Of a stretch of DNA of 64,000 nucleotides, positions 1 through 64,000 are shown piece after piece (the first letter of the stretch is position 1; every line of letters begins with the position of its first letter). The stretch is taken from assembly GCA_036652795.1 (NCBI GenBank), contig JAVVVD010000001.1:159363-223362 (forward strand). The letters run 5' to 3'. The notes under the pieces are model-generated. The model saw nothing but the letters and a program-made list of their open reading frames with translations, searched no databases and was not told where the DNA came from. Both the position numbers and the translations under genes were made by a program. The stretch comes from Clostridia bacterium (GTDB taxonomy: Bacteria > Bacillota > Clostridia > Christensenellales > CAG-138).

Positions 1-1490
<1,490 letters not shown>

Positions 1491-1555
1491 TTGATGTTGA
1501 CAAATAAAACACTAACAGATAGAATATTTAAGGTCGACTTCTGGGAGTATGCGTT

Positions 1556-2065
1556 ATGATTATCAAAGTTGCCGCCGAGCTGAAACAGCCGGGCAAGATA
1601 GGGATGCTGCATTTTGTATGCGAGCGTGAGCCTATGGAATATCTGGGGCGGATGGTAAGCTTTGCCGCACCTGTGATGCTGGATGCGAAATATGCGTATG
1701 ACGGCGATGGTTTTAACGTCACTGGTTCATTCTCCACAGTCCTCAACTCGGTGTGCACAAAATGCAATGCAGAGTTTAAGGAACCATTTACTTTTGATTT
1801 TTCAGAGCGGTATGAAAGAATTGCGGCGACAGAGGATTCAGATTGTTATGGTTATACAGGAGATGAAATCGACATCGATCAAATGATTCTGGACAATCTT
1901 CTGCAAAATATTCCTATGTATAGCGTTTGCAGCGAGGATTGCAAAGGATTATGCCCTATTTGTGGGTGCGATCTGAATAATGCACAGTGCTCATGCGCGC
2001 AGGATGCAACGGTGAACCCGTTTCTTGTGCTCACGAAGCTGTTGGATGATGATAAGGAGGTGTAA
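1556..2065 (+). CDS. yceD: YceD/DUF177 family protein (large-subunit ribosome accumulation protein)
   Basis: 169 aa with a C-terminal Cys cluster ([17 protein letters not shown]). It sits in the conserved position immediately upstream of rpmF. Confidence 0.8.
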
Positions 2066-2067
2066 TC

Positions 2068-2271
2068 ATGGCGGTCCCAAAGAGAAAAACATCTAAGGCA
2101 AGGCGCGATTCTCGCAGGTCGAGCACATGGAAGCTTGCGCTTCCTGGTATCGTGGAGTGCCCGCAGTGCCACGAGCCTAAGCTGGCTCACAGGGTATGTA
2201 AGAAGTGCGGATTTTACGACGGCAAGCAGGTCGTTAAAATTGACGACAAAACAAAGAAGGCCGAGGCCTGA
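2068..2271 (+). CDS. rpmF: 50S ribosomal protein L32
   Basis: [18 protein letters not shown]-terminus and a CPQC...CKKCG zinc ribbon. Confidence 0.9.
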
Positions 2272-2374
2272 GTTATCTGCTTTTGAGCTTGAGGGCTCTC
2301 CAAATGGAGGGTCCTTTTGTCGATTCCTGCGTTTTATACTAAGCCGCCAGGAATGAATGAAACGGGGGGAAATT

Positions 2375-3382
2375 ATGAAAATAGTTATAGACGTGTTTGG
2401 CGGAGATAATGCGCCATGTGCGGTGATAGACGGCTGCGCAATGGCGCTGGATATGCATGATGACTTTTCGCTTATACTCAGTGGAGATGAAGCTAAAATC
2501 AATGCAGAACTAAAAAAGCATAAACTTGGTATGTCGCGCTTGAGTATATTACACGCGCCGGATATAATAAGCTGTAATGAAATACCCACAATGGCAATAA
2601 AAAAGAAAAAAGAATCGTCGCTTGTTAAGGCGCTTGAAGCGGTTAAATCTGGCGAGGCTAACTGCATTGTATCTGCGGGAAGCACGGGTGCATTGCTTGC
2701 GGGTGCAACACTTATAGTGCGGCGTATACCTGGCGTTAAGCGTCCTGCGATTGCGCCGCTGTTACCGACGCGTACAGGCTGCATAATGATTATTGATTGT
2801 GGGGCAAACGCAGACTGCAAGCCATCGTATCTACAGCAATTTGCGGTGATGGCTGATGCATATATGAGAGATGTGATGCACATTGAAAATCCACGCATAG
2901 CGTTGCTGAATAATGGTGCGGAAGCAGAAAAAGGCAACGAACTCACAAAGGCCGCTCATGCGTTGCTTATAGATACTCCAGTGAACTTTGTTGGCAACTG
3001 CGAGGCAAGAGATATACTCTCTGGAGATTATGACGTGTTGGTGTGCGATGGCTTTGTGGGGAATGTAGTACTCAAATATACAGAGGGAATGGCGCAGACA
3101 CTTCTGGATATGCTAAAGCAGGAGCTGATGAGTGAAATGCGCACAAAGATTGGCGCGGCACTGGCTAAACCGGCGTTTAAGAGATTTAAAAAAAAGCTGG
3201 ATTATACCGAGTATGGAGGAGCGCCGCTGCTTGGTATAAACGGAGGAGTTATAAAAGCGCATGGCAGCTCAGATGCACGGGCATTCTGCGCGGCAATAAA
3301 TCAGGCACGCAGCTTTATATTGGGTAATGTAACGGATGTTATAACCGCTGGAATTGCAAGACTGCCAGACGTTGAGGATTGA
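2375..3382 (+). CDS. plsX: phosphate acyltransferase PlsX
   Basis: MKIVIDVFGGDNAP start preceded by a GGGGGG RBS (the ORF track begins at 2357). Conserved SAGSTGAL and DGFVGNVVLK motifs. Confidence 0.9.
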   Translation: MKIVIDVFGGDNAPCAVIDGCAMALDMHDDFSLILSGDEAKINAELKKHKLGMSRLSILHAPDIISCNEIPTMAIKKKKESSLVKALEAVKSGEANCIVSAGSTGALLAGATLIVRRIPGVKRPAIAPLLPTRTGCIMIIDCGANADCKPSYLQQFAVMADAYMRDVMHIENPRIALLNNGAEAEKGNELTKAAHALLIDTPVNFVGNCEARDILSGDYDVLVCDGFVGNVVLKYTEGMAQTLLDMLKQELMSEMRTKIGAALAKPAFKRFKKKLDYTEYGGAPLLGINGGVIKAHGSSDARAFCAAINQARSFILGNVTDVITAGIARLPDVED

Positions 3383-3451
3383 CATAATGCGTTAATACAG
3401 CTAAACTATCAACAGCGGTATTATAACATTTATAAACCCACATGGTGAATT

Positions 3452-3694
3452 ATGAAAGGCGGTGTAAGTGTGGAATTTGAAAAATTACGTACTGCAATAT
3501 CGAATCAGCTTGATATCCCCGAGGAGAGCATAACGATAGAATCACTTCTTATCGAGGACCTTAAGGCAGATTCTTTGGATGTAGTAGAGCTTATCATGGA
3601 TCTTGAACATGAATATGGTGTCGAGATACCTGATGACCAGCTACCGAAGATCCGTACCGTTGGCGATATACTCGGTTTCATAAACAAGGGTTAA
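3452..3694 (+). CDS. acpP: acyl carrier protein
   Basis: About 75-80 aa with the phosphopantetheine site DLKADSLDVVELIMDLE. The start is uncertain (ATG 3452 or GTG 3470). Confidence 0.85.
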   Translation: MKGGVSVEFEKLRTAISNQLDIPEESITIESLLIEDLKADSLDVVELIMDLEHEYGVEIPDDQLPKIRTVGDILGFINKG

Positions 3695-3708
3695 TTGATT
3701 TATGAAGC

Positions 3709-3740
3709 AAATACCCGCATCTATATGGATGCGGGTATTT
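3709..3740 (+). terminator. hairpin terminator after acpP
   Basis: AAATACCCGCATC / GATGCGGGTATTT perfect 13-bp stem (3709-3721 and 3728-3740) followed by a T-rich tail. Confidence 0.7.
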
Positions 3741-3758
3741 GAAATTTGAGGTGCATAT

Positions 3759-4466
3759 ATGGATACAAACCGCGCAAACATATTGCGTGCCTTGCAGAAT
3801 AGGCTGCAATACGTATTCTCCAACATTGACATACTGGACAGGGCGCTGACGCACACATCATACGTAAAGGGTGATGGCAAGGCAAAGGAACACAACGAAA
3901 GACTTGAGTTCCTTGGCGATGCTGTGTTGGAACTTTGTGTAAGCGAATATCTGTACCAGAATTATCCGACAATGGATGAGGGAGCAATGACGCGTGCGCG
4001 CTCAAGCGCAGTATGTGAATCTGCCTTATATCAAGCTGCAACTGAATTGTCGCTGGGTGAAACGCTGCTGCTTGGCCGCGGAGAATCCCATGCGGGCGGC
4101 GGACGCAGACCAAGTATATTGGCGGATGCGCTTGAGGCGGTACTTGGCGCAGTGTTTATTGATGGCGGAATGGACAATGTGCGTGCGCTGATAGCACGGC
4201 TGACAGAAGATGCGATAAGCGCAGCCGTAAGCAGCGTAAATATAAAGGATTATAAAACAATGCTTCAGGAATTTGTTCAGAAGGAGCATTTGGGCAGGGT
4301 GGTATATGTGCTAAAGGATGAGAGCGGCCCCGATCATAAAAAAGTATTCGTTATGCAGGCCAAACTTGCTCATCAGACGCTTGGCGAGGGGATAGGCGCA
4401 TCCAAACAGGAAGCAAGCCAGTTCGCCGCAAGGAAGGCGCTTCAAAGATTGAGCGTGATATCCTAG
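3759..4466 (+). CDS. rnc: ribonuclease III
   Basis: RNase III signature ERLEFLGDAVLEL plus a C-terminal dsRBD (GPDHKKVF...GASKQEASQFAARKAL). Confidence 0.92.
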   Translation: MDTNRANILRALQNRLQYVFSNIDILDRALTHTSYVKGDGKAKEHNERLEFLGDAVLELCVSEYLYQNYPTMDEGAMTRARSSAVCESALYQAATELSLGETLLLGRGESHAGGGRRPSILADALEAVLGAVFIDGGMDNVRALIARLTEDAISAAVSSVNIKDYKTMLQEFVQKEHLGRVVYVLKDESGPDHKKVFVMQAKLAHQTLGEGIGASKQEASQFAARKALQRLSVIS

Positions 4467-4553
4467 AGATAATATAATAAATAGCGTTAAACTCGCGTTG
4501 AACGTTAAATAAATTAATCATAATATATTTTTTAGAAGGCGTGGTAAAAAGCA

Positions 4554-7500
4554 TTGCTGTTGACGAAACTGGAAATGAACGGGTTCAAATCTTTCGCCAA
4601 AAAAACAGAGATAGATTTTAAAAACGGTGTAACTGCAGTTGTAGGGCCAAACGGCAGCGGAAAGAGCAACATTGCGGATGCTGTGCGCTGGGTGCTTGGT
4701 GAGCAGAGCGCACGTGTTTTGCGCGGTTCCAAGATGGAGGATGTGATATTCAACGGTACTGAGCAGCGTAAGCCGCAGTCGTTTTGCGAGGTATCGCTTA
4801 CGTTCGACAATACAGATGGAAAGCTGCCTATAGATTATTCTGAGGTCAGCGTTACGCGCCGTGTATACAGGTCGGGAGAGAGCGAATACTATATCAACCG
4901 CGGCGCATGCAGACTTAAGGATATACATGAACTGTTTCGCGATACCGGCATAGGCCGAGAGGGCTACTCCATAATTGGACAGGGCAAGGTTGAAGAAATA
5001 CTTTCAAATAAATCTAACGACAGACGTGCTGCCTTTGAGGAGGCTGCCGGTGTTATGAGATATCGTGTGCGCAAGGAGGAAGCGGAGCGTAAGCTTGATA
5101 ATACGCGTAAAAACCTTGTGCGCCTTAACGACATCCTTGAAGAATTGGAAAAACAGGTTGGTCCTCTTGAGGAACAGAGCGCAACAGCGCGTGAATACCT
5201 TAAGCTGCGCGATGAGCTGCGCGAGATAGAGGTTAATGTATTCTTGTATCAATATGAAAAGCTCAATGATAGAATAACAAGCCTTGATGACGCTATGAAG
5301 CAGATGGATGAAGTGATGCATTCAAGTGCTGCAACTGAAACGGCACTAAGCGCGGAATGCTCATTTGAGGAAGAAAATGAACGCGCATTGAGCGCGACAA
5401 TAAGCAATTTGCAAAATAAACTGCTTACGCTATCCTCGGGCGTGGAATCCAGCAGTGGTGAAGCTAAAGTAGTACAGGAGCGCATAACAAACCTTATAAA
5501 GGAACGTGAGCGCCTACAGGAACAGATAACGGATAATACAAAGCGTTATGATTTGCTTAGAGGTGAGATGGATTCATCTACAAGTATCACAGACGAAAAC
5601 AGGAAGCACTTCACGCAGAGTGAAGCGGAACTGCATGAGGCAGAGATAGAACTTTATGACTGCGAACAGCAGATTAATGCGCTGGACGAGCTGCTGGAAC
5701 AACAGAAAAGCAGCGTGATTGAGGCAATGAACCGCCTTTCGGATGCTAGAAGCCGCATTTCACGCTTTGAGGCGATAAAGGACACGCTGCATGAACGTTC
5801 TGGAGTGCTGGATGAAGATGAAACGGATATAAAACGCGAGGGAGAAAAGCTTTCCACCGAATACGCAGAGGTTGGAACGCATCTTGCTGCTATCCAGGCG
5901 GAATATGCTGCTGCAATGCAAAGACGCGCGGATGCGATAAACAGGCAGAATGAACTGAATGCGGGCCTTATCGAGATTCAGAAAGAGGTACGCCAGATGG
6001 AACAATCTGCTGAAGCGGGGCGTTCACGCATAAAGGTGCTGGACGAGATGAAGCGCGCTCACGAGGGCTATTACTCAAGTGTGCGCAATGTGCTGCGTGA
6101 TGCGGAACGTGATGTGGAACTGAAAAAACGTATAGAGGGCGTTGTTGGCGAGCTTATTCGTGTGCCAAAAGAATATGAAACAGCGATTGAAATGGCGCTG
6201 GGGTCAGCGTTGCAAAACATAGTTGCGCAAAATGATATTGATGCAAAATATGTTATAGAGCATTTGAGACGGCACGAATACGGCAGAGCAACACTTTTAC
6301 CGGTATCCAGTATGCGCTCGCGGCTGTTAAACGAGCAGGAGCGAGGCTTTTGCCGCGTGGACGGATTTATAGGCGTGGCGAGCGATCTTGTGTCATATGA
6401 TGCAAGGTATAAAGGAATATTCGAAAACATGCTTGGCCGCACAGTAATTGTGCGCGATCTTGATGCAGGTATAGCGATAAACAGGCAGGCGCACTCACAG
6501 TTTCGTATAGCTACGCTCAAGGGGGATATAATCAACCCTGGTGGATCAATGACGGGTGGTAGTGTACAAAAACGCGAGTTTAGCATCGTTGGGCGTGAAC
6601 GTGAAATAGGTGAACTTACTCAACAGATAAGGGCGCTGTCATTAAGCCTTGAACAAAAATGCAAACAGGCTGAAAAACTCAAGGCGCAGCTTGATGAAGC
6701 GGGTATAAGTGTAAACGAACTGAGTGAAGCTGTGCATACGCAGGATATAGCGCTTGCAACACAACGCGAAAAGGCGGATATAGTTAAAAAATACGTTGAG
6801 CAAAATATGGCGGAGCTTGAGCGTGTGGAACTGGAACGCAGTCAGATAAAGGATAATCTACAGAACATTGATGAACAGTGCTGCGAGGCTACTGCGGATC
6901 AAACAAGTATAGTTCAGAGTAACGTGATTACTCAGGATGATATAAGGCACACTCAGGAACTGATAAATAATAAGCGCACAGAGCATTCAGGCGTCAACGA
7001 AGTGGTTACGGTAAAAAAGGTTGCACTGATGGCACTGGAAAAAGAATATACTGCCGCGCAAAATGAGACAAGGCGCATGGAGCGCGAAGCTGAATTGATG
7101 CGATTGGCAATAGAGCGAGACAAAAAAACAATAGATGGTTTTTCTGTGCAATTTACGGCTATGCAGCAGCAGATTGGTTCGCTGGGCAGCAACATAGACG
7201 TAGGCAGAAAGGACATAGACCAGCTGACAGATCAACTGCACACCATGGAAGAAGAGAGAGCAAAACACCAACTGGCGTTGGATGATGCCAGAGAACGTAG
7301 GGAACAGACAAATATAGAACTTAATGACACACGAGAACGCCGCCATAAGGCGGAGCTTAACTACAGCAAGGCTCAGATGGAGCTTGCGGCGATGCAGGAT
7401 CGTATCTGGAGCGACTATGAGCTGACATATGAAAATGCCTTGCCACTGCGCCGCGAGATAGCCATAACCGCCTCACACATACGTGCGGGCGAACTAAAGA

Positions 7501-8117
7501 GCGCGATAAAGGATCTGGGTAATGTTAACGTAAGCTCAATAGAGGACTATAAGATAGTTAAGGAGCGCTTTGAGTCGCTTGGAATGCAATGCGATGATCT
7601 TACAAAGGCAGAGTCGGATCTTCAGGAGCTTATTGGCGAGCTTGTTGCCACGATGGAACAGGAGTTTAAAAAGCAATTTGAGTTGATACAGCAAAATTTC
7701 TCCGTTGTTTTTTCAGAGCTTTTCGGTGGCGGCAGAGCAGAGCTTGTGCTTGCGGACAGCAATGATATTCTCAATTGCGATATAGATATAATAGCGCAGC
7801 CGCCTGGCAAAAAGCTACAGCTATTATCATTGCTTTCGGGTGGAGAACGTGCACTTACCGCCATAGCGCTGCTGTTTGCCATATTAAAGCTTAAGCCCAC
7901 GGCGTTTTGCATACTGGATGAAATAGAATCTTCGCTGGACGAGGCTAACGTGACTAACTTTGCGGGGTATGTCAAAAATTATTCCGATGATACGCAGTTT
8001 ATCCTGATCACACACCGCAAGGGCAGCATGGAGGTATGTGATTCGCTTTACGGAATAACAATGGAAGAAAGAGGCGTCTCCAAGGTGGTTTCCGCACACT
8101 TTAACGACGTGGCATGA
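4554..8117 (+). CDS. smc: chromosome segregation protein SMC
   Basis: 1187 aa. Walker A GPNGSGKSN, long coiled-coil arms, a hinge region, signature LSGGE and Walker B ILDEIESSLD. TTG start. Confidence 0.96.
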   Translation: MLLTKLEMNGFKSFAKKTEIDFKNGVTAVVGPNGSGKSNIADAVRWVLGEQSARVLRGSKMEDVIFNGTEQRKPQSFCEVSLTFDNTDGKLPIDYSEVSVTRRVYRSGESEYYINRGACRLKDIHELFRDTGIGREGYSIIGQGKVEEILSNKSNDRRAAFEEAAGVMRYRVRKEEAERKLDNTRKNLVRLNDILEELEKQVGPLEEQSATAREYLKLRDELREIEVNVFLYQYEKLNDRITSLDDAMKQMDEVMHSSAATETALSAECSFEEENERALSATISNLQNKLLTLSSGVESSSGEAKVVQERITNLIKERERLQEQITDNTKRYDLLRGEMDSSTSITDENRKHFTQSEAELHEAEIELYDCEQQINALDELLEQQKSSVIEAMNRLSDARSRISRFEAIKDTLHERSGVLDEDETDIKREGEKLSTEYAEVGTHLAAIQAEYAAAMQRRADAINRQNELNAGLIEIQKEVRQMEQSAEAGRSRIKVLDEMKRAHEGYYSSVRNVLRDAERDVELKKRIEGVVGELIRVPKEYETAIEMALGSALQNIVAQNDIDAKYVIEHLRRHEYGRATLLPVSSMRSRLLNEQERGFCRVDGFIGVASDLVSYDARYKGIFENMLGRTVIVRDLDAGIAINRQAHSQFRIATLKGDIINPGGSMTGGSVQKREFSIVGREREIGELTQQIRALSLSLEQKCKQAEKLKAQLDEAGISVNELSEAVHTQDIALATQREKADIVKKYVEQNMAELERVELERSQIKDNLQNIDEQCCEATADQTSIVQSNVITQDDIRHTQELINNKRTEHSGVNEVVTVKKVALMALEKEYTAAQNETRRMEREAELMRLAIERDKKTIDGFSVQFTAMQQQIGSLGSNIDVGRKDIDQLTDQLHTMEEERAKHQLALDDARERREQTNIELNDTRERRHKAELNYSKAQMELAAMQDRIWSDYELTYENALPLRREIAITASHIRAGELKSAIKDLGNVNVSSIEDYKIVKERFESLGMQCDDLTKAESDLQELIGELVATMEQEFKKQFELIQQNFSVVFSELFGGGRAELVLADSNDILNCDIDIIAQPPGKKLQLLSLLSGGERALTAIALLFAILKLKPTAFCILDEIESSLDEANVTNFAGYVKNYSDDTQFILITHRKGSMEVCDSLYGITMEERGVSKVVSAHFNDVA

Positions 8118-8129
8118 GGGCATGATTAC

Positions 8130-9035
8130 ATGGAACAAAAATTAAATCTATTTAAAAAGCTTAAAAATGGGCTGGAAAAAACACGCAATGGGTTATTTGC
8201 AGGCCTATTTGGCAGCGATAATCGTATTGATGCGGCATTCTATGATGAGCTTGAAGAAGCGCTGATAACCGCTGATGTAGGGCTTGCCACAGCAGATAAA
8301 CTGCTTGCGAGGCTGCGTGATGAACTCGAACAAAACAAACTGCATACGAGAAGCGAGGCGCGTGACGTATTGCGCGGTATACTTGCCGATATGATGCGTC
8401 AGGACGATATATTCCTTTGTGGTGCTGATAAGGCGGTGCTGCTTATAGTTGGCGTGAACGGAGTAGGTAAAACGACCTCTGTAGGTAAGCTTGCGAGCTG
8501 GTTTGCAGCAAACGGCAGACGACCAATGCTGGCTGCCGCGGACACATTTCGTGCTGCTGCCGCAGAACAGCTGACTGTGTGGGCGAAGCGTGCTGATGTA
8601 CCGATTATTAAGCACAACGAAGGTGCGGACCCCGCTGCGGTTGTGTTTGACGCCATTGCATCATTTAAGGCAAAAGGACTTGATGTGCTGTTATGCGATA
8701 CTGCTGGGCGACTGCATAATAAAAAGAATCTAATGAATGAGCTTGAGAAAATCCGCCGCGTAATAGATCGTGAGCTACCAGAATGCAGCGTTGAGGTGCT
8801 ACTGGTACTTGACGCTACGACGGGTCAAAACGCCATTGCACAAGCTAAAGCATTTGGCGAATCTACAGGTCTTACGGGGATAATATTGACAAAGCTTGAT
8901 GGAACAGCTAAGGGCGGTGTGGCTGTTGCAATAAGAGAGGAATTGAACCTGCCAGTACGCTTCGTAGGAGTTGGCGAGGGCATAGATGATTTGCAGCCGT
9001 TCGATGCGCAAGCTTATGCGGCGGCACTACTATAA
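8130..9035 (+). CDS. ftsY: signal recognition particle receptor FtsY
   Basis: SRP GTPase motifs GVNGVGKTT, DTAGR and TKLDGTAKGG. Confidence 0.93.
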   Translation: MEQKLNLFKKLKNGLEKTRNGLFAGLFGSDNRIDAAFYDELEEALITADVGLATADKLLARLRDELEQNKLHTRSEARDVLRGILADMMRQDDIFLCGADKAVLLIVGVNGVGKTTSVGKLASWFAANGRRPMLAAADTFRAAAAEQLTVWAKRADVPIIKHNEGADPAAVVFDAIASFKAKGLDVLLCDTAGRLHNKKNLMNELEKIRRVIDRELPECSVEVLLVLDATTGQNAIAQAKAFGESTGLTGIILTKLDGTAKGGVAVAIREELNLPVRFVGVGEGIDDLQPFDAQAYAAALL

Positions 9036-9069
9036 TGGGCAGTATAATCAACATAATATATATAGCACA

Positions 9070-9100
9070 ATTAAGGATGGCGGATTGCCGTCCTTAATTT
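9070..9100 (+). terminator. hairpin terminator after ftsY
   Basis: ATTAAGGATGGC ... GCCGTCCTTAAT stem with one wobble pair, followed by TTT. Confidence 0.6.
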
Positions 9101-9130
9101 GAATTGAAGCTGATGCACCAAGAAAAATGC

Positions 9131-9158
9131 TTGACTTGTGGGCGAAAACAGGTATAAT
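9131..9158 (+). promoter_or_regulatory. sigma-A type promoter for ylxM-ffh
   Basis: TTGACT (9131-9136), a 16-nt spacer, then TATAAT (9153-9158). It lies inside the N-terminal extension of ORF 9138, which argues for the 9198 start. Confidence 0.6.
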
Positions 9159-9197
9159 AGCAATGGTGTAAAGCGTTTTTACTTTACAGGAGGGCAT

Positions 9198-9542
9198 ATG
9201 CCAGATCATATAGAGCTGGGCTATCTGCTGGATAGCTATGGAGAACTCCTTACGGAGCGCCAGCGTATGTTGATTGAGCAATCCGCGTATGAGGATCTAT
9301 CGCTTTCTGAGATAGCGGAACGCGAGGGCATCTCACGGCAAGGCGTAAGAGATTCGCTGATGCGATCCGAAGCGCAATTGCTGGATATAGAAGCTAAGAT
9401 TGGAATGATACGCCGCAATATGCAGCTCATGGAAGGCATAGCGAGAATGGATGCGATGCTTGATGAGATGGAAATTGCGGAACAAATAAAGATGAAACTC
9501 AAAAACGAACTAAATGCGCTGCGTGAAGCGGTGGAAGGCTGA
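9198..9542 (+). CDS. ylxM: YlxM/UPF0122 putative DNA-binding protein
   Basis: MPDHIELGYLLDSYGELLTERQRMLIE... with a sigma-70 region-4-like HTH. RBS GGAGGG upstream. Conserved position before ffh. Confidence 0.8.
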   Translation: MPDHIELGYLLDSYGELLTERQRMLIEQSAYEDLSLSEIAEREGISRQGVRDSLMRSEAQLLDIEAKIGMIRRNMQLMEGIARMDAMLDEMEIAEQIKMKLKNELNALREAVEG

Positions 9543-9545
9543 TAT

Positions 9546-10880
9546 ATGGCATTTGAAGGGCTTACTTCAAAACTACAAAATGTATTTAAAAAGCTGACTG
9601 GGCGCGGCAAGCTTAACGATAAAGATGTTAGGGAAGCTATGCGCGAGGTTAAGCTTGCCCTGCTTGAAGCGGATGTGAGCTTCACCGTTGTAAAGGGTTT
9701 CATCAACTCAGTTACTGAGCGCGCTGTGGGTAGCGAAGTGCTTGAAAGCCTTACGCCGGGTCAGCAGGTAATAAAAATAGTCAACGAAGAGATGACAAAA
9801 CTTATGGGTGGAAGTGCCGCAAAGATCGAATTTGGATCAAAAACGCCTTCCGTTATACTGCTTGCGGGCTTGCAGGGCGCAGGAAAAACAACCATGTCCG
9901 CTAAGATTGCAGCATATTTAAAAAAACAATACGGTAAATCACCGCTTCTGGTGGCATGTGATATATATAGACCTGCTGCAATTGAACAGCTACGCGTTGT
10001 AGGCGAAAGAGCAGGTGTACCGGTATTTGAGCGCGGTCAGAGCGATCCGGTAGAAACGGCAAAGCTTGCCATAGAGTATGCAAAAAAGAATCTGCTTGAT
10101 CTTGTTATAATCGATACTGCGGGCAGACTGCACATAGACGATGCCATGATGGATGAAATAGCCGCAGTAAAGAGTGCATGCAATCCGGCTGAGATACTGC
10201 TTGTGGTGGACGCAATGACCGGTCAGGATGCGGTAAATGCTGCAAACTCATTTAACGATAAGCTGGCATTAACCGGCGTAATCATTACCAAGCTGGATGG
10301 CGATACAAGGGGCGGCGCAGCGCTTTCTGTAAAGGCGGTAACTGGTAAACCGATTAAATTTTCCGGTACTGGTGAGAAGCTCGCCGATATAGAGCCGTTC
10401 CATCCCGATAGGATGGCGCAGCGCATACTGGGCATGGGCGATATGCTCACATTGATAGAGAAAGCACAGGCTTCATTTGACGAAAAAAAGGCTGTTGAAC
10501 TTACTGAAAAGCTGCGCAACGATGAATTTACACTGGATGATTTTGCAGATCAGTTCGAGCAGATGAAAAGCATGGGCTCAATGCAGGATATACTCTCTAT
10601 GGTACCGGGCATGGATGCATCAAAAATGGGCAACGTTGAGATAGATGAGAAACAGACCGCCCGCATGATGGCAATAATCCGCTCTATGACAAAAGATGAG
10701 AAACGTAGGCCGGAAATATTAAATGCCAGTCGTAGAAAACGCATTGCGCGCGGAAGCGGTACGGCGATACAGGACGTGAACAGACTGCTCAACCAATATG
10801 AGAGCACACGTAAATTGATGAAGCAATTTACCAGTGGAAAGGGTAAAAAGCGGCGGGGCGGATTCCCGTTTGGACTGTGA
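9546..10880 (+). CDS. ffh: signal recognition particle protein Ffh
   Basis: [14 protein letters not shown] and [14 protein letters not shown] motifs plus a Met-rich M domain. Confidence 0.96.
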
Positions 10881-10935
10881 CGATTGCGTTAAAACGTTAT
10901 CGATAAATCAAAAATCATTTAACTGGAGGAAAAAT

Positions 10936-11178
10936 ATGCTTAAGATCAGACTTCGCAGAATGGGCGCAAAGAAAGCCCCCTTTTACCGCATAGTGGTTGC
11001 GGATTCACGTGCTCCACGCAATGGCGCCTTTGTAGAAGAAATAGGGTATTACAACCCCACCACCCATCCCTCAGAGCTTAACGTAAATAACGAGAAGGCG
11101 CTCAACTGGATTAAGAATGGCGCACAGCCAACGGATACCGTGCGTGCGTTGCTTAAAAAATCCGGTGCTATCCAGTGA
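10936..11178 (+). CDS. rpsP: 30S ribosomal protein S16
   Basis: [33 protein letters not shown] upstream of ATG 10936 (the ORF track start 10834 overlaps ffh). Confidence 0.92.
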
Positions 11179-11207
11179 ACGAGCCAGATAGTGGCGGGAG
11201 GTACACC

Positions 11208-11435
11208 ATGGGAGAGTTGGTCAGATTTATCGCTATGAATCTTGTGGATAACCCAGATGAGGTCAAGGTAAGCGAAAAACAAGGCGACCATTCCACGATA
11301 ATCGAGCTGTCTGTGGCTCCCCAGGATATGGGTAAGGTCATAGGCAAGCAGGGTCGTATCGCAAAAGCCATACGCACCGTGGTGAAGGCCGCTTCAGTCA
11401 AAGAAAACAAGAAATATATTGTAGAGATAATATAA
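11208..11435 (+). CDS. ylqC: KH-domain RNA-binding protein (YlqC/KhpA-like)
   Basis: About 75 aa with a KH GxxG motif (VIGKQGRIAKAIRTV). Conserved position between rpsP and rimM. Confidence 0.85.
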   Translation: MGELVRFIAMNLVDNPDEVKVSEKQGDHSTIIELSVAPQDMGKVIGKQGRIAKAIRTVVKAASVKENKKYIVEII

Positions 11436-11436
11436 G

Positions 11437-11952
11437 ATGCAATATCTGAGAGTAGGCCTCATATTGCGCTCGCATGGTGTGCATGGTGCAGTCAAACTGA
11501 TATCATTATCAAGCGATAATGATCGCTTTCTTGATCTCAAAGAGGCGTATATTGAGCGTAATGGCAGTTATGAGCCTGTTACGGTATCTGACGTTAGCGT
11601 ACAGACAGATACCGTGCTTCTTCACTTATCATGTGCAACGGATCGTGATGACGCAGATAAGTTGCGTAACCATTATCTGTGCGTGGACAGGGATCATGCT
11701 GTAAAACTTCCGGAGGGAAGATATTTTGTGACTGACCTTATAGGTTGCGAAGTGTTTTCAACAGATGGCAAACGGCTAGGAAAGCTTACAGATGTGATTG
11801 AAACTGGCTCTGCTGATGTGTATGAGGTAAAGGGCGAGAAAAACCTTATGGTTCCAGCGCTAAAAAAGTTGCTTACAACCGTGGACGTGATAAATAAGCG
11901 CATAGAACTGGATAAGGATGTGCTGGAGGAGGTCGGACTGTTTGAGGATTGA
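11437..11952 (+). CDS. rimM: 16S rRNA processing protein RimM
   Basis: 171 aa with GVHGAVK near the N-terminus and a PRC-barrel C-terminus. Lies between the KH gene and trmD. Confidence 0.88.
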   Translation: MQYLRVGLILRSHGVHGAVKLISLSSDNDRFLDLKEAYIERNGSYEPVTVSDVSVQTDTVLLHLSCATDRDDADKLRNHYLCVDRDHAVKLPEGRYFVTDLIGCEVFSTDGKRLGKLTDVIETGSADVYEVKGEKNLMVPALKKLLTTVDVINKRIELDKDVLEEVGLFED

Positions 11953-12670
11953 TGTTCTGACGCTGTTTCCAGAGATGTTTTCAGACATATTGTCAAGCAG
12001 CATGTTGGGTCGCGCAGAGAAGAATGGCATAATGGAATACTCTGTGCATAATATTCGTGATTATTCGGAAAGCAAGCATCATAACACGGATGATTATCCG
12101 TTTGGCGGCGGTGCAGGTATGGTTATGATGCCGCAGCCGATATTTAGCTGCCTTGACGCGGTTGATCAGGATAAAAGTGCATATTGCGTATGCATGTCGC
12201 CACGCGGTGAAAAGCTTACCACGGCGCTTGCGGCAGAGCTTGCGCAAAAGCCAAGGCTGCTGCTGCTGTGCGGCCACTATGAGGGCATAGATGAGCGTGT
12301 GATGACGCGTATGCACCGCGAGGTGTCAATAGGCGACTATGTACTTACCGGCGGCGAACTGCCGGCAATGGTGCTTATAGACTGTGTAAGCCGCTTTGTA
12401 CCTGGTGTGCTTGGCAGTGATGAATCCGCAGTGCAGGAATCATTTTATGATGGATTATTGGAATACCCACAGTACACGCGGCCGGCAGAATTTTGCGGCA
12501 TGAATGTGCCTGAGGTGCTGCTTGGCGGCAATCATGCGGAAATAGCAAAATGGCGCAGGGCAGAATCGCTAAAAAAGACGCTTGCTATGCGGCCCGAGCT
12601 GTTAAACGGAATTACGATTACTGATAAAGAGCATAGTATGCTCAAAAGTTACAATCCCAATGAGAAATAA
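11942..12670 (+). CDS. trmD: tRNA (guanine37-N1)-methyltransferase TrmD
   Basis: (L/M)RIDVLTLFPEMF start, then HNTDDYPFGGGAGMVM and GHYEGIDERV. The likely TTG start at 11942 overlaps the rimM stop; the ORF track gives 11918. Confidence 0.9.
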   Translation: MRIDVLTLFPEMFSDILSSSMLGRAEKNGIMEYSVHNIRDYSESKHHNTDDYPFGGGAGMVMMPQPIFSCLDAVDQDKSAYCVCMSPRGEKLTTALAAELAQKPRLLLLCGHYEGIDERVMTRMHREVSIGDYVLTGGELPAMVLIDCVSRFVPGVLGSDESAVQESFYDGLLEYPQYTRPAEFCGMNVPEVLLGGNHAEIAKWRRAESLKKTLAMRPELLNGITITDKEHSMLKSYNPNEK

Positions 12671-12683
12671 GGCATAAAATGCC

Positions 12684-12712
12684 TTGCAATGGCACTTAAG
12701 CTGTGCTATAAT
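12684..12712 (+). promoter_or_regulatory. sigma-A type promoter for rplS
   Basis: TTGCAA (12684-12689), a 17-nt spacer, then TATAAT (12707-12712). Confidence 0.65.
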
Positions 12713-12786
12713 CACGTTCGTGACACCGGACGGTCCAATGTGAGCGGATGCTTTCACGAACGTCTATGAGGAAGGAGAAGTCAAAA
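12713..12786 (+). promoter_or_regulatory. structured 5' leader of rplS (candidate L19 ribosomal-protein leader)
   Basis: A long hairpin ACGTTCGTGA...TCACGAACGT encloses about 50 nt immediately before the RBS GGAAGGAG. Firmicutes rplS is known to carry an autoregulatory L19 leader. Not verified against a covariance model. Confidence 0.4.
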
Positions 12787-13140
12787 ATGGCTGATATCAT
12801 TAGAGAACTCGAAAAAGAACAATTGCGCACCGACTTACCTAAGTTGCAGGTAGGTGACAATGTACGCGTATTCGTAAAGGTTGTAGAAGGCGCAAGAGAG
12901 AGGCTGCAGAACTTTGAAGGTACTGTAATAAAGATGCAGGGCGGCGGTATACGCAAGACTTTCACCGTGCGCAGAATTTCTTATGGCGTTGGTGTCGAAA
13001 GGACATTTCCGTATAACAGCCCACGCATAGGGCGCATCGAAGTGGTTCGCCACGGCCGTGTGCGCAGAGCTAAGCTGTATTATCTGCGCGACAGAGTTGG
13101 TAAAGCTGCCAAAGTTGTTGAGCGCATGCAGGAAAAATAA
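12787..13140 (+). CDS. rplS: 50S ribosomal protein L19
   Basis: [35 protein letters not shown]... Confidence 0.93.
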
Positions 13141-13220
13141 ATTAACAACAGTGATAGATTACCCCCGGATGCCAAGCTGTTTGGCTGAAGGGGGTTTGTC
13201 ATAGTTATGGAGGAAAATAT

Positions 13221-14093
13221 TTGGTAATCCAATGGTATCCCGGGCATATGGCTAAGGCACGCCGCATGCTTTTGGAAAATCTAAAACTTATAGATGTGGT
13301 AGTGGAATTGGTAGATGCGCGCGCTCCGCTATCCACACGCAACCCGGACTTCGACGACCTGTTTGCCCAGAAGGAACGGGTAATAGTGCTGAACAAAAGT
13401 GATCTTGCCGCGCCGGCCGAAACGAAAAAATGGCTTCAATATTATTCGGATCTGGGCTTTACAGCGGTCGAATTTGTATCCACAGACTCGGCAAAACGCA
13501 AGCTGGCGATAGAGCTTATCGATGGTGCTGCCGCAGAAAAGGTAGCAAGGCTAAAACAAAAGGGTATAGCTAAAACGGTACGTGCGATGGTGGTAGGCAT
13601 ACCCAATGTTGGTAAATCCACATTTATAAACCGGGTAGCGGGAATTAACCGCACACAGGTTGGTGACAAACCAGGAGTTACGCGCGGAAAGCAATGGGTT
13701 AAAATAACGCCTTATCTTGAACTAATGGATACGCCAGGTTTATTGTGGCCAAAGCTGGAGAATGAAGCGCTTGCAAAGCATGTGGCATATATCGGCTCTA
13801 TAAAGGATGATATAATGGATGTGGAGCAGCTTGCAGGAGATCTACTCTTCGAGTTGATGAAGTTATGTCCGCAGAATGTGATTGCACGCTACAAGTGCAT
13901 TAAAAACGATATGCAGCCGCAGGAGCTTCTTTGTGCCGTATGCCAAAGCCGTGGCTTTTTGCTTAGCGGGAATATGCATGATACAGACCGTGCGTCCAGA
14001 ATAGTGATGGATGAATACAGGGCGGGTAAAATTGGGCGAACAACGCTTGACAAAATTGAATATGTGGCGGCAAAAGATGCAGAAACAAAGTGA
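13221..14093 (+). CDS. rbgA: ribosome biogenesis GTPase A
   Basis: IQWYPGHMAKA plus circularly permuted GTPase motifs (NKSDL ... GIPNVGKST). TTG start with a GGAGG RBS. Confidence 0.9.
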   Translation: MVIQWYPGHMAKARRMLLENLKLIDVVVELVDARAPLSTRNPDFDDLFAQKERVIVLNKSDLAAPAETKKWLQYYSDLGFTAVEFVSTDSAKRKLAIELIDGAAAEKVARLKQKGIAKTVRAMVVGIPNVGKSTFINRVAGINRTQVGDKPGVTRGKQWVKITPYLELMDTPGLLWPKLENEALAKHVAYIGSIKDDIMDVEQLAGDLLFELMKLCPQNVIARYKCIKNDMQPQELLCAVCQSRGFLLSGNMHDTDRASRIVMDEYRAGKIGRTTLDKIEYVAAKDAETK

Positions 14094-14709
14094 ATCGGAG
14101 CGACTGCTTGCTATAACAGAATACGAAAAAGAATATTGGAATCTTGGAATATTGCCGGCTGGAATGGATGAGGTTGGCAGAGGTCCACTTGCGGGGCCAG
14201 TAGTAGTTGGGTGCGTTATACTTCCAGCTCAACCGCTTATAGAGTATATAAATGATTCCAAAAAAGTAAGCGAAAAGCGCAGAGAGCTGTTGTATCCGCG
14301 CATAAAAGAGCTTGCTGTGGCCTGCGCCACGGGATGGATTGATGAAAAGACAATAGATGAAATCAACATACTAAATGCCATTAAACTGGCATGTAAGCAG
14401 GCGTTTTATGGTATGAAACATGAATGCAGGCATGTGCTGATAGACGCTCTTAGCGGGCTTGATATCGCGGCGGAGCAGATTGCGATAATACATGGTGATG
14501 CAAAAAGCTATCTTATTGCCGCCGCATCGATATTCGCAAAGGTAGAGCGGGATAGATACATGATAAAGATGCACGAGGTGTATCCGCAATATGGCTTCGA
14601 TAAAAATAAGGGCTATGGCACTGCACAGCATATCGCTGCGTTGCGCGAATATGGTCCGTGTCCGCTGCATCGCAGGAGCTTTATAGGTAATTTCATAGGT
14701 GAAGCTTGA
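14077..14709 (+). CDS. rnhB: ribonuclease HII
   Basis: AGMDEVGRGPLAGPVV catalytic motif. The start is uncertain: ATG 14077 is chosen to limit overlap with rbgA, while the ORF track gives 14011. Confidence 0.85.
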   Translation: MQKQSESERLLAITEYEKEYWNLGILPAGMDEVGRGPLAGPVVVGCVILPAQPLIEYINDSKKVSEKRRELLYPRIKELAVACATGWIDEKTIDEINILNAIKLACKQAFYGMKHECRHVLIDALSGLDIAAEQIAIIHGDAKSYLIAAASIFAKVERDRYMIKMHEVYPQYGFDKNKGYGTAQHIAALREYGPCPLHRRSFIGNFIGEA

Positions 14710-15062
14710 TGTATAACAAATGTGAATCAGGCGCATACGGTGAGCAACTGGCAAAAGAGTATTTAGAACGCGCGGGATATACGTTGCTGAAAGCAAATTA
14801 CCGCGCGCTTAGATGTGAAATTGATCTTATCATGCTGGATGAAGATGCGGTTGTATTTGTTGAGGTGAAAGCGCGCCATAAAAGCATCTATGGCTTAGGG
14901 CGCGAGGCAGTTACCAAGGCGAAGCAGCGCAACATAATAAAAGCGGCTTCATATTATCTTCAAATAAACGGATGGTTTGAGCGAAATGTGCGCTTCGATG
15001 TTGCTGAGGTGGATCTCGACATAAATCATGTGTTTCATATCAAAAATGCATTCACATTATAA
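14706..15062 (+). CDS. yraN: YraN family endonuclease (UPF0102)
   Basis: 118 aa with GE..A..YL...GY and EIDLI...VFVEVKAR motifs. Conserved position after rnhB. Confidence 0.82.
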   Translation: MMYNKCESGAYGEQLAKEYLERAGYTLLKANYRALRCEIDLIMLDEDAVVFVEVKARHKSIYGLGREAVTKAKQRNIIKAASYYLQINGWFERNVRFDVAEVDLDINHVFHIKNAFTL

Positions 15063-15143
15063 ATAAACTTTTTATGGCAATATGTGGCAATACTATAAAT
15101 TGTGGTATCATATCAGTAATGTTAAAGTTACTAGTGAGGTAGT

Positions 15144-18100
15144 ATGCGCAAATTATTGGCTGTGAGCGTAATGCTGATTGTGCTATTAGGTGCTGCAACG
15201 GCATTTGCCACACCTAATAGTGATCTAATTGAAAACGGATCATTTGATGCCACTGCGGCAGGAGAGCTGCCGGACGGGTGGTATTTTGATGCGTGGCTCA
15301 AAGAAACGTCTGATGCTGCATTGAATATGGACAACGGGCGTACAGGCATGGCAGTACATATCATTAATTATATTGAAAATGACGTGCGCCTGTGTCGCAA
15401 TATAGAGGTAGAGGGCAATTCATATTACCGTATTTCATGCTATATCAAAACAGCTGGTGTAACGGGTGGAGCAGGAGCCAATATATCCGTGGCGGATACG
15501 CTTGCAGCATCGACGGCACGGCTGAACGACAGTGATTGGGAATACGTTGAGCTTATCGGTAAAACAGAGAAAAAACAAAATTCGATAGTGGTTTGCCTAA
15601 GGATTGGCGGCTATGGTGCGCTAAGCCTTGGCGAGGCATGGTTCGATGATTTTAATGTAGTAAAACTAGATAATAAGCCCATGGGTGAGGTTGCCGATTT
15701 TTCCAAGGTGGAGTATCAGGCGCAACAGCAACCGGAACAGGGTAAAATGCCGTATATAGGCGCTATAGTCTTGACGCCGCTACTGTTTATTGTGGTGTTT
15801 ATCATGGTCTATAAGCGACTAATGCACACGAGCATGGCGGTGCATACAAAAAATGAAGAGTACAGGAATATCACAATAATCCTGTGTGCGTCTTTTTTGC
15901 TGAGATGTCTGCTGTCGCTAACAATATACGGGCATCCAACGGATATACAGTGCTTTATGTCATGGTCAAATGCGCTGGTGGAAAATGGACTTTCGTCATT
16001 CTATACGTCTGGAATGTTTGCTGACTATACGCCTGGGTATATGTATGTGCTATGGCTTACCGGTGCTATATCAAAGCTTTTAGGGTTTGCATACGGCGAC
16101 GCCGGATATGTGCTGCTTACGAAGCTGCCGGCCATATTGGCTGATATTATGGCCGCATATGTTGTATATAAATTGGCGCGCAAGAGGTTTTCATATAACG
16201 TATCAATGCTATTGATGCTCTTTTGTGCGTTTAACCCGGTTATGGCATTTGTTTCAGGCGGCTGGGGTCAAATAGATCAGGTGCTTGCGGTGCTGCTGCT
16301 GGCTACAATATATCTTTTTGTAGAAAAAAAACAAGTCTTGGCCGGACTTATATACGGCTTGGCCATATTGGTTAAGCCGCAGGCGCTTATGATAGGGCCG
16401 CTTATGGCCGTTGCATATGTTCTGTACATACATGATAATGGATGGAAAGGCTTGCTTAAAACCATCGCGGCGGTATTATCAGCAGTAGGCGTGATATGGC
16501 TGCTCTCATTGCCATTCAAATCCACACAGGAGCCACTGTGGATTGTAAATAAATATTTTGATACGGCATCGTCATATCCATATGCCAGTGTTGAGGCATA
16601 TAATCTGTTTGCGCTTTTTGGCGGCAACTGGGCAAATGTAAACAGCACATTTTTGATTTTTTCATATGGACAATGGGGTACTGTGCTCATGGGAGCGGCA
16701 GTGGTTTTTACTGCAATATTATATATATATGGGAGAAAAGCGGAGCCGCATTGCCTTATGCTGTGCGCAGGATATTTGTTGTGTGCGCTGTTCATAGTAG
16801 GCCAATATATGCACGAGCGCTATATGTTTCCGGCGCTGCTGCTGCTGCTTGTTGCGTTCATATTCTATAATGATAAGCGACTGTATCTCACCTATGGGTT
16901 TTTATCCGCGTCGCTACTGCTAAACGTATTGGGTGCATTCGTTATAGTAAGCAGGCAGGATGCAAGGGAAGGCGTGTACAATGCGCTTACCTACATAGGC
17001 TCGTTGCTCAACATAATGGGATATGGATATTTTACATATGTATGCTGCGATATAATATTCAAAAAACGGCGTATACCGGTGGAAAAGCAAACTAAGGCCG
17101 CAACCGTAGTGCAGGCGGAAAAACTCGAATATAATTTGCCGCAGCCTGTCGATAACAAGTTGCATTACACAAAAAAAGATAGGTTGTATTGCATAGCACT
17201 CACAGCAATATATGCAGTAGTGGCACTTGTTAATCTTGGCACACTGCAAGCACCGCAGACTACGTGGTATGGCAATTATGGCGATGTGGTGAGTGTGGAG
17301 CTTGAAGATGATGCTGTGCTTTCGGATATCTGGATATTTGGCGGCATGTATACAGGTAGCATTACAATCACAGCGGACGATGGCACTACAATAGATTACA
17401 AACAGGATAACGGCGATATGTTCCGTTGGATAAGCATCGGTGGCAGCGAGGTGCGATCAAAGAGCTTTACGATAGAGGTTACTGATGGCAGCGTATGGAT
17501 CAATGAACTTGCCTTTTTTGGTGCGGACGGCAAATTATTGAGCGCATCGGCATCATCAGCAATAGAACTGACGGATGAGCCGGATCAGATACCGGATCAT
17601 ATGTCCTACATCAATGGAATGTATTTTGACGAGCTGTATCATGCGCGCACCGCCTATGAGCATCTGCATGGAATACAACCATACGAAAATTCGCACCCGC
17701 CGCTTGGCAAGGTGTTTATAATGCTTGGTATAGCAATATTCGGTATGAACGCGTTTGGATGGCGTATAATTGGTACGTTGTTTGGAATAGGCATGGTGCC
17801 GGTTATGTATGCATTTGCAAAACGATTGTTCAAACGAAGCGAATATGCGTTGCTGGTGTCTGTACTATTTGCGTTTGATTTTATGCACTTTACACAAACG
17901 CGCATTGCCACTATAGATGTTTATGGCGTGTTTTTCATTATACTGATGTTCTATTATATGTATCAGTATTATTGCATGAACTTCTATGTGGATGGCCTGA
18001 AAAAAACGCTTAAACCGCTTTCGCTTGCAGGCGTATTCTTCGGCTTGGGTGCGGCAAGTAAATGGATATGCATATATGCGGGATTTGGTTTGGCGGCGCT

Positions 18101-18863
18101 GCTGACCATTTCGCTGATAAAGCGCTATATCGAATATAGACGGTTCAAAAACTCGGCGGATGCGGGAGCAGCGGCGGCGGTGGCACCATTTTATAAGTAT
18201 CTTATACTTACGCTGTTGTGGTGTTGCGTATTCTACATAGCAGTACCAGTGGGGATATATTTGCTTGCGTATATGCCGTATTATCTTTGCCAAAACCCCT
18301 ACGATGTTAAAGGCGTATGGGAGGTGCAGAAGTTTATGTTCTCATATCATAGCGGACTTACCGATACACACCCATACGAATCACCATGGTGGCAATGGCC
18401 GCTTAACCTTAGACCAATGTGGTACTATGTTGGCTATGACACGGCCGCTGGAAATATCTCCACTATCTCCGCTATGGGAAATCCTGCGGTGTGGTGGCCT
18501 TGTCTTGTGGGAACAATAGCACTTATGATACAGCTGCTGCGCGGGAAGCTAAAAAATGATGACAATATAACCGTGTTGCTAATTGGTATCGCGGCAAACT
18601 ATGTGCCATGGGTACTCGTACCACGATGCACATTCGTGTATCATTACTTTGCAACAGTACCGTTTATAATATTGTGTACTGTATATATGCTCAAACGCAT
18701 CGAGGAGACAACTGCGCGGCATGGCTGGATAAAATGGGCATGGATGGGGCTTGCCATAGCCATGTTTATATTGTTCTATCCGGTTATATCTGGAGCAGAA
18801 TGCTCACGCAAGCTTGTTAACATGCTGGAATGGCTGCCAACATGGACATTTATGGGAAAGTGA
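15144..18863 (+). CDS. multidomain membrane glycosyltransferase: signal peptide, CBM-like domain, GT-C polytopic domain, discoidin-like beta-sandwich and a PMT/GT39-like domain
   Basis: 1239 aa. The N-terminal segment NGSFDATAAGELPDGWYFD resembles a carbohydrate-binding module. Two separate polytopic blocks follow. The second carries YFDELYHARTAYEHL and HPYESPWWQWPLNLRPMWYY, typical of protein O-mannosyltransferase-like (PMT) enzymes. Confidence 0.75.
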   Translation: MRKLLAVSVMLIVLLGAATAFATPNSDLIENGSFDATAAGELPDGWYFDAWLKETSDAALNMDNGRTGMAVHIINYIENDVRLCRNIEVEGNSYYRISCYIKTAGVTGGAGANISVADTLAASTARLNDSDWEYVELIGKTEKKQNSIVVCLRIGGYGALSLGEAWFDDFNVVKLDNKPMGEVADFSKVEYQAQQQPEQGKMPYIGAIVLTPLLFIVVFIMVYKRLMHTSMAVHTKNEEYRNITIILCASFLLRCLLSLTIYGHPTDIQCFMSWSNALVENGLSSFYTSGMFADYTPGYMYVLWLTGAISKLLGFAYGDAGYVLLTKLPAILADIMAAYVVYKLARKRFSYNVSMLLMLFCAFNPVMAFVSGGWGQIDQVLAVLLLATIYLFVEKKQVLAGLIYGLAILVKPQALMIGPLMAVAYVLYIHDNGWKGLLKTIAAVLSAVGVIWLLSLPFKSTQEPLWIVNKYFDTASSYPYASVEAYNLFALFGGNWANVNSTFLIFSYGQWGTVLMGAAVVFTAILYIYGRKAEPHCLMLCAGYLLCALFIVGQYMHERYMFPALLLLLVAFIFYNDKRLYLTYGFLSASLLLNVLGAFVIVSRQDAREGVYNALTYIGSLLNIMGYGYFTYVCCDIIFKKRRIPVEKQTKAATVVQAEKLEYNLPQPVDNKLHYTKKDRLYCIALTAIYAVVALVNLGTLQAPQTTWYGNYGDVVSVELEDDAVLSDIWIFGGMYTGSITITADDGTTIDYKQDNGDMFRWISIGGSEVRSKSFTIEVTDGSVWINELAFFGADGKLLSASASSAIELTDEPDQIPDHMSYINGMYFDELYHARTAYEHLHGIQPYENSHPPLGKVFIMLGIAIFGMNAFGWRIIGTLFGIGMVPVMYAFAKRLFKRSEYALLVSVLFAFDFMHFTQTRIATIDVYGVFFIILMFYYMYQYYCMNFYVDGLKKTLKPLSLAGVFFGLGAASKWICIYAGFGLAALLTISLIKRYIEYRRFKNSADAGAAAAVAPFYKYLILTLLWCCVFYIAVPVGIYLLAYMPYYLCQNPYDVKGVWEVQKFMFSYHSGLTDTHPYESPWWQWPLNLRPMWYYVGYDTAAGNISTISAMGNPAVWWPCLVGTIALMIQLLRGKLKNDDNITVLLIGIAANYVPWVLVPRCTFVYHYFATVPFIILCTVYMLKRIEETTARHGWIKWAWMGLAIAMFILFYPVISGAECSRKLVNMLEWLPTWTFMGK

Positions 18864-18885
18864 CTAAGGGAAAAGGTGAAAATGT

Positions 18886-19302
18886 ATGGTGAAAACACGG
18901 GATGCGGATGTTAAAAACAGTGTGATGCAGTTTGTTAAGTTTAATCTAGTGGGAGTGATAAACAGCGCAGTCGACTTTGGCATATATACGCTGCTAACCC
19001 TGCTGGGACTTAACTACATAATATCACAGGTTATATCGTATAGTTGCGGTGTGGCAAACAGCTATCTGTGGAATTCAAGTTGGACGTTCAAAGAGCAGCG
19101 CAAACGTAATTGGCGCGAGATAGCGCTATTTATACTTGTAAATCTGGTGGCGCTTGGCACATCCACACTGGCGCTGTATATTTGTCGTGAGAAGTTTAAC
19201 GTGCAAAACGAGCTTCTATGCAAGCTTATATCGATGCCATGCGCGATAATAGTCAACTTTTTTGGTAATAAGCTGATCGTATTCAATGATAATAAGCATT
19301 AA
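18886..19302 (+). CDS. GtrA family membrane protein
   Basis: 138 aa with four predicted TM helices. FVKFNLVGVINSAVDFGIYTLL is a typical GtrA N-terminus. Confidence 0.8.
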   Translation: MVKTRDADVKNSVMQFVKFNLVGVINSAVDFGIYTLLTLLGLNYIISQVISYSCGVANSYLWNSSWTFKEQRKRNWREIALFILVNLVALGTSTLALYICREKFNVQNELLCKLISMPCAIIVNFFGNKLIVFNDNKH

Positions 19303-19324
19303 TAACAACGCGTAAACAGGGGGG

Positions 19325-20857
19325 ATGCGGGTGCTGGCCAAGGTGAATAGCTACGGGCTCAACGGACTTAACGGGATAGCCATTACAGTGGAGGTGGACG
19401 TATCAGGGGGACTGCCATCGTACGAAACTGTGGGGCTGCCAGATGCTGCTGTGCGTGAATCAAAAGAACGGGTACGGGCCGCAATACGCAATAGCAATTT
19501 TGATTTTCCAATGAGCCGCATCACGGTGAGTTTGGCGCCTGCCGATATGCGCAAGGAAGGATCAATATATGATCTGCCGATTGCAGTGGGCATATTGGCG
19601 GCCACAGGGCAGATAGACAAACAAAGACTTGATCGCATTATACTAGGTGAGCTGGCGCTGGACGGCGGTGTACGGGAGATAGCCGGAGTATTGCCAATGA
19701 TGATAGGCGCGCGCGCTGAGGGCAAAACACATGTTGTGCTTCCGGCTGGCAATGCAGCGGAGGCAGCGTATGTAGAAGATCTTAATATTATACCGGTTAC
19801 AACCCTATCGCAGCTTACGGCATTTTTGAACAGACAGCAGGATATTGAGCAATATCCGTTCATTCCTTGGGACAAACACGGTGTAACGTATCAAACGGAT
19901 TTTTCAGATATAAAAGGGCAGCAGGGCGCGAAACGCGCCGCACAGGTTGCGGTGGCAGGCGGACATCATATGCTGCTGGTAGGAACGCCGGGCTCAGGTA
20001 AAACCATGCTCGCCCGCGCCATTCCTGGTATTTTGCCTGAACTGACACTGGATGAGGCGCTTTCTATAACACGTATTCATTCAATCGTTGGTGCCACAAA
20101 AGGCAGCGGCGGTATAATAACGGAGCGCCCATTTCGCGCACCGCATCATTCGGCATCCACTGTGGCGCTGGTTGGAGGTGGCAGCAGGGCGCTGCCAGGC
20201 GAAATAAGTCTCGCACATTACGGGGTATTGTTCCTGGACGAGTTTCCCGAATTCAGGCGCGATGCACTAGAGTCTCTGCGCCAGCCGTTGGAGGATGGCT
20301 GTGTTAACGTAAGCCGTGCCAATTCACGCAGCACATATCCAGCGGAATTTATGCTGGTTGCAGCGATGAACCCATGCCCATGCGGGAACTTTGGTTCGCG
20401 TATTAACGAGTGCAGATGCACACCGTTTGCCATACAGCGATACAGGAGCCGCATAAGTGGCCCAATGCTGGACAGGATAGATATCCATGTTGAAATGACA
20501 GAGGTTGGCTATGGAGATATGACAGCCAAGAGTAAGGGCGAAAGCTCCGAGAGCATACGAAACCGTGTAAATGCAGCCCGTATGATACAACGCAAAAGAT
20601 ATATGGAGGATGGGATTTTATTCAACGCACAGCTTACAAACAAACTAATACAAAGATACTGTATGCCTGATGCAGACGGCGCTGCATTGCTTAAAAAGGC
20701 GTTTGAATCGCTCAAATTGAGTGCACGTGCGTACAATCGTATACTTAAGGTGGCACGTACAATAGCGGATATGGATGAAGCGCAGAGCGTAGGCGCGGAT
20801 CATATTGCCGAAGCGGTGCAATACCGAAGTGTGGACGGCAAGTATTGGGGAGATTAG
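19325..20857 (+). CDS. comM: YifB/ComM family Mg-chelatase-like ATPase
   Basis: Lon-protease-like N-domain, Walker A GTPGSGKTM, LFLDEFPEF and a C-terminal Mg-chelatase domain. Confidence 0.9.
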   Translation: MRVLAKVNSYGLNGLNGIAITVEVDVSGGLPSYETVGLPDAAVRESKERVRAAIRNSNFDFPMSRITVSLAPADMRKEGSIYDLPIAVGILAATGQIDKQRLDRIILGELALDGGVREIAGVLPMMIGARAEGKTHVVLPAGNAAEAAYVEDLNIIPVTTLSQLTAFLNRQQDIEQYPFIPWDKHGVTYQTDFSDIKGQQGAKRAAQVAVAGGHHMLLVGTPGSGKTMLARAIPGILPELTLDEALSITRIHSIVGATKGSGGIITERPFRAPHHSASTVALVGGGSRALPGEISLAHYGVLFLDEFPEFRRDALESLRQPLEDGCVNVSRANSRSTYPAEFMLVAAMNPCPCGNFGSRINECRCTPFAIQRYRSRISGPMLDRIDIHVEMTEVGYGDMTAKSKGESSESIRNRVNAARMIQRKRYMEDGILFNAQLTNKLIQRYCMPDADGAALLKKAFESLKLSARAYNRILKVARTIADMDEAQSVGADHIAEAVQYRSVDGKYWGD

Positions 20858-20860
20858 CAT

Positions 20861-21970
20861 ATGGAATACGGAGCGCATGAAAGATATTTGCTATGGCTTA
20901 GCTTTGTTACAGAATGCTATCCGGCAAGATATTACGGGCTGCTGGATACGTATAAAGGTGGCGCAGAAGAGGTGTTCCAAGCTGCTGCAACCAATAAACT
21001 TGACGTTTGTGCGCATTGTGGTGCGGCGCATATAAAAAATATATGTGAAAAAGCATCTGAGGGATATATCGATAGATGCCTTGAGTATATGCGAAAAAAA
21101 CATATCGATGCAGTAAGCTTTGGCTCAATTGGGTATCCGATTCTGCTTTCAGAAATAAGCGATCCGCCGCCGGTGTTGTTTGTGCGCGGCATGATCAAAA
21201 TGAATATACAAATGCCCATAGCTGTTATCGGCAGCCGCAAATGCACAGATTACGGTAAGCGCACAGCTGAGCTGCTTTCAAGAGAGCTTTCTGAGCGTGG
21301 GGCATGCATAATATCAGGGTTGGCATATGGTATTGACTGCATTGCGTCAAAAAGTGCACTTGATGCTAAAGATAATGAGTACCCAACGGTGGCGGTGCTT
21401 GGTAGCGGGGTAGACGTAATATATCCAAAGAGCAATGCGCGGCTATACTCTGCAATTGTGGAAAGGGGCGCAGTGATATCAGAGTTTTTGCCTGGCGCAC
21501 AGCCGGAACGCTATAATTTCCCGCGCAGGAATCGTATAATTAGCGGAATTTCGCGCGGCGTAGTTGTGGTGGAGGCTGCAAAAACAAGCGGAACATCTAT
21601 AACCGTTGGACATGCATTGGATCAGGGTCGTGATGTGTTTGCTGTGCCAGGTAGGATAAACGACCAGATGAGCGAAGGAACAAATGCGCTTATAGCCCAA
21701 GGACATGCAAAATGTGTGCTTTGCACACAGGATATAATTGATGAATATGGCGGTGAATTTAAGAGAAAAGACGCTGCCATGCGAATCGACGAAACCGTGC
21801 TAAACTATGAACAAACGCTGCTGATACGGCTGCTTACGGCAGGCGAACGCAGCTTTGATGAGCTGTGCGAGCTTACGGGGCTTTCGGCTGCAAAACTAAA
21901 TTCCACCTTGACAGGGATGGAGTTTTCGGGAATAATTAAGCAATCGCCCGGCAGAATGTACGAATTATAG
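20861..21970 (+). CDS. dprA: DNA processing protein DprA
   Basis: Rossmann-like DprA core (IAVIGSRKCTDYG ... SGLAYGID ... FPRRNRIISG) and a C-terminal winged helix. Confidence 0.9.
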   Translation: MEYGAHERYLLWLSFVTECYPARYYGLLDTYKGGAEEVFQAAATNKLDVCAHCGAAHIKNICEKASEGYIDRCLEYMRKKHIDAVSFGSIGYPILLSEISDPPPVLFVRGMIKMNIQMPIAVIGSRKCTDYGKRTAELLSRELSERGACIISGLAYGIDCIASKSALDAKDNEYPTVAVLGSGVDVIYPKSNARLYSAIVERGAVISEFLPGAQPERYNFPRRNRIISGISRGVVVVEAAKTSGTSITVGHALDQGRDVFAVPGRINDQMSEGTNALIAQGHAKCVLCTQDIIDEYGGEFKRKDAAMRIDETVLNYEQTLLIRLLTAGERSFDELCELTGLSAAKLNSTLTGMEFSGIIKQSPGRMYEL

Positions 21971-21998
21971 CGGCCGGATTTACATCGGAGGTAGATTA

Positions 21999-24101
21999 AT
22001 GTCGGAAATGCTTGTGATCGTGGAGTCCCCCGCAAAGGCCAAAACGATTGGTAAGTTTCTTGGTAGCAAGTATAAGGTGGTAGCTTCAAACGGGCACGTG
22101 AGGGATCTTCCCAAGAGTCAGCTCGGCGTGGACGTGGACAATGACTTTCAGCCTAAATACATTACGCTGCGCGGCCGCGGAGATGTTCTAGAGCGAATAA
22201 GGAAGGAAGCCAAGACGGCGAATAAGATATATTTGGCAACTGACCCTGATATGGAGGGTGAAGCGATATCGTGGCATTTGGCGCAGATACTAAAGCTTGA
22301 CGTAAAATCACAATGCCGCATAGTTTTTAATGAGATAACCTCAAACACCGTTAAAAAATCGGTTAAAAATGCGCGTGCGATAGATATGAACCTTGTTGAT
22401 GCGCAGCAGGCGCGGCGTGTACTGGATAGACTGGTTGGGTATAAGATAAGCCCTATATTATGGGCAAAGGTGCGCAAAGGACTTTCAGCCGGCCGGGTTC
22501 AATCTGTTGCAACACGAATAATATGTGATCGTGAGCAGGAGATAATCGACTTTGTACCTGAAGAATATTGGAATATAGTGGCAATATTGGCTGGAAAATC
22601 TATAAAGAAGCCTATAAAAGCTAAGTTTTTTGGCATCAATGGTAAAAAGATGGACATAAAAACAGAACAGCAGGCCAATGAGATTGTTGATAAAAGCAAG
22701 GACGCAAGGTTTGATATAACGGATATAAAAGTAATAGAAAAACCGCGCCATGCGCCAGCTCCGTTCATAACAAGCAGCCTTCAGCAGGAGGCGTCACGAA
22801 AACTTAGCTTTACAACAAAACTTACAATGCTTGTGGCTCAGCAACTGTATGAAGGCATAGAATTGCAGGGCAGTGGTGGACTTACCGGTCTTATTACATA
22901 TATTAGAACGGATTCAGTGCGCATAGCGGATGAAGCGCAGCAGCAGGCACTGGGCTATATAGCAAAACAATATGGTGAAAAGTATGTGCCTAATCAGCCA
23001 AACATATATAAAGGACGCAAGGGTGCGCAGGATGCGCATGAGGCAATCCGCCCAGCAAACCTGGAGTTGACGCCACAGGGAATAAGAGGCTCACTAAACA
23101 ACAATCAATATAAGCTATACAGGCTGATATATGAGCGCTTCCTTGCCAGCCAGATGGCTGAAGCGGTGTTTGAAAATAGCACAGTTACATTCGATGCAAA
23201 TGGCTGCACATATAAAGCGAACGGCGTGCGAACAATATTTGATGGGTATACAGCCGTATATACAGAAGGCAGAGATGATACTGACGAAAATGAAACAGCG
23301 CTGCCAAAACTGTCAAAAGAAGATGTATTTACTGCGGATGATATCCAGAGCGAACAGCGATTTACACAGCCGTTGCCGCGCTATACTGAGGCTTCACTGG
23401 TAAAAACACTTGAAGAAAAGGGCATTGGTCGCCCAAGCACATATTCACCTACGATATCAACAATAATTGACCGCGGCTATGTGCAACGCGAAAAAAAGCT
23501 GCTTATCCCAACAGAGCTTGGCTTCGTGGTTACGCAGATAATGAAGGACAATTTTGATAATATTGTTGACATCAAGTTTACCGCCGACATGGAGAGTAAA
23601 CTGGATTTTGTTAAGGATGGGGAACAGGGCTGGACGGAGGTAATCCGCGAATTCTATGAACCTTTCAGAATAACGATCGAAAAGGCAGCCGAGAGCATCG
23701 AAAAAATCGTAATACCCGATGTTGTGTCCGATATCCCATGCGAAAAGTGTGGGGCTATGATGGTATATAAGATGGGCAGATTCGGCAAGTTTTTGGCATG
23801 TCCTAATTTCCCCGATTGCCGCAGTACTAAGGCAATAATTGAGAAGATAGATGTGCCATGCCCCAAATGTGGAAATATGCTGATAAAACGCAAGTCAAAG
23901 CGTGGCAAGGTGTTTTATGGATGTGAAAAATATCCGGATTGCGACTTCGTATCGTGGGATAGACCCACAAAGGACAAGTGCCCAAAATGCGGAGCGATAA
24001 TGGTGCATAAAATGGGCCCAAACGGTGGTTACACTATCTGCTCGGATAAGGCGTGCGGGTTTGTGGTTAGGGCAATCAAGAAGGGGAATGAGAATGAATG
24101 A
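21999..24101 (+). CDS. topA: DNA topoisomerase I
   Basis: TOPRIM start [13 protein letters not shown], the active-site region YIRTDS, and C-terminal Cys4 zinc ribbons (CEKCG...CPNFPDC repeated three times). Confidence 0.96.
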
Positions 24102-25395
24102 CCGTGTGACGGTGATAGGTGCTGGCCTTGCGGGATGTGAAGCCGCGTTTCAGCTTGCTGAGCGCGGCATAACTGTATTCCTGTATGAAATGAAGCCTCA
24201 GCGTAAATTGCCGGCGCATAAATCAAATAATTTTTGTGAACTTGTGTGCTCAAATTCCCTTAGATCGGACAGGCTGCAAAATGCTGTAGGCTTGCTTAAA
24301 GAAGAGATGCGCAGGCTTGGTTCGCTGATAATAAGGTGCGCTGATGAAACGCGCGTACCAGCCGGAGGAGCGCTTGCTGTAGATAGAGATGGATTTTCGG
24401 CGCTGGTAACACAGCGCATACGCAGCCATCCAAATATACAAATAATAGAAAGCGAGATAGGTGAGCTTCCAAAAGGCCCGGCAATAGTAGCTACAGGGCC
24501 GCTTACTGATGGTAAACTGATAGAATCTATAGAAGAAGCGCTGGGTGAGGGATTGCACTTTTTTGATGCGGCGGCGCCAATAATTACGAAGGAATCGCTG
24601 GACATGGATAAGGTGTTTTGCGCTTCAAGGTATGAACGTGGCAGCGATTATCTTAATTGTGCAATGACAAGGGAGGAATATTTTGCCTTTGTTCGTGAAT
24701 TGGTAACGGCGGAAGCTGCGCCACTGCACGACTTTGAATTTGTTAAGGTGTTCGAAGGATGTATGCCAATTGAAATAATGGCGAAGCGTGGGGATATGAC
24801 ACTTGCATTTGGCCCGCTAAAACCAATCGGCCTATCCGATGAAAGAACGGGAGAAAGACCATTTGCGGTGGTGCAATTAAGACAGGATGATGCGGCTGGT
24901 ACGCTGTATAACATAGTAGGGTTTCAGACTAACCTTAAATTTGCAGAGCAACGGCGCGTATTTAGCATGATACCAGGGCTGGAACACGCCGAATTCATGC
25001 GCTATGGTGTAATGCATCGAAACAGCTTCATAAATTCTCCTGGTAAGTTGGACTGTGATTATCAGGTAAAAGCAATACCAGGATTATATTTTGCAGGCCA
25101 GATCACAGGAGTTGAGGGCTATGTTGAAAGTGCCTCCAGCGGACTCGTGGCTGGATTGAACCTTGCGCGCGAACAGCTGGGTAAAGGTAAGCTGGATTTT
25201 ACCCGCACAACGGCAATAGGCGCACTGTCGCATTATGTTTCAGGGTATGCCGGCAAGGATTTTCAGCCGATGAACATGAACTTTGGAATAATGGAGCCGC
25301 TTATAAACCCACCGCGGAACAAGATGCAGCGTTATGAGCTTACCAGCGAACGTGCTTTAAGAATATTAAGTGACGTCATTGAGAATAAAATGTAA
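24094..25395 (+). CDS. trmFO: methylenetetrahydrofolate--tRNA-(uracil54-C5)-methyltransferase TrmFO
   Basis: [21 protein letters not shown]-binding start. The ORF track start 24025 overlaps topA. Confidence 0.9.
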
Positions 25396-25472
25396 AGTAT
25401 GTGTATACAAGTAAAAAAGTAACTTGATCTGTGCTATTATTGCCTTAGGAATATTTTTGAGAGGTATTACTT

Positions 25473-26006
25473 ATGCCATTGATGGGAACAACGATAATTG
25501 CAGTTAAAAGGGATGGAAAATGTGCGGTGGCCGGCGATGGACAGGTTACCATGGGAGAAAAAACGATAATGAAGCATACCGCATGCAAGGTACGCAGGCT
25601 TTATCATAATAACGTGGTGGTGGGCTTTGCAGGCTCAGTGGCTGACGCATTTTCACTATGCGAGCGGTTCGAGGCGAAACTGGAGCAATACAGCGGCAGC
25701 CTGAAACGTGCGGCCGTATCGCTTGCGCAGGATTGGCGCAGCGACAAAGCTATGCGGCAGTTAGAAGCGCTGCTGATAGCGGCTGATGTGGAGGAATTGC
25801 TGATCATATCGGGGACAGGCGAGGTGATAGATCCTGACGATGGCATAGCGGCGATCGGATCTGGAGGGATGTATGCATTGGCGGCAGCCAAGGCGCTTAA
25901 GGATAATACCGACCTCTCAGCGCGCGAAATAGCTGAAAAATCACTGTTGATAGCCTCGGATATATGTATCTTTACCAATGGAAACATATCCGTTGAGGAG
26001 GTTTAA
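25473..26006 (+). CDS. hslV: ATP-dependent protease subunit HslV
   Basis: [11 protein letters not shown] Thr-protease N-terminus and GSGG motif. Paired with hslU. Confidence 0.92.
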
Positions 26007-26008
26007 AC

Positions 26009-27394
26009 ATGCTTACACCAAAAGAAATAGTAGACGCACTGGATAAACATATAATCGGACAGGATAGCGCAAAACGTGCTGTAGCGATAGCACTGCGTAA
26101 CCGTTATCGTCGCAGCAGGCTTTCACCTGAGCTGCGTGAGGAGATTACGCCGAAAAATATAATAATGATGGGGCCAACAGGCGTAGGCAAAACTGAAATC
26201 GCCAGAAGGCTTGCGAAGCTCGTTAACGCTCCGCTGGTAAAGGTTGAGGCCACGAAGTTTACCGAAGTAGGATATGTGGGACGGGATGTGGATTCCATGA
26301 TACGCGATCTTGTGGAGGCGTCTATACGGCTTTGCAAGGAGAAAAAGGCGGAGCAGGTAAGGGTGATGGCTGAAGTTGCGGCGGAGCAGCGTCTGATCGA
26401 TCTGCTGATGCCATCTCAGGCCAAGCGTGCGCATGTGAGTGTTAACCCGCTTCAGTTGCTGCTTGGCGGTGGACAGAGCCAGCCCGCCGAGCCGGAACTT
26501 TCCGAAAACGAGAAGACCGAGCGGCTTACAAAACGCCAGGAGGTGGCACAGGCGCTTTGCAGTGGGCAGCTTGATAATGAACTTGTTGAGGTTGAGGTAG
26601 AACAAAACAATACAGGCAATGACGCTATGATTGCGATGGGGATAGATATAAACCTCAACGAGATGATAGGCGGCATATTACCCACAAAAAAGAAAAAGCG
26701 CAGGGTAAATACAGTTGAAGCCCGCCGTATACTCATTCAGGAGGAAACAGATAAGCTCATAGATATGGATGAGGTTATCCGCGAGGCGATTGAACTTGCA
26801 GAGCAGGAAGGCATAATATTTATCGATGAAATAGATAAAATTGCCGGATCACAGCATAATTCAGGTCCAGATGTATCGCGTGAAGGCGTGCAGCGCGACA
26901 TATTGCCTATTGTTGAAGGCTGCACAGTTAATACTAAGTATGGACCTGTAAAAACTGATTTCATACTGTTTATTGCTGCCGGAGCGTTCCATGTTTCAAA
27001 GGTGTCGGATCTTATACCAGAGTTGCAGGGGCGTTTCCCAATAAGGGTAAAGCTGGATGCGCTGCGTGTGGATGACTATAAGCGCATATTGACGCAGCCG
27101 GAGCATGCTATTACAAAACAATATGCTGCACTGCTGTCAACAGATAATATCGTACTTAATTTTGAACACGATTCATTGGACGAGATAGCTCAGTGCGCAT
27201 TTAACGCCAATGAAACCGGAGAAAATATTGGAGCAAGGCGTCTGCATACGATAATGGAAAACCTGCTGGATGATATATCATTTAACGCTTCTGGTGATCA
27301 CCCAATTATTAAGGTGACAGTAGATCAAAAGTATGTGAAAGAACACTTGTCCAGTGAGTTTGACGGAGAGGATCTGCATAAATACATACTGTGA
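26009..27394 (+). CDS. hslU: ATP-dependent protease ATPase subunit HslU
   Basis: LTPKEIVDALDKHIIGQDSAK, Walker A GPTGVGKTEIARRLA and IIFIDEIDKI. Confidence 0.96.
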   Translation: MLTPKEIVDALDKHIIGQDSAKRAVAIALRNRYRRSRLSPELREEITPKNIIMMGPTGVGKTEIARRLAKLVNAPLVKVEATKFTEVGYVGRDVDSMIRDLVEASIRLCKEKKAEQVRVMAEVAAEQRLIDLLMPSQAKRAHVSVNPLQLLLGGGQSQPAEPELSENEKTERLTKRQEVAQALCSGQLDNELVEVEVEQNNTGNDAMIAMGIDINLNEMIGGILPTKKKKRRVNTVEARRILIQEETDKLIDMDEVIREAIELAEQEGIIFIDEIDKIAGSQHNSGPDVSREGVQRDILPIVEGCTVNTKYGPVKTDFILFIAAGAFHVSKVSDLIPELQGRFPIRVKLDALRVDDYKRILTQPEHAITKQYAALLSTDNIVLNFEHDSLDEIAQCAFNANETGENIGARRLHTIMENLLDDISFNASGDHPIIKVTVDQKYVKEHLSSEFDGEDLHKYIL

Positions 27395-28383
27395 AAAATA
27401 TACGAACAAAAAAGAAACTGTTTGCAGCTATTCTATGGTCGCTTGTCACAATTGCACTCATTGGCTGTGGCGCGGCGACAACGGGTAACCTGCTGCCGGC
27501 TTATATGGATGAGGAGATGCTTTCTGACGATGTTATCGAGTTGGACATGCCCGCTTCATCTACAGATATAGTTAAATCAAAGGCGCCGGTAACGTCAACA
27601 GATATAATAGAGCTTAACGTGCCATTCACGCCAGAGCCGGCTATAAATACGCCGGCACCTTCACCAACCCCTTCGTTGACCCCGGAATACACAGTCACCG
27701 AAATGGATGGGAAAAAAGGGTATGTCTATTCAAAAACTATTAATCTGCGCAATGACCCCAACACCCAAAGCGATATATTGGCTGAGTACAAAAAGAATGA
27801 TAAGCTGAAAGTTACAGGCGAGAGTGGCGAATGGTATAGGGTAGAGATAGATAACCAAACTGGCTTTATGCTTAAAGAATTTGTCCACTTAGGTAGCGTA
27901 CCTACACCAACACCAAAGCCGAAATCAACATCAAAACCAAAATCAACACCTAAGCCAAGCATATCACCCACATCGTCTCCGTCTGATGGCGAAAGTGATG
28001 GCGGATCAGGTGGATTTAGCGCAGATGACATATATCTTACGGCGCAGCTTGTCAGCAAAGAGAGCTCGCGCAGCGATATTGACGGGTATAGGGCGGTGGC
28101 AAACGTTATATTAAACCGTGTTAATAGCAAGAAGTTCCCAAACAGCGTGGAAGGCGTGATATTTCAAGGCAATGGATCGCAGTTCAGCCCTGCAAAGAAC
28201 GAGTCTTCGTTGCGTGCGGTAAAACCTACAAAGGATATGCTAAAGGCTGTGGAAGAAGTTTTTGGCGGCAATACAATACTTGCGGATAATGTAATGTATT
28301 TCCGTGCCGCAAGCAGCGGCGAAAGCTGGGGCAGCGTTAGGGTATATTATGGAACCTACGGAGGAAATGCATTTTTCAGCTAA
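27391..28383 (+). CDS. lipoprotein with SH3b domain and SleB-type cell wall hydrolase domain
   Basis: Lipobox LIGCG, an SH3b-like segment (VYSKTINLRNDPN...WYRVEIDNQTGFM), a P/T/S/K-rich linker, and a SleB-like hydrolase domain (AVANVILNRVNSKKFPNSVEGVIFQ...QFSP). GTG start overlaps the hslU stop. Confidence 0.78.
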   Translation: MKNIRTKKKLFAAILWSLVTIALIGCGAATTGNLLPAYMDEEMLSDDVIELDMPASSTDIVKSKAPVTSTDIIELNVPFTPEPAINTPAPSPTPSLTPEYTVTEMDGKKGYVYSKTINLRNDPNTQSDILAEYKKNDKLKVTGESGEWYRVEIDNQTGFMLKEFVHLGSVPTPTPKPKSTSKPKSTPKPSISPTSSPSDGESDGGSGGFSADDIYLTAQLVSKESSRSDIDGYRAVANVILNRVNSKKFPNSVEGVIFQGNGSQFSPAKNESSLRAVKPTKDMLKAVEEVFGGNTILADNVMYFRAASSGESWGSVRVYYGTYGGNAFFS

Positions 28384-28448
28384 ATAATTTATATAAACAC
28401 CGGCCACAATAATACCGCTATCTCTAAAGCAGAAAGGCGGTATTTTCT

Positions 28449-30839
28449 ATGCGCGCGATAATAATGGCTGGAGGCTCTGGCAAGCGCCTGCGCCCAATCA
28501 CATGCAGCATACCCAAGCCAATGGTCCCGCTGCTAAATAAACCCGTTATAGATTATTGTATAGAACTGATAAAATCACATGGGATCACGGATATAAGCAT
28601 TACGCTTTTTTATCTTCCAAACAAAATAAAAGAGCATATTGGCGATGGCAGCAGATTTGGTGTGGATGTTTCATATTCCACAGAGGATCAACCGCTTGGC
28701 ACTGCGGGCAGTGTAAAGCTTGCGGCCGGAGAACGCAGCGATAGACTTATCGTTATAAGCGGTGACGCAATATGTGATATCGACCTGACAGAGGCAATAA
28801 GATCACATGAGGCAAGCGGCGCAGCCGTAACAATAGTGCTTAAAAAAGTGACTGCACCAATGGAATATGGGGTAGTCCTTACAGATGAAACGGGTAGAAT
28901 AACCAGGTTCCTGGAGAAGCCGATGATAAGCGAGGTGTTCAGCGACCTTGCAAACACAGGAATATATATAATAGAACCCGAGGTAATGCAACTGATACCG
29001 GACGGACAGATGTTTGATTTTAGCTGCGACCTTTTTCCTCTGCTGATGCAACGAGGTGCTAAGATGAATGGATATGAAACAAATGGTTATTGGTGTGACA
29101 TAGGCGATTTGTATCAATATATGAGCGCGCAGCGTGAAATGCTCTCTGGCAAGTGCCATTTTACAAGTGCGGCGGCGGAAATAGGCGGGATATACCGTGA
29201 GCAAGGCGCAAGAATATCAGACAAAGCTATACTGCGCGCACCATGCTATATTGGATCATGTGCTGAGATAGCCGACAACGTTGTGATAGACGAATACGCG
29301 GTGATAGGAAGTGGATGCAGAATAGGCAGAGGAGCAAGTATCAGGCGCAGTGTGCTTATGAATAATGTCCGTGTGCGGGATAATGCTGAGCTGCGCGGTG
29401 CGATAGTGTGTGAGAATGCACATATAGACCGCGGCGCTCAACTTTTTGAGGGAGCGGTGATCGCTAAGGGTTGCACGCTTGGCAAGGGATGCGCAGTTAA
29501 AAAGAATGTGCTTATTTGGCCGGATAAGGAGTTGGCGGCGGACACGCAATATAGCGCAAACGTGGTATGGGAAGACAGCGAAGCTTTGAGTGGCGATTCC
29601 ATGCTTCGTGGTCATTGTGATTATGATCTTACACCAGAGCGGGCGGTGCGCATAGGCGCAGTGATAGCATCGATGCAGCATGGCCAGAGGGAATTTGCTA
29701 TAGCCACAGACGGAAGCTTACAGGCAAATATGCTTAAACATGCTGTGATATCCGGAATGATATCACAGGGCGCGGACGTATATGAGCTGGAGTGCTGTTC
29801 GCGCACGGCGTTTGAGTTTTCTATAGAACACGATGGACTCTCAGGAGGTGTGATGATTAAACGGTGCAGTCATGATCCGCATATGACTGAATTGTTGGTA
29901 TGTGACGGCCTTGGCGCGCTTATTAACGCCAAAGAACTCAGATGCTTTAAAAGTGAGATCAGACAAGGCGAGCACCATCCTGCTACAGACGAACGGCTAG
30001 GAGTGCTTCAACGCCTTGGAGGCAGTACAAAGGCGTATGAGGCGCATGTTGCAAGGGAGCTTGGCAACTTTGAGGGTGATGGTATGTGTATAATAATAGC
30101 GGATAATAAACCTATGTTCGATACGGTGCTACGGGTTCTGTCGCCGCACGGAGTTAGGGTGCAGTTTATGGAGGGGCGTAAGGGAGAAAAACTGCACGGA
30201 GCAATGGTGCAATCCGGCGCGGAATTGGGCTGTATAGTTGATGCGGATAATGATGTAACAGCGCTGATATATGGAGACCGCTATATAAACAGGTATGAGT
30301 TGTATGCAGTGTTGGTGCTGGACTCCCTACGTAACGGACGAATGGAAAGCTTTACACTTCCTATCAGCATACCGAACGAATACATAGCTTATCTTAAACG
30401 GCATGGTGCAAAGATAATCCATTGTGCAAGCGCAAACGCACAGTGGCGCAGAGCCGCAAAAACAGGCGACACGTATCTGCCGGAGCTCTTTGAACCAGAA
30501 AGCATGATAGTACGACTGACAACGCTTGTAAAGAGCAACGCGCTTGCGAGCTATCTACATGAGCTGCCGCAATCCTGCACAAGCGAAGTGGATGTAGGCT
30601 GCTCATGGAAGGATATAGGCGGTATTCTGCGCAGCCTTGTGCAAACCGAAAGAGAAGATCGCGTGGAACTTATGGATGGCATAAAGATAAAAGATGATGA
30701 TGGATGGGTGCTTGTGCAGGCAAATCCACAGGCTACGGCTTGCCGAATAATGGCAGGCAGCTATAATCAGGAGTATTCAAAAGAGCTTTGCGATATATAT
30801 CGTGACAGGATAAAGGATATGCTTAAGGACGGACGATGA
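28449..30839 (+). CDS. bifunctional-type sugar-1-phosphate nucleotidyltransferase / phosphohexomutase-like fusion protein
   Basis: N-terminus MRAIIMAGGSGKRLRPIT (NTP transferase), left-handed beta-helix hexapeptide repeats, then a C-terminal half of about 400 aa resembling PGM/PMM alpha/beta/alpha domains. Confidence 0.72.
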   Translation: MRAIIMAGGSGKRLRPITCSIPKPMVPLLNKPVIDYCIELIKSHGITDISITLFYLPNKIKEHIGDGSRFGVDVSYSTEDQPLGTAGSVKLAAGERSDRLIVISGDAICDIDLTEAIRSHEASGAAVTIVLKKVTAPMEYGVVLTDETGRITRFLEKPMISEVFSDLANTGIYIIEPEVMQLIPDGQMFDFSCDLFPLLMQRGAKMNGYETNGYWCDIGDLYQYMSAQREMLSGKCHFTSAAAEIGGIYREQGARISDKAILRAPCYIGSCAEIADNVVIDEYAVIGSGCRIGRGASIRRSVLMNNVRVRDNAELRGAIVCENAHIDRGAQLFEGAVIAKGCTLGKGCAVKKNVLIWPDKELAADTQYSANVVWEDSEALSGDSMLRGHCDYDLTPERAVRIGAVIASMQHGQREFAIATDGSLQANMLKHAVISGMISQGADVYELECCSRTAFEFSIEHDGLSGGVMIKRCSHDPHMTELLVCDGLGALINAKELRCFKSEIRQGEHHPATDERLGVLQRLGGSTKAYEAHVARELGNFEGDGMCIIIADNKPMFDTVLRVLSPHGVRVQFMEGRKGEKLHGAMVQSGAELGCIVDADNDVTALIYGDRYINRYELYAVLVLDSLRNGRMESFTLPISIPNEYIAYLKRHGAKIIHCASANAQWRRAAKTGDTYLPELFEPESMIVRLTTLVKSNALASYLHELPQSCTSEVDVGCSWKDIGGILRSLVQTEREDRVELMDGIKIKDDDGWVLVQANPQATACRIMAGSYNQEYSKELCDIYRDRIKDMLKDGR

Positions 30840-30905
30840 AGGCGGCCTTTGCTTTTTTATATGAATATGGTACAATAAAGTCTCAAATATTTTGGAGGCA
30901 ATATC

Positions 30906-31367
30906 ATGTTCAATATAGTGCTGGTGGAGCCAGAGATACCCGCAAACACAGGCAATATATCACGCACCTGCGCGGTGTGCGGTGCGGCGCTGCATATGGT
31001 TAGACCATTTGGCTTTTCACTGGATGACAAGCACCTTAAAAGGGCAGGCTTGGATTACTGGAAGGATCTTTCAGTATTCTATTATGATTCATTTTCACAG
31101 GTAGAGCAGCAGCATCCGTCCGCACATTTTTTTCTGGCTACGACGCATGCAACCAGAAGCTATTGTGACGTAAGATATAATGACGGGGATTTTCTGGTAT
31201 TCGGCAAAGAAACCGCAGGTCTTGGCGAAGCAATACTGTCAATACGGTCAGCTGATACAATACGCATACCAATGGGCAGTGAACAACGCTCGCTCAACCT
31301 TTCGAACTCAGTGGCTATCGTACTCTATGAGGCACTAAGGCAAAATGGCTTTCCAAAACTGTGTTAA
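30906..31367 (+). CDS. trmL: tRNA (cytidine/uridine34-2'-O)-methyltransferase TrmL (SpoU family)
   Basis: 153 aa. IVLVEPEIPANTGNISRTC and LNLSNSVAIVLYEALRQ SPOUT motifs. Confidence 0.85.
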   Translation: MFNIVLVEPEIPANTGNISRTCAVCGAALHMVRPFGFSLDDKHLKRAGLDYWKDLSVFYYDSFSQVEQQHPSAHFFLATTHATRSYCDVRYNDGDFLVFGKETAGLGEAILSIRSADTIRIPMGSEQRSLNLSNSVAIVLYEALRQNGFPKLC

Positions 31368-31422
31368 AATGCCGTATATTGATAGATTAATAAAATATCC
31401 TCTATTAAATAGTGCTTTTAGC

Positions 31423-31560
31423 TTGACAGGACTATGTGTATTGATTAAAATATCAGTTGTGTGTTCGTTAGGATAGGTGTTTTGCAGCCACAGCCCCGGC
31501 TCGACATGACAAGATCCGCGTGCAAACGAAATAATATGATAAACCATTGGAGGATGAGCC
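31423..31560 (+). promoter_or_regulatory. sigma-A promoter plus a leader of about 105 nt upstream of rplM (candidate L13 leader)
   Basis: TTGACA (31423-31428), a 17-nt spacer, then TAAAAT (31446-31451). A long GC-containing 5' UTR precedes the RBS GGAGGA. The L13-leader identity is not verified. Confidence 0.45.
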
Positions 31561-31992
31561 ATGAAGACCTATATGGCGAAGGGCGAAAACCTCGAACGTA
31601 AGTGGTATGTAGTAGATGCTGACGGAATGGTGCTCGGTCGTCTTGCTTCTCAGGTTGCCGCTATACTTCGTGGAAAACACAAGCCTATATATACTCCGCA
31701 CGTCGATACAGGCGATCACGTTATAATCGTGAATGCGGAAAAGATTGTTTTGACCGGCAAAAAGCTGGATAACAAGAAATACTATCATCACACCGGTTAT
31801 CCGGGAGGACTCAAAGAGACTTCATATCGTGATCTTATGCAGAATAAGCCCGAGTTTGTGCTGTATGAAGCTATCAGGCGTATGATGCCAAAGGGTCCAC
31901 TTGGGCGTAAGATGCTTAAAAAAGTTCGTATATATAAAGGGCCGAGCCATGACAATGCTGCTCAGATGCCCGAAATGCTCAAACTTAAATAG
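31561..31992 (+). CDS. rplM: 50S ribosomal protein L13
   Basis: [20 protein letters not shown]...GRLASQVA...LRGKHKP. Confidence 0.95.
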
Positions 31993-32012
31993 AAGGGAAG
32001 GAGGAACTAACT

Positions 32013-32408
32013 ATGGCAACTGTTACACAACATCTTGGTACCGGCAGACGTAAGAAGTCCATTGCTCGTGTTCGTCTGATTCCCGGAAACGGAAACATCA
32101 CCGTTAATAAACGCGATCTTGATAGCTACTTTGGTTATGAAACGCTTAAAATGATCGTTCGTGCACCAATGGTGCTTACTGATACGCTAAATAAATTCGA
32201 TGTTAAGGTGAATGTCTATGGCGGCGGAACCACCGGACAGGCAGGCGCAATCCGTCACGGTATTGCCCGTGCGCTCATCGATGCGAATCCTGAGCTTCGT
32301 GGTGCTCTTAAGAAGGCGGGGTTCCTTACACGCGATCCGCGTATGAAGGAAAGAAAGAAGTATGGTCTCAAGGCTGCACGTCGTGCGCCCCAGTTCTCAA
32401 AGAGATAA
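32013..32408 (+). CDS. rpsI: 30S ribosomal protein S9
   Basis: [14 protein letters not shown] ... [19 protein letters not shown] ... C-terminal APQFSKR. Confidence 0.95.
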
Positions 32409-32421
32409 TTTTATTACATTC

Positions 32422-32460
32422 AATGCTCAGGCTTTTGCCTGAGCATTATTTGTTGTTTTT
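32422..32460 (+). terminator. rho-independent terminator after rpsI
   Basis: AATGCTCAGGC-TTTT-GCCTGAGCATT perfect 11-bp stem followed by a T-rich run. Confidence 0.8.
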
Positions 32461-32510
32461 ATGATTATGGGATATAATACCTCCATTACAATTAACTTAG
32501 AGGTGGAATT

Positions 32511-33419
32511 ATGATAGATATAGCTATAGTCGGGGGCGGGCCAGCAGGGCTTTCTGCTGGCATTTATGGTGCGCGTAGCGGCAGAAGCACTGTGCTGTTT
32601 GAAGGCGTATTCCTGGGCGGGCAGATTACAAGGACGGCATCTGTTGAGAATTATCCGGGCTTTTATGAGTCGATAGATGGTTTTTCTATAGCTGATAAGT
32701 TTGAAAAGCAGGCTGTTAGATTCGGACTGGAGATAAAAAGCGAAAATGTAACTGCGCTGCAACTTTCGGGTATAACAAAAAAGATTATTTGCGGCTCAAA
32801 CACGTATGAGGCAAAGACTGTAATAATTGCCACAGGCGCAATGCCACGCAAGCTGGGAATATCTCGTGAGGGTGAGCTTACAGGAGCAGGCATATCGTAT
32901 TGCGCAACATGTGATGGTGCATTCTTTCGCGAAAAAGCTGTGGCGGTAGTAGGCGGTGGAGATACGGCGGTATCGGATGCACTGTATCTTGCCAAATTTG
33001 CAAGCCGAGTGTATCTTGTGCATAGACGTAACCAGCTGCGTGCCGTGCAGACCTTGCAGGATGCGCTGAGAGGAGAAAAACGCATTGAACTCGTACTCGA
33101 CAACGTGCCGAACGAAATATGCGGAGAAAGCGCTGTGAGCGCCTTGAAGGTGCGTAATGTGAAAACGGATGCGGTGCGCAAGCTTGAGGTGGAGGGAATA
33201 TTTGTAGCGATAGGAATAGATCCCAATTCGAGTGTTGTTAAGGATGAGCTCAAGCTTGATAATGGTGGGTATATTATCACCGATACAAAGTTAAACACTT
33301 CAGTAACAGGGGTATTCGCGGCTGGCGATGTTAGGGATACTCCACTGCGTCAAGTAGTTACGGCGGCGGCTGATGGCGCTGTGGCAGCAACATCGGCGAT
33401 TGAATATTTAATGGCATAG
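32511..33419 (+). CDS. trxB: thioredoxin-disulfide reductase
   Basis: IAIVGGGPAGLSAG FAD site, redox-active CATCDG and a VVGGGDTA NADPH site. Confidence 0.9.
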   Translation: MIDIAIVGGGPAGLSAGIYGARSGRSTVLFEGVFLGGQITRTASVENYPGFYESIDGFSIADKFEKQAVRFGLEIKSENVTALQLSGITKKIICGSNTYEAKTVIIATGAMPRKLGISREGELTGAGISYCATCDGAFFREKAVAVVGGGDTAVSDALYLAKFASRVYLVHRRNQLRAVQTLQDALRGEKRIELVLDNVPNEICGESAVSALKVRNVKTDAVRKLEVEGIFVAIGIDPNSSVVKDELKLDNGGYIITDTKLNTSVTGVFAAGDVRDTPLRQVVTAAADGAVAATSAIEYLMA

Positions 33420-33444
33420 AGCTATTTCTTTTGGGGAGGAATGT

Positions 33445-34803
33445 ATGGCAAGACTTTTTGGAACAGATGGCGTGCGGGGGATCGCCAATGCTGATCTATC
33501 CTGTGAGCTGGCGATGAAAATAGGCGCTGCCGGCGCATCGGTTTTGACCAGCGAGGTGCATAATCCAAGAATACTGATCGGAATGGATACGCGGCTGTCC
33601 GGTGATATGCTACGAGCGGCGCTTACGGCTGGAATATGTTCTGTTGGCGGAGATGTGATAGATGTGGGTGTGATACCAACACCGGCTATGGCATACTTGG
33701 TGCGTAAATATGACGCAGATGCGGCGGTAATGATAAGCGCGTCCCATAACTCCATGGAATACAACGGTATAAAGTGGTTTAATGCGCATGGATATAAGCT
33801 TTCTGATAAAATAGAGGATATGATAGAAAAAATGGTATGCTCTGATGCTGAGCTTACGCGTCCTACAGGATCAGATGTGGGCCATGTAATAATTGCAAAG
33901 CGCGCAGAAGAAGAGTATAAGGAATTTTTAAATAGCATGGCTGCATGCAGATTCAACGGATTGAATGTAGCGCTTGATTGTGCCAATGGCGCTTCAAGCA
34001 GTATAGCACTGGATGTGTTTAAAAAACTTGGCGCATGTGTCACCTCACGCGCTGATGAGCCGAATGGCAGCAATATCAACGAAATGTGTGGTTCAACACA
34101 CCCTGAACATCTGCAGGAACTCGTGAGGAGCTCTGACGCTGATGTGGGCTTTGCTTTTGATGGCGATGCCGACAGGCTAATAGCTACGGATGAGTTGGGC
34201 AACATAGTGGATGGTGACAGGATAATGGGGCTATGTGCGTTGGCAATGAAGCACATGGGTACGCTTAAGAGCGATACTCTGGTGGTAACGGTAATGTCAA
34301 ATCTGGGACTGAAGAAAACAATGCAACAGTACGGAATAAAACTGGAAGAAACCAATGTTGGCGACAGATATGTGCTGGAATGCATGATGAAGAATGGCTA
34401 TTCATTGGGCGGCGAACAATCCGGCCACGTTATTTTTTTAGATAAGAATACGACTGGCGACGGAATGCTGACGGCAATACAGGTGCTAAACGTACTGGTG
34501 GCTTCGGGTATGCGCATGTCGCAGCTGGCAGAGCAAATAAAGATATATCCACAGGTGCTTGCCAATGTAATGGTGAGTAACGCAAATAAGTCTGCCGCAA
34601 TACAGGATGCCGAGATGGCGGATTGCATACGGACTATAGAGGCGCGCCTTGGCGATAGCGGAAGAGTGCTTGTGCGTGCATCGGGCACAGAACCGGTAAT
34701 ACGCATTATGATAGAAGGACAGGATGAGGACGAAATACGCGAGGATGCGGTGACGATAGCGAGAATATTGGTGAAAAACCATAATGGAAAAATAAAAAGC
34801 TAA
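33445..34803 (+). CDS. glmM: phosphoglucosamine mutase
   Basis: MARLFGTDGVRG start, phosphoserine loop SASHNSMEYNGIK and GDGDADR metal site. Confidence 0.95.
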   Translation: MARLFGTDGVRGIANADLSCELAMKIGAAGASVLTSEVHNPRILIGMDTRLSGDMLRAALTAGICSVGGDVIDVGVIPTPAMAYLVRKYDADAAVMISASHNSMEYNGIKWFNAHGYKLSDKIEDMIEKMVCSDAELTRPTGSDVGHVIIAKRAEEEYKEFLNSMAACRFNGLNVALDCANGASSSIALDVFKKLGACVTSRADEPNGSNINEMCGSTHPEHLQELVRSSDADVGFAFDGDADRLIATDELGNIVDGDRIMGLCALAMKHMGTLKSDTLVVTVMSNLGLKKTMQQYGIKLEETNVGDRYVLECMMKNGYSLGGEQSGHVIFLDKNTTGDGMLTAIQVLNVLVASGMRMSQLAEQIKIYPQVLANVMVSNANKSAAIQDAEMADCIRTIEARLGDSGRVLVRASGTEPVIRIMIEGQDEDEIREDAVTIARILVKNHNGKIKS

Positions 34804-35085
34804 ATAAGTTGAAGACATCATATACGCAATAGACTACCTACAGGTGAATTTTAATAATTGCTTGCAGGTAGTTTTTTGATTCTATAAATTATAGTATTAT
34901 TATACTATAATGACGAATTATGATACATATTATCGATTTGAAGATATCGATGAATTCAATTGGACAATCTGCATATACATAGTATTGTTAAGCATATAAA
35001 TGTTTTAATATAGGGGTTGATTTTTTCCAATCTATGTGTATAATTATACATTATAGATTTTAAATAAATTAACTTGGAGGTAACA

Positions 35086-35853
35086 ATGAAAAAGGTACTG
35101 GCTTTGGTAATGACTTTGGTGATGGCTGCGGCGATGCTTGCATCGTGCGCAAAGACAAGCTCTCTTGATAAGATCAAGAAGTCCGGAGAACTGGTGATGC
35201 TTACAAACGCGCAGTTTGCGCCCTATGAATATTTAGGTGCAGACAATAAACCGGCGGGTGTAGACATCGATGTGGCTCAAGCGATTGCGGATGAGCTTGG
35301 AGTAAAGCTGACTGTGTTGGATATGGAGTTTGATGGGCTTGTTCCAGCGCTAAACGGCGGCAAGGGTGATTTGGTGGCGGCAGGGTTGACCATAACGGAT
35401 GAGAAAAAAGAAAGCGTTGATTTTTCTGATACTTATGCACAAACAACTCAGGTAATTATCGTAAATAAAGAAGCTCCAAAGGTCGCCAGCGTGGATGATC
35501 TAGGCGGAAAAACAGTAGGAGTACAGTTGGGAACTACAGGTGACTTTTTTGTTTCTATGATTGATGGCGTCACGGTGAAACAGTACAAGAGCGGTCTTGA
35601 AGCGTCAATGGACTTGTCAAATGGCAAGCTTGATGCCGTTATGCTCGATAAGCTCACGGCACAGAATATCATCACAAATGATGCTACGCTGACATATATT
35701 GATGAAGCTTTTACAGATGAAGAGTATGCGATTGCCGTAAAGAAAGGCGATGCGGAGCTTCTGGAAGTTATCAATAGTGTACTGGGCAAACTAATAGCCG
35801 ATGGTAAAATAGCGGAATTTACCACCAAGCACGAACAGGCTGCGATCAACTGA
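35086..35853 (+). CDS. amino acid ABC transporter substrate-binding lipoprotein
   Basis: MKKVLALVMTLVMAAAMLASC lipobox, then periplasmic-binding family 3-like sequence. GGAGG RBS before ATG 35086. Confidence 0.85.
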   Translation: MKKVLALVMTLVMAAAMLASCAKTSSLDKIKKSGELVMLTNAQFAPYEYLGADNKPAGVDIDVAQAIADELGVKLTVLDMEFDGLVPALNGGKGDLVAAGLTITDEKKESVDFSDTYAQTTQVIIVNKEAPKVASVDDLGGKTVGVQLGTTGDFFVSMIDGVTVKQYKSGLEASMDLSNGKLDAVMLDKLTAQNIITNDATLTYIDEAFTDEEYAIAVKKGDAELLEVINSVLGKLIADGKIAEFTTKHEQAAIN

Positions 35854-35866
35854 TAAGATAAGAATT

Positions 35867-36565
35867 ATGTTAAGTAAGCTTGGACAACAAATTTATAATA
35901 CGCTGATTGTAAATGACCGCTGGAAGATGTTCCTGGATGGCCTTATGGTCACCCTGATGATAGCCAGTATCGCTGTGTTGATGGGTATAGCGATAGGTTC
36001 GCTTGTTGCAATAGCAAAGGTGAATGCTATGCACAATAAGCGACTTAAGTGGCTCAGTGTGATATGCGATATTTATTTGGCAATAATACGTGGTACGCCC
36101 GTACTCGTCCAGCTTTTGATAATGTACTACATCATTTTTGCAGCAGCGCCTATCGAAATGGCACCATATGTGGCAGCGCTTGCATTTGGAATAAACAGTG
36201 GCGCATATGTTGCGGAGATTGTGCGCTCTGGTATAATGGCTGTGCCAAAGGGACAGATGGAGGCGGGACGTTCGCTGGGCTTGACCAATGGCATGGCAAT
36301 GCGGGAGATAGTATTTCCGCAGGCTGTAAAGAATATCCTGCCGGCGCTGGGAAATGAGTTTATCACGCTGTTTAAAGAAACTTCGGTTGTGGGTTATGTT
36401 GCGGTAATGGATCTTACGCGTGCGGCGGAGCTGGTCAGGTCAAGGACGCTGGATGCGTTCGTTCCGCTCATATTCATTGCGCTGATATATCTGGGGATTG
36501 TGATACTGATTACATTGGTGCTTAGAAAGCTGGAGAAAAAGCTTGCACAAAGCGATGCAAGGTAG
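35867..36565 (+). CDS. amino acid ABC transporter permease
   Basis: Polytopic protein with the EAA-type loop (GQMEAGRSLGLTNGMAMREIVFPQA). Confidence 0.88.
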   Translation: MLSKLGQQIYNTLIVNDRWKMFLDGLMVTLMIASIAVLMGIAIGSLVAIAKVNAMHNKRLKWLSVICDIYLAIIRGTPVLVQLLIMYYIIFAAAPIEMAPYVAALAFGINSGAYVAEIVRSGIMAVPKGQMEAGRSLGLTNGMAMREIVFPQAVKNILPALGNEFITLFKETSVVGYVAVMDLTRAAELVRSRTLDAFVPLIFIALIYLGIVILITLVLRKLEKKLAQSDAR

Positions 36566-36574
36566 GGATAGGTT

Positions 36575-37300
36575 ATGATTATTGTAAAGGGTCTTTATAA
36601 GCGCTTTGGCAGCGGAAATATGGTTTTAAACGGGATAGACGAGCAGATACAACGCGGTGAGAAGGTGGTAATAATAGGTCCTTCAGGCAGCGGTAAATCC
36701 ACCTTCTTGCGCTGCATAAACATGCTCGAGGAGCCAACTGACGGTGAAATATGGTTTGAGGGAAAGCTTCTTACGGATAAGAATACCAACATTGATAAGG
36801 TAAGACAGAAGATGGGTATGGTATTCCAGCAGTTTAATCTATTTCCGCATAAAACAGTGAGACAGAATATCACGCTTGCACCGGTCAAACTGAACTTAAT
36901 TGGGCAAGAACAGGCCGATGAGCGGGCGGAGGCACTACTTAAAAGGACTGGCCTTTTGGATAAAATAGATTCGTTTCCAGCGCAGCTTTCCGGCGGACAG
37001 CAGCAGCGCGTAGCCATAGTCCGAGCGCTTGCGATGAACCCGGATGTGATGCTGTTTGACGAACCTACATCTGCGCTTGATCCGGAAATGGTAGGCGAAG
37101 TGCTGGATTTTATGCGTACACTTGCGGATGAGGGAATGACGATGGTGGTTGTAACACACGAGATGGGCTTTGCAAAGGAAGTAGCAACGCGCTGCATGTT
37201 CATGGATAGCGGAAAAATATTAGAACAAAACAGCCCGAGTGAGTTTTTTGAGAACCCACAAAATCCAAGGTTGCGCGACTTTTTGTCAAAGGTGTTATAG
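36575..37300 (+). CDS. amino acid ABC transporter ATP-binding protein
   Basis: Walker [10 protein letters not shown], signature [11 protein letters not shown] and Walker [12 protein letters not shown]. Confidence 0.92.
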
Positions 37301-37334
37301 AATTTGCGTAAAACAAGTGTTAACATAAAAAAAA

Positions 37335-37360
37335 GAGCCGTCCCTAAATTGGGACGGCTC
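37335..37360. terminator. bidirectional hairpin terminator between the convergent ABC ATPase gene and glyQS
   Basis: GAGCCGTCCC-TAAATT-GGGACGGCTC perfect 10-bp stem, flanked by an A-run upstream and T-rich sequence downstream. Confidence 0.8.
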
Positions 37361-37375
37361 ATTATGTATTTTGAG

Positions 37376-38767
37376 TTAAAAGTATATGCGATTATTAACG
37401 TATTCCACCAGTTGATCGATAGGTAGCCTTATCTGCGCCATTGTATCGCGGTCGCGCACGGTAACGGAGCCATCTTCAAGCGTATCAAAGTCTATGGTGA
37501 TACACATAGGGGTACCGACTTCATCAGCCCTGCGGTAGCGTTTGCCTATAGCGCCGGAATCGTCGTAGTCTACCATAAAGTACTTTGACAACAATGCATA
37601 AACCTCCAACGCTTTATCGCCAAGCTTGTTCTTTTGTAATGGCAATATGGCTGCCTTGTATGGCGCAAGGGCGGGGTGAAGGTGAAGTATGTTGCGTGTT
37701 TCGCCATCTTCAAGCTTTTCCTCATCGTATGCATCACACAGGAAAGCAAGAGTAACCCTGTCTGCACCGAGCGAAGGCTCTACGCAGTAGGGAACATACT
37801 TAGCGTTCGTAAATGGATCCTGATATTCAAAGCTTACGCCAGAATGCGCTGCGTGTGCTTTAAGATCAAAGTCTGTGCGGCTGGCAACGCCCCAAAGCTC
37901 GCCCCAGCCAAACGGAAAGAGGTATTCGATGTCGGTAGTACCATTGGAGTAGTGCGAAAGCTCTGCCTGCTCATGCTCGCGCAGTCTTATATGTTCTTGC
38001 GTCATTCCCAACGAAAGCAAGAAATTCTTGGCATAATCCTTCCAATAGACGTACCATTTCATCTCGGTACCGGGTTCACAAAAAAATTCAAGCTCCATCT
38101 GTTCAAATTCACGCGTGCGGAATGTGAAGTTGCCCGGGGTTATCTCGTTGCGGAAGGATTTGCCAACCTGAGCTATGCCAAATGGAATTTTGCGGCGAGT
38201 GGTACGCTGGACATTTTTAAAGTTGACAAAGATTCCCTGTGCAGTTTCGGGGCGCAGATAAAGTTCGCTGGCCGTATCCTCGTTTACGCCTTGAAATGTC
38301 TTAAACATCATGTTGAATTTGCGGATGCCCGTAAAATCAGACTTACCACACTCGGGGCAGACTATACCATTTTCTGCAATATATTGCTGCATCTGCTCAT
38401 GACTCCATCCGTCGGGATGCACATCCGCAAGATTGTGCGTATTTGCATAATCCTCTATTAGCTTGTCGGCGCGGAAGCGCGCCTTACAGGCTTTACAATC
38501 CATAAGCGGGTCATTGAAATTGACTACATGTCCTGAGGCTACCCATGTTTCGGGGTTCATCAATATGGCAGAATCCATACCAACGTTGTATGGGCTTTCC
38601 TGCACAAATTTACGCCACCATGCTTTTTTTACATTATTTTTGAACTCTACGCCAAGGGGGCCGTAATCCCATGTGTTCGCCAGCCCACCATATATTTCCG
38701 AACCCGCAAATATAAAGCCGCGGTTTTTGCACAGCGCAACGATCTTATCCATGCCGAATGCTGACAT
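37376..38767 (-). CDS. glyQS: glycine--tRNA ligase (class II, homodimeric type)
   Basis: [39 protein letters not shown] is the typical GlyQS N-terminus. GGAAGGAG RBS upstream of ATG 38767; the ORF track extends to 38812. Confidence 0.93.
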
Positions 38768-38934
38768 AAAAACAATACTCCTTCCGATTGTAGGGAATAC
38801 GTACATCCCCATAAAAACAATACGAATATGATAACACAGAGGATGATTTTGTCAAGATGCACACAATGCCGCCGAATTGCGTAATATATCGTAGCAAGAG
38901 CGCTAAGCGCGCGATTATGTTAGGAGGCGTATAG

Positions 38935-39222
38935 ATGTTTAATCTTGGTAATGGAAGCAACTGGTGGTGGATAATTATCCTGCTGCTAATTTCGGGCAAT
39001 GGCTGCGGCTGTGGTAATAGTTGCGGTAATAGTTGCGGTAATAGTGGTTGCGGCTGTCAGGATGATTGCGGTTGCGGCAACAATTCATGGTGGATAATCA
39101 TACTGGTGCTGCTTATGAGCGGCTGCTGTGGCAACAGCGGATGCGGCTGCGATAACAACAACAGTTGCGGCATGAATAACAGCTGCGGCATGAACAATGG
39201 TTGCGGATGTGGCTGCAACTAA
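38935..39222 (+). CDS. Cys/Gly/Asn-rich small membrane protein, tandem duplicated YjcZ-like (tiny-TM sporulation protein-like) module
   Basis: 95 aa. Two copies of a hydrophobic core (WWWIIILLLISG and WWIIILVLLMSG), each followed by CG/NSCG repeats. Strong AGGAGG RBS and its own terminator. The family assignment comes from memory of YjcZ-type sequences and is not verified. Confidence 0.5.
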   Translation: MFNLGNGSNWWWIIILLLISGNGCGCGNSCGNSCGNSGCGCQDDCGCGNNSWWIIILVLLMSGCCGNSGCGCDNNNSCGMNNSCGMNNGCGCGCN

Positions 39223-39270
39223 TGCGAGGATGGGCAAACATAACTGCCCGCGTCACCCTTGCGCAAAGGA

Positions 39271-39307
39271 AAGAGCCGTACTTATCGGACGCGTACGGCT
39301 CTTTTTC
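39271..39307. terminator. bidirectional rho-independent terminator
   Basis: AAGAGCCGTAC ... GTACGGCTCTT stem followed by TTTT. It lies between the convergent Cys-rich gene and the GIY-YIG gene. Confidence 0.8.
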
Positions 39308-39315
39308 ATATCAGG

Positions 39316-39573
39316 TTAAGTTAAAATTGGTTTTTCATCTATGAGAATAAGTTTTTGCGCATGTGATAACTTCTTATATTCGTACTCGCGGCGCATAGCA
39401 GCACTCTTATCTTCAAATTCTTCAATGAACGCCAGCTCTACAGGTAAATGTGCACGCGTATACTTTGCACCCTTGCCGCTGTTATGCGTGGCAAGTCGTT
39501 TTTTAATGTTAGCTGTATAACCTGAATAAAGTGATCCATCCGCACAGCGAAGGATATAGGAATAGTATGGCAT
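39316..39573 (-). CDS. GIY-YIG nuclease family protein (UPF0213-like)
   Basis: YSYILRCADGSLYSGYTANIKKRLATHNSGKGAKYT carries the GIY...YIG motifs. The start is probably MPYYSY at 39573. Confidence 0.8.
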   Translation of the reverse strand: MPYYSYILRCADGSLYSGYTANIKKRLATHNSGKGAKYTRAHLPVELAFIEEFEDKSAAMRREYEYKKLSHAQKLILIDEKPILT

Positions 39574-39574
39574 A

Positions 39575-40204
39575 TTAATAGCCAAGCTCCTCATCTACCA
39601 ATATAAGGTGAAATTGCTCGATATGCTTGGGGGGATATTCGATAATGCTGGTGACTCTGCATATGCGCTGAGGCGCGCTGCAATTGCCGCATTTTCCAGT
39701 AATTGCGCATGGCGTGTTATAGCCCAGCCGCCGTGCGTTAAGCGGGCATGCTATGGATTTTATTCGATCAATAGCGGCAGGTATATCTGCCGCAAGCTTA
39801 TTTTTACCTATTATCAATATGACCCTGTGCGGCCCAAATATCATACCGGCGATACGGTTGCCTGTACCATCTATATTGACAAGCTCACCATGCATTGTTA
39901 TGGCGTTTGTGGAGCATAGATAGTAATCTGCACGCAATGCATCCCTGTCCGGCTGCCATTCTGGCTCGCCAATTGAGGTCATGTGTTTAAATGCTGTGCC
40001 TCCGCGTGCTTTTAGTTCTTCATAGATATTAAGATTGGCAACTGTCATTGATCCGCCGAAGCCAACAGAACCATTGCCGATGATGTCAAGTGCTATCACC
40101 TTCGCTTGAGCGCCATTTTGAGCTGTGTGCACAGTATAAGCTCGCTTTTCAAGCAAGGATACATATTGGGCATAATTTTCACAAAACACAATATAAACCT
40201 CCAA
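39575..40204 (-). CDS. LUD domain (lactate-utilization LutC/YkgG-like) protein
   Basis: 209 aa with a G..GFGGS core, LCSTNAIT..GELVNIDGTGNR and a C-terminal Cys cluster. Family assigned by eye. Confidence 0.6.
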   Translation of the reverse strand: MEVYIVFCENYAQYVSLLEKRAYTVHTAQNGAQAKVIALDIIGNGSVGFGGSMTVANLNIYEELKARGGTAFKHMTSIGEPEWQPDRDALRADYYLCSTNAITMHGELVNIDGTGNRIAGMIFGPHRVILIIGKNKLAADIPAAIDRIKSIACPLNARRLGYNTPCAITGKCGNCSAPQRICRVTSIIEYPPKHIEQFHLILVDEELGY

Positions 40205-40316
40205 TAATCAAAATATAAAGTTACTTCTATAATAACACTGTAGCGCGGCGCTTGCAATTTAACGCGCTATAAAGTATCATTTCTAATAAAGAAAGCCCTG
40301 ATGGTGGAGGATTAAT

Positions 40317-42119
40317 ATGGCATATAGCCAAGAACTTATAAGAAATTTTTGCATAATAGCACACATAGATCACGGAAAATCAACACTTGCAGACCGTATG
40401 ATGGAGCTTACTAACACGGTTGCAAGGCGAGATATGGAGGATCAATTGCTCGACACAATGGATATCGAGCGCGAACGCGGCATTACGATAAAAGCTACTG
40501 CCGTGCGTATGTTCTACACGCACACGGACGGTAAACGCTATATGTTCAACCTGATTGACACGCCGGGCCACGTGGACTTCACCTATGAAGTATCGCGCAG
40601 CCTTGCTGCCTGCGAGGGCGCAGTGCTTGTTGTGGACGCAACTCAGGGCATTGAAGCACAAACGTTAGCTAATGTATATCTCGCGCTGGATAACGGACTT
40701 GAGATAATGCCGGTGATAAATAAAATTGATCTGCCAAGCTCACAGCCGGAATACGTAATAAAAGAAATTGAGGACGTAATCGGGCTTCCGGCCGCCGACG
40801 CGCCGCAGATATCCGCAAAGATGGGCACAAATGTTGAAAAAGTGCTCGCTCAAATAGTTGATCTTATTCCACCACCCAAGGGGGATATATCGGCGCCATT
40901 GCGAGCATTGATATTTGATAGCATATACGATAACTATAAGGGTGCATTAAGCTATGTACGAATAATGGAGGGCAGGGTAGTCCCTGGTATGCGCATACGC
41001 TCCATGGCTAGCGGCAACGAGTTTGAAGTGACTGAAGTCGGCTTTTTCGCACCATCGTGGAAGCCCACGGATGAGCTGTGCGCGGGTGAGGTGGGATATA
41101 TAGCCGCTTCAATTAAGAGCGTAGCAGAAACAAAGGTTGGCGATACGATAACAGATGCCGATAATCCGGCAAAAATTCCGTTGCCAGGTTATAAACAGGC
41201 GCACCCAATGGTATTCTGCGGCATCTACCCAGCTGATGGCGCTGAGTATGAAAGCCTGCATGATGCGTTGGATAAACTGGTGCTCAACGACGCTTCCGTT
41301 ACATATGAGCCGGAAACTTCGATGGCACTTGGCTTTGGCTTCAGGTGCGGTTTCCTTGGGCTTTTGCATATGGAAATAACGCAGGAACGTCTGGAGCGTG
41401 AGTTTGATATTGACCTTGTAACAACGGCGCCTAGCGTAATATACAGGGTTATGAAAACGGATGGCAGTGAACTAATGATAGATAACCCAAGCAATCTTCC
41501 GCCTGTGGCAGAGATACAATATATGGAAGAGCCTATGGTAGAAGCGCATATAATAACGCCATCCGAATATGTGGGCACGATAATGGAGCTGTGTCAGGAA
41601 AAACGCGGAATATTCGGAGATATGAAATATATCGAAGAAAAACGAGTTAACATAAAATATGAACTACCACTAAACGAGATTATATATGATTTTTTTGATC
41701 AATTAAAGTCACGCAGCCGCGGCTATGCTTCATTTGATTATGAGCTAAAGGAATACCAGCGCTCGGATCTTGTGAAGCTGGACTTTCTGCTAAATAGCGA
41801 TATTTGTGATGCACTTTCAACAATCGTGCACCGTGATAAATCATATGCAAAGGGAAGGGCGGTAGCGGAAAAACTTCAGGAAGTAATACCGCGCCAGCAG
41901 TTCGAAATACCCATTCAGGCGGCGATAGGCGGCAAGATAATTGCACGTGAAACGGTGCGCGCCGTGCGCAAGGATGTGCTTGCAAAATGCTACGGCGGCG
42001 ATATCAGCCGCAAAAAAAAGCTGCTTGAAAAGCAAAAGGAAGGTAAGAAGCGCATGCGTCAGGTAGGCTCAGTGTCGCTGCCAAGCGATGCGTTTATGAG
42101 CGTATTGCGTATAGACTGA
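40317..42119 (+). CDS. lepA: translation elongation factor 4 (LepA)
   Basis: [33 protein letters not shown] and the LepA-specific C-terminal domain. Confidence 0.96.
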
Positions 42120-42122
42120 GCC

Positions 42123-43268
42123 ATGGCAGGACTGTATATTCACATACCATTCTGCACAAGTAAATGCAGCTATTGCGATTTCGTGTCCTTTGCGGATCAT
42201 ACCTGCATGGATGCATATATGAATGCACTCAATATCGAGATGAAGCTTGCAAGCCAAGGCGTACGTGAGCTTGTGTTTGATACTGTGTTTATAGGCGGGG
42301 GAACCCCGTCAATACTGCCGCAAAATGCTATTGTGGAGCTGCTGCACACTGCACGGCGATGCTTTGCACTTGAAGCGGACGCAGAGATCACAATTGAGAG
42401 CAATCCAGGTACACTTGATGCAAAAAAGCTTTACACATATCGCTCGTGCGGAATAAACCGGCTGTCGATGGGCTTGCAGAGTGCGGAAGATTCATTACTA
42501 ACTGGCATAGGAAGAAGGCATACTGCAAGTGATTTTTATAAAAGCTTTGCACTTGCGCGTGCGTGTGGGTTTAATAATATAAATGTGGATGTAATGTATG
42601 GTTTGCCGGATCAGCACACGAAAAACCACATAGATACGCTACAGGCAATTTGTGAGCTTAACGTGGAACATATATCCGCATATTCGCTGATACTTGAGGA
42701 AGGCACACCGCTATTTAACAGGGTAAAGCGCGGTGAGTGCATATTGCCGGATGATGACGCGGTATATGATATGCACAGGCAAACGATAGAATATCTTAAA
42801 CGCGCAGGATACAAGCGCTACGAGATATCAAACTATGCACTAGACGGCAGAATGTGTCGGCATAATCTGAACTATTGGGACAATGGAGAATACCTAGGCA
42901 TTGGACTGGCGGCGCATTCGTCGCTTAAAAAGCAGGGGCATATACTGCGGTTTGCCAACTGTATAGATATAAACAGTTATGTAGATAAGCTAAACGAAGG
43001 CATGCTTCCAACGGAGGAGCAAACCGTTATACAGCGCAGTGAAGAGATGTTCGAATGCGTTATGCTGGGCTTGCGGAAAACATGCGGACTTAAGCTTGTG
43101 GATTTTGAACAAAGATTCGGTACAAGCCTGTTGAACACATACGAAAATGCTGTGACACAGCTTGTGCAGCGGGGTTGGCTTACTATAACAAAGGATCATA
43201 TATATCTTACAGATGAAGGGCTGGATATGCAGAATGCGGCGCTGCTCACCTTTATGGAGGATGATTGA
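42123..43268 (+). CDS. hemW: radical SAM family heme chaperone HemW
   Basis: LYIHIPFCTSKCSYCDF (CxxxCxxC). 381 aa. Conserved position after lepA. Confidence 0.9.
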   Translation: MAGLYIHIPFCTSKCSYCDFVSFADHTCMDAYMNALNIEMKLASQGVRELVFDTVFIGGGTPSILPQNAIVELLHTARRCFALEADAEITIESNPGTLDAKKLYTYRSCGINRLSMGLQSAEDSLLTGIGRRHTASDFYKSFALARACGFNNINVDVMYGLPDQHTKNHIDTLQAICELNVEHISAYSLILEEGTPLFNRVKRGECILPDDDAVYDMHRQTIEYLKRAGYKRYEISNYALDGRMCRHNLNYWDNGEYLGIGLAAHSSLKKQGHILRFANCIDINSYVDKLNEGMLPTEEQTVIQRSEEMFECVMLGLRKTCGLKLVDFEQRFGTSLLNTYENAVTQLVQRGWLTITKDHIYLTDEGLDMQNAALLTFMEDD

Positions 43269-43362
43269 TATAGCATGATGGTGTTCTTCTAACACAGCTT
43301 AGCCATACCGCAATAATCATGCTAATGTTGCTGTTTTGTCACAATAGAAGGCCCCGGCGCAC

Positions 43363-43391
43363 TTGACAAGGATTGCTGCCGGTGCTATTTT
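43363..43391 (+). promoter_or_regulatory. sigma-A type promoter of the hrcA-grpE-dnaK-dnaJ operon
   Basis: TTGACA (43363-43368), a 17-nt spacer, then TATTTT (43386-43391), immediately upstream of CIRCE. Confidence 0.6.
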
Positions 43392-43401
43392 ATTTCTGTG
43401 G

Positions 43402-43428
43402 TTAGCACTCAAATGAAACGAGTGCTAA
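43402..43428 (+). promoter_or_regulatory. CIRCE operator (HrcA binding site)
   Basis: Perfect consensus TTAGCACTC-N9-GAGTGCTAA. Confidence 0.95.
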
Positions 43429-43468
43429 TAACGTGCCGGAAGGTGTTTAAGGCGAGGAGGTGTGTGTC

Positions 43469-44512
43469 ATGCCTGACCTGGATATAAGAAAAATTCGAAT
43501 ATTGCAGGCTATAATCGATGATTATATATTGACGGCAGCGCCTGTTGGCTCGCGAACAATCTCAAAGCATCCAGATATAGGGCTTTCCTCGGCAACGATA
43601 CGCAATGAAATGTCAGACCTTGAGGAGCTTGGCTATTTGGAACAGCCGCATACATCTGCTGGGCGCGTACCATCGGATAAGGCATACCGCCTATATGTGA
43701 ACAGTATCATGCAGAAATCGAGGCTCTCGGCGGATGAAATGCAATATATACAACGGCATTTTTCCAATACACTGGATGAGGTTGAACGTATAGTCAGGCA
43801 GACGGCATGGGTGCTTTCCAACATCACCAACTATACATCAATGGTGCTTAAGCCGCAGATACACACGGTGAAGCTAAAACACATACAGTTGGTTCCGGTA
43901 AGTGAGGGCAAGGCGCTGCTAGTAATCGTTACGGACGCGGGTATAACGCGGGACGCGATAATAAGAATACCGCATGATATGGATGTTACGCAGCTGGAGA
44001 GACTTTCGCATATACTTACGGCTAAGCTGACAAACAGCAGATTGGATAATGTGAGCAATGTGCTTATTCCGGAGTTGGCCGCCCAGATAGGTGAGCACAG
44101 GGAATTCCTCAATGCAATGCTGGAAACTGTGCAAAGAAGTATGCAACCAACCGGCGGAAATGTGGAATTGAGCGGAAAGACGAATATACTTAATTATCCG
44201 GAATACAACGATATCGACAAGGCCAAAAGCTTTTTAGCTGCGATCGAAGAACAGGATGTGTTGTATAAAATGCTTACAGACGCATCTAAGGTGGAGTTCT
44301 CAATTACCATAGGCAACGAGAACAATTCAACGGACATGAAGGATTGCAGCGTGGTCACAGCAACCTATAAGGTAGGAGATGTGTCCATGGGTTCCATGGG
44401 AATAATAGGGCCTACGCGCATGGATTATTCGCGGGTACTTGCTGTGCTGGGCTATATAGGCAAAAGCCTTAGCGATATACTTACTAATATGTTTGAAGAG
44501 GAGCACGACTGA
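43469..44512 (+). CDS. hrcA: heat-inducible transcription repressor HrcA
   Basis: Winged-helix N-terminus (RKIRILQAIIDDYILTAAPVGSRTISK) and IIGPTRMDY near the C-terminus. Confidence 0.92.
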   Translation: MPDLDIRKIRILQAIIDDYILTAAPVGSRTISKHPDIGLSSATIRNEMSDLEELGYLEQPHTSAGRVPSDKAYRLYVNSIMQKSRLSADEMQYIQRHFSNTLDEVERIVRQTAWVLSNITNYTSMVLKPQIHTVKLKHIQLVPVSEGKALLVIVTDAGITRDAIIRIPHDMDVTQLERLSHILTAKLTNSRLDNVSNVLIPELAAQIGEHREFLNAMLETVQRSMQPTGGNVELSGKTNILNYPEYNDIDKAKSFLAAIEEQDVLYKMLTDASKVEFSITIGNENNSTDMKDCSVVTATYKVGDVSMGSMGIIGPTRMDYSRVLAVLGYIGKSLSDILTNMFEEEHD

Positions 44513-44513
44513 T

Positions 44514-45101
44514 TTGAACAGGAAAAAAGAAAATACATCGGAACTTACAGCGGAGCAGGAGCTTCAGAGGCAGACTGGATGTGACGCAGACAAAACTGCT
44601 GATGCACCATCAGAAGAACTGCCTGAAAACGTAACCCTATCGCGTCAGGAATTTACTGAGGTCAAGGAGCATATAGAAAAGCTCCAGAAGGAAAAAGATG
44701 ATACAGTGATACTGGCACAGCGACTGCAAGCAGACTTTGATAACTTTCGCAAGCGCAATGCGTCCGTGCATATTGATAGCATGGATGAGGGGATGCGAAG
44801 CCTGATAAAAGATATGCTGCCAGCGCTTGACAATTTTGATCGCGCAATGGACAATTGCCCCGCTGATGCCGCCTGGACTGAAGGGATTAAATTGGTTCAA
44901 CGGCAGCTAATGGATGTGCTGATAAAGAATGGACTTGAAGAAATACCGTCTGACGGTATGTTTGATCCCACGCTGCATGATGCAGTTATGCAGGAGGAAG
45001 TGGATGGACTTGAATGTGGCATGGTAGCCGAGGTGTTACAAAAGGGCTATAGGGTAAATGATCGCATAATTCGCCATAGCATGGTGAAGGTTGCGAAATA
45101 A
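44514..45101 (+). CDS. grpE: nucleotide exchange factor GrpE
   Basis: RLQADFDNFRKR and DPTLHDAVMQEE motifs. The start is uncertain (TTG 44514 with a GAGGAG RBS, or TTG 44493). Confidence 0.88.
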   Translation: MNRKKENTSELTAEQELQRQTGCDADKTADAPSEELPENVTLSRQEFTEVKEHIEKLQKEKDDTVILAQRLQADFDNFRKRNASVHIDSMDEGMRSLIKDMLPALDNFDRAMDNCPADAAWTEGIKLVQRQLMDVLIKNGLEEIPSDGMFDPTLHDAVMQEEVDGLECGMVAEVLQKGYRVNDRIIRHSMVKVAK

Positions 45102-45132
45102 TAAATAAAACAAAACTGGAGGAAATATAGTT

Positions 45133-46974
45133 ATGGCAAAGATAATCGGCATCGATCTTGGCACTACCAATTCATGCGTAGCGGTGCTTGAAGGCGGTGA
45201 GCCAGTAGTTATACCCAACGCGGAGGGCGCACGTACAACTCCGTCCGTAGTGGCATTTAAAGATACGGAGCGTATGGTGGGTGAAGTAGCCAAACGTCAG
45301 GCAATAACCAACCCTGATAGAACAATTGCTTCGATTAAGCGCGAGATGGGCTCAGCGTATAAGAAGAACATAGACGGTAAGGATTATACCCCACAGGAAA
45401 TTTCAGCGATGATACTCCAAAAACTGAAAAAAGATGCAGAAGGCTATCTGGGTGAAAAGGTAAGCCAGGCGGTTATAACTGTGCCGGCATATTTCAGCGA
45501 TAGCCAGCGTCAGGCGACAAAGGATGCTGGACGCATCGCTGGGCTTGAGGTTCTTCGCATAATCAACGAGCCTACAGCTGCGGCCCTGGCGTATGGCATG
45601 GATAAAGAAAAAAATCAAAAAATACTGGTGTTTGACCTTGGCGGCGGCACGTTTGACGTATCAATATTGGAGATAGGCGACGGCGTGTTTGAGGTGCTTG
45701 CGACAAACGGCAATAACCGTCTTGGCGGCGATGATTTTGACCAACGCATAATGGATCATATAGTAAGCCAGTTTAAGAAGGAAATGGGCATAGATCTTTC
45801 GGCTGACCGTATGGCGCTTCAGCGGCTGAAGGAGGCTTCTGAAAAGGCAAAGATAGAGCTTTCGAGCATGGTGCAAACCAATGTTAATCTGCCATTCATT
45901 ACGGCGGACAATGCTGGCCCCAAACATCTTGACATGACGATAACCCGTGCAAAGTTCGATGAGCTTACAGCGGATTTAGTAGGAAAGACTAAGGAATCCA
46001 TGCATATTGCCATGAAGGATGCAGGCCTTTCCAGCTCACAGATAGACAAAGTGATACTTGTTGGCGGTTCCACACGTATTCCTGCGGTGCAGGAGCTTGT
46101 CAAAAATATGACAGGCAAGGAACCATTCAAAGGAATCAATCCCGACGAGTGCGTGGCCGTTGGCGCAGCCATACAGGCTGGTGTGCTTGGCGGAGAGGTG
46201 AAAGATATATTGCTGCTGGATGTTACGCCGCTTTCGCTTGGCATAGAGACGGTTGGTGGTGTATTTACACGCCTTATTGACCGCAATACAACCATTCCAA
46301 GCAAAAAGAGTCAGATATTCTCTACAGCTGCCGATGGGCAAACAAGCGTTGAAGTACATGTGCTTCAGGGCGAGCGTGAATTTGCGCAATATAATAAAAC
46401 GCTTGGCAGATTCCAGCTTGCTGGTATCGCTCCATCACCGCGTGGCGTACCGCAAATTGAGGTTACGTTTGATATAGATGCTAATGGTATAGTACATGTT
46501 TCTGCAAAGGATCTTGGCACTGGCAATGAGCAGAAGGTGACTATCACCGCTTCCACCAACCTCAATGAGGACGAAATAAAGAAAGCAGTGCACGAAGCAG
46601 AGCAGTTTGCCAACGAGGATAAGCAGCGCAAGGAAGATGTAGAGCTGCGCAATCATGCCGATGGGCTTGTATATTCGACCGAAAAAACCCTTAAGGAACT
46701 TGACGCAAAGCTGCCTGCGGACGATAAGTCCCGCATAGAGACTGAGGTGGCGGAGGTTCGCAAAGCGCTTGAGGGAACTGATAGCGCAACTATAAAAGCT
46801 GCTACAGATAAGCTGACAGAGGTATCGTATGAAGTGTTCGGCAAAATCTATCAGCAGACAACGCAGCAGGAGCCAGGTGCAGGCCCAGAGCAGCAGCATG
46901 GTGGCAGTCAACCAAATGATGATAACGTAGTAGACGCGGAATATGAGGTTGTGGACGATAATAAAAATAAATAA
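45133..46974 (+). CDS. dnaK: molecular chaperone DnaK
   Basis: [28 protein letters not shown] and a C-terminal lid. Confidence 0.97.
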
Positions 46975-47065
46975 AAATGCGGTAACGCTAAAGATTTAAT
47001 CACCTCCAGAGCCAGAGCAAATAATGCTTTGGCTCTTGGGGAGTTTGAAAAGGAGCTTTGGGGAA

Positions 47066-48205
47066 TTGGCAAAGACGGATTACTATGAGTTGCTTGGTGT
47101 AAATAAAAATGCCGGCGACGATGAAATAAAGAATGCATTTCGCAAGATTGCCAAGCAATGTCACCCAGATTTACATCCGGGGGATAAGGCTGCTGAAGCC
47201 AAATTCAAGGAAATAAACGAGGCTTATGAGGTGCTTTCAGATTCTCAGAAGCGCGCCAAATACGATCAATTTGGCCATGCGGCCTTTGATCCAAATGCAG
47301 GAGGCGGAAGCTACGGAGCGGGATTTGAGGGCTTTGGAGATATATTCAGCACAGTGTTTGGCGGCGGCTTTGGTGGCTTTAACACAGGTGCGCAGCAGCG
47401 CAACGGCCCTGTAGGCGGAAATGACTTACGCTATAACCTGACGATTACCTTTGAAGAGGCGGCGTTTGGTGTGCGCAAGGAAATACTCGTGCCTCGCGAA
47501 GAAAACTGCACCACATGCGGAGGCAGCGGGGCAAAGACTGGCACGCAGCCCGTACGTTGTTCTGCATGCGGTGGTAGCGGTCAGGTTCGCGTACAGCAGA
47601 ATACAATGTTTGGATCGTTTGCAACGGTACGTACATGCGATGCATGCAATGGCTCGGGTAAGATAATCAAGGAGCCATGTCAGGAATGCCGTGGCAGAGG
47701 GCGTGTGAACAAATCAAACAGGATTGTGGTAAATATCCCTGCCGGAATTGATGATGGTCAATCGCTGAATATGCGCGGTGAGGGTGAAGCTGGTTTGCGC
47801 GGTGGGCCTAACGGAGATCTGTATATCTCAATACGTGTGAAGCCACACAAACTGTTTACACGCAAGGGATTTGATCTGCACATTGAGATGGATATACCTG
47901 TAAGCACAGCTGCGCTTGGCGGCGAAATACAGATTCCTACACTCAATGGCAACGTTAAATATGTTGTGCCAGAAGGCACACAGCCTAATACGGTATTTAG
48001 GTTGCGTGAGCAGGGAGTACAACGGCTAAACTCTACGGCTAAGGGCGATCTGTTAATAAAGGTAAATATACAGATACCTAAAAAACTGACAGATGAGCAA
48101 AGAGAGCTTTTTACGAAGCTTGCGCTTTCACTGGGAGATAAGGTGTCAGAACCAAAACCAGGCAAAAAAGGCATATTCAACAAAGTTAAGGATGCATGGA
48201 GCTGA
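47066..48205 (+). CDS. dnaJ: molecular chaperone DnaJ
   Basis: (M)AKTDYYELLGV J-domain with HPD, a G/F region and four CxxCxGxG zinc motifs. TTG start at 47066 with an AGGAG RBS; the ORF track gives 47024. Confidence 0.94.
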   Translation: MAKTDYYELLGVNKNAGDDEIKNAFRKIAKQCHPDLHPGDKAAEAKFKEINEAYEVLSDSQKRAKYDQFGHAAFDPNAGGGSYGAGFEGFGDIFSTVFGGGFGGFNTGAQQRNGPVGGNDLRYNLTITFEEAAFGVRKEILVPREENCTTCGGSGAKTGTQPVRCSACGGSGQVRVQQNTMFGSFATVRTCDACNGSGKIIKEPCQECRGRGRVNKSNRIVVNIPAGIDDGQSLNMRGEGEAGLRGGPNGDLYISIRVKPHKLFTRKGFDLHIEMDIPVSTAALGGEIQIPTLNGNVKYVVPEGTQPNTVFRLREQGVQRLNSTAKGDLLIKVNIQIPKKLTDEQRELFTKLALSLGDKVSEPKPGKKGIFNKVKDAWS

Positions 48206-48256
48206 TACCTATCGCTTGTTGGATTTCCGCCTGAAATTCAATATATAACAATAATA

Positions 48257-48300
48257 AAAGTCTGATAGCGTTTTATTGATAAATGCCATCAGACTTTTTG
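48257..48300 (+). terminator. rho-independent terminator of the dnaK operon
   Basis: AAAGTCTGATAGC ... GCCATCAGACTTT stem followed by TTTG. Confidence 0.75.
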
Positions 48301-48803
48301 TATGCATATTATGCTATCCCTTTACAACAGCTCTCGCAGCCATTCGAAAGGGTAGAGCAAGTTACAGACAATTCAGTCAACAGCACACCGAAGAAAATCA
48401 AAATATCTACGATACAATTGCCAAACTGAAACTTCGATGAGTACAGTACCGCTTGCAAACTGCCGATGTGCAGGGGGCAACCGCGCCGGGGCGGGAGTAG
48501 CAGTTCAATACAGACACGCAGATACCATCGAGATTGCCATTGAGAATTTTTCCAGTAAAAAGTCTATTAAGTGGAGATTTTGTAGCAGCGTGGCGATGGC
48601 CTGCCGCCGCAACCAGTCAGGGAGAACAGAGAGAAAGAGTAACATTGATAGCCCTTATGTTTTCTTTTGATAAGTAAATGACAACAAGAATAGGTTTAAA
48701 TCCGCGTTAAGCAAAAGTTCATATTTTAGTTATAGACTTACTGGTCTGTTTATGCTAATATAAATAAATTAGACTAAGAAGTCTATTTTAATGGAGGCAT
48801 TCT

Positions 48804-49421
48804 ATGAAACGTGACGAAAAGAATTTAATCAGCAGACGAAAAATTTTAGACAGTGCTTTTGAGGAGTTCGGAACACAGGGCTATGGGCTGAGTTCTGTAA
48901 ACATGATTTGTACGACAGGAAATATTTCCAAAGGGATTCTATACCATTATTTCAAGGATAAAGATGAGTTGTATCTTGTCTGTGTGAAGGAGCTTTTTGA
49001 CAATCTGGCTGAGCATCTGGCGCAGGCACTCGCTGATATGAGCGGCACAAAAACGGCACGGTTGAAACGGTATTTTGATGCAAGGTTTGAATTTTTTCAT
49101 AAGAATCCATTGTATCATAAGCTGTTCTGCGATGTGGTTATTGCTCCTCCTCAGCACTTGGCGGTAAGAATTTTAGAACTGCGGGCGGTATTTGATGGTG
49201 TGAATATTTCGGCACTAACAGAATTGCTGCAAGAAGAAAAACTCCGTCCTGATGTGACTATTGAATCTGCCGTGGAGACTTTTAGACTGTATCAAGATTT
49301 TGTCAACGCTAGGTATCAGATGGAATCCAGCGAAAAAGTAGATTTGGAACAGCATGAGGAAACCTGCAAGCGTTCTCTCGCAATTTTGCTGTATGGCGTT
49401 GTGAAAAGAGAGGTAGATTAG
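48804..49421 (+). CDS. TetR/AcrR family transcriptional regulator
   Basis: N-terminal HTH (RRKILDSAFEEFGTQGYGLSSVNMICTTGNISKGILYHYFKDKDELY). Confidence 0.85.
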   Translation: MKRDEKNLISRRKILDSAFEEFGTQGYGLSSVNMICTTGNISKGILYHYFKDKDELYLVCVKELFDNLAEHLAQALADMSGTKTARLKRYFDARFEFFHKNPLYHKLFCDVVIAPPQHLAVRILELRAVFDGVNISALTELLQEEKLRPDVTIESAVETFRLYQDFVNARYQMESSEKVDLEQHEETCKRSLAILLYGVVKREVD

Positions 49422-49424
49422 AAA

Positions 49425-50801
49425 ATGGGTAAGAAAAAAATAATTGCGCAGCAGTCCCTCCTCTCTGAAGTGAAGCCCGCAAAGGCAATTGTGAATCTGG
49501 CGATACCGGCAACCATCGCCTTGTTGGCAAAAGCTGTTTATAACATTGTTGATACCGCTTACATCGGCCTTTTGGACAGCGAAATAGCGCTGGCATCTGT
49601 TGGCGTGACACTACCGCTGCTGCTGATTTTCGTGTCTATCGAAAATATTTTTGCCGCCGGTGCGGCGGTGCTTGCCGGGCGACAACTGGGCGCGAATAAT
49701 AAAAATGGAGCGAACACCACCATATCCACCATTGTAGCAGCATCTACGCTGATTGGTGGGCTATTATGTGTCGTAGGCATTATATTTATGGAACCGTTAC
49801 TCCGCGCCTTTGGCGCATCAGAAGCCGTAATGCCTATGGCCAAAGATTACGCATTCTGGATGTTCATTGCCGCTATATTTAACCTTCCGGCGCAAAGCAT
49901 GAACTGTGCCGCACGGGCAGAATCCTCGGTGAAAATTTCCTCTATTGCGGTGATCACGGGTGCAGTCCTCAATGTGGTTCTAGATCCGATTTTTATGTTC
50001 GACTGGGGCTTCAATATGGGCGTTGGCGGAGCGTCTCTTGCCACAACCGTGTCGCAGATTGTTACTTTTGCTATCCTCGGTTGGTTCTATTTGAGCGGCA
50101 AGTCCATCATTAAGGTGAGCCTCAAATACATAAAGCCTACACTCAAACTTTTTAAAGATGTTATTATAATCGGCATACCAACCGCCGTAATTCAAATTTG
50201 TCTGGCAGTAGCCACATCACTGACAAATGTCGCCGCCGCGGCACTGACAGACAGCGACCTGATCATTGCTGCCTATGGCGTGGTACAACGATTGGTACTG
50301 GTGGGTTGTTATGTGATTATGGGTTTTATGCAGGGCTATCAGCCGATTGCCTCCTATGCGTTCGGCGCAAAGAACGAGGAGCGGTTCCACGATTCGGCAC
50401 GGTTTTCGTTGAAAGCCGTTTTGCTTCTGTCACTGGCAATAGCCGGGATTTATATTCTGTTCTCACAGCCTCTCATCATGCTTTTTAACCGCAATCCAGC
50501 CATTGTGGAATACGGCTCCAGACTACTGATTTCACAAGTGGCACTATACCCCGCATTTGGGTTGTGCTACATGATGACAATTACTTTTCAGACAATTGGC
50601 GCGTCCAAATATGGGCTGTTTCTCTCAACCATTCGACAGGGACTTTTTTACGTACCCTGTATTCTACTATTGCCCAGCCTTTTAGGCGTTAACGGCATCT
50701 ATTTCGCACAGCCTATTGCGGATGTGATGACAATTATAGTCTGCCTTTGCTCCTACAAGGCGATGAAACGCATTTCAAGTGAAAATATGATGAGAGTGTA
50801 A
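49425..50801 (+). CDS. MATE family efflux transporter
   Basis: 458 aa with about 12 TM helices. The N-terminal segment PATIALLAKAVYNIVDTAYIG is typical of MATE/NorM-like proteins. Adjacent to TetR. Confidence 0.85.
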   Translation: MGKKKIIAQQSLLSEVKPAKAIVNLAIPATIALLAKAVYNIVDTAYIGLLDSEIALASVGVTLPLLLIFVSIENIFAAGAAVLAGRQLGANNKNGANTTISTIVAASTLIGGLLCVVGIIFMEPLLRAFGASEAVMPMAKDYAFWMFIAAIFNLPAQSMNCAARAESSVKISSIAVITGAVLNVVLDPIFMFDWGFNMGVGGASLATTVSQIVTFAILGWFYLSGKSIIKVSLKYIKPTLKLFKDVIIIGIPTAVIQICLAVATSLTNVAAAALTDSDLIIAAYGVVQRLVLVGCYVIMGFMQGYQPIASYAFGAKNEERFHDSARFSLKAVLLLSLAIAGIYILFSQPLIMLFNRNPAIVEYGSRLLISQVALYPAFGLCYMMTITFQTIGASKYGLFLSTIRQGLFYVPCILLLPSLLGVNGIYFAQPIADVMTIIVCLCSYKAMKRISSENMMRV

Positions 50802-50813
50802 GGAGAAATTATC

Positions 50814-51413
50814 GTGGAACATCGCATCATCACCATCAGCCGCCAATACGGTAGCGGTGCCAGACTCATTGGCGCGAGGCTTGCCGAAAAACTAGAAATT
50901 CCCTTTTACGATAAAGAAATTATCGCCTATGCCGCAAAAGAGAGTGATGTTTCCAGTGATTTTTTGGTTCAGGCGGAGCGAGGGGGAGGTAGCCTGTTTA
51001 GAGATTTTTTCATTGGAGCTTCCCCAGAGCTGACCATGGGCGACAAGGCGTATTTGGCACAATTTTCAGCCATCCGTATGCTTGCTGAAAAGGGCCCCTG
51101 CATCATGGTGGGCAGAGGTGCGGGGGCGGCACTGGACGGTATTGTGCCGCTGCTGAATGTATTTATCTACGCTGACCTGGAGCAGCGCAAGCGCCGCGCT
51201 GTGGAGGAATACGGCGACGCCCCAAGCAAAATTGAGTCCTGTATTGTTGCCATAGACAAAAAACGTGCATCTTATTTCAAATTTTATACCGGCCTGGATG
51301 GTAGAAAAATGACGAATTACAATATCTGTGTAGACAGCGGGTTCACCGGTATCGATGGCGCAGTGACGATGATTGAAACGGCATATTTATCGAAAAATTC
51401 CGAACCATCCTGA
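50814..51413 (+). CDS. cytidylate kinase-like family protein
   Basis: ITISRQYGSGARLIGARLAEKLEIPFYDKEII is characteristic of the AAA/cytidylate-kinase-like family. GTG start with an AAGGAG RBS. Confidence 0.7.
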   Translation: MEHRIITISRQYGSGARLIGARLAEKLEIPFYDKEIIAYAAKESDVSSDFLVQAERGGGSLFRDFFIGASPELTMGDKAYLAQFSAIRMLAEKGPCIMVGRGAGAALDGIVPLLNVFIYADLEQRKRRAVEEYGDAPSKIESCIVAIDKKRASYFKFYTGLDGRKMTNYNICVDSGFTGIDGAVTMIETAYLSKNSEPS

Positions 51414-51467
51414 GCCAGACTGTAAGAAAACGCCTGCCCTCCGGCAAGCGTTTTCACACAGTCTGGC
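51414..51467. terminator. long nested hairpin between convergent genes (possible terminator, no clear U-tract)
   Basis: GCCAGACTGT/ACAGTCTGGC outer stem and GAAAACGC/GCGTTTTC inner stem. Confidence 0.45.
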
Positions 51468-51479
51468 TAATAATAGGAA

Positions 51480-51983
51480 TTAACCTATTTCATCACCATT
51501 ACGATCAACAAATATATAACTTTTAGGAGTTAACGCAGTAGAACATACTATTGGCAATTGACCTGCAATTTCCAATTCTTCAACGCTACCATCTTCAAAG
51601 GTTAAAATAATCTTTGCGCATTTATCATTATTTATCACAAATGAATACCCATTCCACGGATATACCGCAATGTCTTGCTCACGCTCATATGCTTTATAGG
51701 TTTTTACAAATCTATATTTATCGCTATGTTCACCAATAATTCCAAATTCAATGGGAAAATAAGAATGCTTTTGATATTCGTTTCCTGTCACGAACCAAAT
51801 CAAACTGCTGCCGTCTACATCAGTAGTGCCAGCAATTTGTACATCCATATTCTCTATATCTGCAAGAGGTATCTCTTCTCTTGCTTTTTCAATCAAACCA
51901 TCGTAGTTGTCTATTGTACTACTGCATCCACTAAGAGCGAATAGTGATAAAACAACCATCATCATATAAATAAACTTTTTCAT
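51480..51983 (-). CDS. hypothetical lipoprotein
   Basis: MKKFIYMMMVVLSLFALSGC lipobox. No recognizable family. Confidence 0.6.
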   Translation of the reverse strand: MKKFIYMMMVVLSLFALSGCSSTIDNYDGLIEKAREEIPLADIENMDVQIAGTTDVDGSSLIWFVTGNEYQKHSYFPIEFGIIGEHSDKYRFVKTYKAYEREQDIAVYPWNGYSFVINNDKCAKIILTFEDGSVEELEIAGQLPIVCSTALTPKSYIFVDRNGDEIG

Positions 51984-51998
51984 ATTTCACCTCGTTTA

Positions 51999-52077
51999 AT
52001 ATAAACAATCTTTATCCGACTATAGCATATTTTCAAGCATAGAAAAAGACCTATCCACCTTGGCGGGAAATAGGTCT
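51999..52077. repeat. left copy of an inverted repeat pair (partner at 59341-59417)
   Basis: 58 nt are identical to the reverse complement of the partner (ATATAAACAATCTTTATCCGACTATAGCATATTTTCAAGCATAGAAAAAGACCTATCC). About 20 further nt match with two 1-nt indels. Weaker similarity continues into the first roughly 8 codons of the flanking genes. Confidence 0.9.
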
Positions 52078-52082
52078 TTTTT
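52044..52082 (-). terminator. hairpin terminator downstream of tRNA-Pro
   Basis: AGACCTAT ... ATAGGTCT stem flanked by A- and T-runs, so it could act in both directions. Confidence 0.7.
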
Positions 52083-52159
52083 TGGTCTGGGTGAGAAGAT
52101 TCGAACTTCCGGCCTCTTGAACCCCATTCAAGCACGCTACCAAACTGCGCCACACCCAG
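52083..52159 (-). tRNA. tRNA-Pro (anticodon GGG), CCA encoded
   Basis: A manual fold of the reverse complement gives a full 77-nt cloverleaf. Acceptor CTGGGTG/CACCCAG, D arm GCGC-AGTTTGGTA-GCGT, anticodon arm CTTGA-AT GGG GT-TCAAG, T arm GGAAG-TTCGAAT-CTTCT, discriminator A and CCA. Confidence 0.9.
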
Positions 52160-52177
52160 AGATCACGAACAGTATGT

Positions 52178-52206
52178 ATATTAACATTGTGAGCAAAATT
52201 TGTCAA
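52178..52206 (-). promoter_or_regulatory. sigma-A type promoter for tRNA-Pro
   Basis: On the minus strand: TTGACA (52206-52201), a 17-nt spacer, then TAATAT (52183-52178), about 18 nt upstream of the tRNA 5' end. Confidence 0.65.
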
Positions 52207-52710
52207 GACATTTTGCCGGCGGCTAAGCTAAAGAAGATTGTAATATATATTGCGAAGGGTGAAGGACGCTTTCTAAGGCTTACATGAACAACAAGGATGG
52301 GATCGCAGAGAGAATCCAGTGCGAGGTAAGCTTTAGTATTATCACTGAGACCGCCAAGCAAGCCGTCAGCAAGACGCAGTACATCGAGGAGATCGCCGAA
52401 TTGAATGGGTCGTGAGCGAGGAAGCCTGATCGCCATCACCCGCCCCGGAGGTTACGAGGGCAGAAAGGATAAGCCATGTTTAAGCCCATCAGATACTATC
52501 GCAACAACGGTACAATCCACATTGGCAGCCAAAATAACAAGCTCACAATCTTCATTCGAGAAAAATCCGCGCGACTCCATCTTGGCCGTAAAACATATCA
52601 TTTCGGCAGGTGGGACTAATCGCATAAGCATACCTTACGAAAGAACGCGAGCTAAGGTGTACTCTACTAGCAAATTGATCTAAAAATATTGAATTGAAAG
52701 GTGAAAAATA

Positions 52711-52923
52711 ATGTTTAAATTAGTCGTGTTATCTGTCAGAGAACAAGAGTATACTCGCAAAGATGGTGGGATAGTACATGGATACTCTGTTTATGTACAA
52801 CTCCAAAATGGTGATGTTGCAAAAGTTTGGTCTAAGAAAATGTACAAGCCAGGCGATAATATTACTTTTGATCTTGGGGTATCTAAGGATGGTACTCTGT
52901 ATGCTAGGCCGGTTGGTATTTAA
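52711..52923 (+). CDS. small beta-rich phage protein, possible ssDNA-binding (gene V-like) protein
   Basis: 70 aa in the first position of the AT-rich element. Size and composition are consistent with a small OB-fold protein. The function is inferred only from context. Confidence 0.4.
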   Translation: MFKLVVLSVREQEYTRKDGGIVHGYSVYVQLQNGDVAKVWSKKMYKPGDNITFDLGVSKDGTLYARPVGI

Positions 52924-52932
52924 TGTTTTATT

Positions 52933-52971
52933 GTGCGTGGGATGTTTTGTATACTACTGCATCCCATGCAC
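52933..52971 (+). promoter_or_regulatory. stem-loop 1 of the phage intergenic region
   Basis: 12-bp stem GTGCGTGGGATG / CATCCCATGCAC with one G-T wobble and a loop of about 15 nt. No U-tract follows. Confidence 0.5.
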
Positions 52972-52974
52972 ATT

Positions 52975-53001
52975 GCCTAAAGGCTAGTATTACCTTTAGG
53001 C
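52975..53001 (+). promoter_or_regulatory. candidate rolling-circle origin: stem-loop presenting the nonanucleotide TAGTATTAC
   Basis: Perfect 9-bp stem GCCTAAAGG / CCTTTAGGC with loop CTAGTATTA. TAGTATTAC occupies 52985-52993. It lies about 120 bp upstream of the Rep start codon. Confidence 0.7.
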
Positions 53002-53006
53002 TACTT

Positions 53007-53107
53007 ATGTGACATGTGACAATTTTTGATTATATCAGATATTACCTTATATTTATTATTGATAAATGATGTGACAAATGTTTTTTGTGATATATTTTGT
53101 GACAAAT
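53007..53107 (+). repeat. iteron-like TGTGAC(A) repeats between the origin hairpin and rep
   Basis: ATGTGAC occurs in tandem at 53007-53013 and 53014-53020. TGTGACAAAT occurs at 53070-53079 and 53098-53107. A degenerate TGTGATA lies at 53086-53092. Confidence 0.6.
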
Positions 53108-53121
53108 ATATGGGGGTCAAA

Positions 53122-54120
53122 ATGGTTAATGATAGTCGTAGTCGTAAATGGCAAATAACTATTAATAATCCATGTGATAAAGGTTTTAGTCATAATAGTA
53201 TAAAAGATATACTTACTACTTTTAAGTCGTTATTGTATTGGTGTATGTGTGATGAAATAGGAACTACTTTTCATACTCATGTGTTTATAGCCTTGGGTGG
53301 TGCTGTGCGATTTTCTACATTGCAAAATAAATTTGATGGTGCGCATTTTGAAATGGCATATGGTACGTGTCAACAAAATCGCGATTATATATGTAAATCA
53401 GGCAAATGGGAAAAAGATCGCAAAAAAGAAACTAACCTTACTGATACTTTCGAAGAATTTGGCGTATTACCTGTTGAGCGTCAAGGTCAGCGAAACGATA
53501 TAATTGATTTATACGATATGATTAAATCTGGTTGTAGTAATTATGAAATCCTTGAAACTAATGCAACTTATATGCTTAATCTTGATAAGGTTGAGCGTAC
53601 ACGTCAAATTATACGTGATGATAAGTATTGCAAGGTATTTCGTCATTTGGAAGTCACTTATATATTTGGTAATGCTGGTTCAGGGAAAACACGTAGTGTA
53701 ATGGATCAATATGGTTATGAAAATGTATATCGTGTTACCGATTACGATCATCCGTTTGATAGTTATAATGGTCAAGATGTAATCGTTTTTGAGGAATTTC
53801 GTAGTAGCATTAAAATTAGCGATATGCTTAACTATCTTGATGGCTATCCGCTTGAATTGCCTTGTCGCTATGCTAATAAGGTGGCATGTTTTACAAAATG
53901 CTATATTATTACCAATATTCCGCTTGAACATCAATATGAGAGTGTACAACAAGATTATAATGAATCGTGGCTTGCTTTTCTTCGCCGTATACATTTCGTG
54001 CATGAATATGGTGTATTTGGTCTTGTTGTATACAAAAGCATAAGCGATTACATGCTTAGATTTGAATCGCCTGAGCAACTTGATATGTCATTGGTTAAGG
54101 TTGGTGATATAAATGTTTGA
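53122..54120 (+). CDS. rep: rolling-circle replication initiator, CRESS-like Rep (HUH endonuclease + SF3 helicase)
   Basis: Motif I WQITINN, HUH-type FHTHVF, motif III DYICKSGK (YxxK), Walker A GNAGSGKT, Walker B VIVFEEF and motif C IITN. Start ATG 53122 follows a GGGGG RBS. The ORF track start 53026 would read through the iterons. Confidence 0.85.
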   Translation: MVNDSRSRKWQITINNPCDKGFSHNSIKDILTTFKSLLYWCMCDEIGTTFHTHVFIALGGAVRFSTLQNKFDGAHFEMAYGTCQQNRDYICKSGKWEKDRKKETNLTDTFEEFGVLPVERQGQRNDIIDLYDMIKSGCSNYEILETNATYMLNLDKVERTRQIIRDDKYCKVFRHLEVTYIFGNAGSGKTRSVMDQYGYENVYRVTDYDHPFDSYNGQDVIVFEEFRSSIKISDMLNYLDGYPLELPCRYANKVACFTKCYIITNIPLEHQYESVQQDYNESWLAFLRRIHFVHEYGVFGLVVYKSISDYMLRFESPEQLDMSLVKVGDINV

Positions 54121-54508
54121 TGTTAGATTAAAATACTATTTATCATTAATTGTAATATGTTTTACTTTATGCTGTTGCTGGTCAGTGTCGTATGCTAACC
54201 AAGGTATTACATCTGATTTAATAACACCTACTGATACGCCCACTGTTACGCCCACTGTTACGCCCACTGTTACACCCACTGTTACACCTACTGATACACC
54301 CACTGGTACACCCACTGGTACACCTACTGATATTAGTCTATTACCAGTTGTCCAAACTCCTGTTATACCTATTAGTACATCTTCAGATATAGATTATACA
54401 TCTTATCTTGATAATCTTTTATCGTATTCTGATGCAATACTATGTGTGTTAATTGCTTTTGGTGTTGTGCTGTTGATATCAATATTTTCAGTGAGGTGGT
54501 TTTTCTGA
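54113..54508 (+). CDS. phage membrane/secreted protein with a (TPTx)9 repeat
   Basis: 131 aa with an N-terminal hydrophobic segment, TPTD/TPTV/TPTG repeats and a C-terminal TM helix. The start overlaps the rep stop. Confidence 0.5.
   Translation: MFDVRLKYYLSLIVICFTLCCCWSVSYANQGITSDLITPTDTPTVTPTVTPTVTPTVTPTDTPTGTPTGTPTDISLLPVVQTPVIPISTSSDIDYTSYLDNLLSYSDAILCVLIAFGVVLLISIFSVRWFF
54224..54331 (+). repeat. nine tandem 12-bp units (ACNCCYACTGNT) encoding TPTx
   Basis: Read directly from the sequence: TPTD TPTV TPTV TPTV TPTV TPTD TPTG TPTG TPTD. Confidence 0.9.
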
Positions 54509-54609
54509 TGTTTGCTATATTTGTTCCTGCTCTTACACTGTTTCTTAGCATTTTTTCTGTACTGTTTATAATAACTTTTTGTATACGATTTTTTTCCTCA
54601 CTTGTTTAA
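54508..54609 (+). CDS. 33-aa hydrophobic protein (pVII/pIX-like minor coat candidate); below the ORF-track length cutoff
   Basis: MFAIFVPALTLFLSIFSVLFIITFCIRFFSSLV. Its ATG overlaps the upstream stop (TGATG). It lies just before the major coat gene, as in Ff phages. Confidence 0.35.
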   Translation: MFAIFVPALTLFLSIFSVLFIITFCIRFFSSLV

Positions 54610-54668
54610 TCTTGGATTAGAACGGACGGCCGCCGTTTTAATAAATAAAATAATAGGAGATTTTTAAC

Positions 54669-54920
54669 ATGACTATTAAAGCTAAGCGTATTCTTTCTGT
54701 TGTATGTGTACTTGTTGTGTCTTTTGCATTTGCTGCCGTTGCGTTCGCTGCTGAGGGCGATGCAGCAACATCTACGCAAGCTATGACTACTGCTTTTACA
54801 ACAATCAAGTCTGATCTCATGTCTGCTGTTGGTGTAATTGCTCCTATTGCTATTGGTATATTTGGTGTTTTTCTGCTTTGGAAGTATGGCAAAAAAATAT
54901 TCAAAACAATTGCTAACTGA
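54669..54920 (+). CDS. inovirus-type major coat protein
   Basis: 83 aa. The signal peptide ends AVAFA|AEGD, and the mature N-terminus AEGD matches that of Ff pVIII. It has an acidic N-terminus, a hydrophobic core (VGVIAPIAIGIFGVFLLW) and a basic C-terminus (KYGKKIFKTIAN). Strong AGGAG RBS. Confidence 0.75.
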   Translation: MTIKAKRILSVVCVLVVSFAFAAVAFAAEGDAATSTQAMTTAFTTIKSDLMSAVGVIAPIAIGIFGVFLLWKYGKKIFKTIAN

Positions 54921-54925
54921 TCTTG

Positions 54926-54960
54926 TGGGCTGCCGCCTTTTTGGCGGTAGCCCAAGTTTT
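54926..54960 (+). terminator. hairpin terminator immediately after the major coat gene
   Basis: TGGGCTGCCGCC-TTTTT-GGCGGTAGCCCA stem followed by AGTTTTT. This is the same placement as the terminator after gene VIII in Ff phages. Confidence 0.7.
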
Positions 54961-54972
54961 TGTGAGGTATTT

Positions 54973-56490
54973 ATGAAAATCACAATCAAAAAAATTGCAT
55001 GCATTGTTCTTGTGTTTTTCTTTTTCTTTGTATATACGTTGCGTTATGCATCACCTGCTTATGCTATTGCGCTCCCTTGGCCATCTGTACTATTTAATTT
55101 ATTTTTCAATTTGGGTGTTAATACTGCTAGTGGTAGATATGATCATGATTTGATTAATATGGAAAACTGGTTTCATGATTTTAAAGATTTTGCATATTCT
55201 GATAAATCTTTTGATGATATGACTCAGCGTGCTATTGATTTATATGGTTCATCATTTGTTACTAAATATGATGCATCCGGTAACCCTTATATAGATGTTG
55301 AGTATGGGCAGTGTAAAAATTTGTGGACTATGTTTAAATCATGGATAGTACCTAAGATATCAGATGGCACTGTTTCATTGCCGTCTAATATTAATTACAA
55401 CGTTGATGGTATGCCGCTTAATAATGCTATACGTATCAAATCATTTGGGTCATTTTCTGGTCGATATCTATCATGTGATGTAGATTATCGATTATATAGA
55501 CTTAATGTATGTAATATTAATAATAAGAATAAGTCTATTGATGCAATTATGGCAATTAAAGTTGATAAAAACATACAATTTACAGCTGATGCTATTGCTA
55601 AACCTGATACAAATCCATCTATACCTGGTAAGCCTGTAATGTTAATGGTATATGATAGTGATTTTCATCGTAATTTTACCAACGGTACTATTAATATCAA
55701 TAATATTGATAATTACTTTACTACATCAGGTTTTGCGATTGCACAGGATATGGGATTATTGATTTATGGTGGCGCTGATTACTGTAGTTATAATCAATAT
55801 AAGGCTTATGGTAGATCTACACAAACTATTGATATATTACGTAATGCACGTTTAAATAGTAATTTTAACGGTATAGAATTTACTAATATTATAAATGAAT
55901 TAGTATGTAGTTTACAACAATATGTATTTTATCCTATTACTGTTGCGACATCCCCAATATCTATACCTTATGATACTGAGGGCGTTGAGGATGTTATAGG
56001 GTCTTGGGGTAATGCTATTGGTGCTGGTGATATTGGTAATGATGTAGTGATATCATTGCCGTTGCCTGCTACTGATGCTGATGTATATACATCATTATTG
56101 GCTGGTATTGATGCATTAACTGCATCTAATGCTCAGCAAGCACGTCTTATAGCATTGTTGCAGCAAGCTATTATTGATGCTCAAACAGCTGCTAAAGTTG
56201 GTGCTAGTGATATTGACATTGATATTGATGATGTTAAGCTGTCAACTGCTATCATGACACGTTTTCCTTTTTGTATACCTTTTGATCTATACAATGCTTT
56301 TGCCGCATTTAGTGGTCTACCACGTAAAGCTCCTAAATGGAGCTTACCATGGTCTGTAAATGGTGTTAATACTTCTATTGATATAGATTTATCTTATTTT
56401 GATAAACTTGCTACTGTTGTTCGATGGGGCGTATTAATTTCATTTAATATTGGCTTGATATTAATTACTCGGAGGTTAATCAAAGCATGA
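54973..56490 (+). CDS. pIII-like minor coat / adsorption protein candidate
   Basis: 505 aa. N-terminal signal MKITIKKIACIVLVFFFFFVYTLRYASPAYA and a C-terminal membrane anchor (VVRWGVLISFNIGLILITRRLIKA). It follows the coat gene. The ORF track start 54838 overlaps the coat gene. Confidence 0.55.
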   Translation: MKITIKKIACIVLVFFFFFVYTLRYASPAYAIALPWPSVLFNLFFNLGVNTASGRYDHDLINMENWFHDFKDFAYSDKSFDDMTQRAIDLYGSSFVTKYDASGNPYIDVEYGQCKNLWTMFKSWIVPKISDGTVSLPSNINYNVDGMPLNNAIRIKSFGSFSGRYLSCDVDYRLYRLNVCNINNKNKSIDAIMAIKVDKNIQFTADAIAKPDTNPSIPGKPVMLMVYDSDFHRNFTNGTININNIDNYFTTSGFAIAQDMGLLIYGGADYCSYNQYKAYGRSTQTIDILRNARLNSNFNGIEFTNIINELVCSLQQYVFYPITVATSPISIPYDTEGVEDVIGSWGNAIGAGDIGNDVVISLPLPATDADVYTSLLAGIDALTASNAQQARLIALLQQAIIDAQTAAKVGASDIDIDIDDVKLSTAIMTRFPFCIPFDLYNAFAAFSGLPRKAPKWSLPWSVNGVNTSIDIDLSYFDKLATVVRWGVLISFNIGLILITRRLIKA

Positions 56491-56753
56491 TTATGTTATT
56501 AGCTGTTGATTTGGGAGGTTTTTTTAATACTATTTGGAGTTCTATAAAGAGTGCTCTTATAAGTGTTGTTAATTTACTACCTGGTTCTCCTTTTCAGGCT
56601 ATTAGTAATGCTCCTGTATCAGAATTTCTAGGTTCGCTTAATTGGATTTTTCCGGTAAGCGAAGTCATTGCGGAACTTCAACTTTGGACTGTGTGTATTG
56701 GTTTATTTTATGTTTATATGGCTATATTGCGTTGGGTTAAAGCTATTGAGTAA
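56487..56753 (+). CDS. pVI-like small membrane protein candidate
   Basis: 88 aa and hydrophobic. The start overlaps the upstream stop (ATGA). It lies between the pIII-like and Zot-like genes. Confidence 0.4.
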   Translation: MIMLLAVDLGGFFNTIWSSIKSALISVVNLLPGSPFQAISNAPVSEFLGSLNWIFPVSEVIAELQLWTVCIGLFYVYMAILRWVKAIE

Positions 56754-56789
56754 TTATTTAATATATTGTGATGTTTGAGGTTTTCTAAT

Positions 56790-57386
56790 ATGATATATTT
56801 GTATAGTGGTACTCCAGGTAGTGGAAAAAGTTTACATGCTACTAAAAAAATTATACAATATTTACGGCTTGGCAGGAGAGTAATTGCAAATTACCCATTG
56901 AATTTAACTGCTTTCCATCTTGGCATTAAAGAACGTAAATTTTTATATAAAGATAATACTGATATAACTCCTGATCTGCTTATAGCTTATTCTCATAAAT
57001 ATTTAAAGCCAGGTCTAGAGGGGCAGTGTGTTTTGGTTTTGGACGAATGTGCAATTATGTTTAATTGTCGCGATATTAACCGAAATGATCGTGCAAAATG
57101 GATTACGTTTTTTCAGCAACATAGAAAATTGGGATATAATGTTATTTTGATATGTCAATTTGATAGAATGTTAGATCGTCAAATACGCTGCTTTATTGAA
57201 TATGAAATTGTTCATAGAAAATTAAATAGTGCTGGTACGGTAGGTTTATTGTTGTCATTGTTTGGCATAAAATTATTTATGGCTATTGAAAAATGGTATG
57301 GCGTGAAAATGCTTACAGGACGCGAAACTTTTACTGTGAGTAAAAAAATATGTAATGCGTACAATAGTTATTCGTTATTTCAATGA
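56790..57386 (+). CDS. Zot/pI-like phage assembly ATPase
   Basis: MIYLYSGTPGSGKSLHA (Walker A at the extreme N-terminus), Walker B CVLVLDEC and a C-terminal TM segment (VGLLLSLFGIKLFMAI). Confidence 0.75.
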   Translation: MIYLYSGTPGSGKSLHATKKIIQYLRLGRRVIANYPLNLTAFHLGIKERKFLYKDNTDITPDLLIAYSHKYLKPGLEGQCVLVLDECAIMFNCRDINRNDRAKWITFFQQHRKLGYNVILICQFDRMLDRQIRCFIEYEIVHRKLNSAGTVGLLLSLFGIKLFMAIEKWYGVKMLTGRETFTVSKKICNAYNSYSLFQ

Positions 57387-57387
57387 T

Positions 57388-57427
57388 AATGTGCAGACGG
57401 GGTTTAGGGGGTCTCCGTCTGCGCATT
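57388..57427. terminator. bidirectional hairpin between the zot-like gene and the convergent DUF2726 gene
   Basis: AATGTGCAGACGG ... CCGTCTGCGCATT 13-bp stem with one wobble, followed by a T-run. Confidence 0.7.
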
Positions 57428-57429
57428 CA

Positions 57430-57993
57430 TTATTTTTTTATTGCTTCTTTTATTGCTTCTTTTATTTGTCTTTCAATATCTTCTTTACTGTAGCTGTAGC
57501 TTGTATGTATTCTTATGATCGATATTTGGGCTGCATTCAATGTGTTGTCGACAAAGTTATCACGTTTTTTACGTTCATCATAATTATGGCTTGCATCGTC
57601 AAGTTCTATCGCGACTAACGGATTTCCGTCTGTGTCTGTTATAAGATAATCAACATGTTTGGATTGTATTTTATTCGTGTATTGTATGCGATTTGATTTA
57701 GCTGTTGTGTCGATAAAATCCCACAACCTCACCTTGGCGAAAAGCAAATAATTATCTGGTATGCATATTTGTAGTATTTTATAAAATTCACTTTCTGCTT
57801 TTGATAATAATATGCGTTTTACATATGGATAATCGTTAATAATCGCATCTTTACACGTTGAACTTTTTATGTTTTTATTTTTTTTAGTTTTAGCTATTAT
57901 AAATCTTATAAGTAAATCAAATGCCATTAGTGCAATTAATATAGCAACTATCGGTTTTATGATATCGATAAAATTTTTCATCATATCATTCAT
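57430..57993 (-). CDS. membrane-anchored DUF2726 (restriction-endonuclease-like fold) protein
   Basis: N-terminal TM helix (IIKPIVAILIALMAFDLLI). Then LSKAESEFYKIL...FAKVRLWDFI...KHVDYLITD...PLVAIELDDASH...RDNFVDNTL, which matches the DUF2726 pattern recalled from memory. Confidence 0.65.
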   Translation of the reverse strand: MNDMMKNFIDIIKPIVAILIALMAFDLLIRFIIAKTKKNKNIKSSTCKDAIINDYPYVKRILLSKAESEFYKILQICIPDNYLLFAKVRLWDFIDTTAKSNRIQYTNKIQSKHVDYLITDTDGNPLVAIELDDASHNYDERKKRDNFVDNTLNAAQISIIRIHTSYSYSKEDIERQIKEAIKEAIKK

Positions 57994-58210
57994 TTAATTC
58001 TCCAATTATTTGATAATTATATTTTCTAAATTATTATGCTATATTATATAGTTTTTATTGAAATAATGCTATATCTAAAAAAACAAATTACTATTTCTTT
58101 CATTGGAAATCCCCCCGCGCAGGGGGGCGATGTTTAAATCATTGCGGGTCACGTCTTTAGAAAGTGACACGCTGATTTTAATATGGGGGGCGTTGAAAGG
58201 AGTAATTATT

Positions 58211-59242
58211 ATGAGCTATCGCCATCTTACCTTTGCAGATCGTAATAAACTAGAAGCATTAACTAAGGCTGGTCATACTCCTAAGTATATAGCTGCATAT
58301 CTGTGTTGTCATGTCTCTACAATTTACCGTGAATTGCGACGTGGAGCATATGATCACATGAATACAGATTTGATTCTTGTTCGATCTTATAGCGCTGACA
58401 TAGCTCAACATGATTATGACTATAAGCAGACTAGCAAAGGTGCTGCATTGAAAATTGGGAATGATTATGGGTTAATGTCATATATAGAGGATATGATATT
58501 ATCTCAGAAATATAGTCCTGATGCTGTAATTGGTAGGATACACCAACAAAGACTGATATTTAATACCGATATATGTACACGTACTTTATATAACTATATT
58601 AATTCTGGTTTGTTTTTAAATTTAACCAATAAAGATTTGCCTATGCGTGGTAAATGTAAAAAATCATATAGACATATACGCTCGGAACAAGTTAAGATGC
58701 CCCTTGCATAATCAATTGAGCAGCGTCCAGATGAAGCAAATTTACGTGATTGGGGTCACTGGGAATTAGATACTGTTGTTGGAAAAGTAGCAAGCAAGTC
58801 ATGTTTGTTAGTACTTACAGAACGTAGCACACGTCATGAGATTGTTCGCAAACTACGTAGTAAAACACAGTCCGAAGTGGTACACGCATTAGATCAACTC
58901 GAACATATATATAAAGATCGTTTCCCTATTATTTTTAAGACTATTACATCAGATAATGGAACTGAATTTTTAAATACTGATTGCATCGAACAATCGTGTA
59001 TTTACAAAAGTGTTGCGCGTACACATTTGTATTACTGCCATCCATATAGTGCATATGAGCGTGGCAGCAATGAAAACGCAAACAAGCTTATACGGCGTCA
59101 TATACCTAAGGGAGATGATATATCAAAATATACTATCAAACAAGTGCAACATATTGAATCGTGGATAAACAATTATCCGCGCAAGATTCTTGGTTATAGA
59201 ACCAGCGCGGAGGTTTTTGCAGAACATTTAAATTCTATATAA
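58211..59242 (+). pseudogene. IS30-family DDE transposase interrupted by a single in-frame TAA (58709-58711)
   Basis: ORFs 58103-58711 and 58805-59242 are in the same frame. N-terminal HTH (STIYRELRRG). The sequence SIEQRPDEANLRDWGHWELDTV continues directly after the stop. D (DTV), D (SDNGTEF) and E (ERGSNENANKLIRR) are all present. Confidence 0.85.
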
Positions 59243-59335
59243 TATTTTTCGCATTTGCTATTGCAATTTACAGGCGGCTAAGCTAAGAGCATAATCCACC
59301 TAAAATCACAAGTTTTATTTCCTCTCATCACCACA

Positions 59336-59374
59336 AAAAGAGACCTATTTCCGCCAAGGGGATAGGTCTTTTTC
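59336..59374 (+). terminator. hairpin terminator (inverted copy of the 52044-52082 hairpin)
   Basis: AGACCTAT ... ATAGGTCT stem followed by TTTTTC. Confidence 0.65.
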
Positions 59375-59417
59375 TATGCTTGAAAATATGCTATAGTCGG
59401 ATAAAGATTGTTTATAT
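59341..59417. repeat. right copy of the inverted repeat pair (partner at 51999-52077)
   Basis: Its reverse complement is near-identical to 51999-52077. Confidence 0.9.
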
Positions 59418-59448
59418 AAATCGTTTATACAATAGGAGGGAATTAAAT

Positions 59449-59700
59449 ATGAAAAAAAGTATTTATATTATTGGAAGTGTTGAGATTGTGGTTGGGTCAT
59501 TGCTATTGTGTATAAGTTCTATTATCAAAGAAACGTTACCTATTTTAGGACGGATTGCATATCAAGCGGCAGCGGCTGGGAGTTATAGCCCCAGTGATTA
59601 CACAACATCATTTTTGTTCGCAAATGTGATTGCTGTGCTGTTAATGGTTGCAGGGATTGTTCAAATCGTATATCAATATAAAAAACTCCATATTCAATAA
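59449..59700 (+). CDS. small hypothetical membrane protein
   Basis: 83 aa from MKKSIYIIGSV with a GGAGGG RBS. Two hydrophobic helices. The ORF track start is 59380. Confidence 0.5.
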   Translation: MKKSIYIIGSVEIVVGSLLLCISSIIKETLPILGRIAYQAAAAGSYSPSDYTTSFLFANVIAVLLMVAGIVQIVYQYKKLHIQ

Positions 59701-59817
59701 ATAGATTGACCTCGTCAAATGAGCTTTTTTCTCATATTACGAGAGCAACTCCAAGGTTGTAGGGTAGTATTCTCTTTGTCGAAACGGTAGAATATATACA
59801 GAAAAACAAATCATCGG

Positions 59818-61143
59818 ATGAGGAGAAAAATAGTGGAACGAAAATCAATTGGAAGTTTTATTGCCGTGCTGCGAAAAGCAAATGGACTCACGCAGAAGGA
59901 TTTGGCGGAGAAATTAAATGTATCGGACAAATCAGTCAGTCGATGGGAACGGGATGACGGTGCGCCGGATTTGTCACTTGTCCCTGTCATTGCCGAAATT
60001 TTTAACGTCACCTGCGACGAATTACTGCGGGGCGAACGCAAGTCCACTGCCAATCAGTCGGAGCAGCAGGGCGAAGATAAACCCACTTTCAAGGCAGAAA
60101 AACAGCGGCAACGGATTTTGTCCGCAAGCTTATCCAAATATCGCAATCGCAGCTTGATTGGAATTGGCTTGGCAATCGTCGGCTTTCTCGCCGCAATGTT
60201 TTGCAACTTTGGCTTTAATCGTGCCTATATCGGCTTCCTTACCGCTGCCCTATTCTACTTGGGGGCAATCATCTGTCAGGCAATATTCATAAACGCTGCA
60301 TTTCTCTCGGTATCGGATGATGAAATGGCGGGAGCCGAAGTGGAGCGATTTCGCCACCGCGTGGTTTCGTTGGGCGAAAAAGCGATTAGCCTATCCCTGG
60401 TTTTGCTGGCGCTGTCCCTGCCGCTGATTGTCTTTCCCACCGACACCTACATGGGTCTGACTGCCGAAAGCTGGCTGATGAGTGCTTTGCCCTTTGGTCT
60501 GATTGGCGTTGTTCTCTGCTGCCTTGCCTGCTATTTTTTGACCGATGCACTGCAAAAAAGAGGGGTCTACACGCTGACTGAAAAAGAAAACGCCGCCTAC
60601 CTCCACAATTTTAAGTTGAAGCGAAGCTGCGCACTGGTTTTATTGGCTGTGCTCTGCCTTACAATTTTTTGCAATGCTGTGGCTATCGGCGGAGGGGATA
60701 TCAGCAAGGTGGCGGAAGGAACCACCTTTGATGATTTTGACGCTTTCAAGGCATATATGGAACAAGACATACCCGCCGAACACAATGGCAAAGGCGGCAT
60801 TGACGGCGCACCCACACAGAGCATACCGGGCAGCGAGCATTACTATGATGAGCAAGGGAATGAAAGTACAAAGGAGCAATCCATGACCCGCACAATTACA
60901 GATAACGCTGGTAATGTAGTTTGCCGGTACATTGATCGCAATCAGTCGGTGTTGAGCCTACGCTACGGACACTTGAATGGAGAACTTCTGCCGATTACCG
61001 TCTTCACCCAGCATGATATCATGGCGGCGCGGCAGACGATTGCCTTTAGAAATGTAATTTTTGGTGGTATCTATATGCTGGAGATAGCTACCGCGGTTTT
61101 TATATATTTTCGAAAACGCAGGCATGAAACGTTGCGCAAGTGA
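59818..61143 (+). CDS. XRE-family HTH regulator fused to a polytopic membrane domain and an extracytoplasmic C-terminal region
   Basis: The HTH_3-type N-terminus is IGSFIAVLRKANGLTQKDLAEKLNVSDKSVSRWERDDGAPDL. It is followed by about five TM helices and one further TM at the C-terminus. An alternative GTG start lies at 59833. Confidence 0.75.
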   Translation: MRRKIVERKSIGSFIAVLRKANGLTQKDLAEKLNVSDKSVSRWERDDGAPDLSLVPVIAEIFNVTCDELLRGERKSTANQSEQQGEDKPTFKAEKQRQRILSASLSKYRNRSLIGIGLAIVGFLAAMFCNFGFNRAYIGFLTAALFYLGAIICQAIFINAAFLSVSDDEMAGAEVERFRHRVVSLGEKAISLSLVLLALSLPLIVFPTDTYMGLTAESWLMSALPFGLIGVVLCCLACYFLTDALQKRGVYTLTEKENAAYLHNFKLKRSCALVLLAVLCLTIFCNAVAIGGGDISKVAEGTTFDDFDAFKAYMEQDIPAEHNGKGGIDGAPTQSIPGSEHYYDEQGNESTKEQSMTRTITDNAGNVVCRYIDRNQSVLSLRYGHLNGELLPITVFTQHDIMAARQTIAFRNVIFGGIYMLEIATAVFIYFRKRRHETLRK

Positions 61144-61160
61144 AAGGAATGGCCATACTT

Positions 61161-62039
61161 ATGAGAAAAATTAGTTTAATTTTTGCATTGATATTAGTTT
61201 TCGCATTCTCAATTCCTCAAGTGGCTTATGCAAATATGGCAGCCCCTCAAGAGGCGGACATTGGTTCATCAATCACATTTGAGCAAAACGACACCGTTTC
61301 GGTACTGTCGGAAATATTGGATATTACGCTTAAGGGTTCTGAGGCGAACATTGTTGCGACTTATACAGTGAGAAACACCATAAATGAGAACATTTCCACC
61401 CAAACTATGTTTCTTTCTCCAAATATTAAAGATGGTGGAGTAAAGGTTGTGATCAATGAAAAAAAGGCATCTTTTACAGTGGAAAGCTATGCATTGAATT
61501 ATGATACAGAAATAAAAACTGATGATTGGCAGTATGCTGTGCTTACGGATGAAGCGATAGCAAGTCGTAATGCGGAGCAGACAGTTGACGCCATAAACTT
61601 TCGGATGGATTTTCAGCCGAATGAGGAATATGATGTTGTAGTTTCTTATAGCTATCATCTTGGCGGATACCCTGATTATGATTTCAATGCTAAAAATGGT
61701 AGAATTGAATATTATCTTGCCCCTGCTGCAATGTGGAATGGCTTTGGCGGCATTACGATTAATTTGAATCTTGATAAGGATATGCCGGTTATATCAAAAA
61801 GTAATTTAGAGTTTAAAAAAATTAGCACTCGCACATATCAGTATGTTTCAGATACACTTCCCGAAGAAAATTTAGAGATTGTCATTGATGAAAACTGGTG
61901 GCAAAACATTTTCAGCACTTTGAGAAGCCCTTATTTTCATATGACACTTTTGATGTTTTCTCCCTTTATTTTAATTGCCGTTATAGTTGGTATATTTATA
62001 GTTTGGCGCCTGCATAAAAAGAAAAAGACTAATAATTAA
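61161..62039 (+). CDS. secreted, C-terminally anchored hypothetical protein
   Basis: Signal peptide MRKISLIFALILVFAFSIPQVAYA and a C-terminal TM helix plus KKKK. Tightly coupled to the upstream HTH-membrane gene. Confidence 0.5.
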   Translation: MRKISLIFALILVFAFSIPQVAYANMAAPQEADIGSSITFEQNDTVSVLSEILDITLKGSEANIVATYTVRNTINENISTQTMFLSPNIKDGGVKVVINEKKASFTVESYALNYDTEIKTDDWQYAVLTDEAIASRNAEQTVDAINFRMDFQPNEEYDVVVSYSYHLGGYPDYDFNAKNGRIEYYLAPAAMWNGFGGITINLNLDKDMPVISKSNLEFKKISTRTYQYVSDTLPEENLEIVIDENWWQNIFSTLRSPYFHMTLLMFSPFILIAVIVGIFIVWRLHKKKKTNN

Positions 62040-62213
62040 AAATGGAAAATGGATCTTTTTCTATGTTTAAAAATATACATATAAGCAAATAAAAATTATT
62101 TATATTTTCAAATCACTATTTTAAATGATAGTGATTTTTTATTGACATTTTACGGTTTGAATTTTATAATAAAGTTATACAAATCATACATATCATACTT
62201 ACGGAGGCGCGAT

Positions 62214-62438
62214 ATGAAAAATCCAGAAGGTAAATTTGCTTGGACGGTCAAGGTAGGTGAAAAGGGACAGTTTGTAATTCCAAAGGAAGCAAGAGATATT
62301 TTTGATATTAAACCGGGCGACACTTTAATTGTGCTTGGGGATGTAGAAAGAGGAATTGCTATTCCACCTAAAAATCTTTTTGAAGAGCTAACTAAGACAA
62401 TCTTTCCAACAGACGAAAATAAAGGTGATAACTTATGA
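62214..62438 (+). CDS. AbrB/MazE/SpoVT family DNA-binding protein
   Basis: VKVGEKGQFVIPKEARDIFDIKPGDTLIVL is a swapped-hairpin motif. RBS GGAGG before ATG 62214. Confidence 0.75.
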   Translation: MKNPEGKFAWTVKVGEKGQFVIPKEARDIFDIKPGDTLIVLGDVERGIAIPPKNLFEELTKTIFPTDENKGDNL

Positions 62439-63286
62439 ATGTTTTAACCGTAAACAATCTGACAAAAAGCTATCCGTCCTTTAAGCTTGATGCTGTTTCC
62501 TTTTCTTTGGAGGAAGGCAAAATCACAGGCTTTATAGGCCGAAATGGTGCGGGTAAATCGACAACTCTCAATTGTTTGTTTAACTTTGTCCATTCGGATA
62601 GCGGAGAAATTTCTTTCTTCGGGTTGGATTTTAAAAAGAGCGAAACCGAAATTAAAGAAAAAATCGGCTTTGTTTCCAGTGGTGTGAATTACTATCCAAA
62701 CAAAAAAATAAAGAAAATTTCTGCGGTCACAAAAATGTTTTATAATAAGTGGGACGATGCTGCATACCAAAAATATATGCAGATGTTTAAGCTGGACGAG
62801 AAAAAAACGCCGTCACAGCTCTCCACCGGTATGAAAGTGAAATATGCTCTTACTCTGGCATTATCCCACAATGCGGATTTGCTGATTTTAGATGAACCTA
62901 CCAGTGGACTTGACCCTGTTTCTCGCGATGACCTATTGGACGTTTTTATGAGCCTGTGCGATGAGGGCAAAACAATTTTATTCTCAACGCACATCATTTC
63001 TGATCTTGATAAATGCGCTGACAATATTATCTACATCAAAAACGGGAAAATCATATCAGAAAAAGCAGTTAAGGACTTTGAAAACTTTTATAAGCTTATA
63101 TCATTTGACAATCAAGATGCTGTAACAAAGTATCAACGCTATCTTTTGGGTATAAAACGCAACAAGGATGGTTATAGCGCATTGATTGAAAGCAACGATG
63201 CCGTTCACTTTGATTGCGAAGTCCATAATGCGGATTTAGAAGCGATTATGATCCATATTGAAAAGGAGGCAGAAAGCAATGATTAA
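62435..63286 (+). CDS. ABC transporter ATP-binding protein
   Basis: Walker A GRNGAGKST, signature LSTGMKVK and Walker B LILDEPTSGLD. Confidence 0.9.
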   Translation: MNVLTVNNLTKSYPSFKLDAVSFSLEEGKITGFIGRNGAGKSTTLNCLFNFVHSDSGEISFFGLDFKKSETEIKEKIGFVSSGVNYYPNKKIKKISAVTKMFYNKWDDAAYQKYMQMFKLDEKKTPSQLSTGMKVKYALTLALSHNADLLILDEPTSGLDPVSRDDLLDVFMSLCDEGKTILFSTHIISDLDKCADNIIYIKNGKIISEKAVKDFENFYKLISFDNQDAVTKYQRYLLGIKRNKDGYSALIESNDAVHFDCEVHNADLEAIMIHIEKEAESND

Positions 63287-63929
63287 GCTGATAAAAAAGG
63301 AATTTATGCTTGCGATGCACCCGATCGTACCTATGATGGTATTGCTTTCCGCTATGGTATTGATTCCGAATTATCCCTATATTGTTATCTTTTTTTATGT
63401 TTCTATGGCGGTTTTCTTTACCTGCCTTTCGGGCAGAGAAAACAATGATGTGGTGTATTCTCTTAATTTGCCTGTTGCAAAAAAGAATATAGTGAAAGCA
63501 AGATTTGCGTTCGCTATCATACTGGAATTCGTGCAGCTGCTAATTATGATTCCATTTGCTGTGCTAAATCAAAATATAAACCCAACAGGCAATCAAGCGG
63601 GAATGGATGCAAATATCGCCCTTTTTGCTATAGCCTTTATCGTCTATGGATTATTCAATTTTGTGTTTTTTAACAGCTACTATAAAAATGTTTCCAAGGT
63701 AGGAATAGCATTTATAAAATCAAGCGTTCTCTTATTTATCCTTACGGGAATTGATGTTATTTCCACTCATGGCGTACCATTTGTAAGAGACGTATTGGAT
63801 ACCCCTGATTCAGAGTATTTGATGCAAAAAGTTATTTTCTTACTATTCGGATTGCTTGCGTATCTAATTCTAACTGCAATTACATACAAGATAAGCGTTA
63901 TGAATTTTGAAAAGCAGGATTTAAATTAA
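63279..63929 (+). CDS. ABC-2 type transporter membrane protein
   Basis: About 216 aa with six hydrophobic segments. MIKLIKKEFML is a typical ABC-2 permease start. It overlaps the ATPase stop. Confidence 0.65.
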   Translation: MIKLIKKEFMLAMHPIVPMMVLLSAMVLIPNYPYIVIFFYVSMAVFFTCLSGRENNDVVYSLNLPVAKKNIVKARFAFAIILEFVQLLIMIPFAVLNQNINPTGNQAGMDANIALFAIAFIVYGLFNFVFFNSYYKNVSKVGIAFIKSSVLLFILTGIDVISTHGVPFVRDVLDTPDSEYLMQKVIFLLFGLLAYLILTAITYKISVMNFEKQDLN

Positions 63930-64000
63930 CGACTGCTTATTATGAACATAATCTTCCATTGCCTTTAAAAATCACTATCTGCCGGTATTGCAAATGATGG

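Follow-up and report, generated by a model that had tools for sequence, protein, structure and literature searches.

The AT-rich block at 52704-59272 of the window (the whole stretch of 64,000 nucleotides that was analysed) raises the question of what kind of phage it represents, how this phage would replicate, and by which means it entered the chromosome of an uncultured Clostridia bacterium, given that neither a tyrosine nor a serine integrase is present in it. The answer that we consider probable is that the element is an integrated inovirus (a filamentous ssDNA phage of the order Tubulavirales) that replicates with a circovirus-type Rep and that was integrated by its own IS30 transposase. 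The initial annotation, made from the letters alone, had proposed an inovirus-like prophage in a Clostridia-type host, and both parts hold: the MAG is named 'Clostridia bacterium' by NCBI, and the morphogenesis genes have homologues, arranged in the same order, in Clostridium phage CAK1, bajarodino virus 56 and more than 50 IMG/VR contigs. The abrupt change in composition is likewise borne out, with a GC content of 0.334 over the block (33%) versus 0.457 in the host DNA at 40000-52000 and 0.463 in the first 50 kb (about 46% for the host), and all the announced open reading frames were found, on the plus strand and in the order claimed. As for the limits first given, 52690-59270, the right one is correct to within 2 nt, while the left one most likely has to be moved to 52232, the start of the mobile unit (Table 1). 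By its sequence, the element is an inovirus prophage with a complete gene set, of a kind already catalogued in thousands, and public relatives include the bajarodino and Dulem viruses, CAK1, the Enterocloster inoviruses and those reported by Roux et al. 2019. The scarcity of filamentous phages of Clostridia that had been put forward thus concerns isolates only, the predictions running to thousands (PMC6813254, PMC10061712).

Table 1. Features of the prophage and of its borders (positions in the window).
Feature	Position	Strand	Remarks
Left direct repeat, 14 bp	52218-52231		GGCGGCTAAGCTAA; read as target-site duplication
IRL	52232-52256	+	AGAAGATTGTAATATATATTGCGAA; directly adjoins the left direct repeat
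Leader segment	52257-52703	+	GC-richer; small ORFs 52284-52415 and 52476-52619
70-aa all-beta protein	52711-52923	+	Candidate ssDNA-binding protein, replication module
Plus-strand origin (predicted)	52973-53021	+	Hairpin and iterons; Rfam RF03070
Rep, 332 aa	53122-54120	+	HUH endonuclease fused to SF3 helicase
131-aa protein	54113-54508	+	N-terminal hydrophobic/signal segment, nine TPTx units, C-terminal membrane segment
33-aa fully hydrophobic peptide	54508-54609	+	pVII/pIX position
Major coat protein precursor, 83 aa	54669-54920	+	PHROG 1646, pVIII-like
Intrinsic-terminator-like hairpin	54926-54954	+	Directly 3' of coat gene
pIII-like protein, 505 aa	54973-56490	+	Signal peptide, C-terminal anchor 479-499
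pVI-like minor coat protein, 88 aa	56487-56753	+	Homology, gene position
Zot/pI-family assembly ATPase, 198 aa	56790-57386	+	Pfam Zot
DUF2726 protein, 187 aa	57430-57993	-	N-terminal membrane segment and restriction-endonuclease-like domain
IS30-family DDE transposase gene	58211-59242	+	NF033563; one in-frame TAA
IRR	59248-59272	-	Reverse complement TGTAAATTGCAATAGCAAATGCGAA; tip 59272
Right direct repeat, 14 bp	59273-59286		GGCGGCTAAGCTAA; second copy

The inovirus nature of the element was evaluated with the HMM searches that had been proposed for its ATPase and coat protein. The former, which has the expected Walker A (GTPGSGKS) and Walker B (VLVLDEC) motifs and a single membrane segment (147-167), matches Pfam PF05707 (E = 5e-19, 69 bits for a cut-off of 20.3), PHROG 197 (Zot-like toxin, 1.2e-21) and PHROG 1675 (protein I of M13, 8.6e-21), and shares 42-50% identity with the Zot proteins of CAK1, bajarodino and Dulem viruses. 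The coat precursor matches PHROG 1646, 'major coat protein' (1.4e-5), and has 51 homologous ORFs in related inovirus contigs, with an alignment pattern common to M13 pVIII; its signal peptide ends in AFA, leaving the mature N-terminus AEGD that had been noticed at the outset, a hydrophobic core and the basic C-terminus KYGKKIFKTIAN. The pIII-like protein has hydrophobic segments at both termini, in keeping with the signal peptide and anchor first described, and its C-terminal ~170 residues are homologous to CAK1_08 (a putative receptor-binding protein), to a 482-aa ORF of the related contig L001 and to 56 IMG/VR loci, its N-terminal part having no match in Pfam/PHROG family searches. The pVI-like assignment gains from 33% identity to CAK1_09 (E = 1e-14) and 42% to a 79-aa ORF of L001, as well as from a gene position that, in related loci, is always between the pIII-like gene and Zot. 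Besides, the pVII/pIX-like peptide, whose start overlaps the stop of the 131-aa protein gene, has small ORFs at the equivalent position in L001 and CAK1, and the nine TPTx units of the 131-aa membrane protein were recounted; the DNA of this gene has a 12-nt periodic repeat, and the family matches of the protein are confined to this low-complexity region. Homology thus points to a morphogenesis module made of pVIII-like, pVII/IX-like, pIII-like and pVI-like proteins and a short, one-span Zot/pI ATPase, which would extrude the filament through a single membrane. Since only one membrane would be crossed, no secretin would be needed, and none is found in the element, as stated initially. Finally, the hairpin that follows the coat gene (12 pairs, nine of them G-C, then a T-rich tail) is the sole terminator-like site in the 7.4 kb of 52100-59500, where shuffles average 4.2; the count is not enriched compared to shuffles, and what is notable is its position directly after the coat gene, where it may maintain abundant coat mRNA, as in Ff.

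The replication module is of a different kind from that of Ff. A Rep gene does stand where an Ff-like order had been proposed, but a Rep of the Ff gpII type is to be rejected: the protein combines the HUH motifs I (ITINN, 12-16), II (HTHVF, 51-55) and III (YICK, 89-92) with an SF3 helicase (Walker A GNAGSGKT, 183-190; Walker B VIVFEEF, 220-226; motif C IITN, 262-265), matches Pfam Viral_Rep (4.5e-8) and RNA_helicase (1.8e-5), and has as its top PDB match the PCV2 Rep 7LAR (E = 1.2e-9), over residues 8-269 that span both domains. In addition, a hairpin lies about 130 nt 5' of the gene, with the stem GCCTAAAGG/CCTTTAGGC and a loop that holds the nonamer TAGTATTAC (52985-52993); the site matches Rfam RF03070, ssNA-helicase (55 bits, cut-off 41.5), and is accompanied by TGTGACA iterons, two in tandem at 53008-53021 and more at 53070-53076 and 53098-53104. 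The nonamer occurs in hairpins 5' of Rep in seven related contigs (L001, L053, L054, L055, L126, L133, L138), and remains invariant above unlike stems in eight related phages, among them prophages of the cultured species C. beijerinckii and C. saccharoperbutylacetonicum. From these domains and this origin we infer that Rep would bind the iterons and nick the plus strand in the loop at TAGTATT/AC, between 52991 and 52992, as predicted by analogy with circovirus and nanovirus origins, before driving rolling-circle synthesis. The displaced strand would probably be coated by the 70-aa protein. The beta-rich character first attributed to the latter is upheld by an AF2 model (pLDDT 84.9, five strands); for the ssDNA-binding role that had been suggested with it, the top PDB matches in Foldseek, the Ff gene V protein (E about 0.05, TM about 0.5) and the Pf3 SSB, give weak support. 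Most of its sequence matches are giant repeat proteins, and its sole small homologue, P0141 (38% identity), is encoded directly 5' of a Rep gene that belongs to another type.

The integration of the element was approached through its ends. The mobile unit (52232-59272, 7,041 bp) has IS30-like inverted repeats at both extremities and is bordered by direct repeats, the left one lying 12 nt past the -35 box of a promoter-like site of tRNA-Pro (52083-52159, minus strand). The recurrence of the right-junction 14-mer within 10 kb has a chance of about 4e-5. IRL and the reverse complement of the right end agree in exact register at 17/25 positions (18/30), a score equalled by just 4 of 6,980 element positions (p about 2e-4 for random pairs), and IRR resembles the right ends of L054, L127 and L073 and the IRL of a compact IS in L119. 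The inverted repeats are nevertheless imperfect, which counts against the integration reading. IS30 target duplications are typically 2-3 bp, and the 14 bp found here lie far from that; IS1630 is, to our knowledge, the sole precedent for a long duplication of this type. The same layout is seen in two IMG/VR contigs: L126, with a 15-bp repeat, an end match of 18/30, an intact transposase and the Rep type and origin of the present element, and L073, with an 18-bp repeat, an end match of 19/30 and a different Rep. Their terminal repeats, of 15 and 18 nt, may however represent trimmed att sites or the spacer of a circular form. In each of three independent elements, the whole unit is enclosed by direct and in-register inverted repeats (p <=2.5e-4 each), whereas direct-repeat pairs arising by chance have inverted-repeat scores of just 3-14/30. 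At the left, the leader segment (46% GC over 52232-52703) has no family match and may be variable cargo, by comparison with the left end of the Logan contig L008; it contains a 40-nt conserved motif (52439-52478) just 5' of the ATG at 52476. In view of a second IRL-like stretch at 52655-52698 and of an independent Logan contig that begins at 52674, away from 52232, the left end at 52232 is a provisional one, or the population may be heterogeneous there.

In the light of these repeats at both ends, which recur in L126 and L073, the transposase is most likely the integration module of the phage. It had rightly been described as the only recombinase; a bystander role is contradicted by the inverted repeats, which bracket the whole phage. 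The gene fits NCBIfam NF033563 (224.8 bits, cut-off 80) and conserves the D187, D248 and E283 region. Its in-frame TAA (58709-58711, codon 167, which in intact relatives encodes P, K, T or R) was overlooked in the initial annotation, as was the minus-strand DUF2726 gene (Pfam 3.3e-32), treated here as an accessory (cargo) gene, with homologues in the inovirus contigs L101 and L106 and in the Vibrio filamentous phage Vaf1. The TAA is found in every assembly, the gene being identically split in GCA_036655635.1 and in Logan contigs of two runs, and the present copy is, as read, a pseudogene, so that the prophage is probably locked in place unless a transposase arrives in trans. This nonsense codon would fit a decayed remnant, fixed in the species, non-functional and kept as cargo only, as would the presence of the element at the identical site and with 100% sequence identity in all available MAGs of the organism, the want of a repressor or regulator gene, unlike in relatives, and a search for episomal evidence that found none. 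We nonetheless regard such decay as unlikely, since every replication and morphogenesis ORF is intact and as long as in free circular relatives, a single point defect is visible, and the composition shows no shift towards host values. Moreover, two samples have an assembly-graph branch precisely at the IRR tip, a sign of heterogeneity at the insertion site; L008 ends at 59302, i.e. 59272 + 30, where a k = 31 graph that branches at this tip would be expected to break.

It could also be argued that the IS30 element inserted independently beside or at the end of the prophage, the phage having integrated otherwise (through the host XerCD at a dif-like site, or with an integrase since lost), and that the 14-bp repeat and the similarity of the ends are coincidental. 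According to Roux et al. 2019 (PMC6813254), transposases of inoviruses are indistinguishable from selfish insertions by sequence alone, and these authors left them as 'integration or selfish element'. Besides, members of this transposase lineage are also found in viral contigs that are not inoviruses and in the compact IS of L119 (~1.17 kb), and both the AT-rich left edge (~52700) and the Logan contig start miss the proposed IRL. Against such an insertion, no inverted-repeat partner was found next to the transposase gene in the window, the stretch from the DUF2726 gene to the start of the transposase included, nor within 450 nt of it in 12 of 13 related loci. The repeats around whole units in three elements speak against it as well, and the transposase, which occupies the right end in inovirus contigs of three Rep types, is 50-60% diverged among phages and always at the same end, which is a poor fit to recent random hits. 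Concerning XerCD, no dif-like arms are present at the ends, which share only the AT-rich centre, as judged by eye, with the B. subtilis dif sequence, and the GC skew climbs steadily across the window, so that no terminus would be nearby. An independent insertion is therefore distinctly unlikely. In related-Rep Clostridium prophages, a tyrosine integrase stands beside regulatory genes instead of the transposase.

Preferring integration by the phage's own transposase, we infer from this architecture that the enzyme would have pasted the 7,041-bp double-stranded replicative form into the chromosome, the circular phage with its abutting ends being the counterpart of the IS30 circle intermediate, and that it would also produce new circles from the prophage, the donor copy being kept, by analogy with copy-out/paste-in elements. 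No description of such an integration architecture was found in the literature searched. Finally, it is highly improbable that the element is plasmid-like or a satellite, with a borrowed Zot beside its circovirus-type Rep, even if this Rep family is very common (5,098 clusters), bacterial HUH-S3H Reps are linked to plasmids (PMC6668415) and a 2026 preprint reads a Zot-bearing element as a satellite (10.64898/2026.07.08.737213), as the coat, pIII-like, pVI-like, pVII/IX-like and Zot genes are all present in canonical order, and the size of ~6.6-7 kb and single-strand coding match complete inovirus genomes (PQ006124, CAK1).

Among known systems, the C. beijerinckii filamentous phage CAK1 (OX639564) resembles the element by its monoderm Clostridia host, its size (~6.5 kb), its coat/pIII-like/pVI-like/pI order, its Zot (42% identity), its pVI-like and pIII C-terminal homologues and its lack of a secretin; it differs in that its Rep is G2P-like and that it encodes a transcriptional regulator and, separately, a second assembly protein of FtsK-like type, and it has neither the IS30 transposase nor the TAGTATTAC origin. 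The circular genomes of bajarodino virus 56 (PQ006124) and of its bajarodino and Dulem relatives, recovered from faecal metagenomes, share the Rep family (59% identity), the Zot (46%), the TAGTATTAC hairpin ~130 nt 5' of Rep and the gene order, from the small protein 5' of the origin through Zot, but they are free 5.7-kb circles with an opposite-strand HTH regulator and without transposase, DUF2726 gene or TPT-repeat protein. In the survey of Roux et al. 2019, one Rep family of inoviruses, iPF_00203, joins an RCR endonuclease to an S3H domain, transposases occur in inovirus genomes, and families of monoderm hosts have no secretins (PMC6813254). The Enterocloster inovirus prophages are flanked by direct repeats and their secretion was demonstrated, with no mention of an integrase or a transposase (PMC10061712); the nonamer origin and whole-phage inverted repeats appear in neither paper.

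With the Spiroplasma plectroviruses (Vespertiliovirus SpV1), the element shares a filamentous nature, a wall-less or monoderm host and an IS30-family DDE transposase within the genome. These viruses carry IS30 or IS3 transposases, insert by transposition, and are reported to have no Rep and to replicate by transposition (PMC6668415, PMC13595969), whereas the present element adds a complete rolling-circle module, so that the role of its transposase would be limited to integration and the formation of circles. Circoviruses and other CRESS-DNA viruses (PCV2 Rep, 7LAR) have in common with it HUH motifs I-III, an SF3 helicase, adjacent iterons and a stem-loop origin whose loop contains NAGTATTAC, although the similarity of the Rep sequences is distant (E = 1e-9) and the element has filamentous-phage virion genes instead of a jelly-roll capsid, and a bacterial host. 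Finally, the element shares with the IS30 family a transposase that fits the NCBIfam equivalog and terminal inverted repeats that start with TGTA..ATT, and the long target duplication recalls that of IS1630 from Mycoplasma fermentans, as relayed by PMC7648426; the element differs from this family by a 7-kb unit with about ten passenger genes, compared to 1-1.3 kb, and, with its relatives, by duplications of 14-18 bp that have no obvious palindrome.

The element at 52704-59272 has a GC content of 0.334, against 0.457 in the 12 kb just upstream and 0.463 in the first 50 kb of the window, in agreement with the abrupt switch to AT-rich composition pointed out in the initial annotation. All the ORFs named there were found on the plus strand and in the order described (see the table), and the hairpin terminator reported right behind the coat gene was recovered as the sole terminator-like hairpin within 52100-59500. 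The Zot/pI identity of the ATPase is corroborated by its match to Pfam PF05707 (E 5e-19, 69 bits, cut-off 20.3), as well as to PHROG 197 (Zot-like toxin, 1.2e-21) and PHROG 1675 (protein I of M13, 8.6e-21), and the coat protein has a match of 1.4e-5 to PHROG 1646 ('major coat protein').

Features of the element and its borders (window coordinates unless another sequence is named)
Feature	Coordinates	Strand	Remarks
Left 14-bp direct repeat	52218-52231		GGCGGCTAAGCTAA, then at once AGAAGATTGTAATATATATTGCGAA
70-aa protein	52711-52923	+	
Rep	53122-54120	+	
131-aa protein	54113-54508	+	nine TPTx units; DNA periodicity 12 nt
33-aa hydrophobic peptide	54508-54609	+	
Coat precursor	54669-54920	+	83 aa
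Terminator-like hairpin	54926-54954		directly 3' of coat gene
505-aa protein	54973-56490	+	hydrophobic segment at each end
88-aa protein	56487-56753	+	
Zot-like ATPase	56790-57386	+	
DUF2726 gene	57430-57993	-	Pfam 3.3e-32
DUF2726 copy, related locus L101	76-507		
DUF2726 copy, related locus L106	200-568		
DUF2726 copy, Vibrio phage Vaf1 (OP297622)	7852-8202		
IS30-family transposase gene	58211-59242	+	NCBIfam NF033563, 224.8 bits
Right 14-bp direct repeat	59273-59286		GGCGGCTAAGCTAA, directly after 59272

By tblastn, the Zot protein is 42-50% identical to those of the bajarodino and Dulem viruses, inoviruses whose complete circular genomes come from faecal metagenomes, and to the assembly protein of Clostridium phage CAK1. 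Homologues of the pVI-like protein, the coat protein and the 505-aa protein (C-terminal third) occur in the same order in CAK1 and/or bajarodino virus 56, and the block of coat, pIII-like, pVI-like and Zot genes is common to 56 IMG/VR contigs. Across the alignment of 51 coat homologues, the signal peptide ends in A-x-A, the N-terminus is acidic, the core is hydrophobic and the tail is basic, of the GxKxFKK type, a pattern that M13 pVIII fits as well. The mature N-terminus AEGD, previously likened to that of Ff pVIII, is indeed present, but AEG(D/S) and ADGD are repeatedly seen among the homologues, and it is therefore a trait of the family rather than a coincidence with Ff alone. The element combines a pI/Zot morphogenesis ATPase, a small coat protein with the predicted signal peptide, acidic N-terminus, hydrophobic core and basic C-terminus, and coat, pIII-like, pVI-like and pI genes on a single strand, within the 5-10 kb expected of an inovirus genome. 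As stated earlier, no secretin family match was obtained among the ORFs scanned with Pfam, and the host MAG bears the NCBI name 'Clostridia bacterium'. The Zot, coat and gene-order homologies, together with the lack of a secretin, thus support the proposal of an inovirus-like prophage in a monoderm, and by every feature checkable from sequence the element is an inovirus. Besides, the DUF2726 protein associates a membrane segment with a restriction-endonuclease-like domain, and this accessory gene recurs in filamentous phages of Clostridia and Vibrio.

The replication module is not of the Ff kind. Its Rep is of circovirus type, with the Pfam domains Viral_Rep (PF02407) and RNA_helicase (PF00910). 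Among solved structures, the best match is with the Rep of porcine circovirus 2 in its full length (7LAR, E = 1.2e-9), in an alignment that spans both domains. It carries the motifs ITINN, HTHVF (HUH motif), YICK, GNAGSGKT, VIVFEEF and IITN, with HUH motifs I-III and the Walker A, B and C motifs of an SF3 helicase in one protein, as in CRESS-type Reps, and its family comprises 5,098 clusters at E < 1e-5. Rfam RF03070 ('ssNA-helicase') matches 52973-53021 with 55 bits, and the match corresponds to a hairpin whose loop holds TAGTATTAC, the nonanucleotide of circovirus and nanovirus origins. TGTGACA occurs four times nearby, twice in tandem after the hairpin and twice further on, so that both a stem-loop with a NAGTATTAC loop and iterons, as in CRESS-type origins, are present. 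Across eight phages (this element and seven related loci), the nonamer is invariant and the hairpin stems differ (GCCTAAAGG, CTGCCGGG, GGTGCGCTAAG, TCATCTAAAGG and GTCGCCTAAG, among others), as compared by per-sequence folds, MAFFT mis-registering the stems. In seven of the eight, among them this element and two prophages, of C. beijerinckii and C. saccharoperbutylacetonicum (both cultured), Rep lies about 130-165 nt downstream of the hairpin, against 1.6 kb in the remaining one (L055). We infer that the RF03070 hairpin would be the plus-strand origin, nicked at TAGTATT/AC. A literature search on bajarodino viruses and ssNA-helicase yielded nothing useful.

Regarding the 70-aa protein upstream of Rep, it was an orphan in the word-indexed sequence search, and no related ORF was found among the 2,741 ORFs of related loci. 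Its single-sequence AF2 model (pLDDT 84.9) contains five strands, and the best PDB matches to it include the Ff gene V protein and the Pf3 SSB, with an E of only about 0.05. The one small homologue of the protein likewise lies directly upstream of a Rep, of the G2P type. A putative ssDNA-binding function is plausible. Its HMMER matches are mostly repeat proteins, with up to 30 stretches per match in giant proteins of 1,000-7,000 aa. In the light of these multi-stretch matches, the protein may be built from a beta-hairpin repeat unit and not be a classical OB fold.

After the transposase stop codon, the sequence reads ...TTTCGCATTTGCTATTGCAATTTACA, ending at 59272. The reverse complement of this right end, TGTAAATTGCAATAGCAAATGCG, resembles the ends of two related loci (L054 and L127), the left inverted repeat of a compact IS in locus L119 and the ends of IS30 (TGTAGATTCAATTGG...). 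The sequence following the left direct repeat matches this reverse complement in exact register at 17/25 positions (18/30), a score equalled at only 4 of 6,980 element positions (p ~2e-4 for random pairs), and recurrence within 10 kb of a 14-mer fixed at one position has a p of ~4e-5. The same arrangement is found in two IMG/VR inoviruses. The first (L126) has pIII-like and Zot-like genes, the Rep type and origin of the present element and an uninterrupted IS30 transposase of 341 aa; its borders are a 15-nt repeat and in-register inverted repeats (18/30, p ~2.5e-4). The second (L073) differs in its Rep, also has an intact transposase along with coat, pIII-like, pVI-like and Zot genes, and is bordered by an 18-nt repeat and inverted repeats (19/30, p ~2e-5). 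Their target duplications would be of 15 and 18 bp, and in 20 other loci repeat pairs expected by chance reach just 3-14/30. In addition, the window has no inverted-repeat partner beside the transposase gene, none was found within 450 nt of it in 12 of 13 related loci, and the transposase lies at the same end of inovirus contigs having three Rep types. The transposase itself is a DDE enzyme of the IS30 family, exceeding the NF033563 cut-off of 80 bits and with conserved D, D and E regions, and terminal inverted repeats are present at both ends, though imperfect and accompanied by a second site like the left one.

Taken together, the direct and in-register inverted repeats, their replication in the two relatives and the position of the transposase lead us to read 52232-59272 (7,041 bp) as one transposon-like unit with a putative 14-bp target duplication. 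Its insertion point lies 12 nt beyond the -35 of a tRNA-Pro promoter-like site. The putative IS30-bounded architecture, combined here with a circovirus-type origin, is supported by three independent elements. We lean slightly towards considering that this lineage of gut-Clostridia filamentous phages consists of true transposable phages, whose genome would be an IS30-type transposon moving by copy-out/paste-in, and whose circovirus-type Rep and TAGTATTAC origin would amplify the circle and package it as ssDNA. By analogy with IS30-type elements, the genome would be copied out from the prophage, and a circular double-stranded form with abutting ends would be pasted in; inverted repeats would stand at the genome ends and target duplications would span 14-18 bp. 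Apart from this, a compact IS of about 1.17 kb with the same transposase lineage occupies ~4671-5849 of locus L119. Its left end, TGTAAATTGGCAA, is like the right inverted repeat of the prophage, and its flanks form an inverted, not a direct, repeat, reminiscent of IS1630, which targets hairpins.

Other ends and sites were considered and rejected. The tRNA-Pro gene as an att site is at odds with an insertion upstream of the tRNA promoter that leaves the tRNA intact. A repeat of 50-94 nt occurs at 51993-52086 (minus strand), 59330-59423 and 62054-62106 (both plus), and consists of a terminator-like hairpin, a promoter-like stretch and a gene 5' end; it precedes three small genes, for a lipoprotein, an 83-aa membrane protein and a MazE-like protein. 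Its first two copies, a 94-nt inverted repeat, were dismissed as phage ends given the third copy, the whole being a host terminator/promoter repeat; the two flank the prophage by chance, and assemblies break at them. A left inverted repeat at 57337, which would define a 1.9-kb IS with DUF2726, falls inside the Zot coding sequence, lacks a flanking repeat and scores at background, and one beside the transposase gene amounts to an 11-nt match only. Finally, the dif-like 28-bp junction sites at the replication terminus typical of CTXphi-type XerCD/dif integration were not found: by eye, the arms match the B. subtilis dif, from which that of the host may differ, at 1/9 and 3/9 positions, only the AT-rich centre agreeing. 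The GC skew is monotonic across the window. Further to the right, 59997-60480, within an HTH_3/membrane protein gene (59833-61143), shows about 65 substitutions in about 480 nt relative to two MAGs of the same organism, against fewer than 15 differing sites in the surrounding 17 kb, which points to a recombination tract or diversifying patch.

The left end is less simple. An independent Logan contig from two samples equals window 52674-59302 exactly; its right end falls at the tip of the right inverted repeat plus 30 nt, as expected if a k = 31 graph branches at that tip, and its left end lies at the GC switch and not near 52232. A second, gapped match resembling the left inverted repeat occurs at 52655-52698, with an ungapped 18/30 match at 52681. 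The segment 52257-52703 is GC-richer (46% across 52232-52703), no Rfam, Pfam or PHROG match was obtained for 52160-52710, and a variant phage lacking 52257-52703 may coexist in the Logan samples. This segment contains at 52439-52478 a motif of about 40 nt, CCGCCCCGGAGGTTACGAGGGCAGAAAGGA, with an ATG 6-8 nt beyond it. The motif is present twice in locus L129 (7998-8027 and 8222-8262) and also in unrelated gut phages, being 93-100% identical in a Microviridae genome from pig gut, the Flavonifractor phage Castelnaud and two records named 'Bacteriophage sp.'; it matches no Rfam family and may be a conserved phage 5' leader. The comparison with related strains, from which an empty site had been anticipated, gave none. 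Exact-protein look-ups with both flanking genes returned solely occupied sites or contig breaks, relatives in the genome-contig scan with the cytidylate-kinase-like neighbour did not exceed 44% identity, neither the reconstructed empty site nor the left flank turned up in exact-pattern scans of JGI metagenomes, and the 92-aa leader ORF had no match.

In this copy, one in-frame TAA interrupts the transposase at codon 167, a position occupied by P, K, T or R in intact relatives. Since the split also occurs in an NCBI MAG and in Logan assemblies from two runs, it does not stem from misassembly. No other phage gene is disrupted. GCA_036655635.1 carries the prophage with 100% identity, and its site is the same in all the MAGs available. 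If solitary and left with a dead transposase, a prophage would have no obvious way to release a circle, and this copy is therefore probably immobilised. By analogy, tandem copies such as those of C. saccharoperbutylacetonicum would permit CTXphi-style production without excision. In that species, an inovirus-like prophage with a related Rep and a TAGTATTAC origin (CP016087.1, ~663.9-691.4 kb) forms a perfect tandem with a period of 6,446 bp, at least 5.3 kb being at 100% identity, and adjoins a tyrosine integrase. It resembles the tandem arrays of CTXphi, which allow ssDNA production without excision.

Close relatives of the element are already public, and Clostridia inoviruses, secretin-less assembly and HUH-S3H Reps are already catalogued, so that the prophage call itself is ordinary. 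The locus offers a coordinate-level example of a filamentous phage with IS30 ends, replicated in two public contigs, and gives a mechanism that can be tested where the 2019 survey left the choice between 'integration or selfish element' ambiguous. The Rfam 'ssNA-helicase' can now be read as a putative circovirus-like plus-strand origin of bacterial filamentous phages. As a related origin and Rep occur in prophages of C. beijerinckii and C. saccharoperbutylacetonicum, which are genetically tractable, these prophages could serve to test the nicking chemistry and the link of bacterial replicons to CRESS-DNA viruses. The Clostridium prophages with a related Rep carry a tyrosine integrase and not an IS30 transposase, which makes module swapping visible, the same Rep being paired with one or the other according to the lineage. 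If the transposable-phage reading is true, a DDE transposase and an HUH-S3H rolling-circle replicon would be paired in one virus.

Inoviruses of this kind have been surveyed before, and are secreted in Enterocloster (PMC10061712). Roux et al. 2019 reported one inovirus Rep family with an S3H domain, iPF_00203 (PMC6813254), and Kazlauskas et al. 2019 described inovirus Reps as being without helicase (PMC6668415). Neither the gpII-type Rep nor the pIV secretin of the Ff group is present here; because of its different Rep and the absence of a secretin, the element does not belong to that group, and would work like Ff in assembly. Nor is it a CRESS-DNA virus, as the likeness is confined to the replication module: the virion genes are inoviral rather than coding for a jelly-roll capsid, and the host is a Clostridia MAG instead of a eukaryote or an archaeon. 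Compared with the compact 1-1.3 kb units and 2-3 bp duplications of IS30, its 7 kb and 14-bp duplication indicate that the unit is not an ordinary IS30, and would be IS-like at the scale of a phage genome. Long target duplications have a precedent in IS1630, as cited in PMC7648426. An element with 15-bp repeats, an inovirus gp2-like gene and, at one of its edges, a partial IS30 has been described in a 2026 preprint, whose authors had no explanation for its mobilisation (10.64898/2026.07.08.737213); the transposable-phage reading, if true, would account for such elements. Finally, filamentous plectroviruses with IS30 transposases, said to be without Rep (PMC6668415, PMC13595969), constitute a precedent for a transposing inovirus, but whereas these SpV1-type phages have a transposase without Rep, the present element associates its transposase with a complete Rep and a candidate origin.
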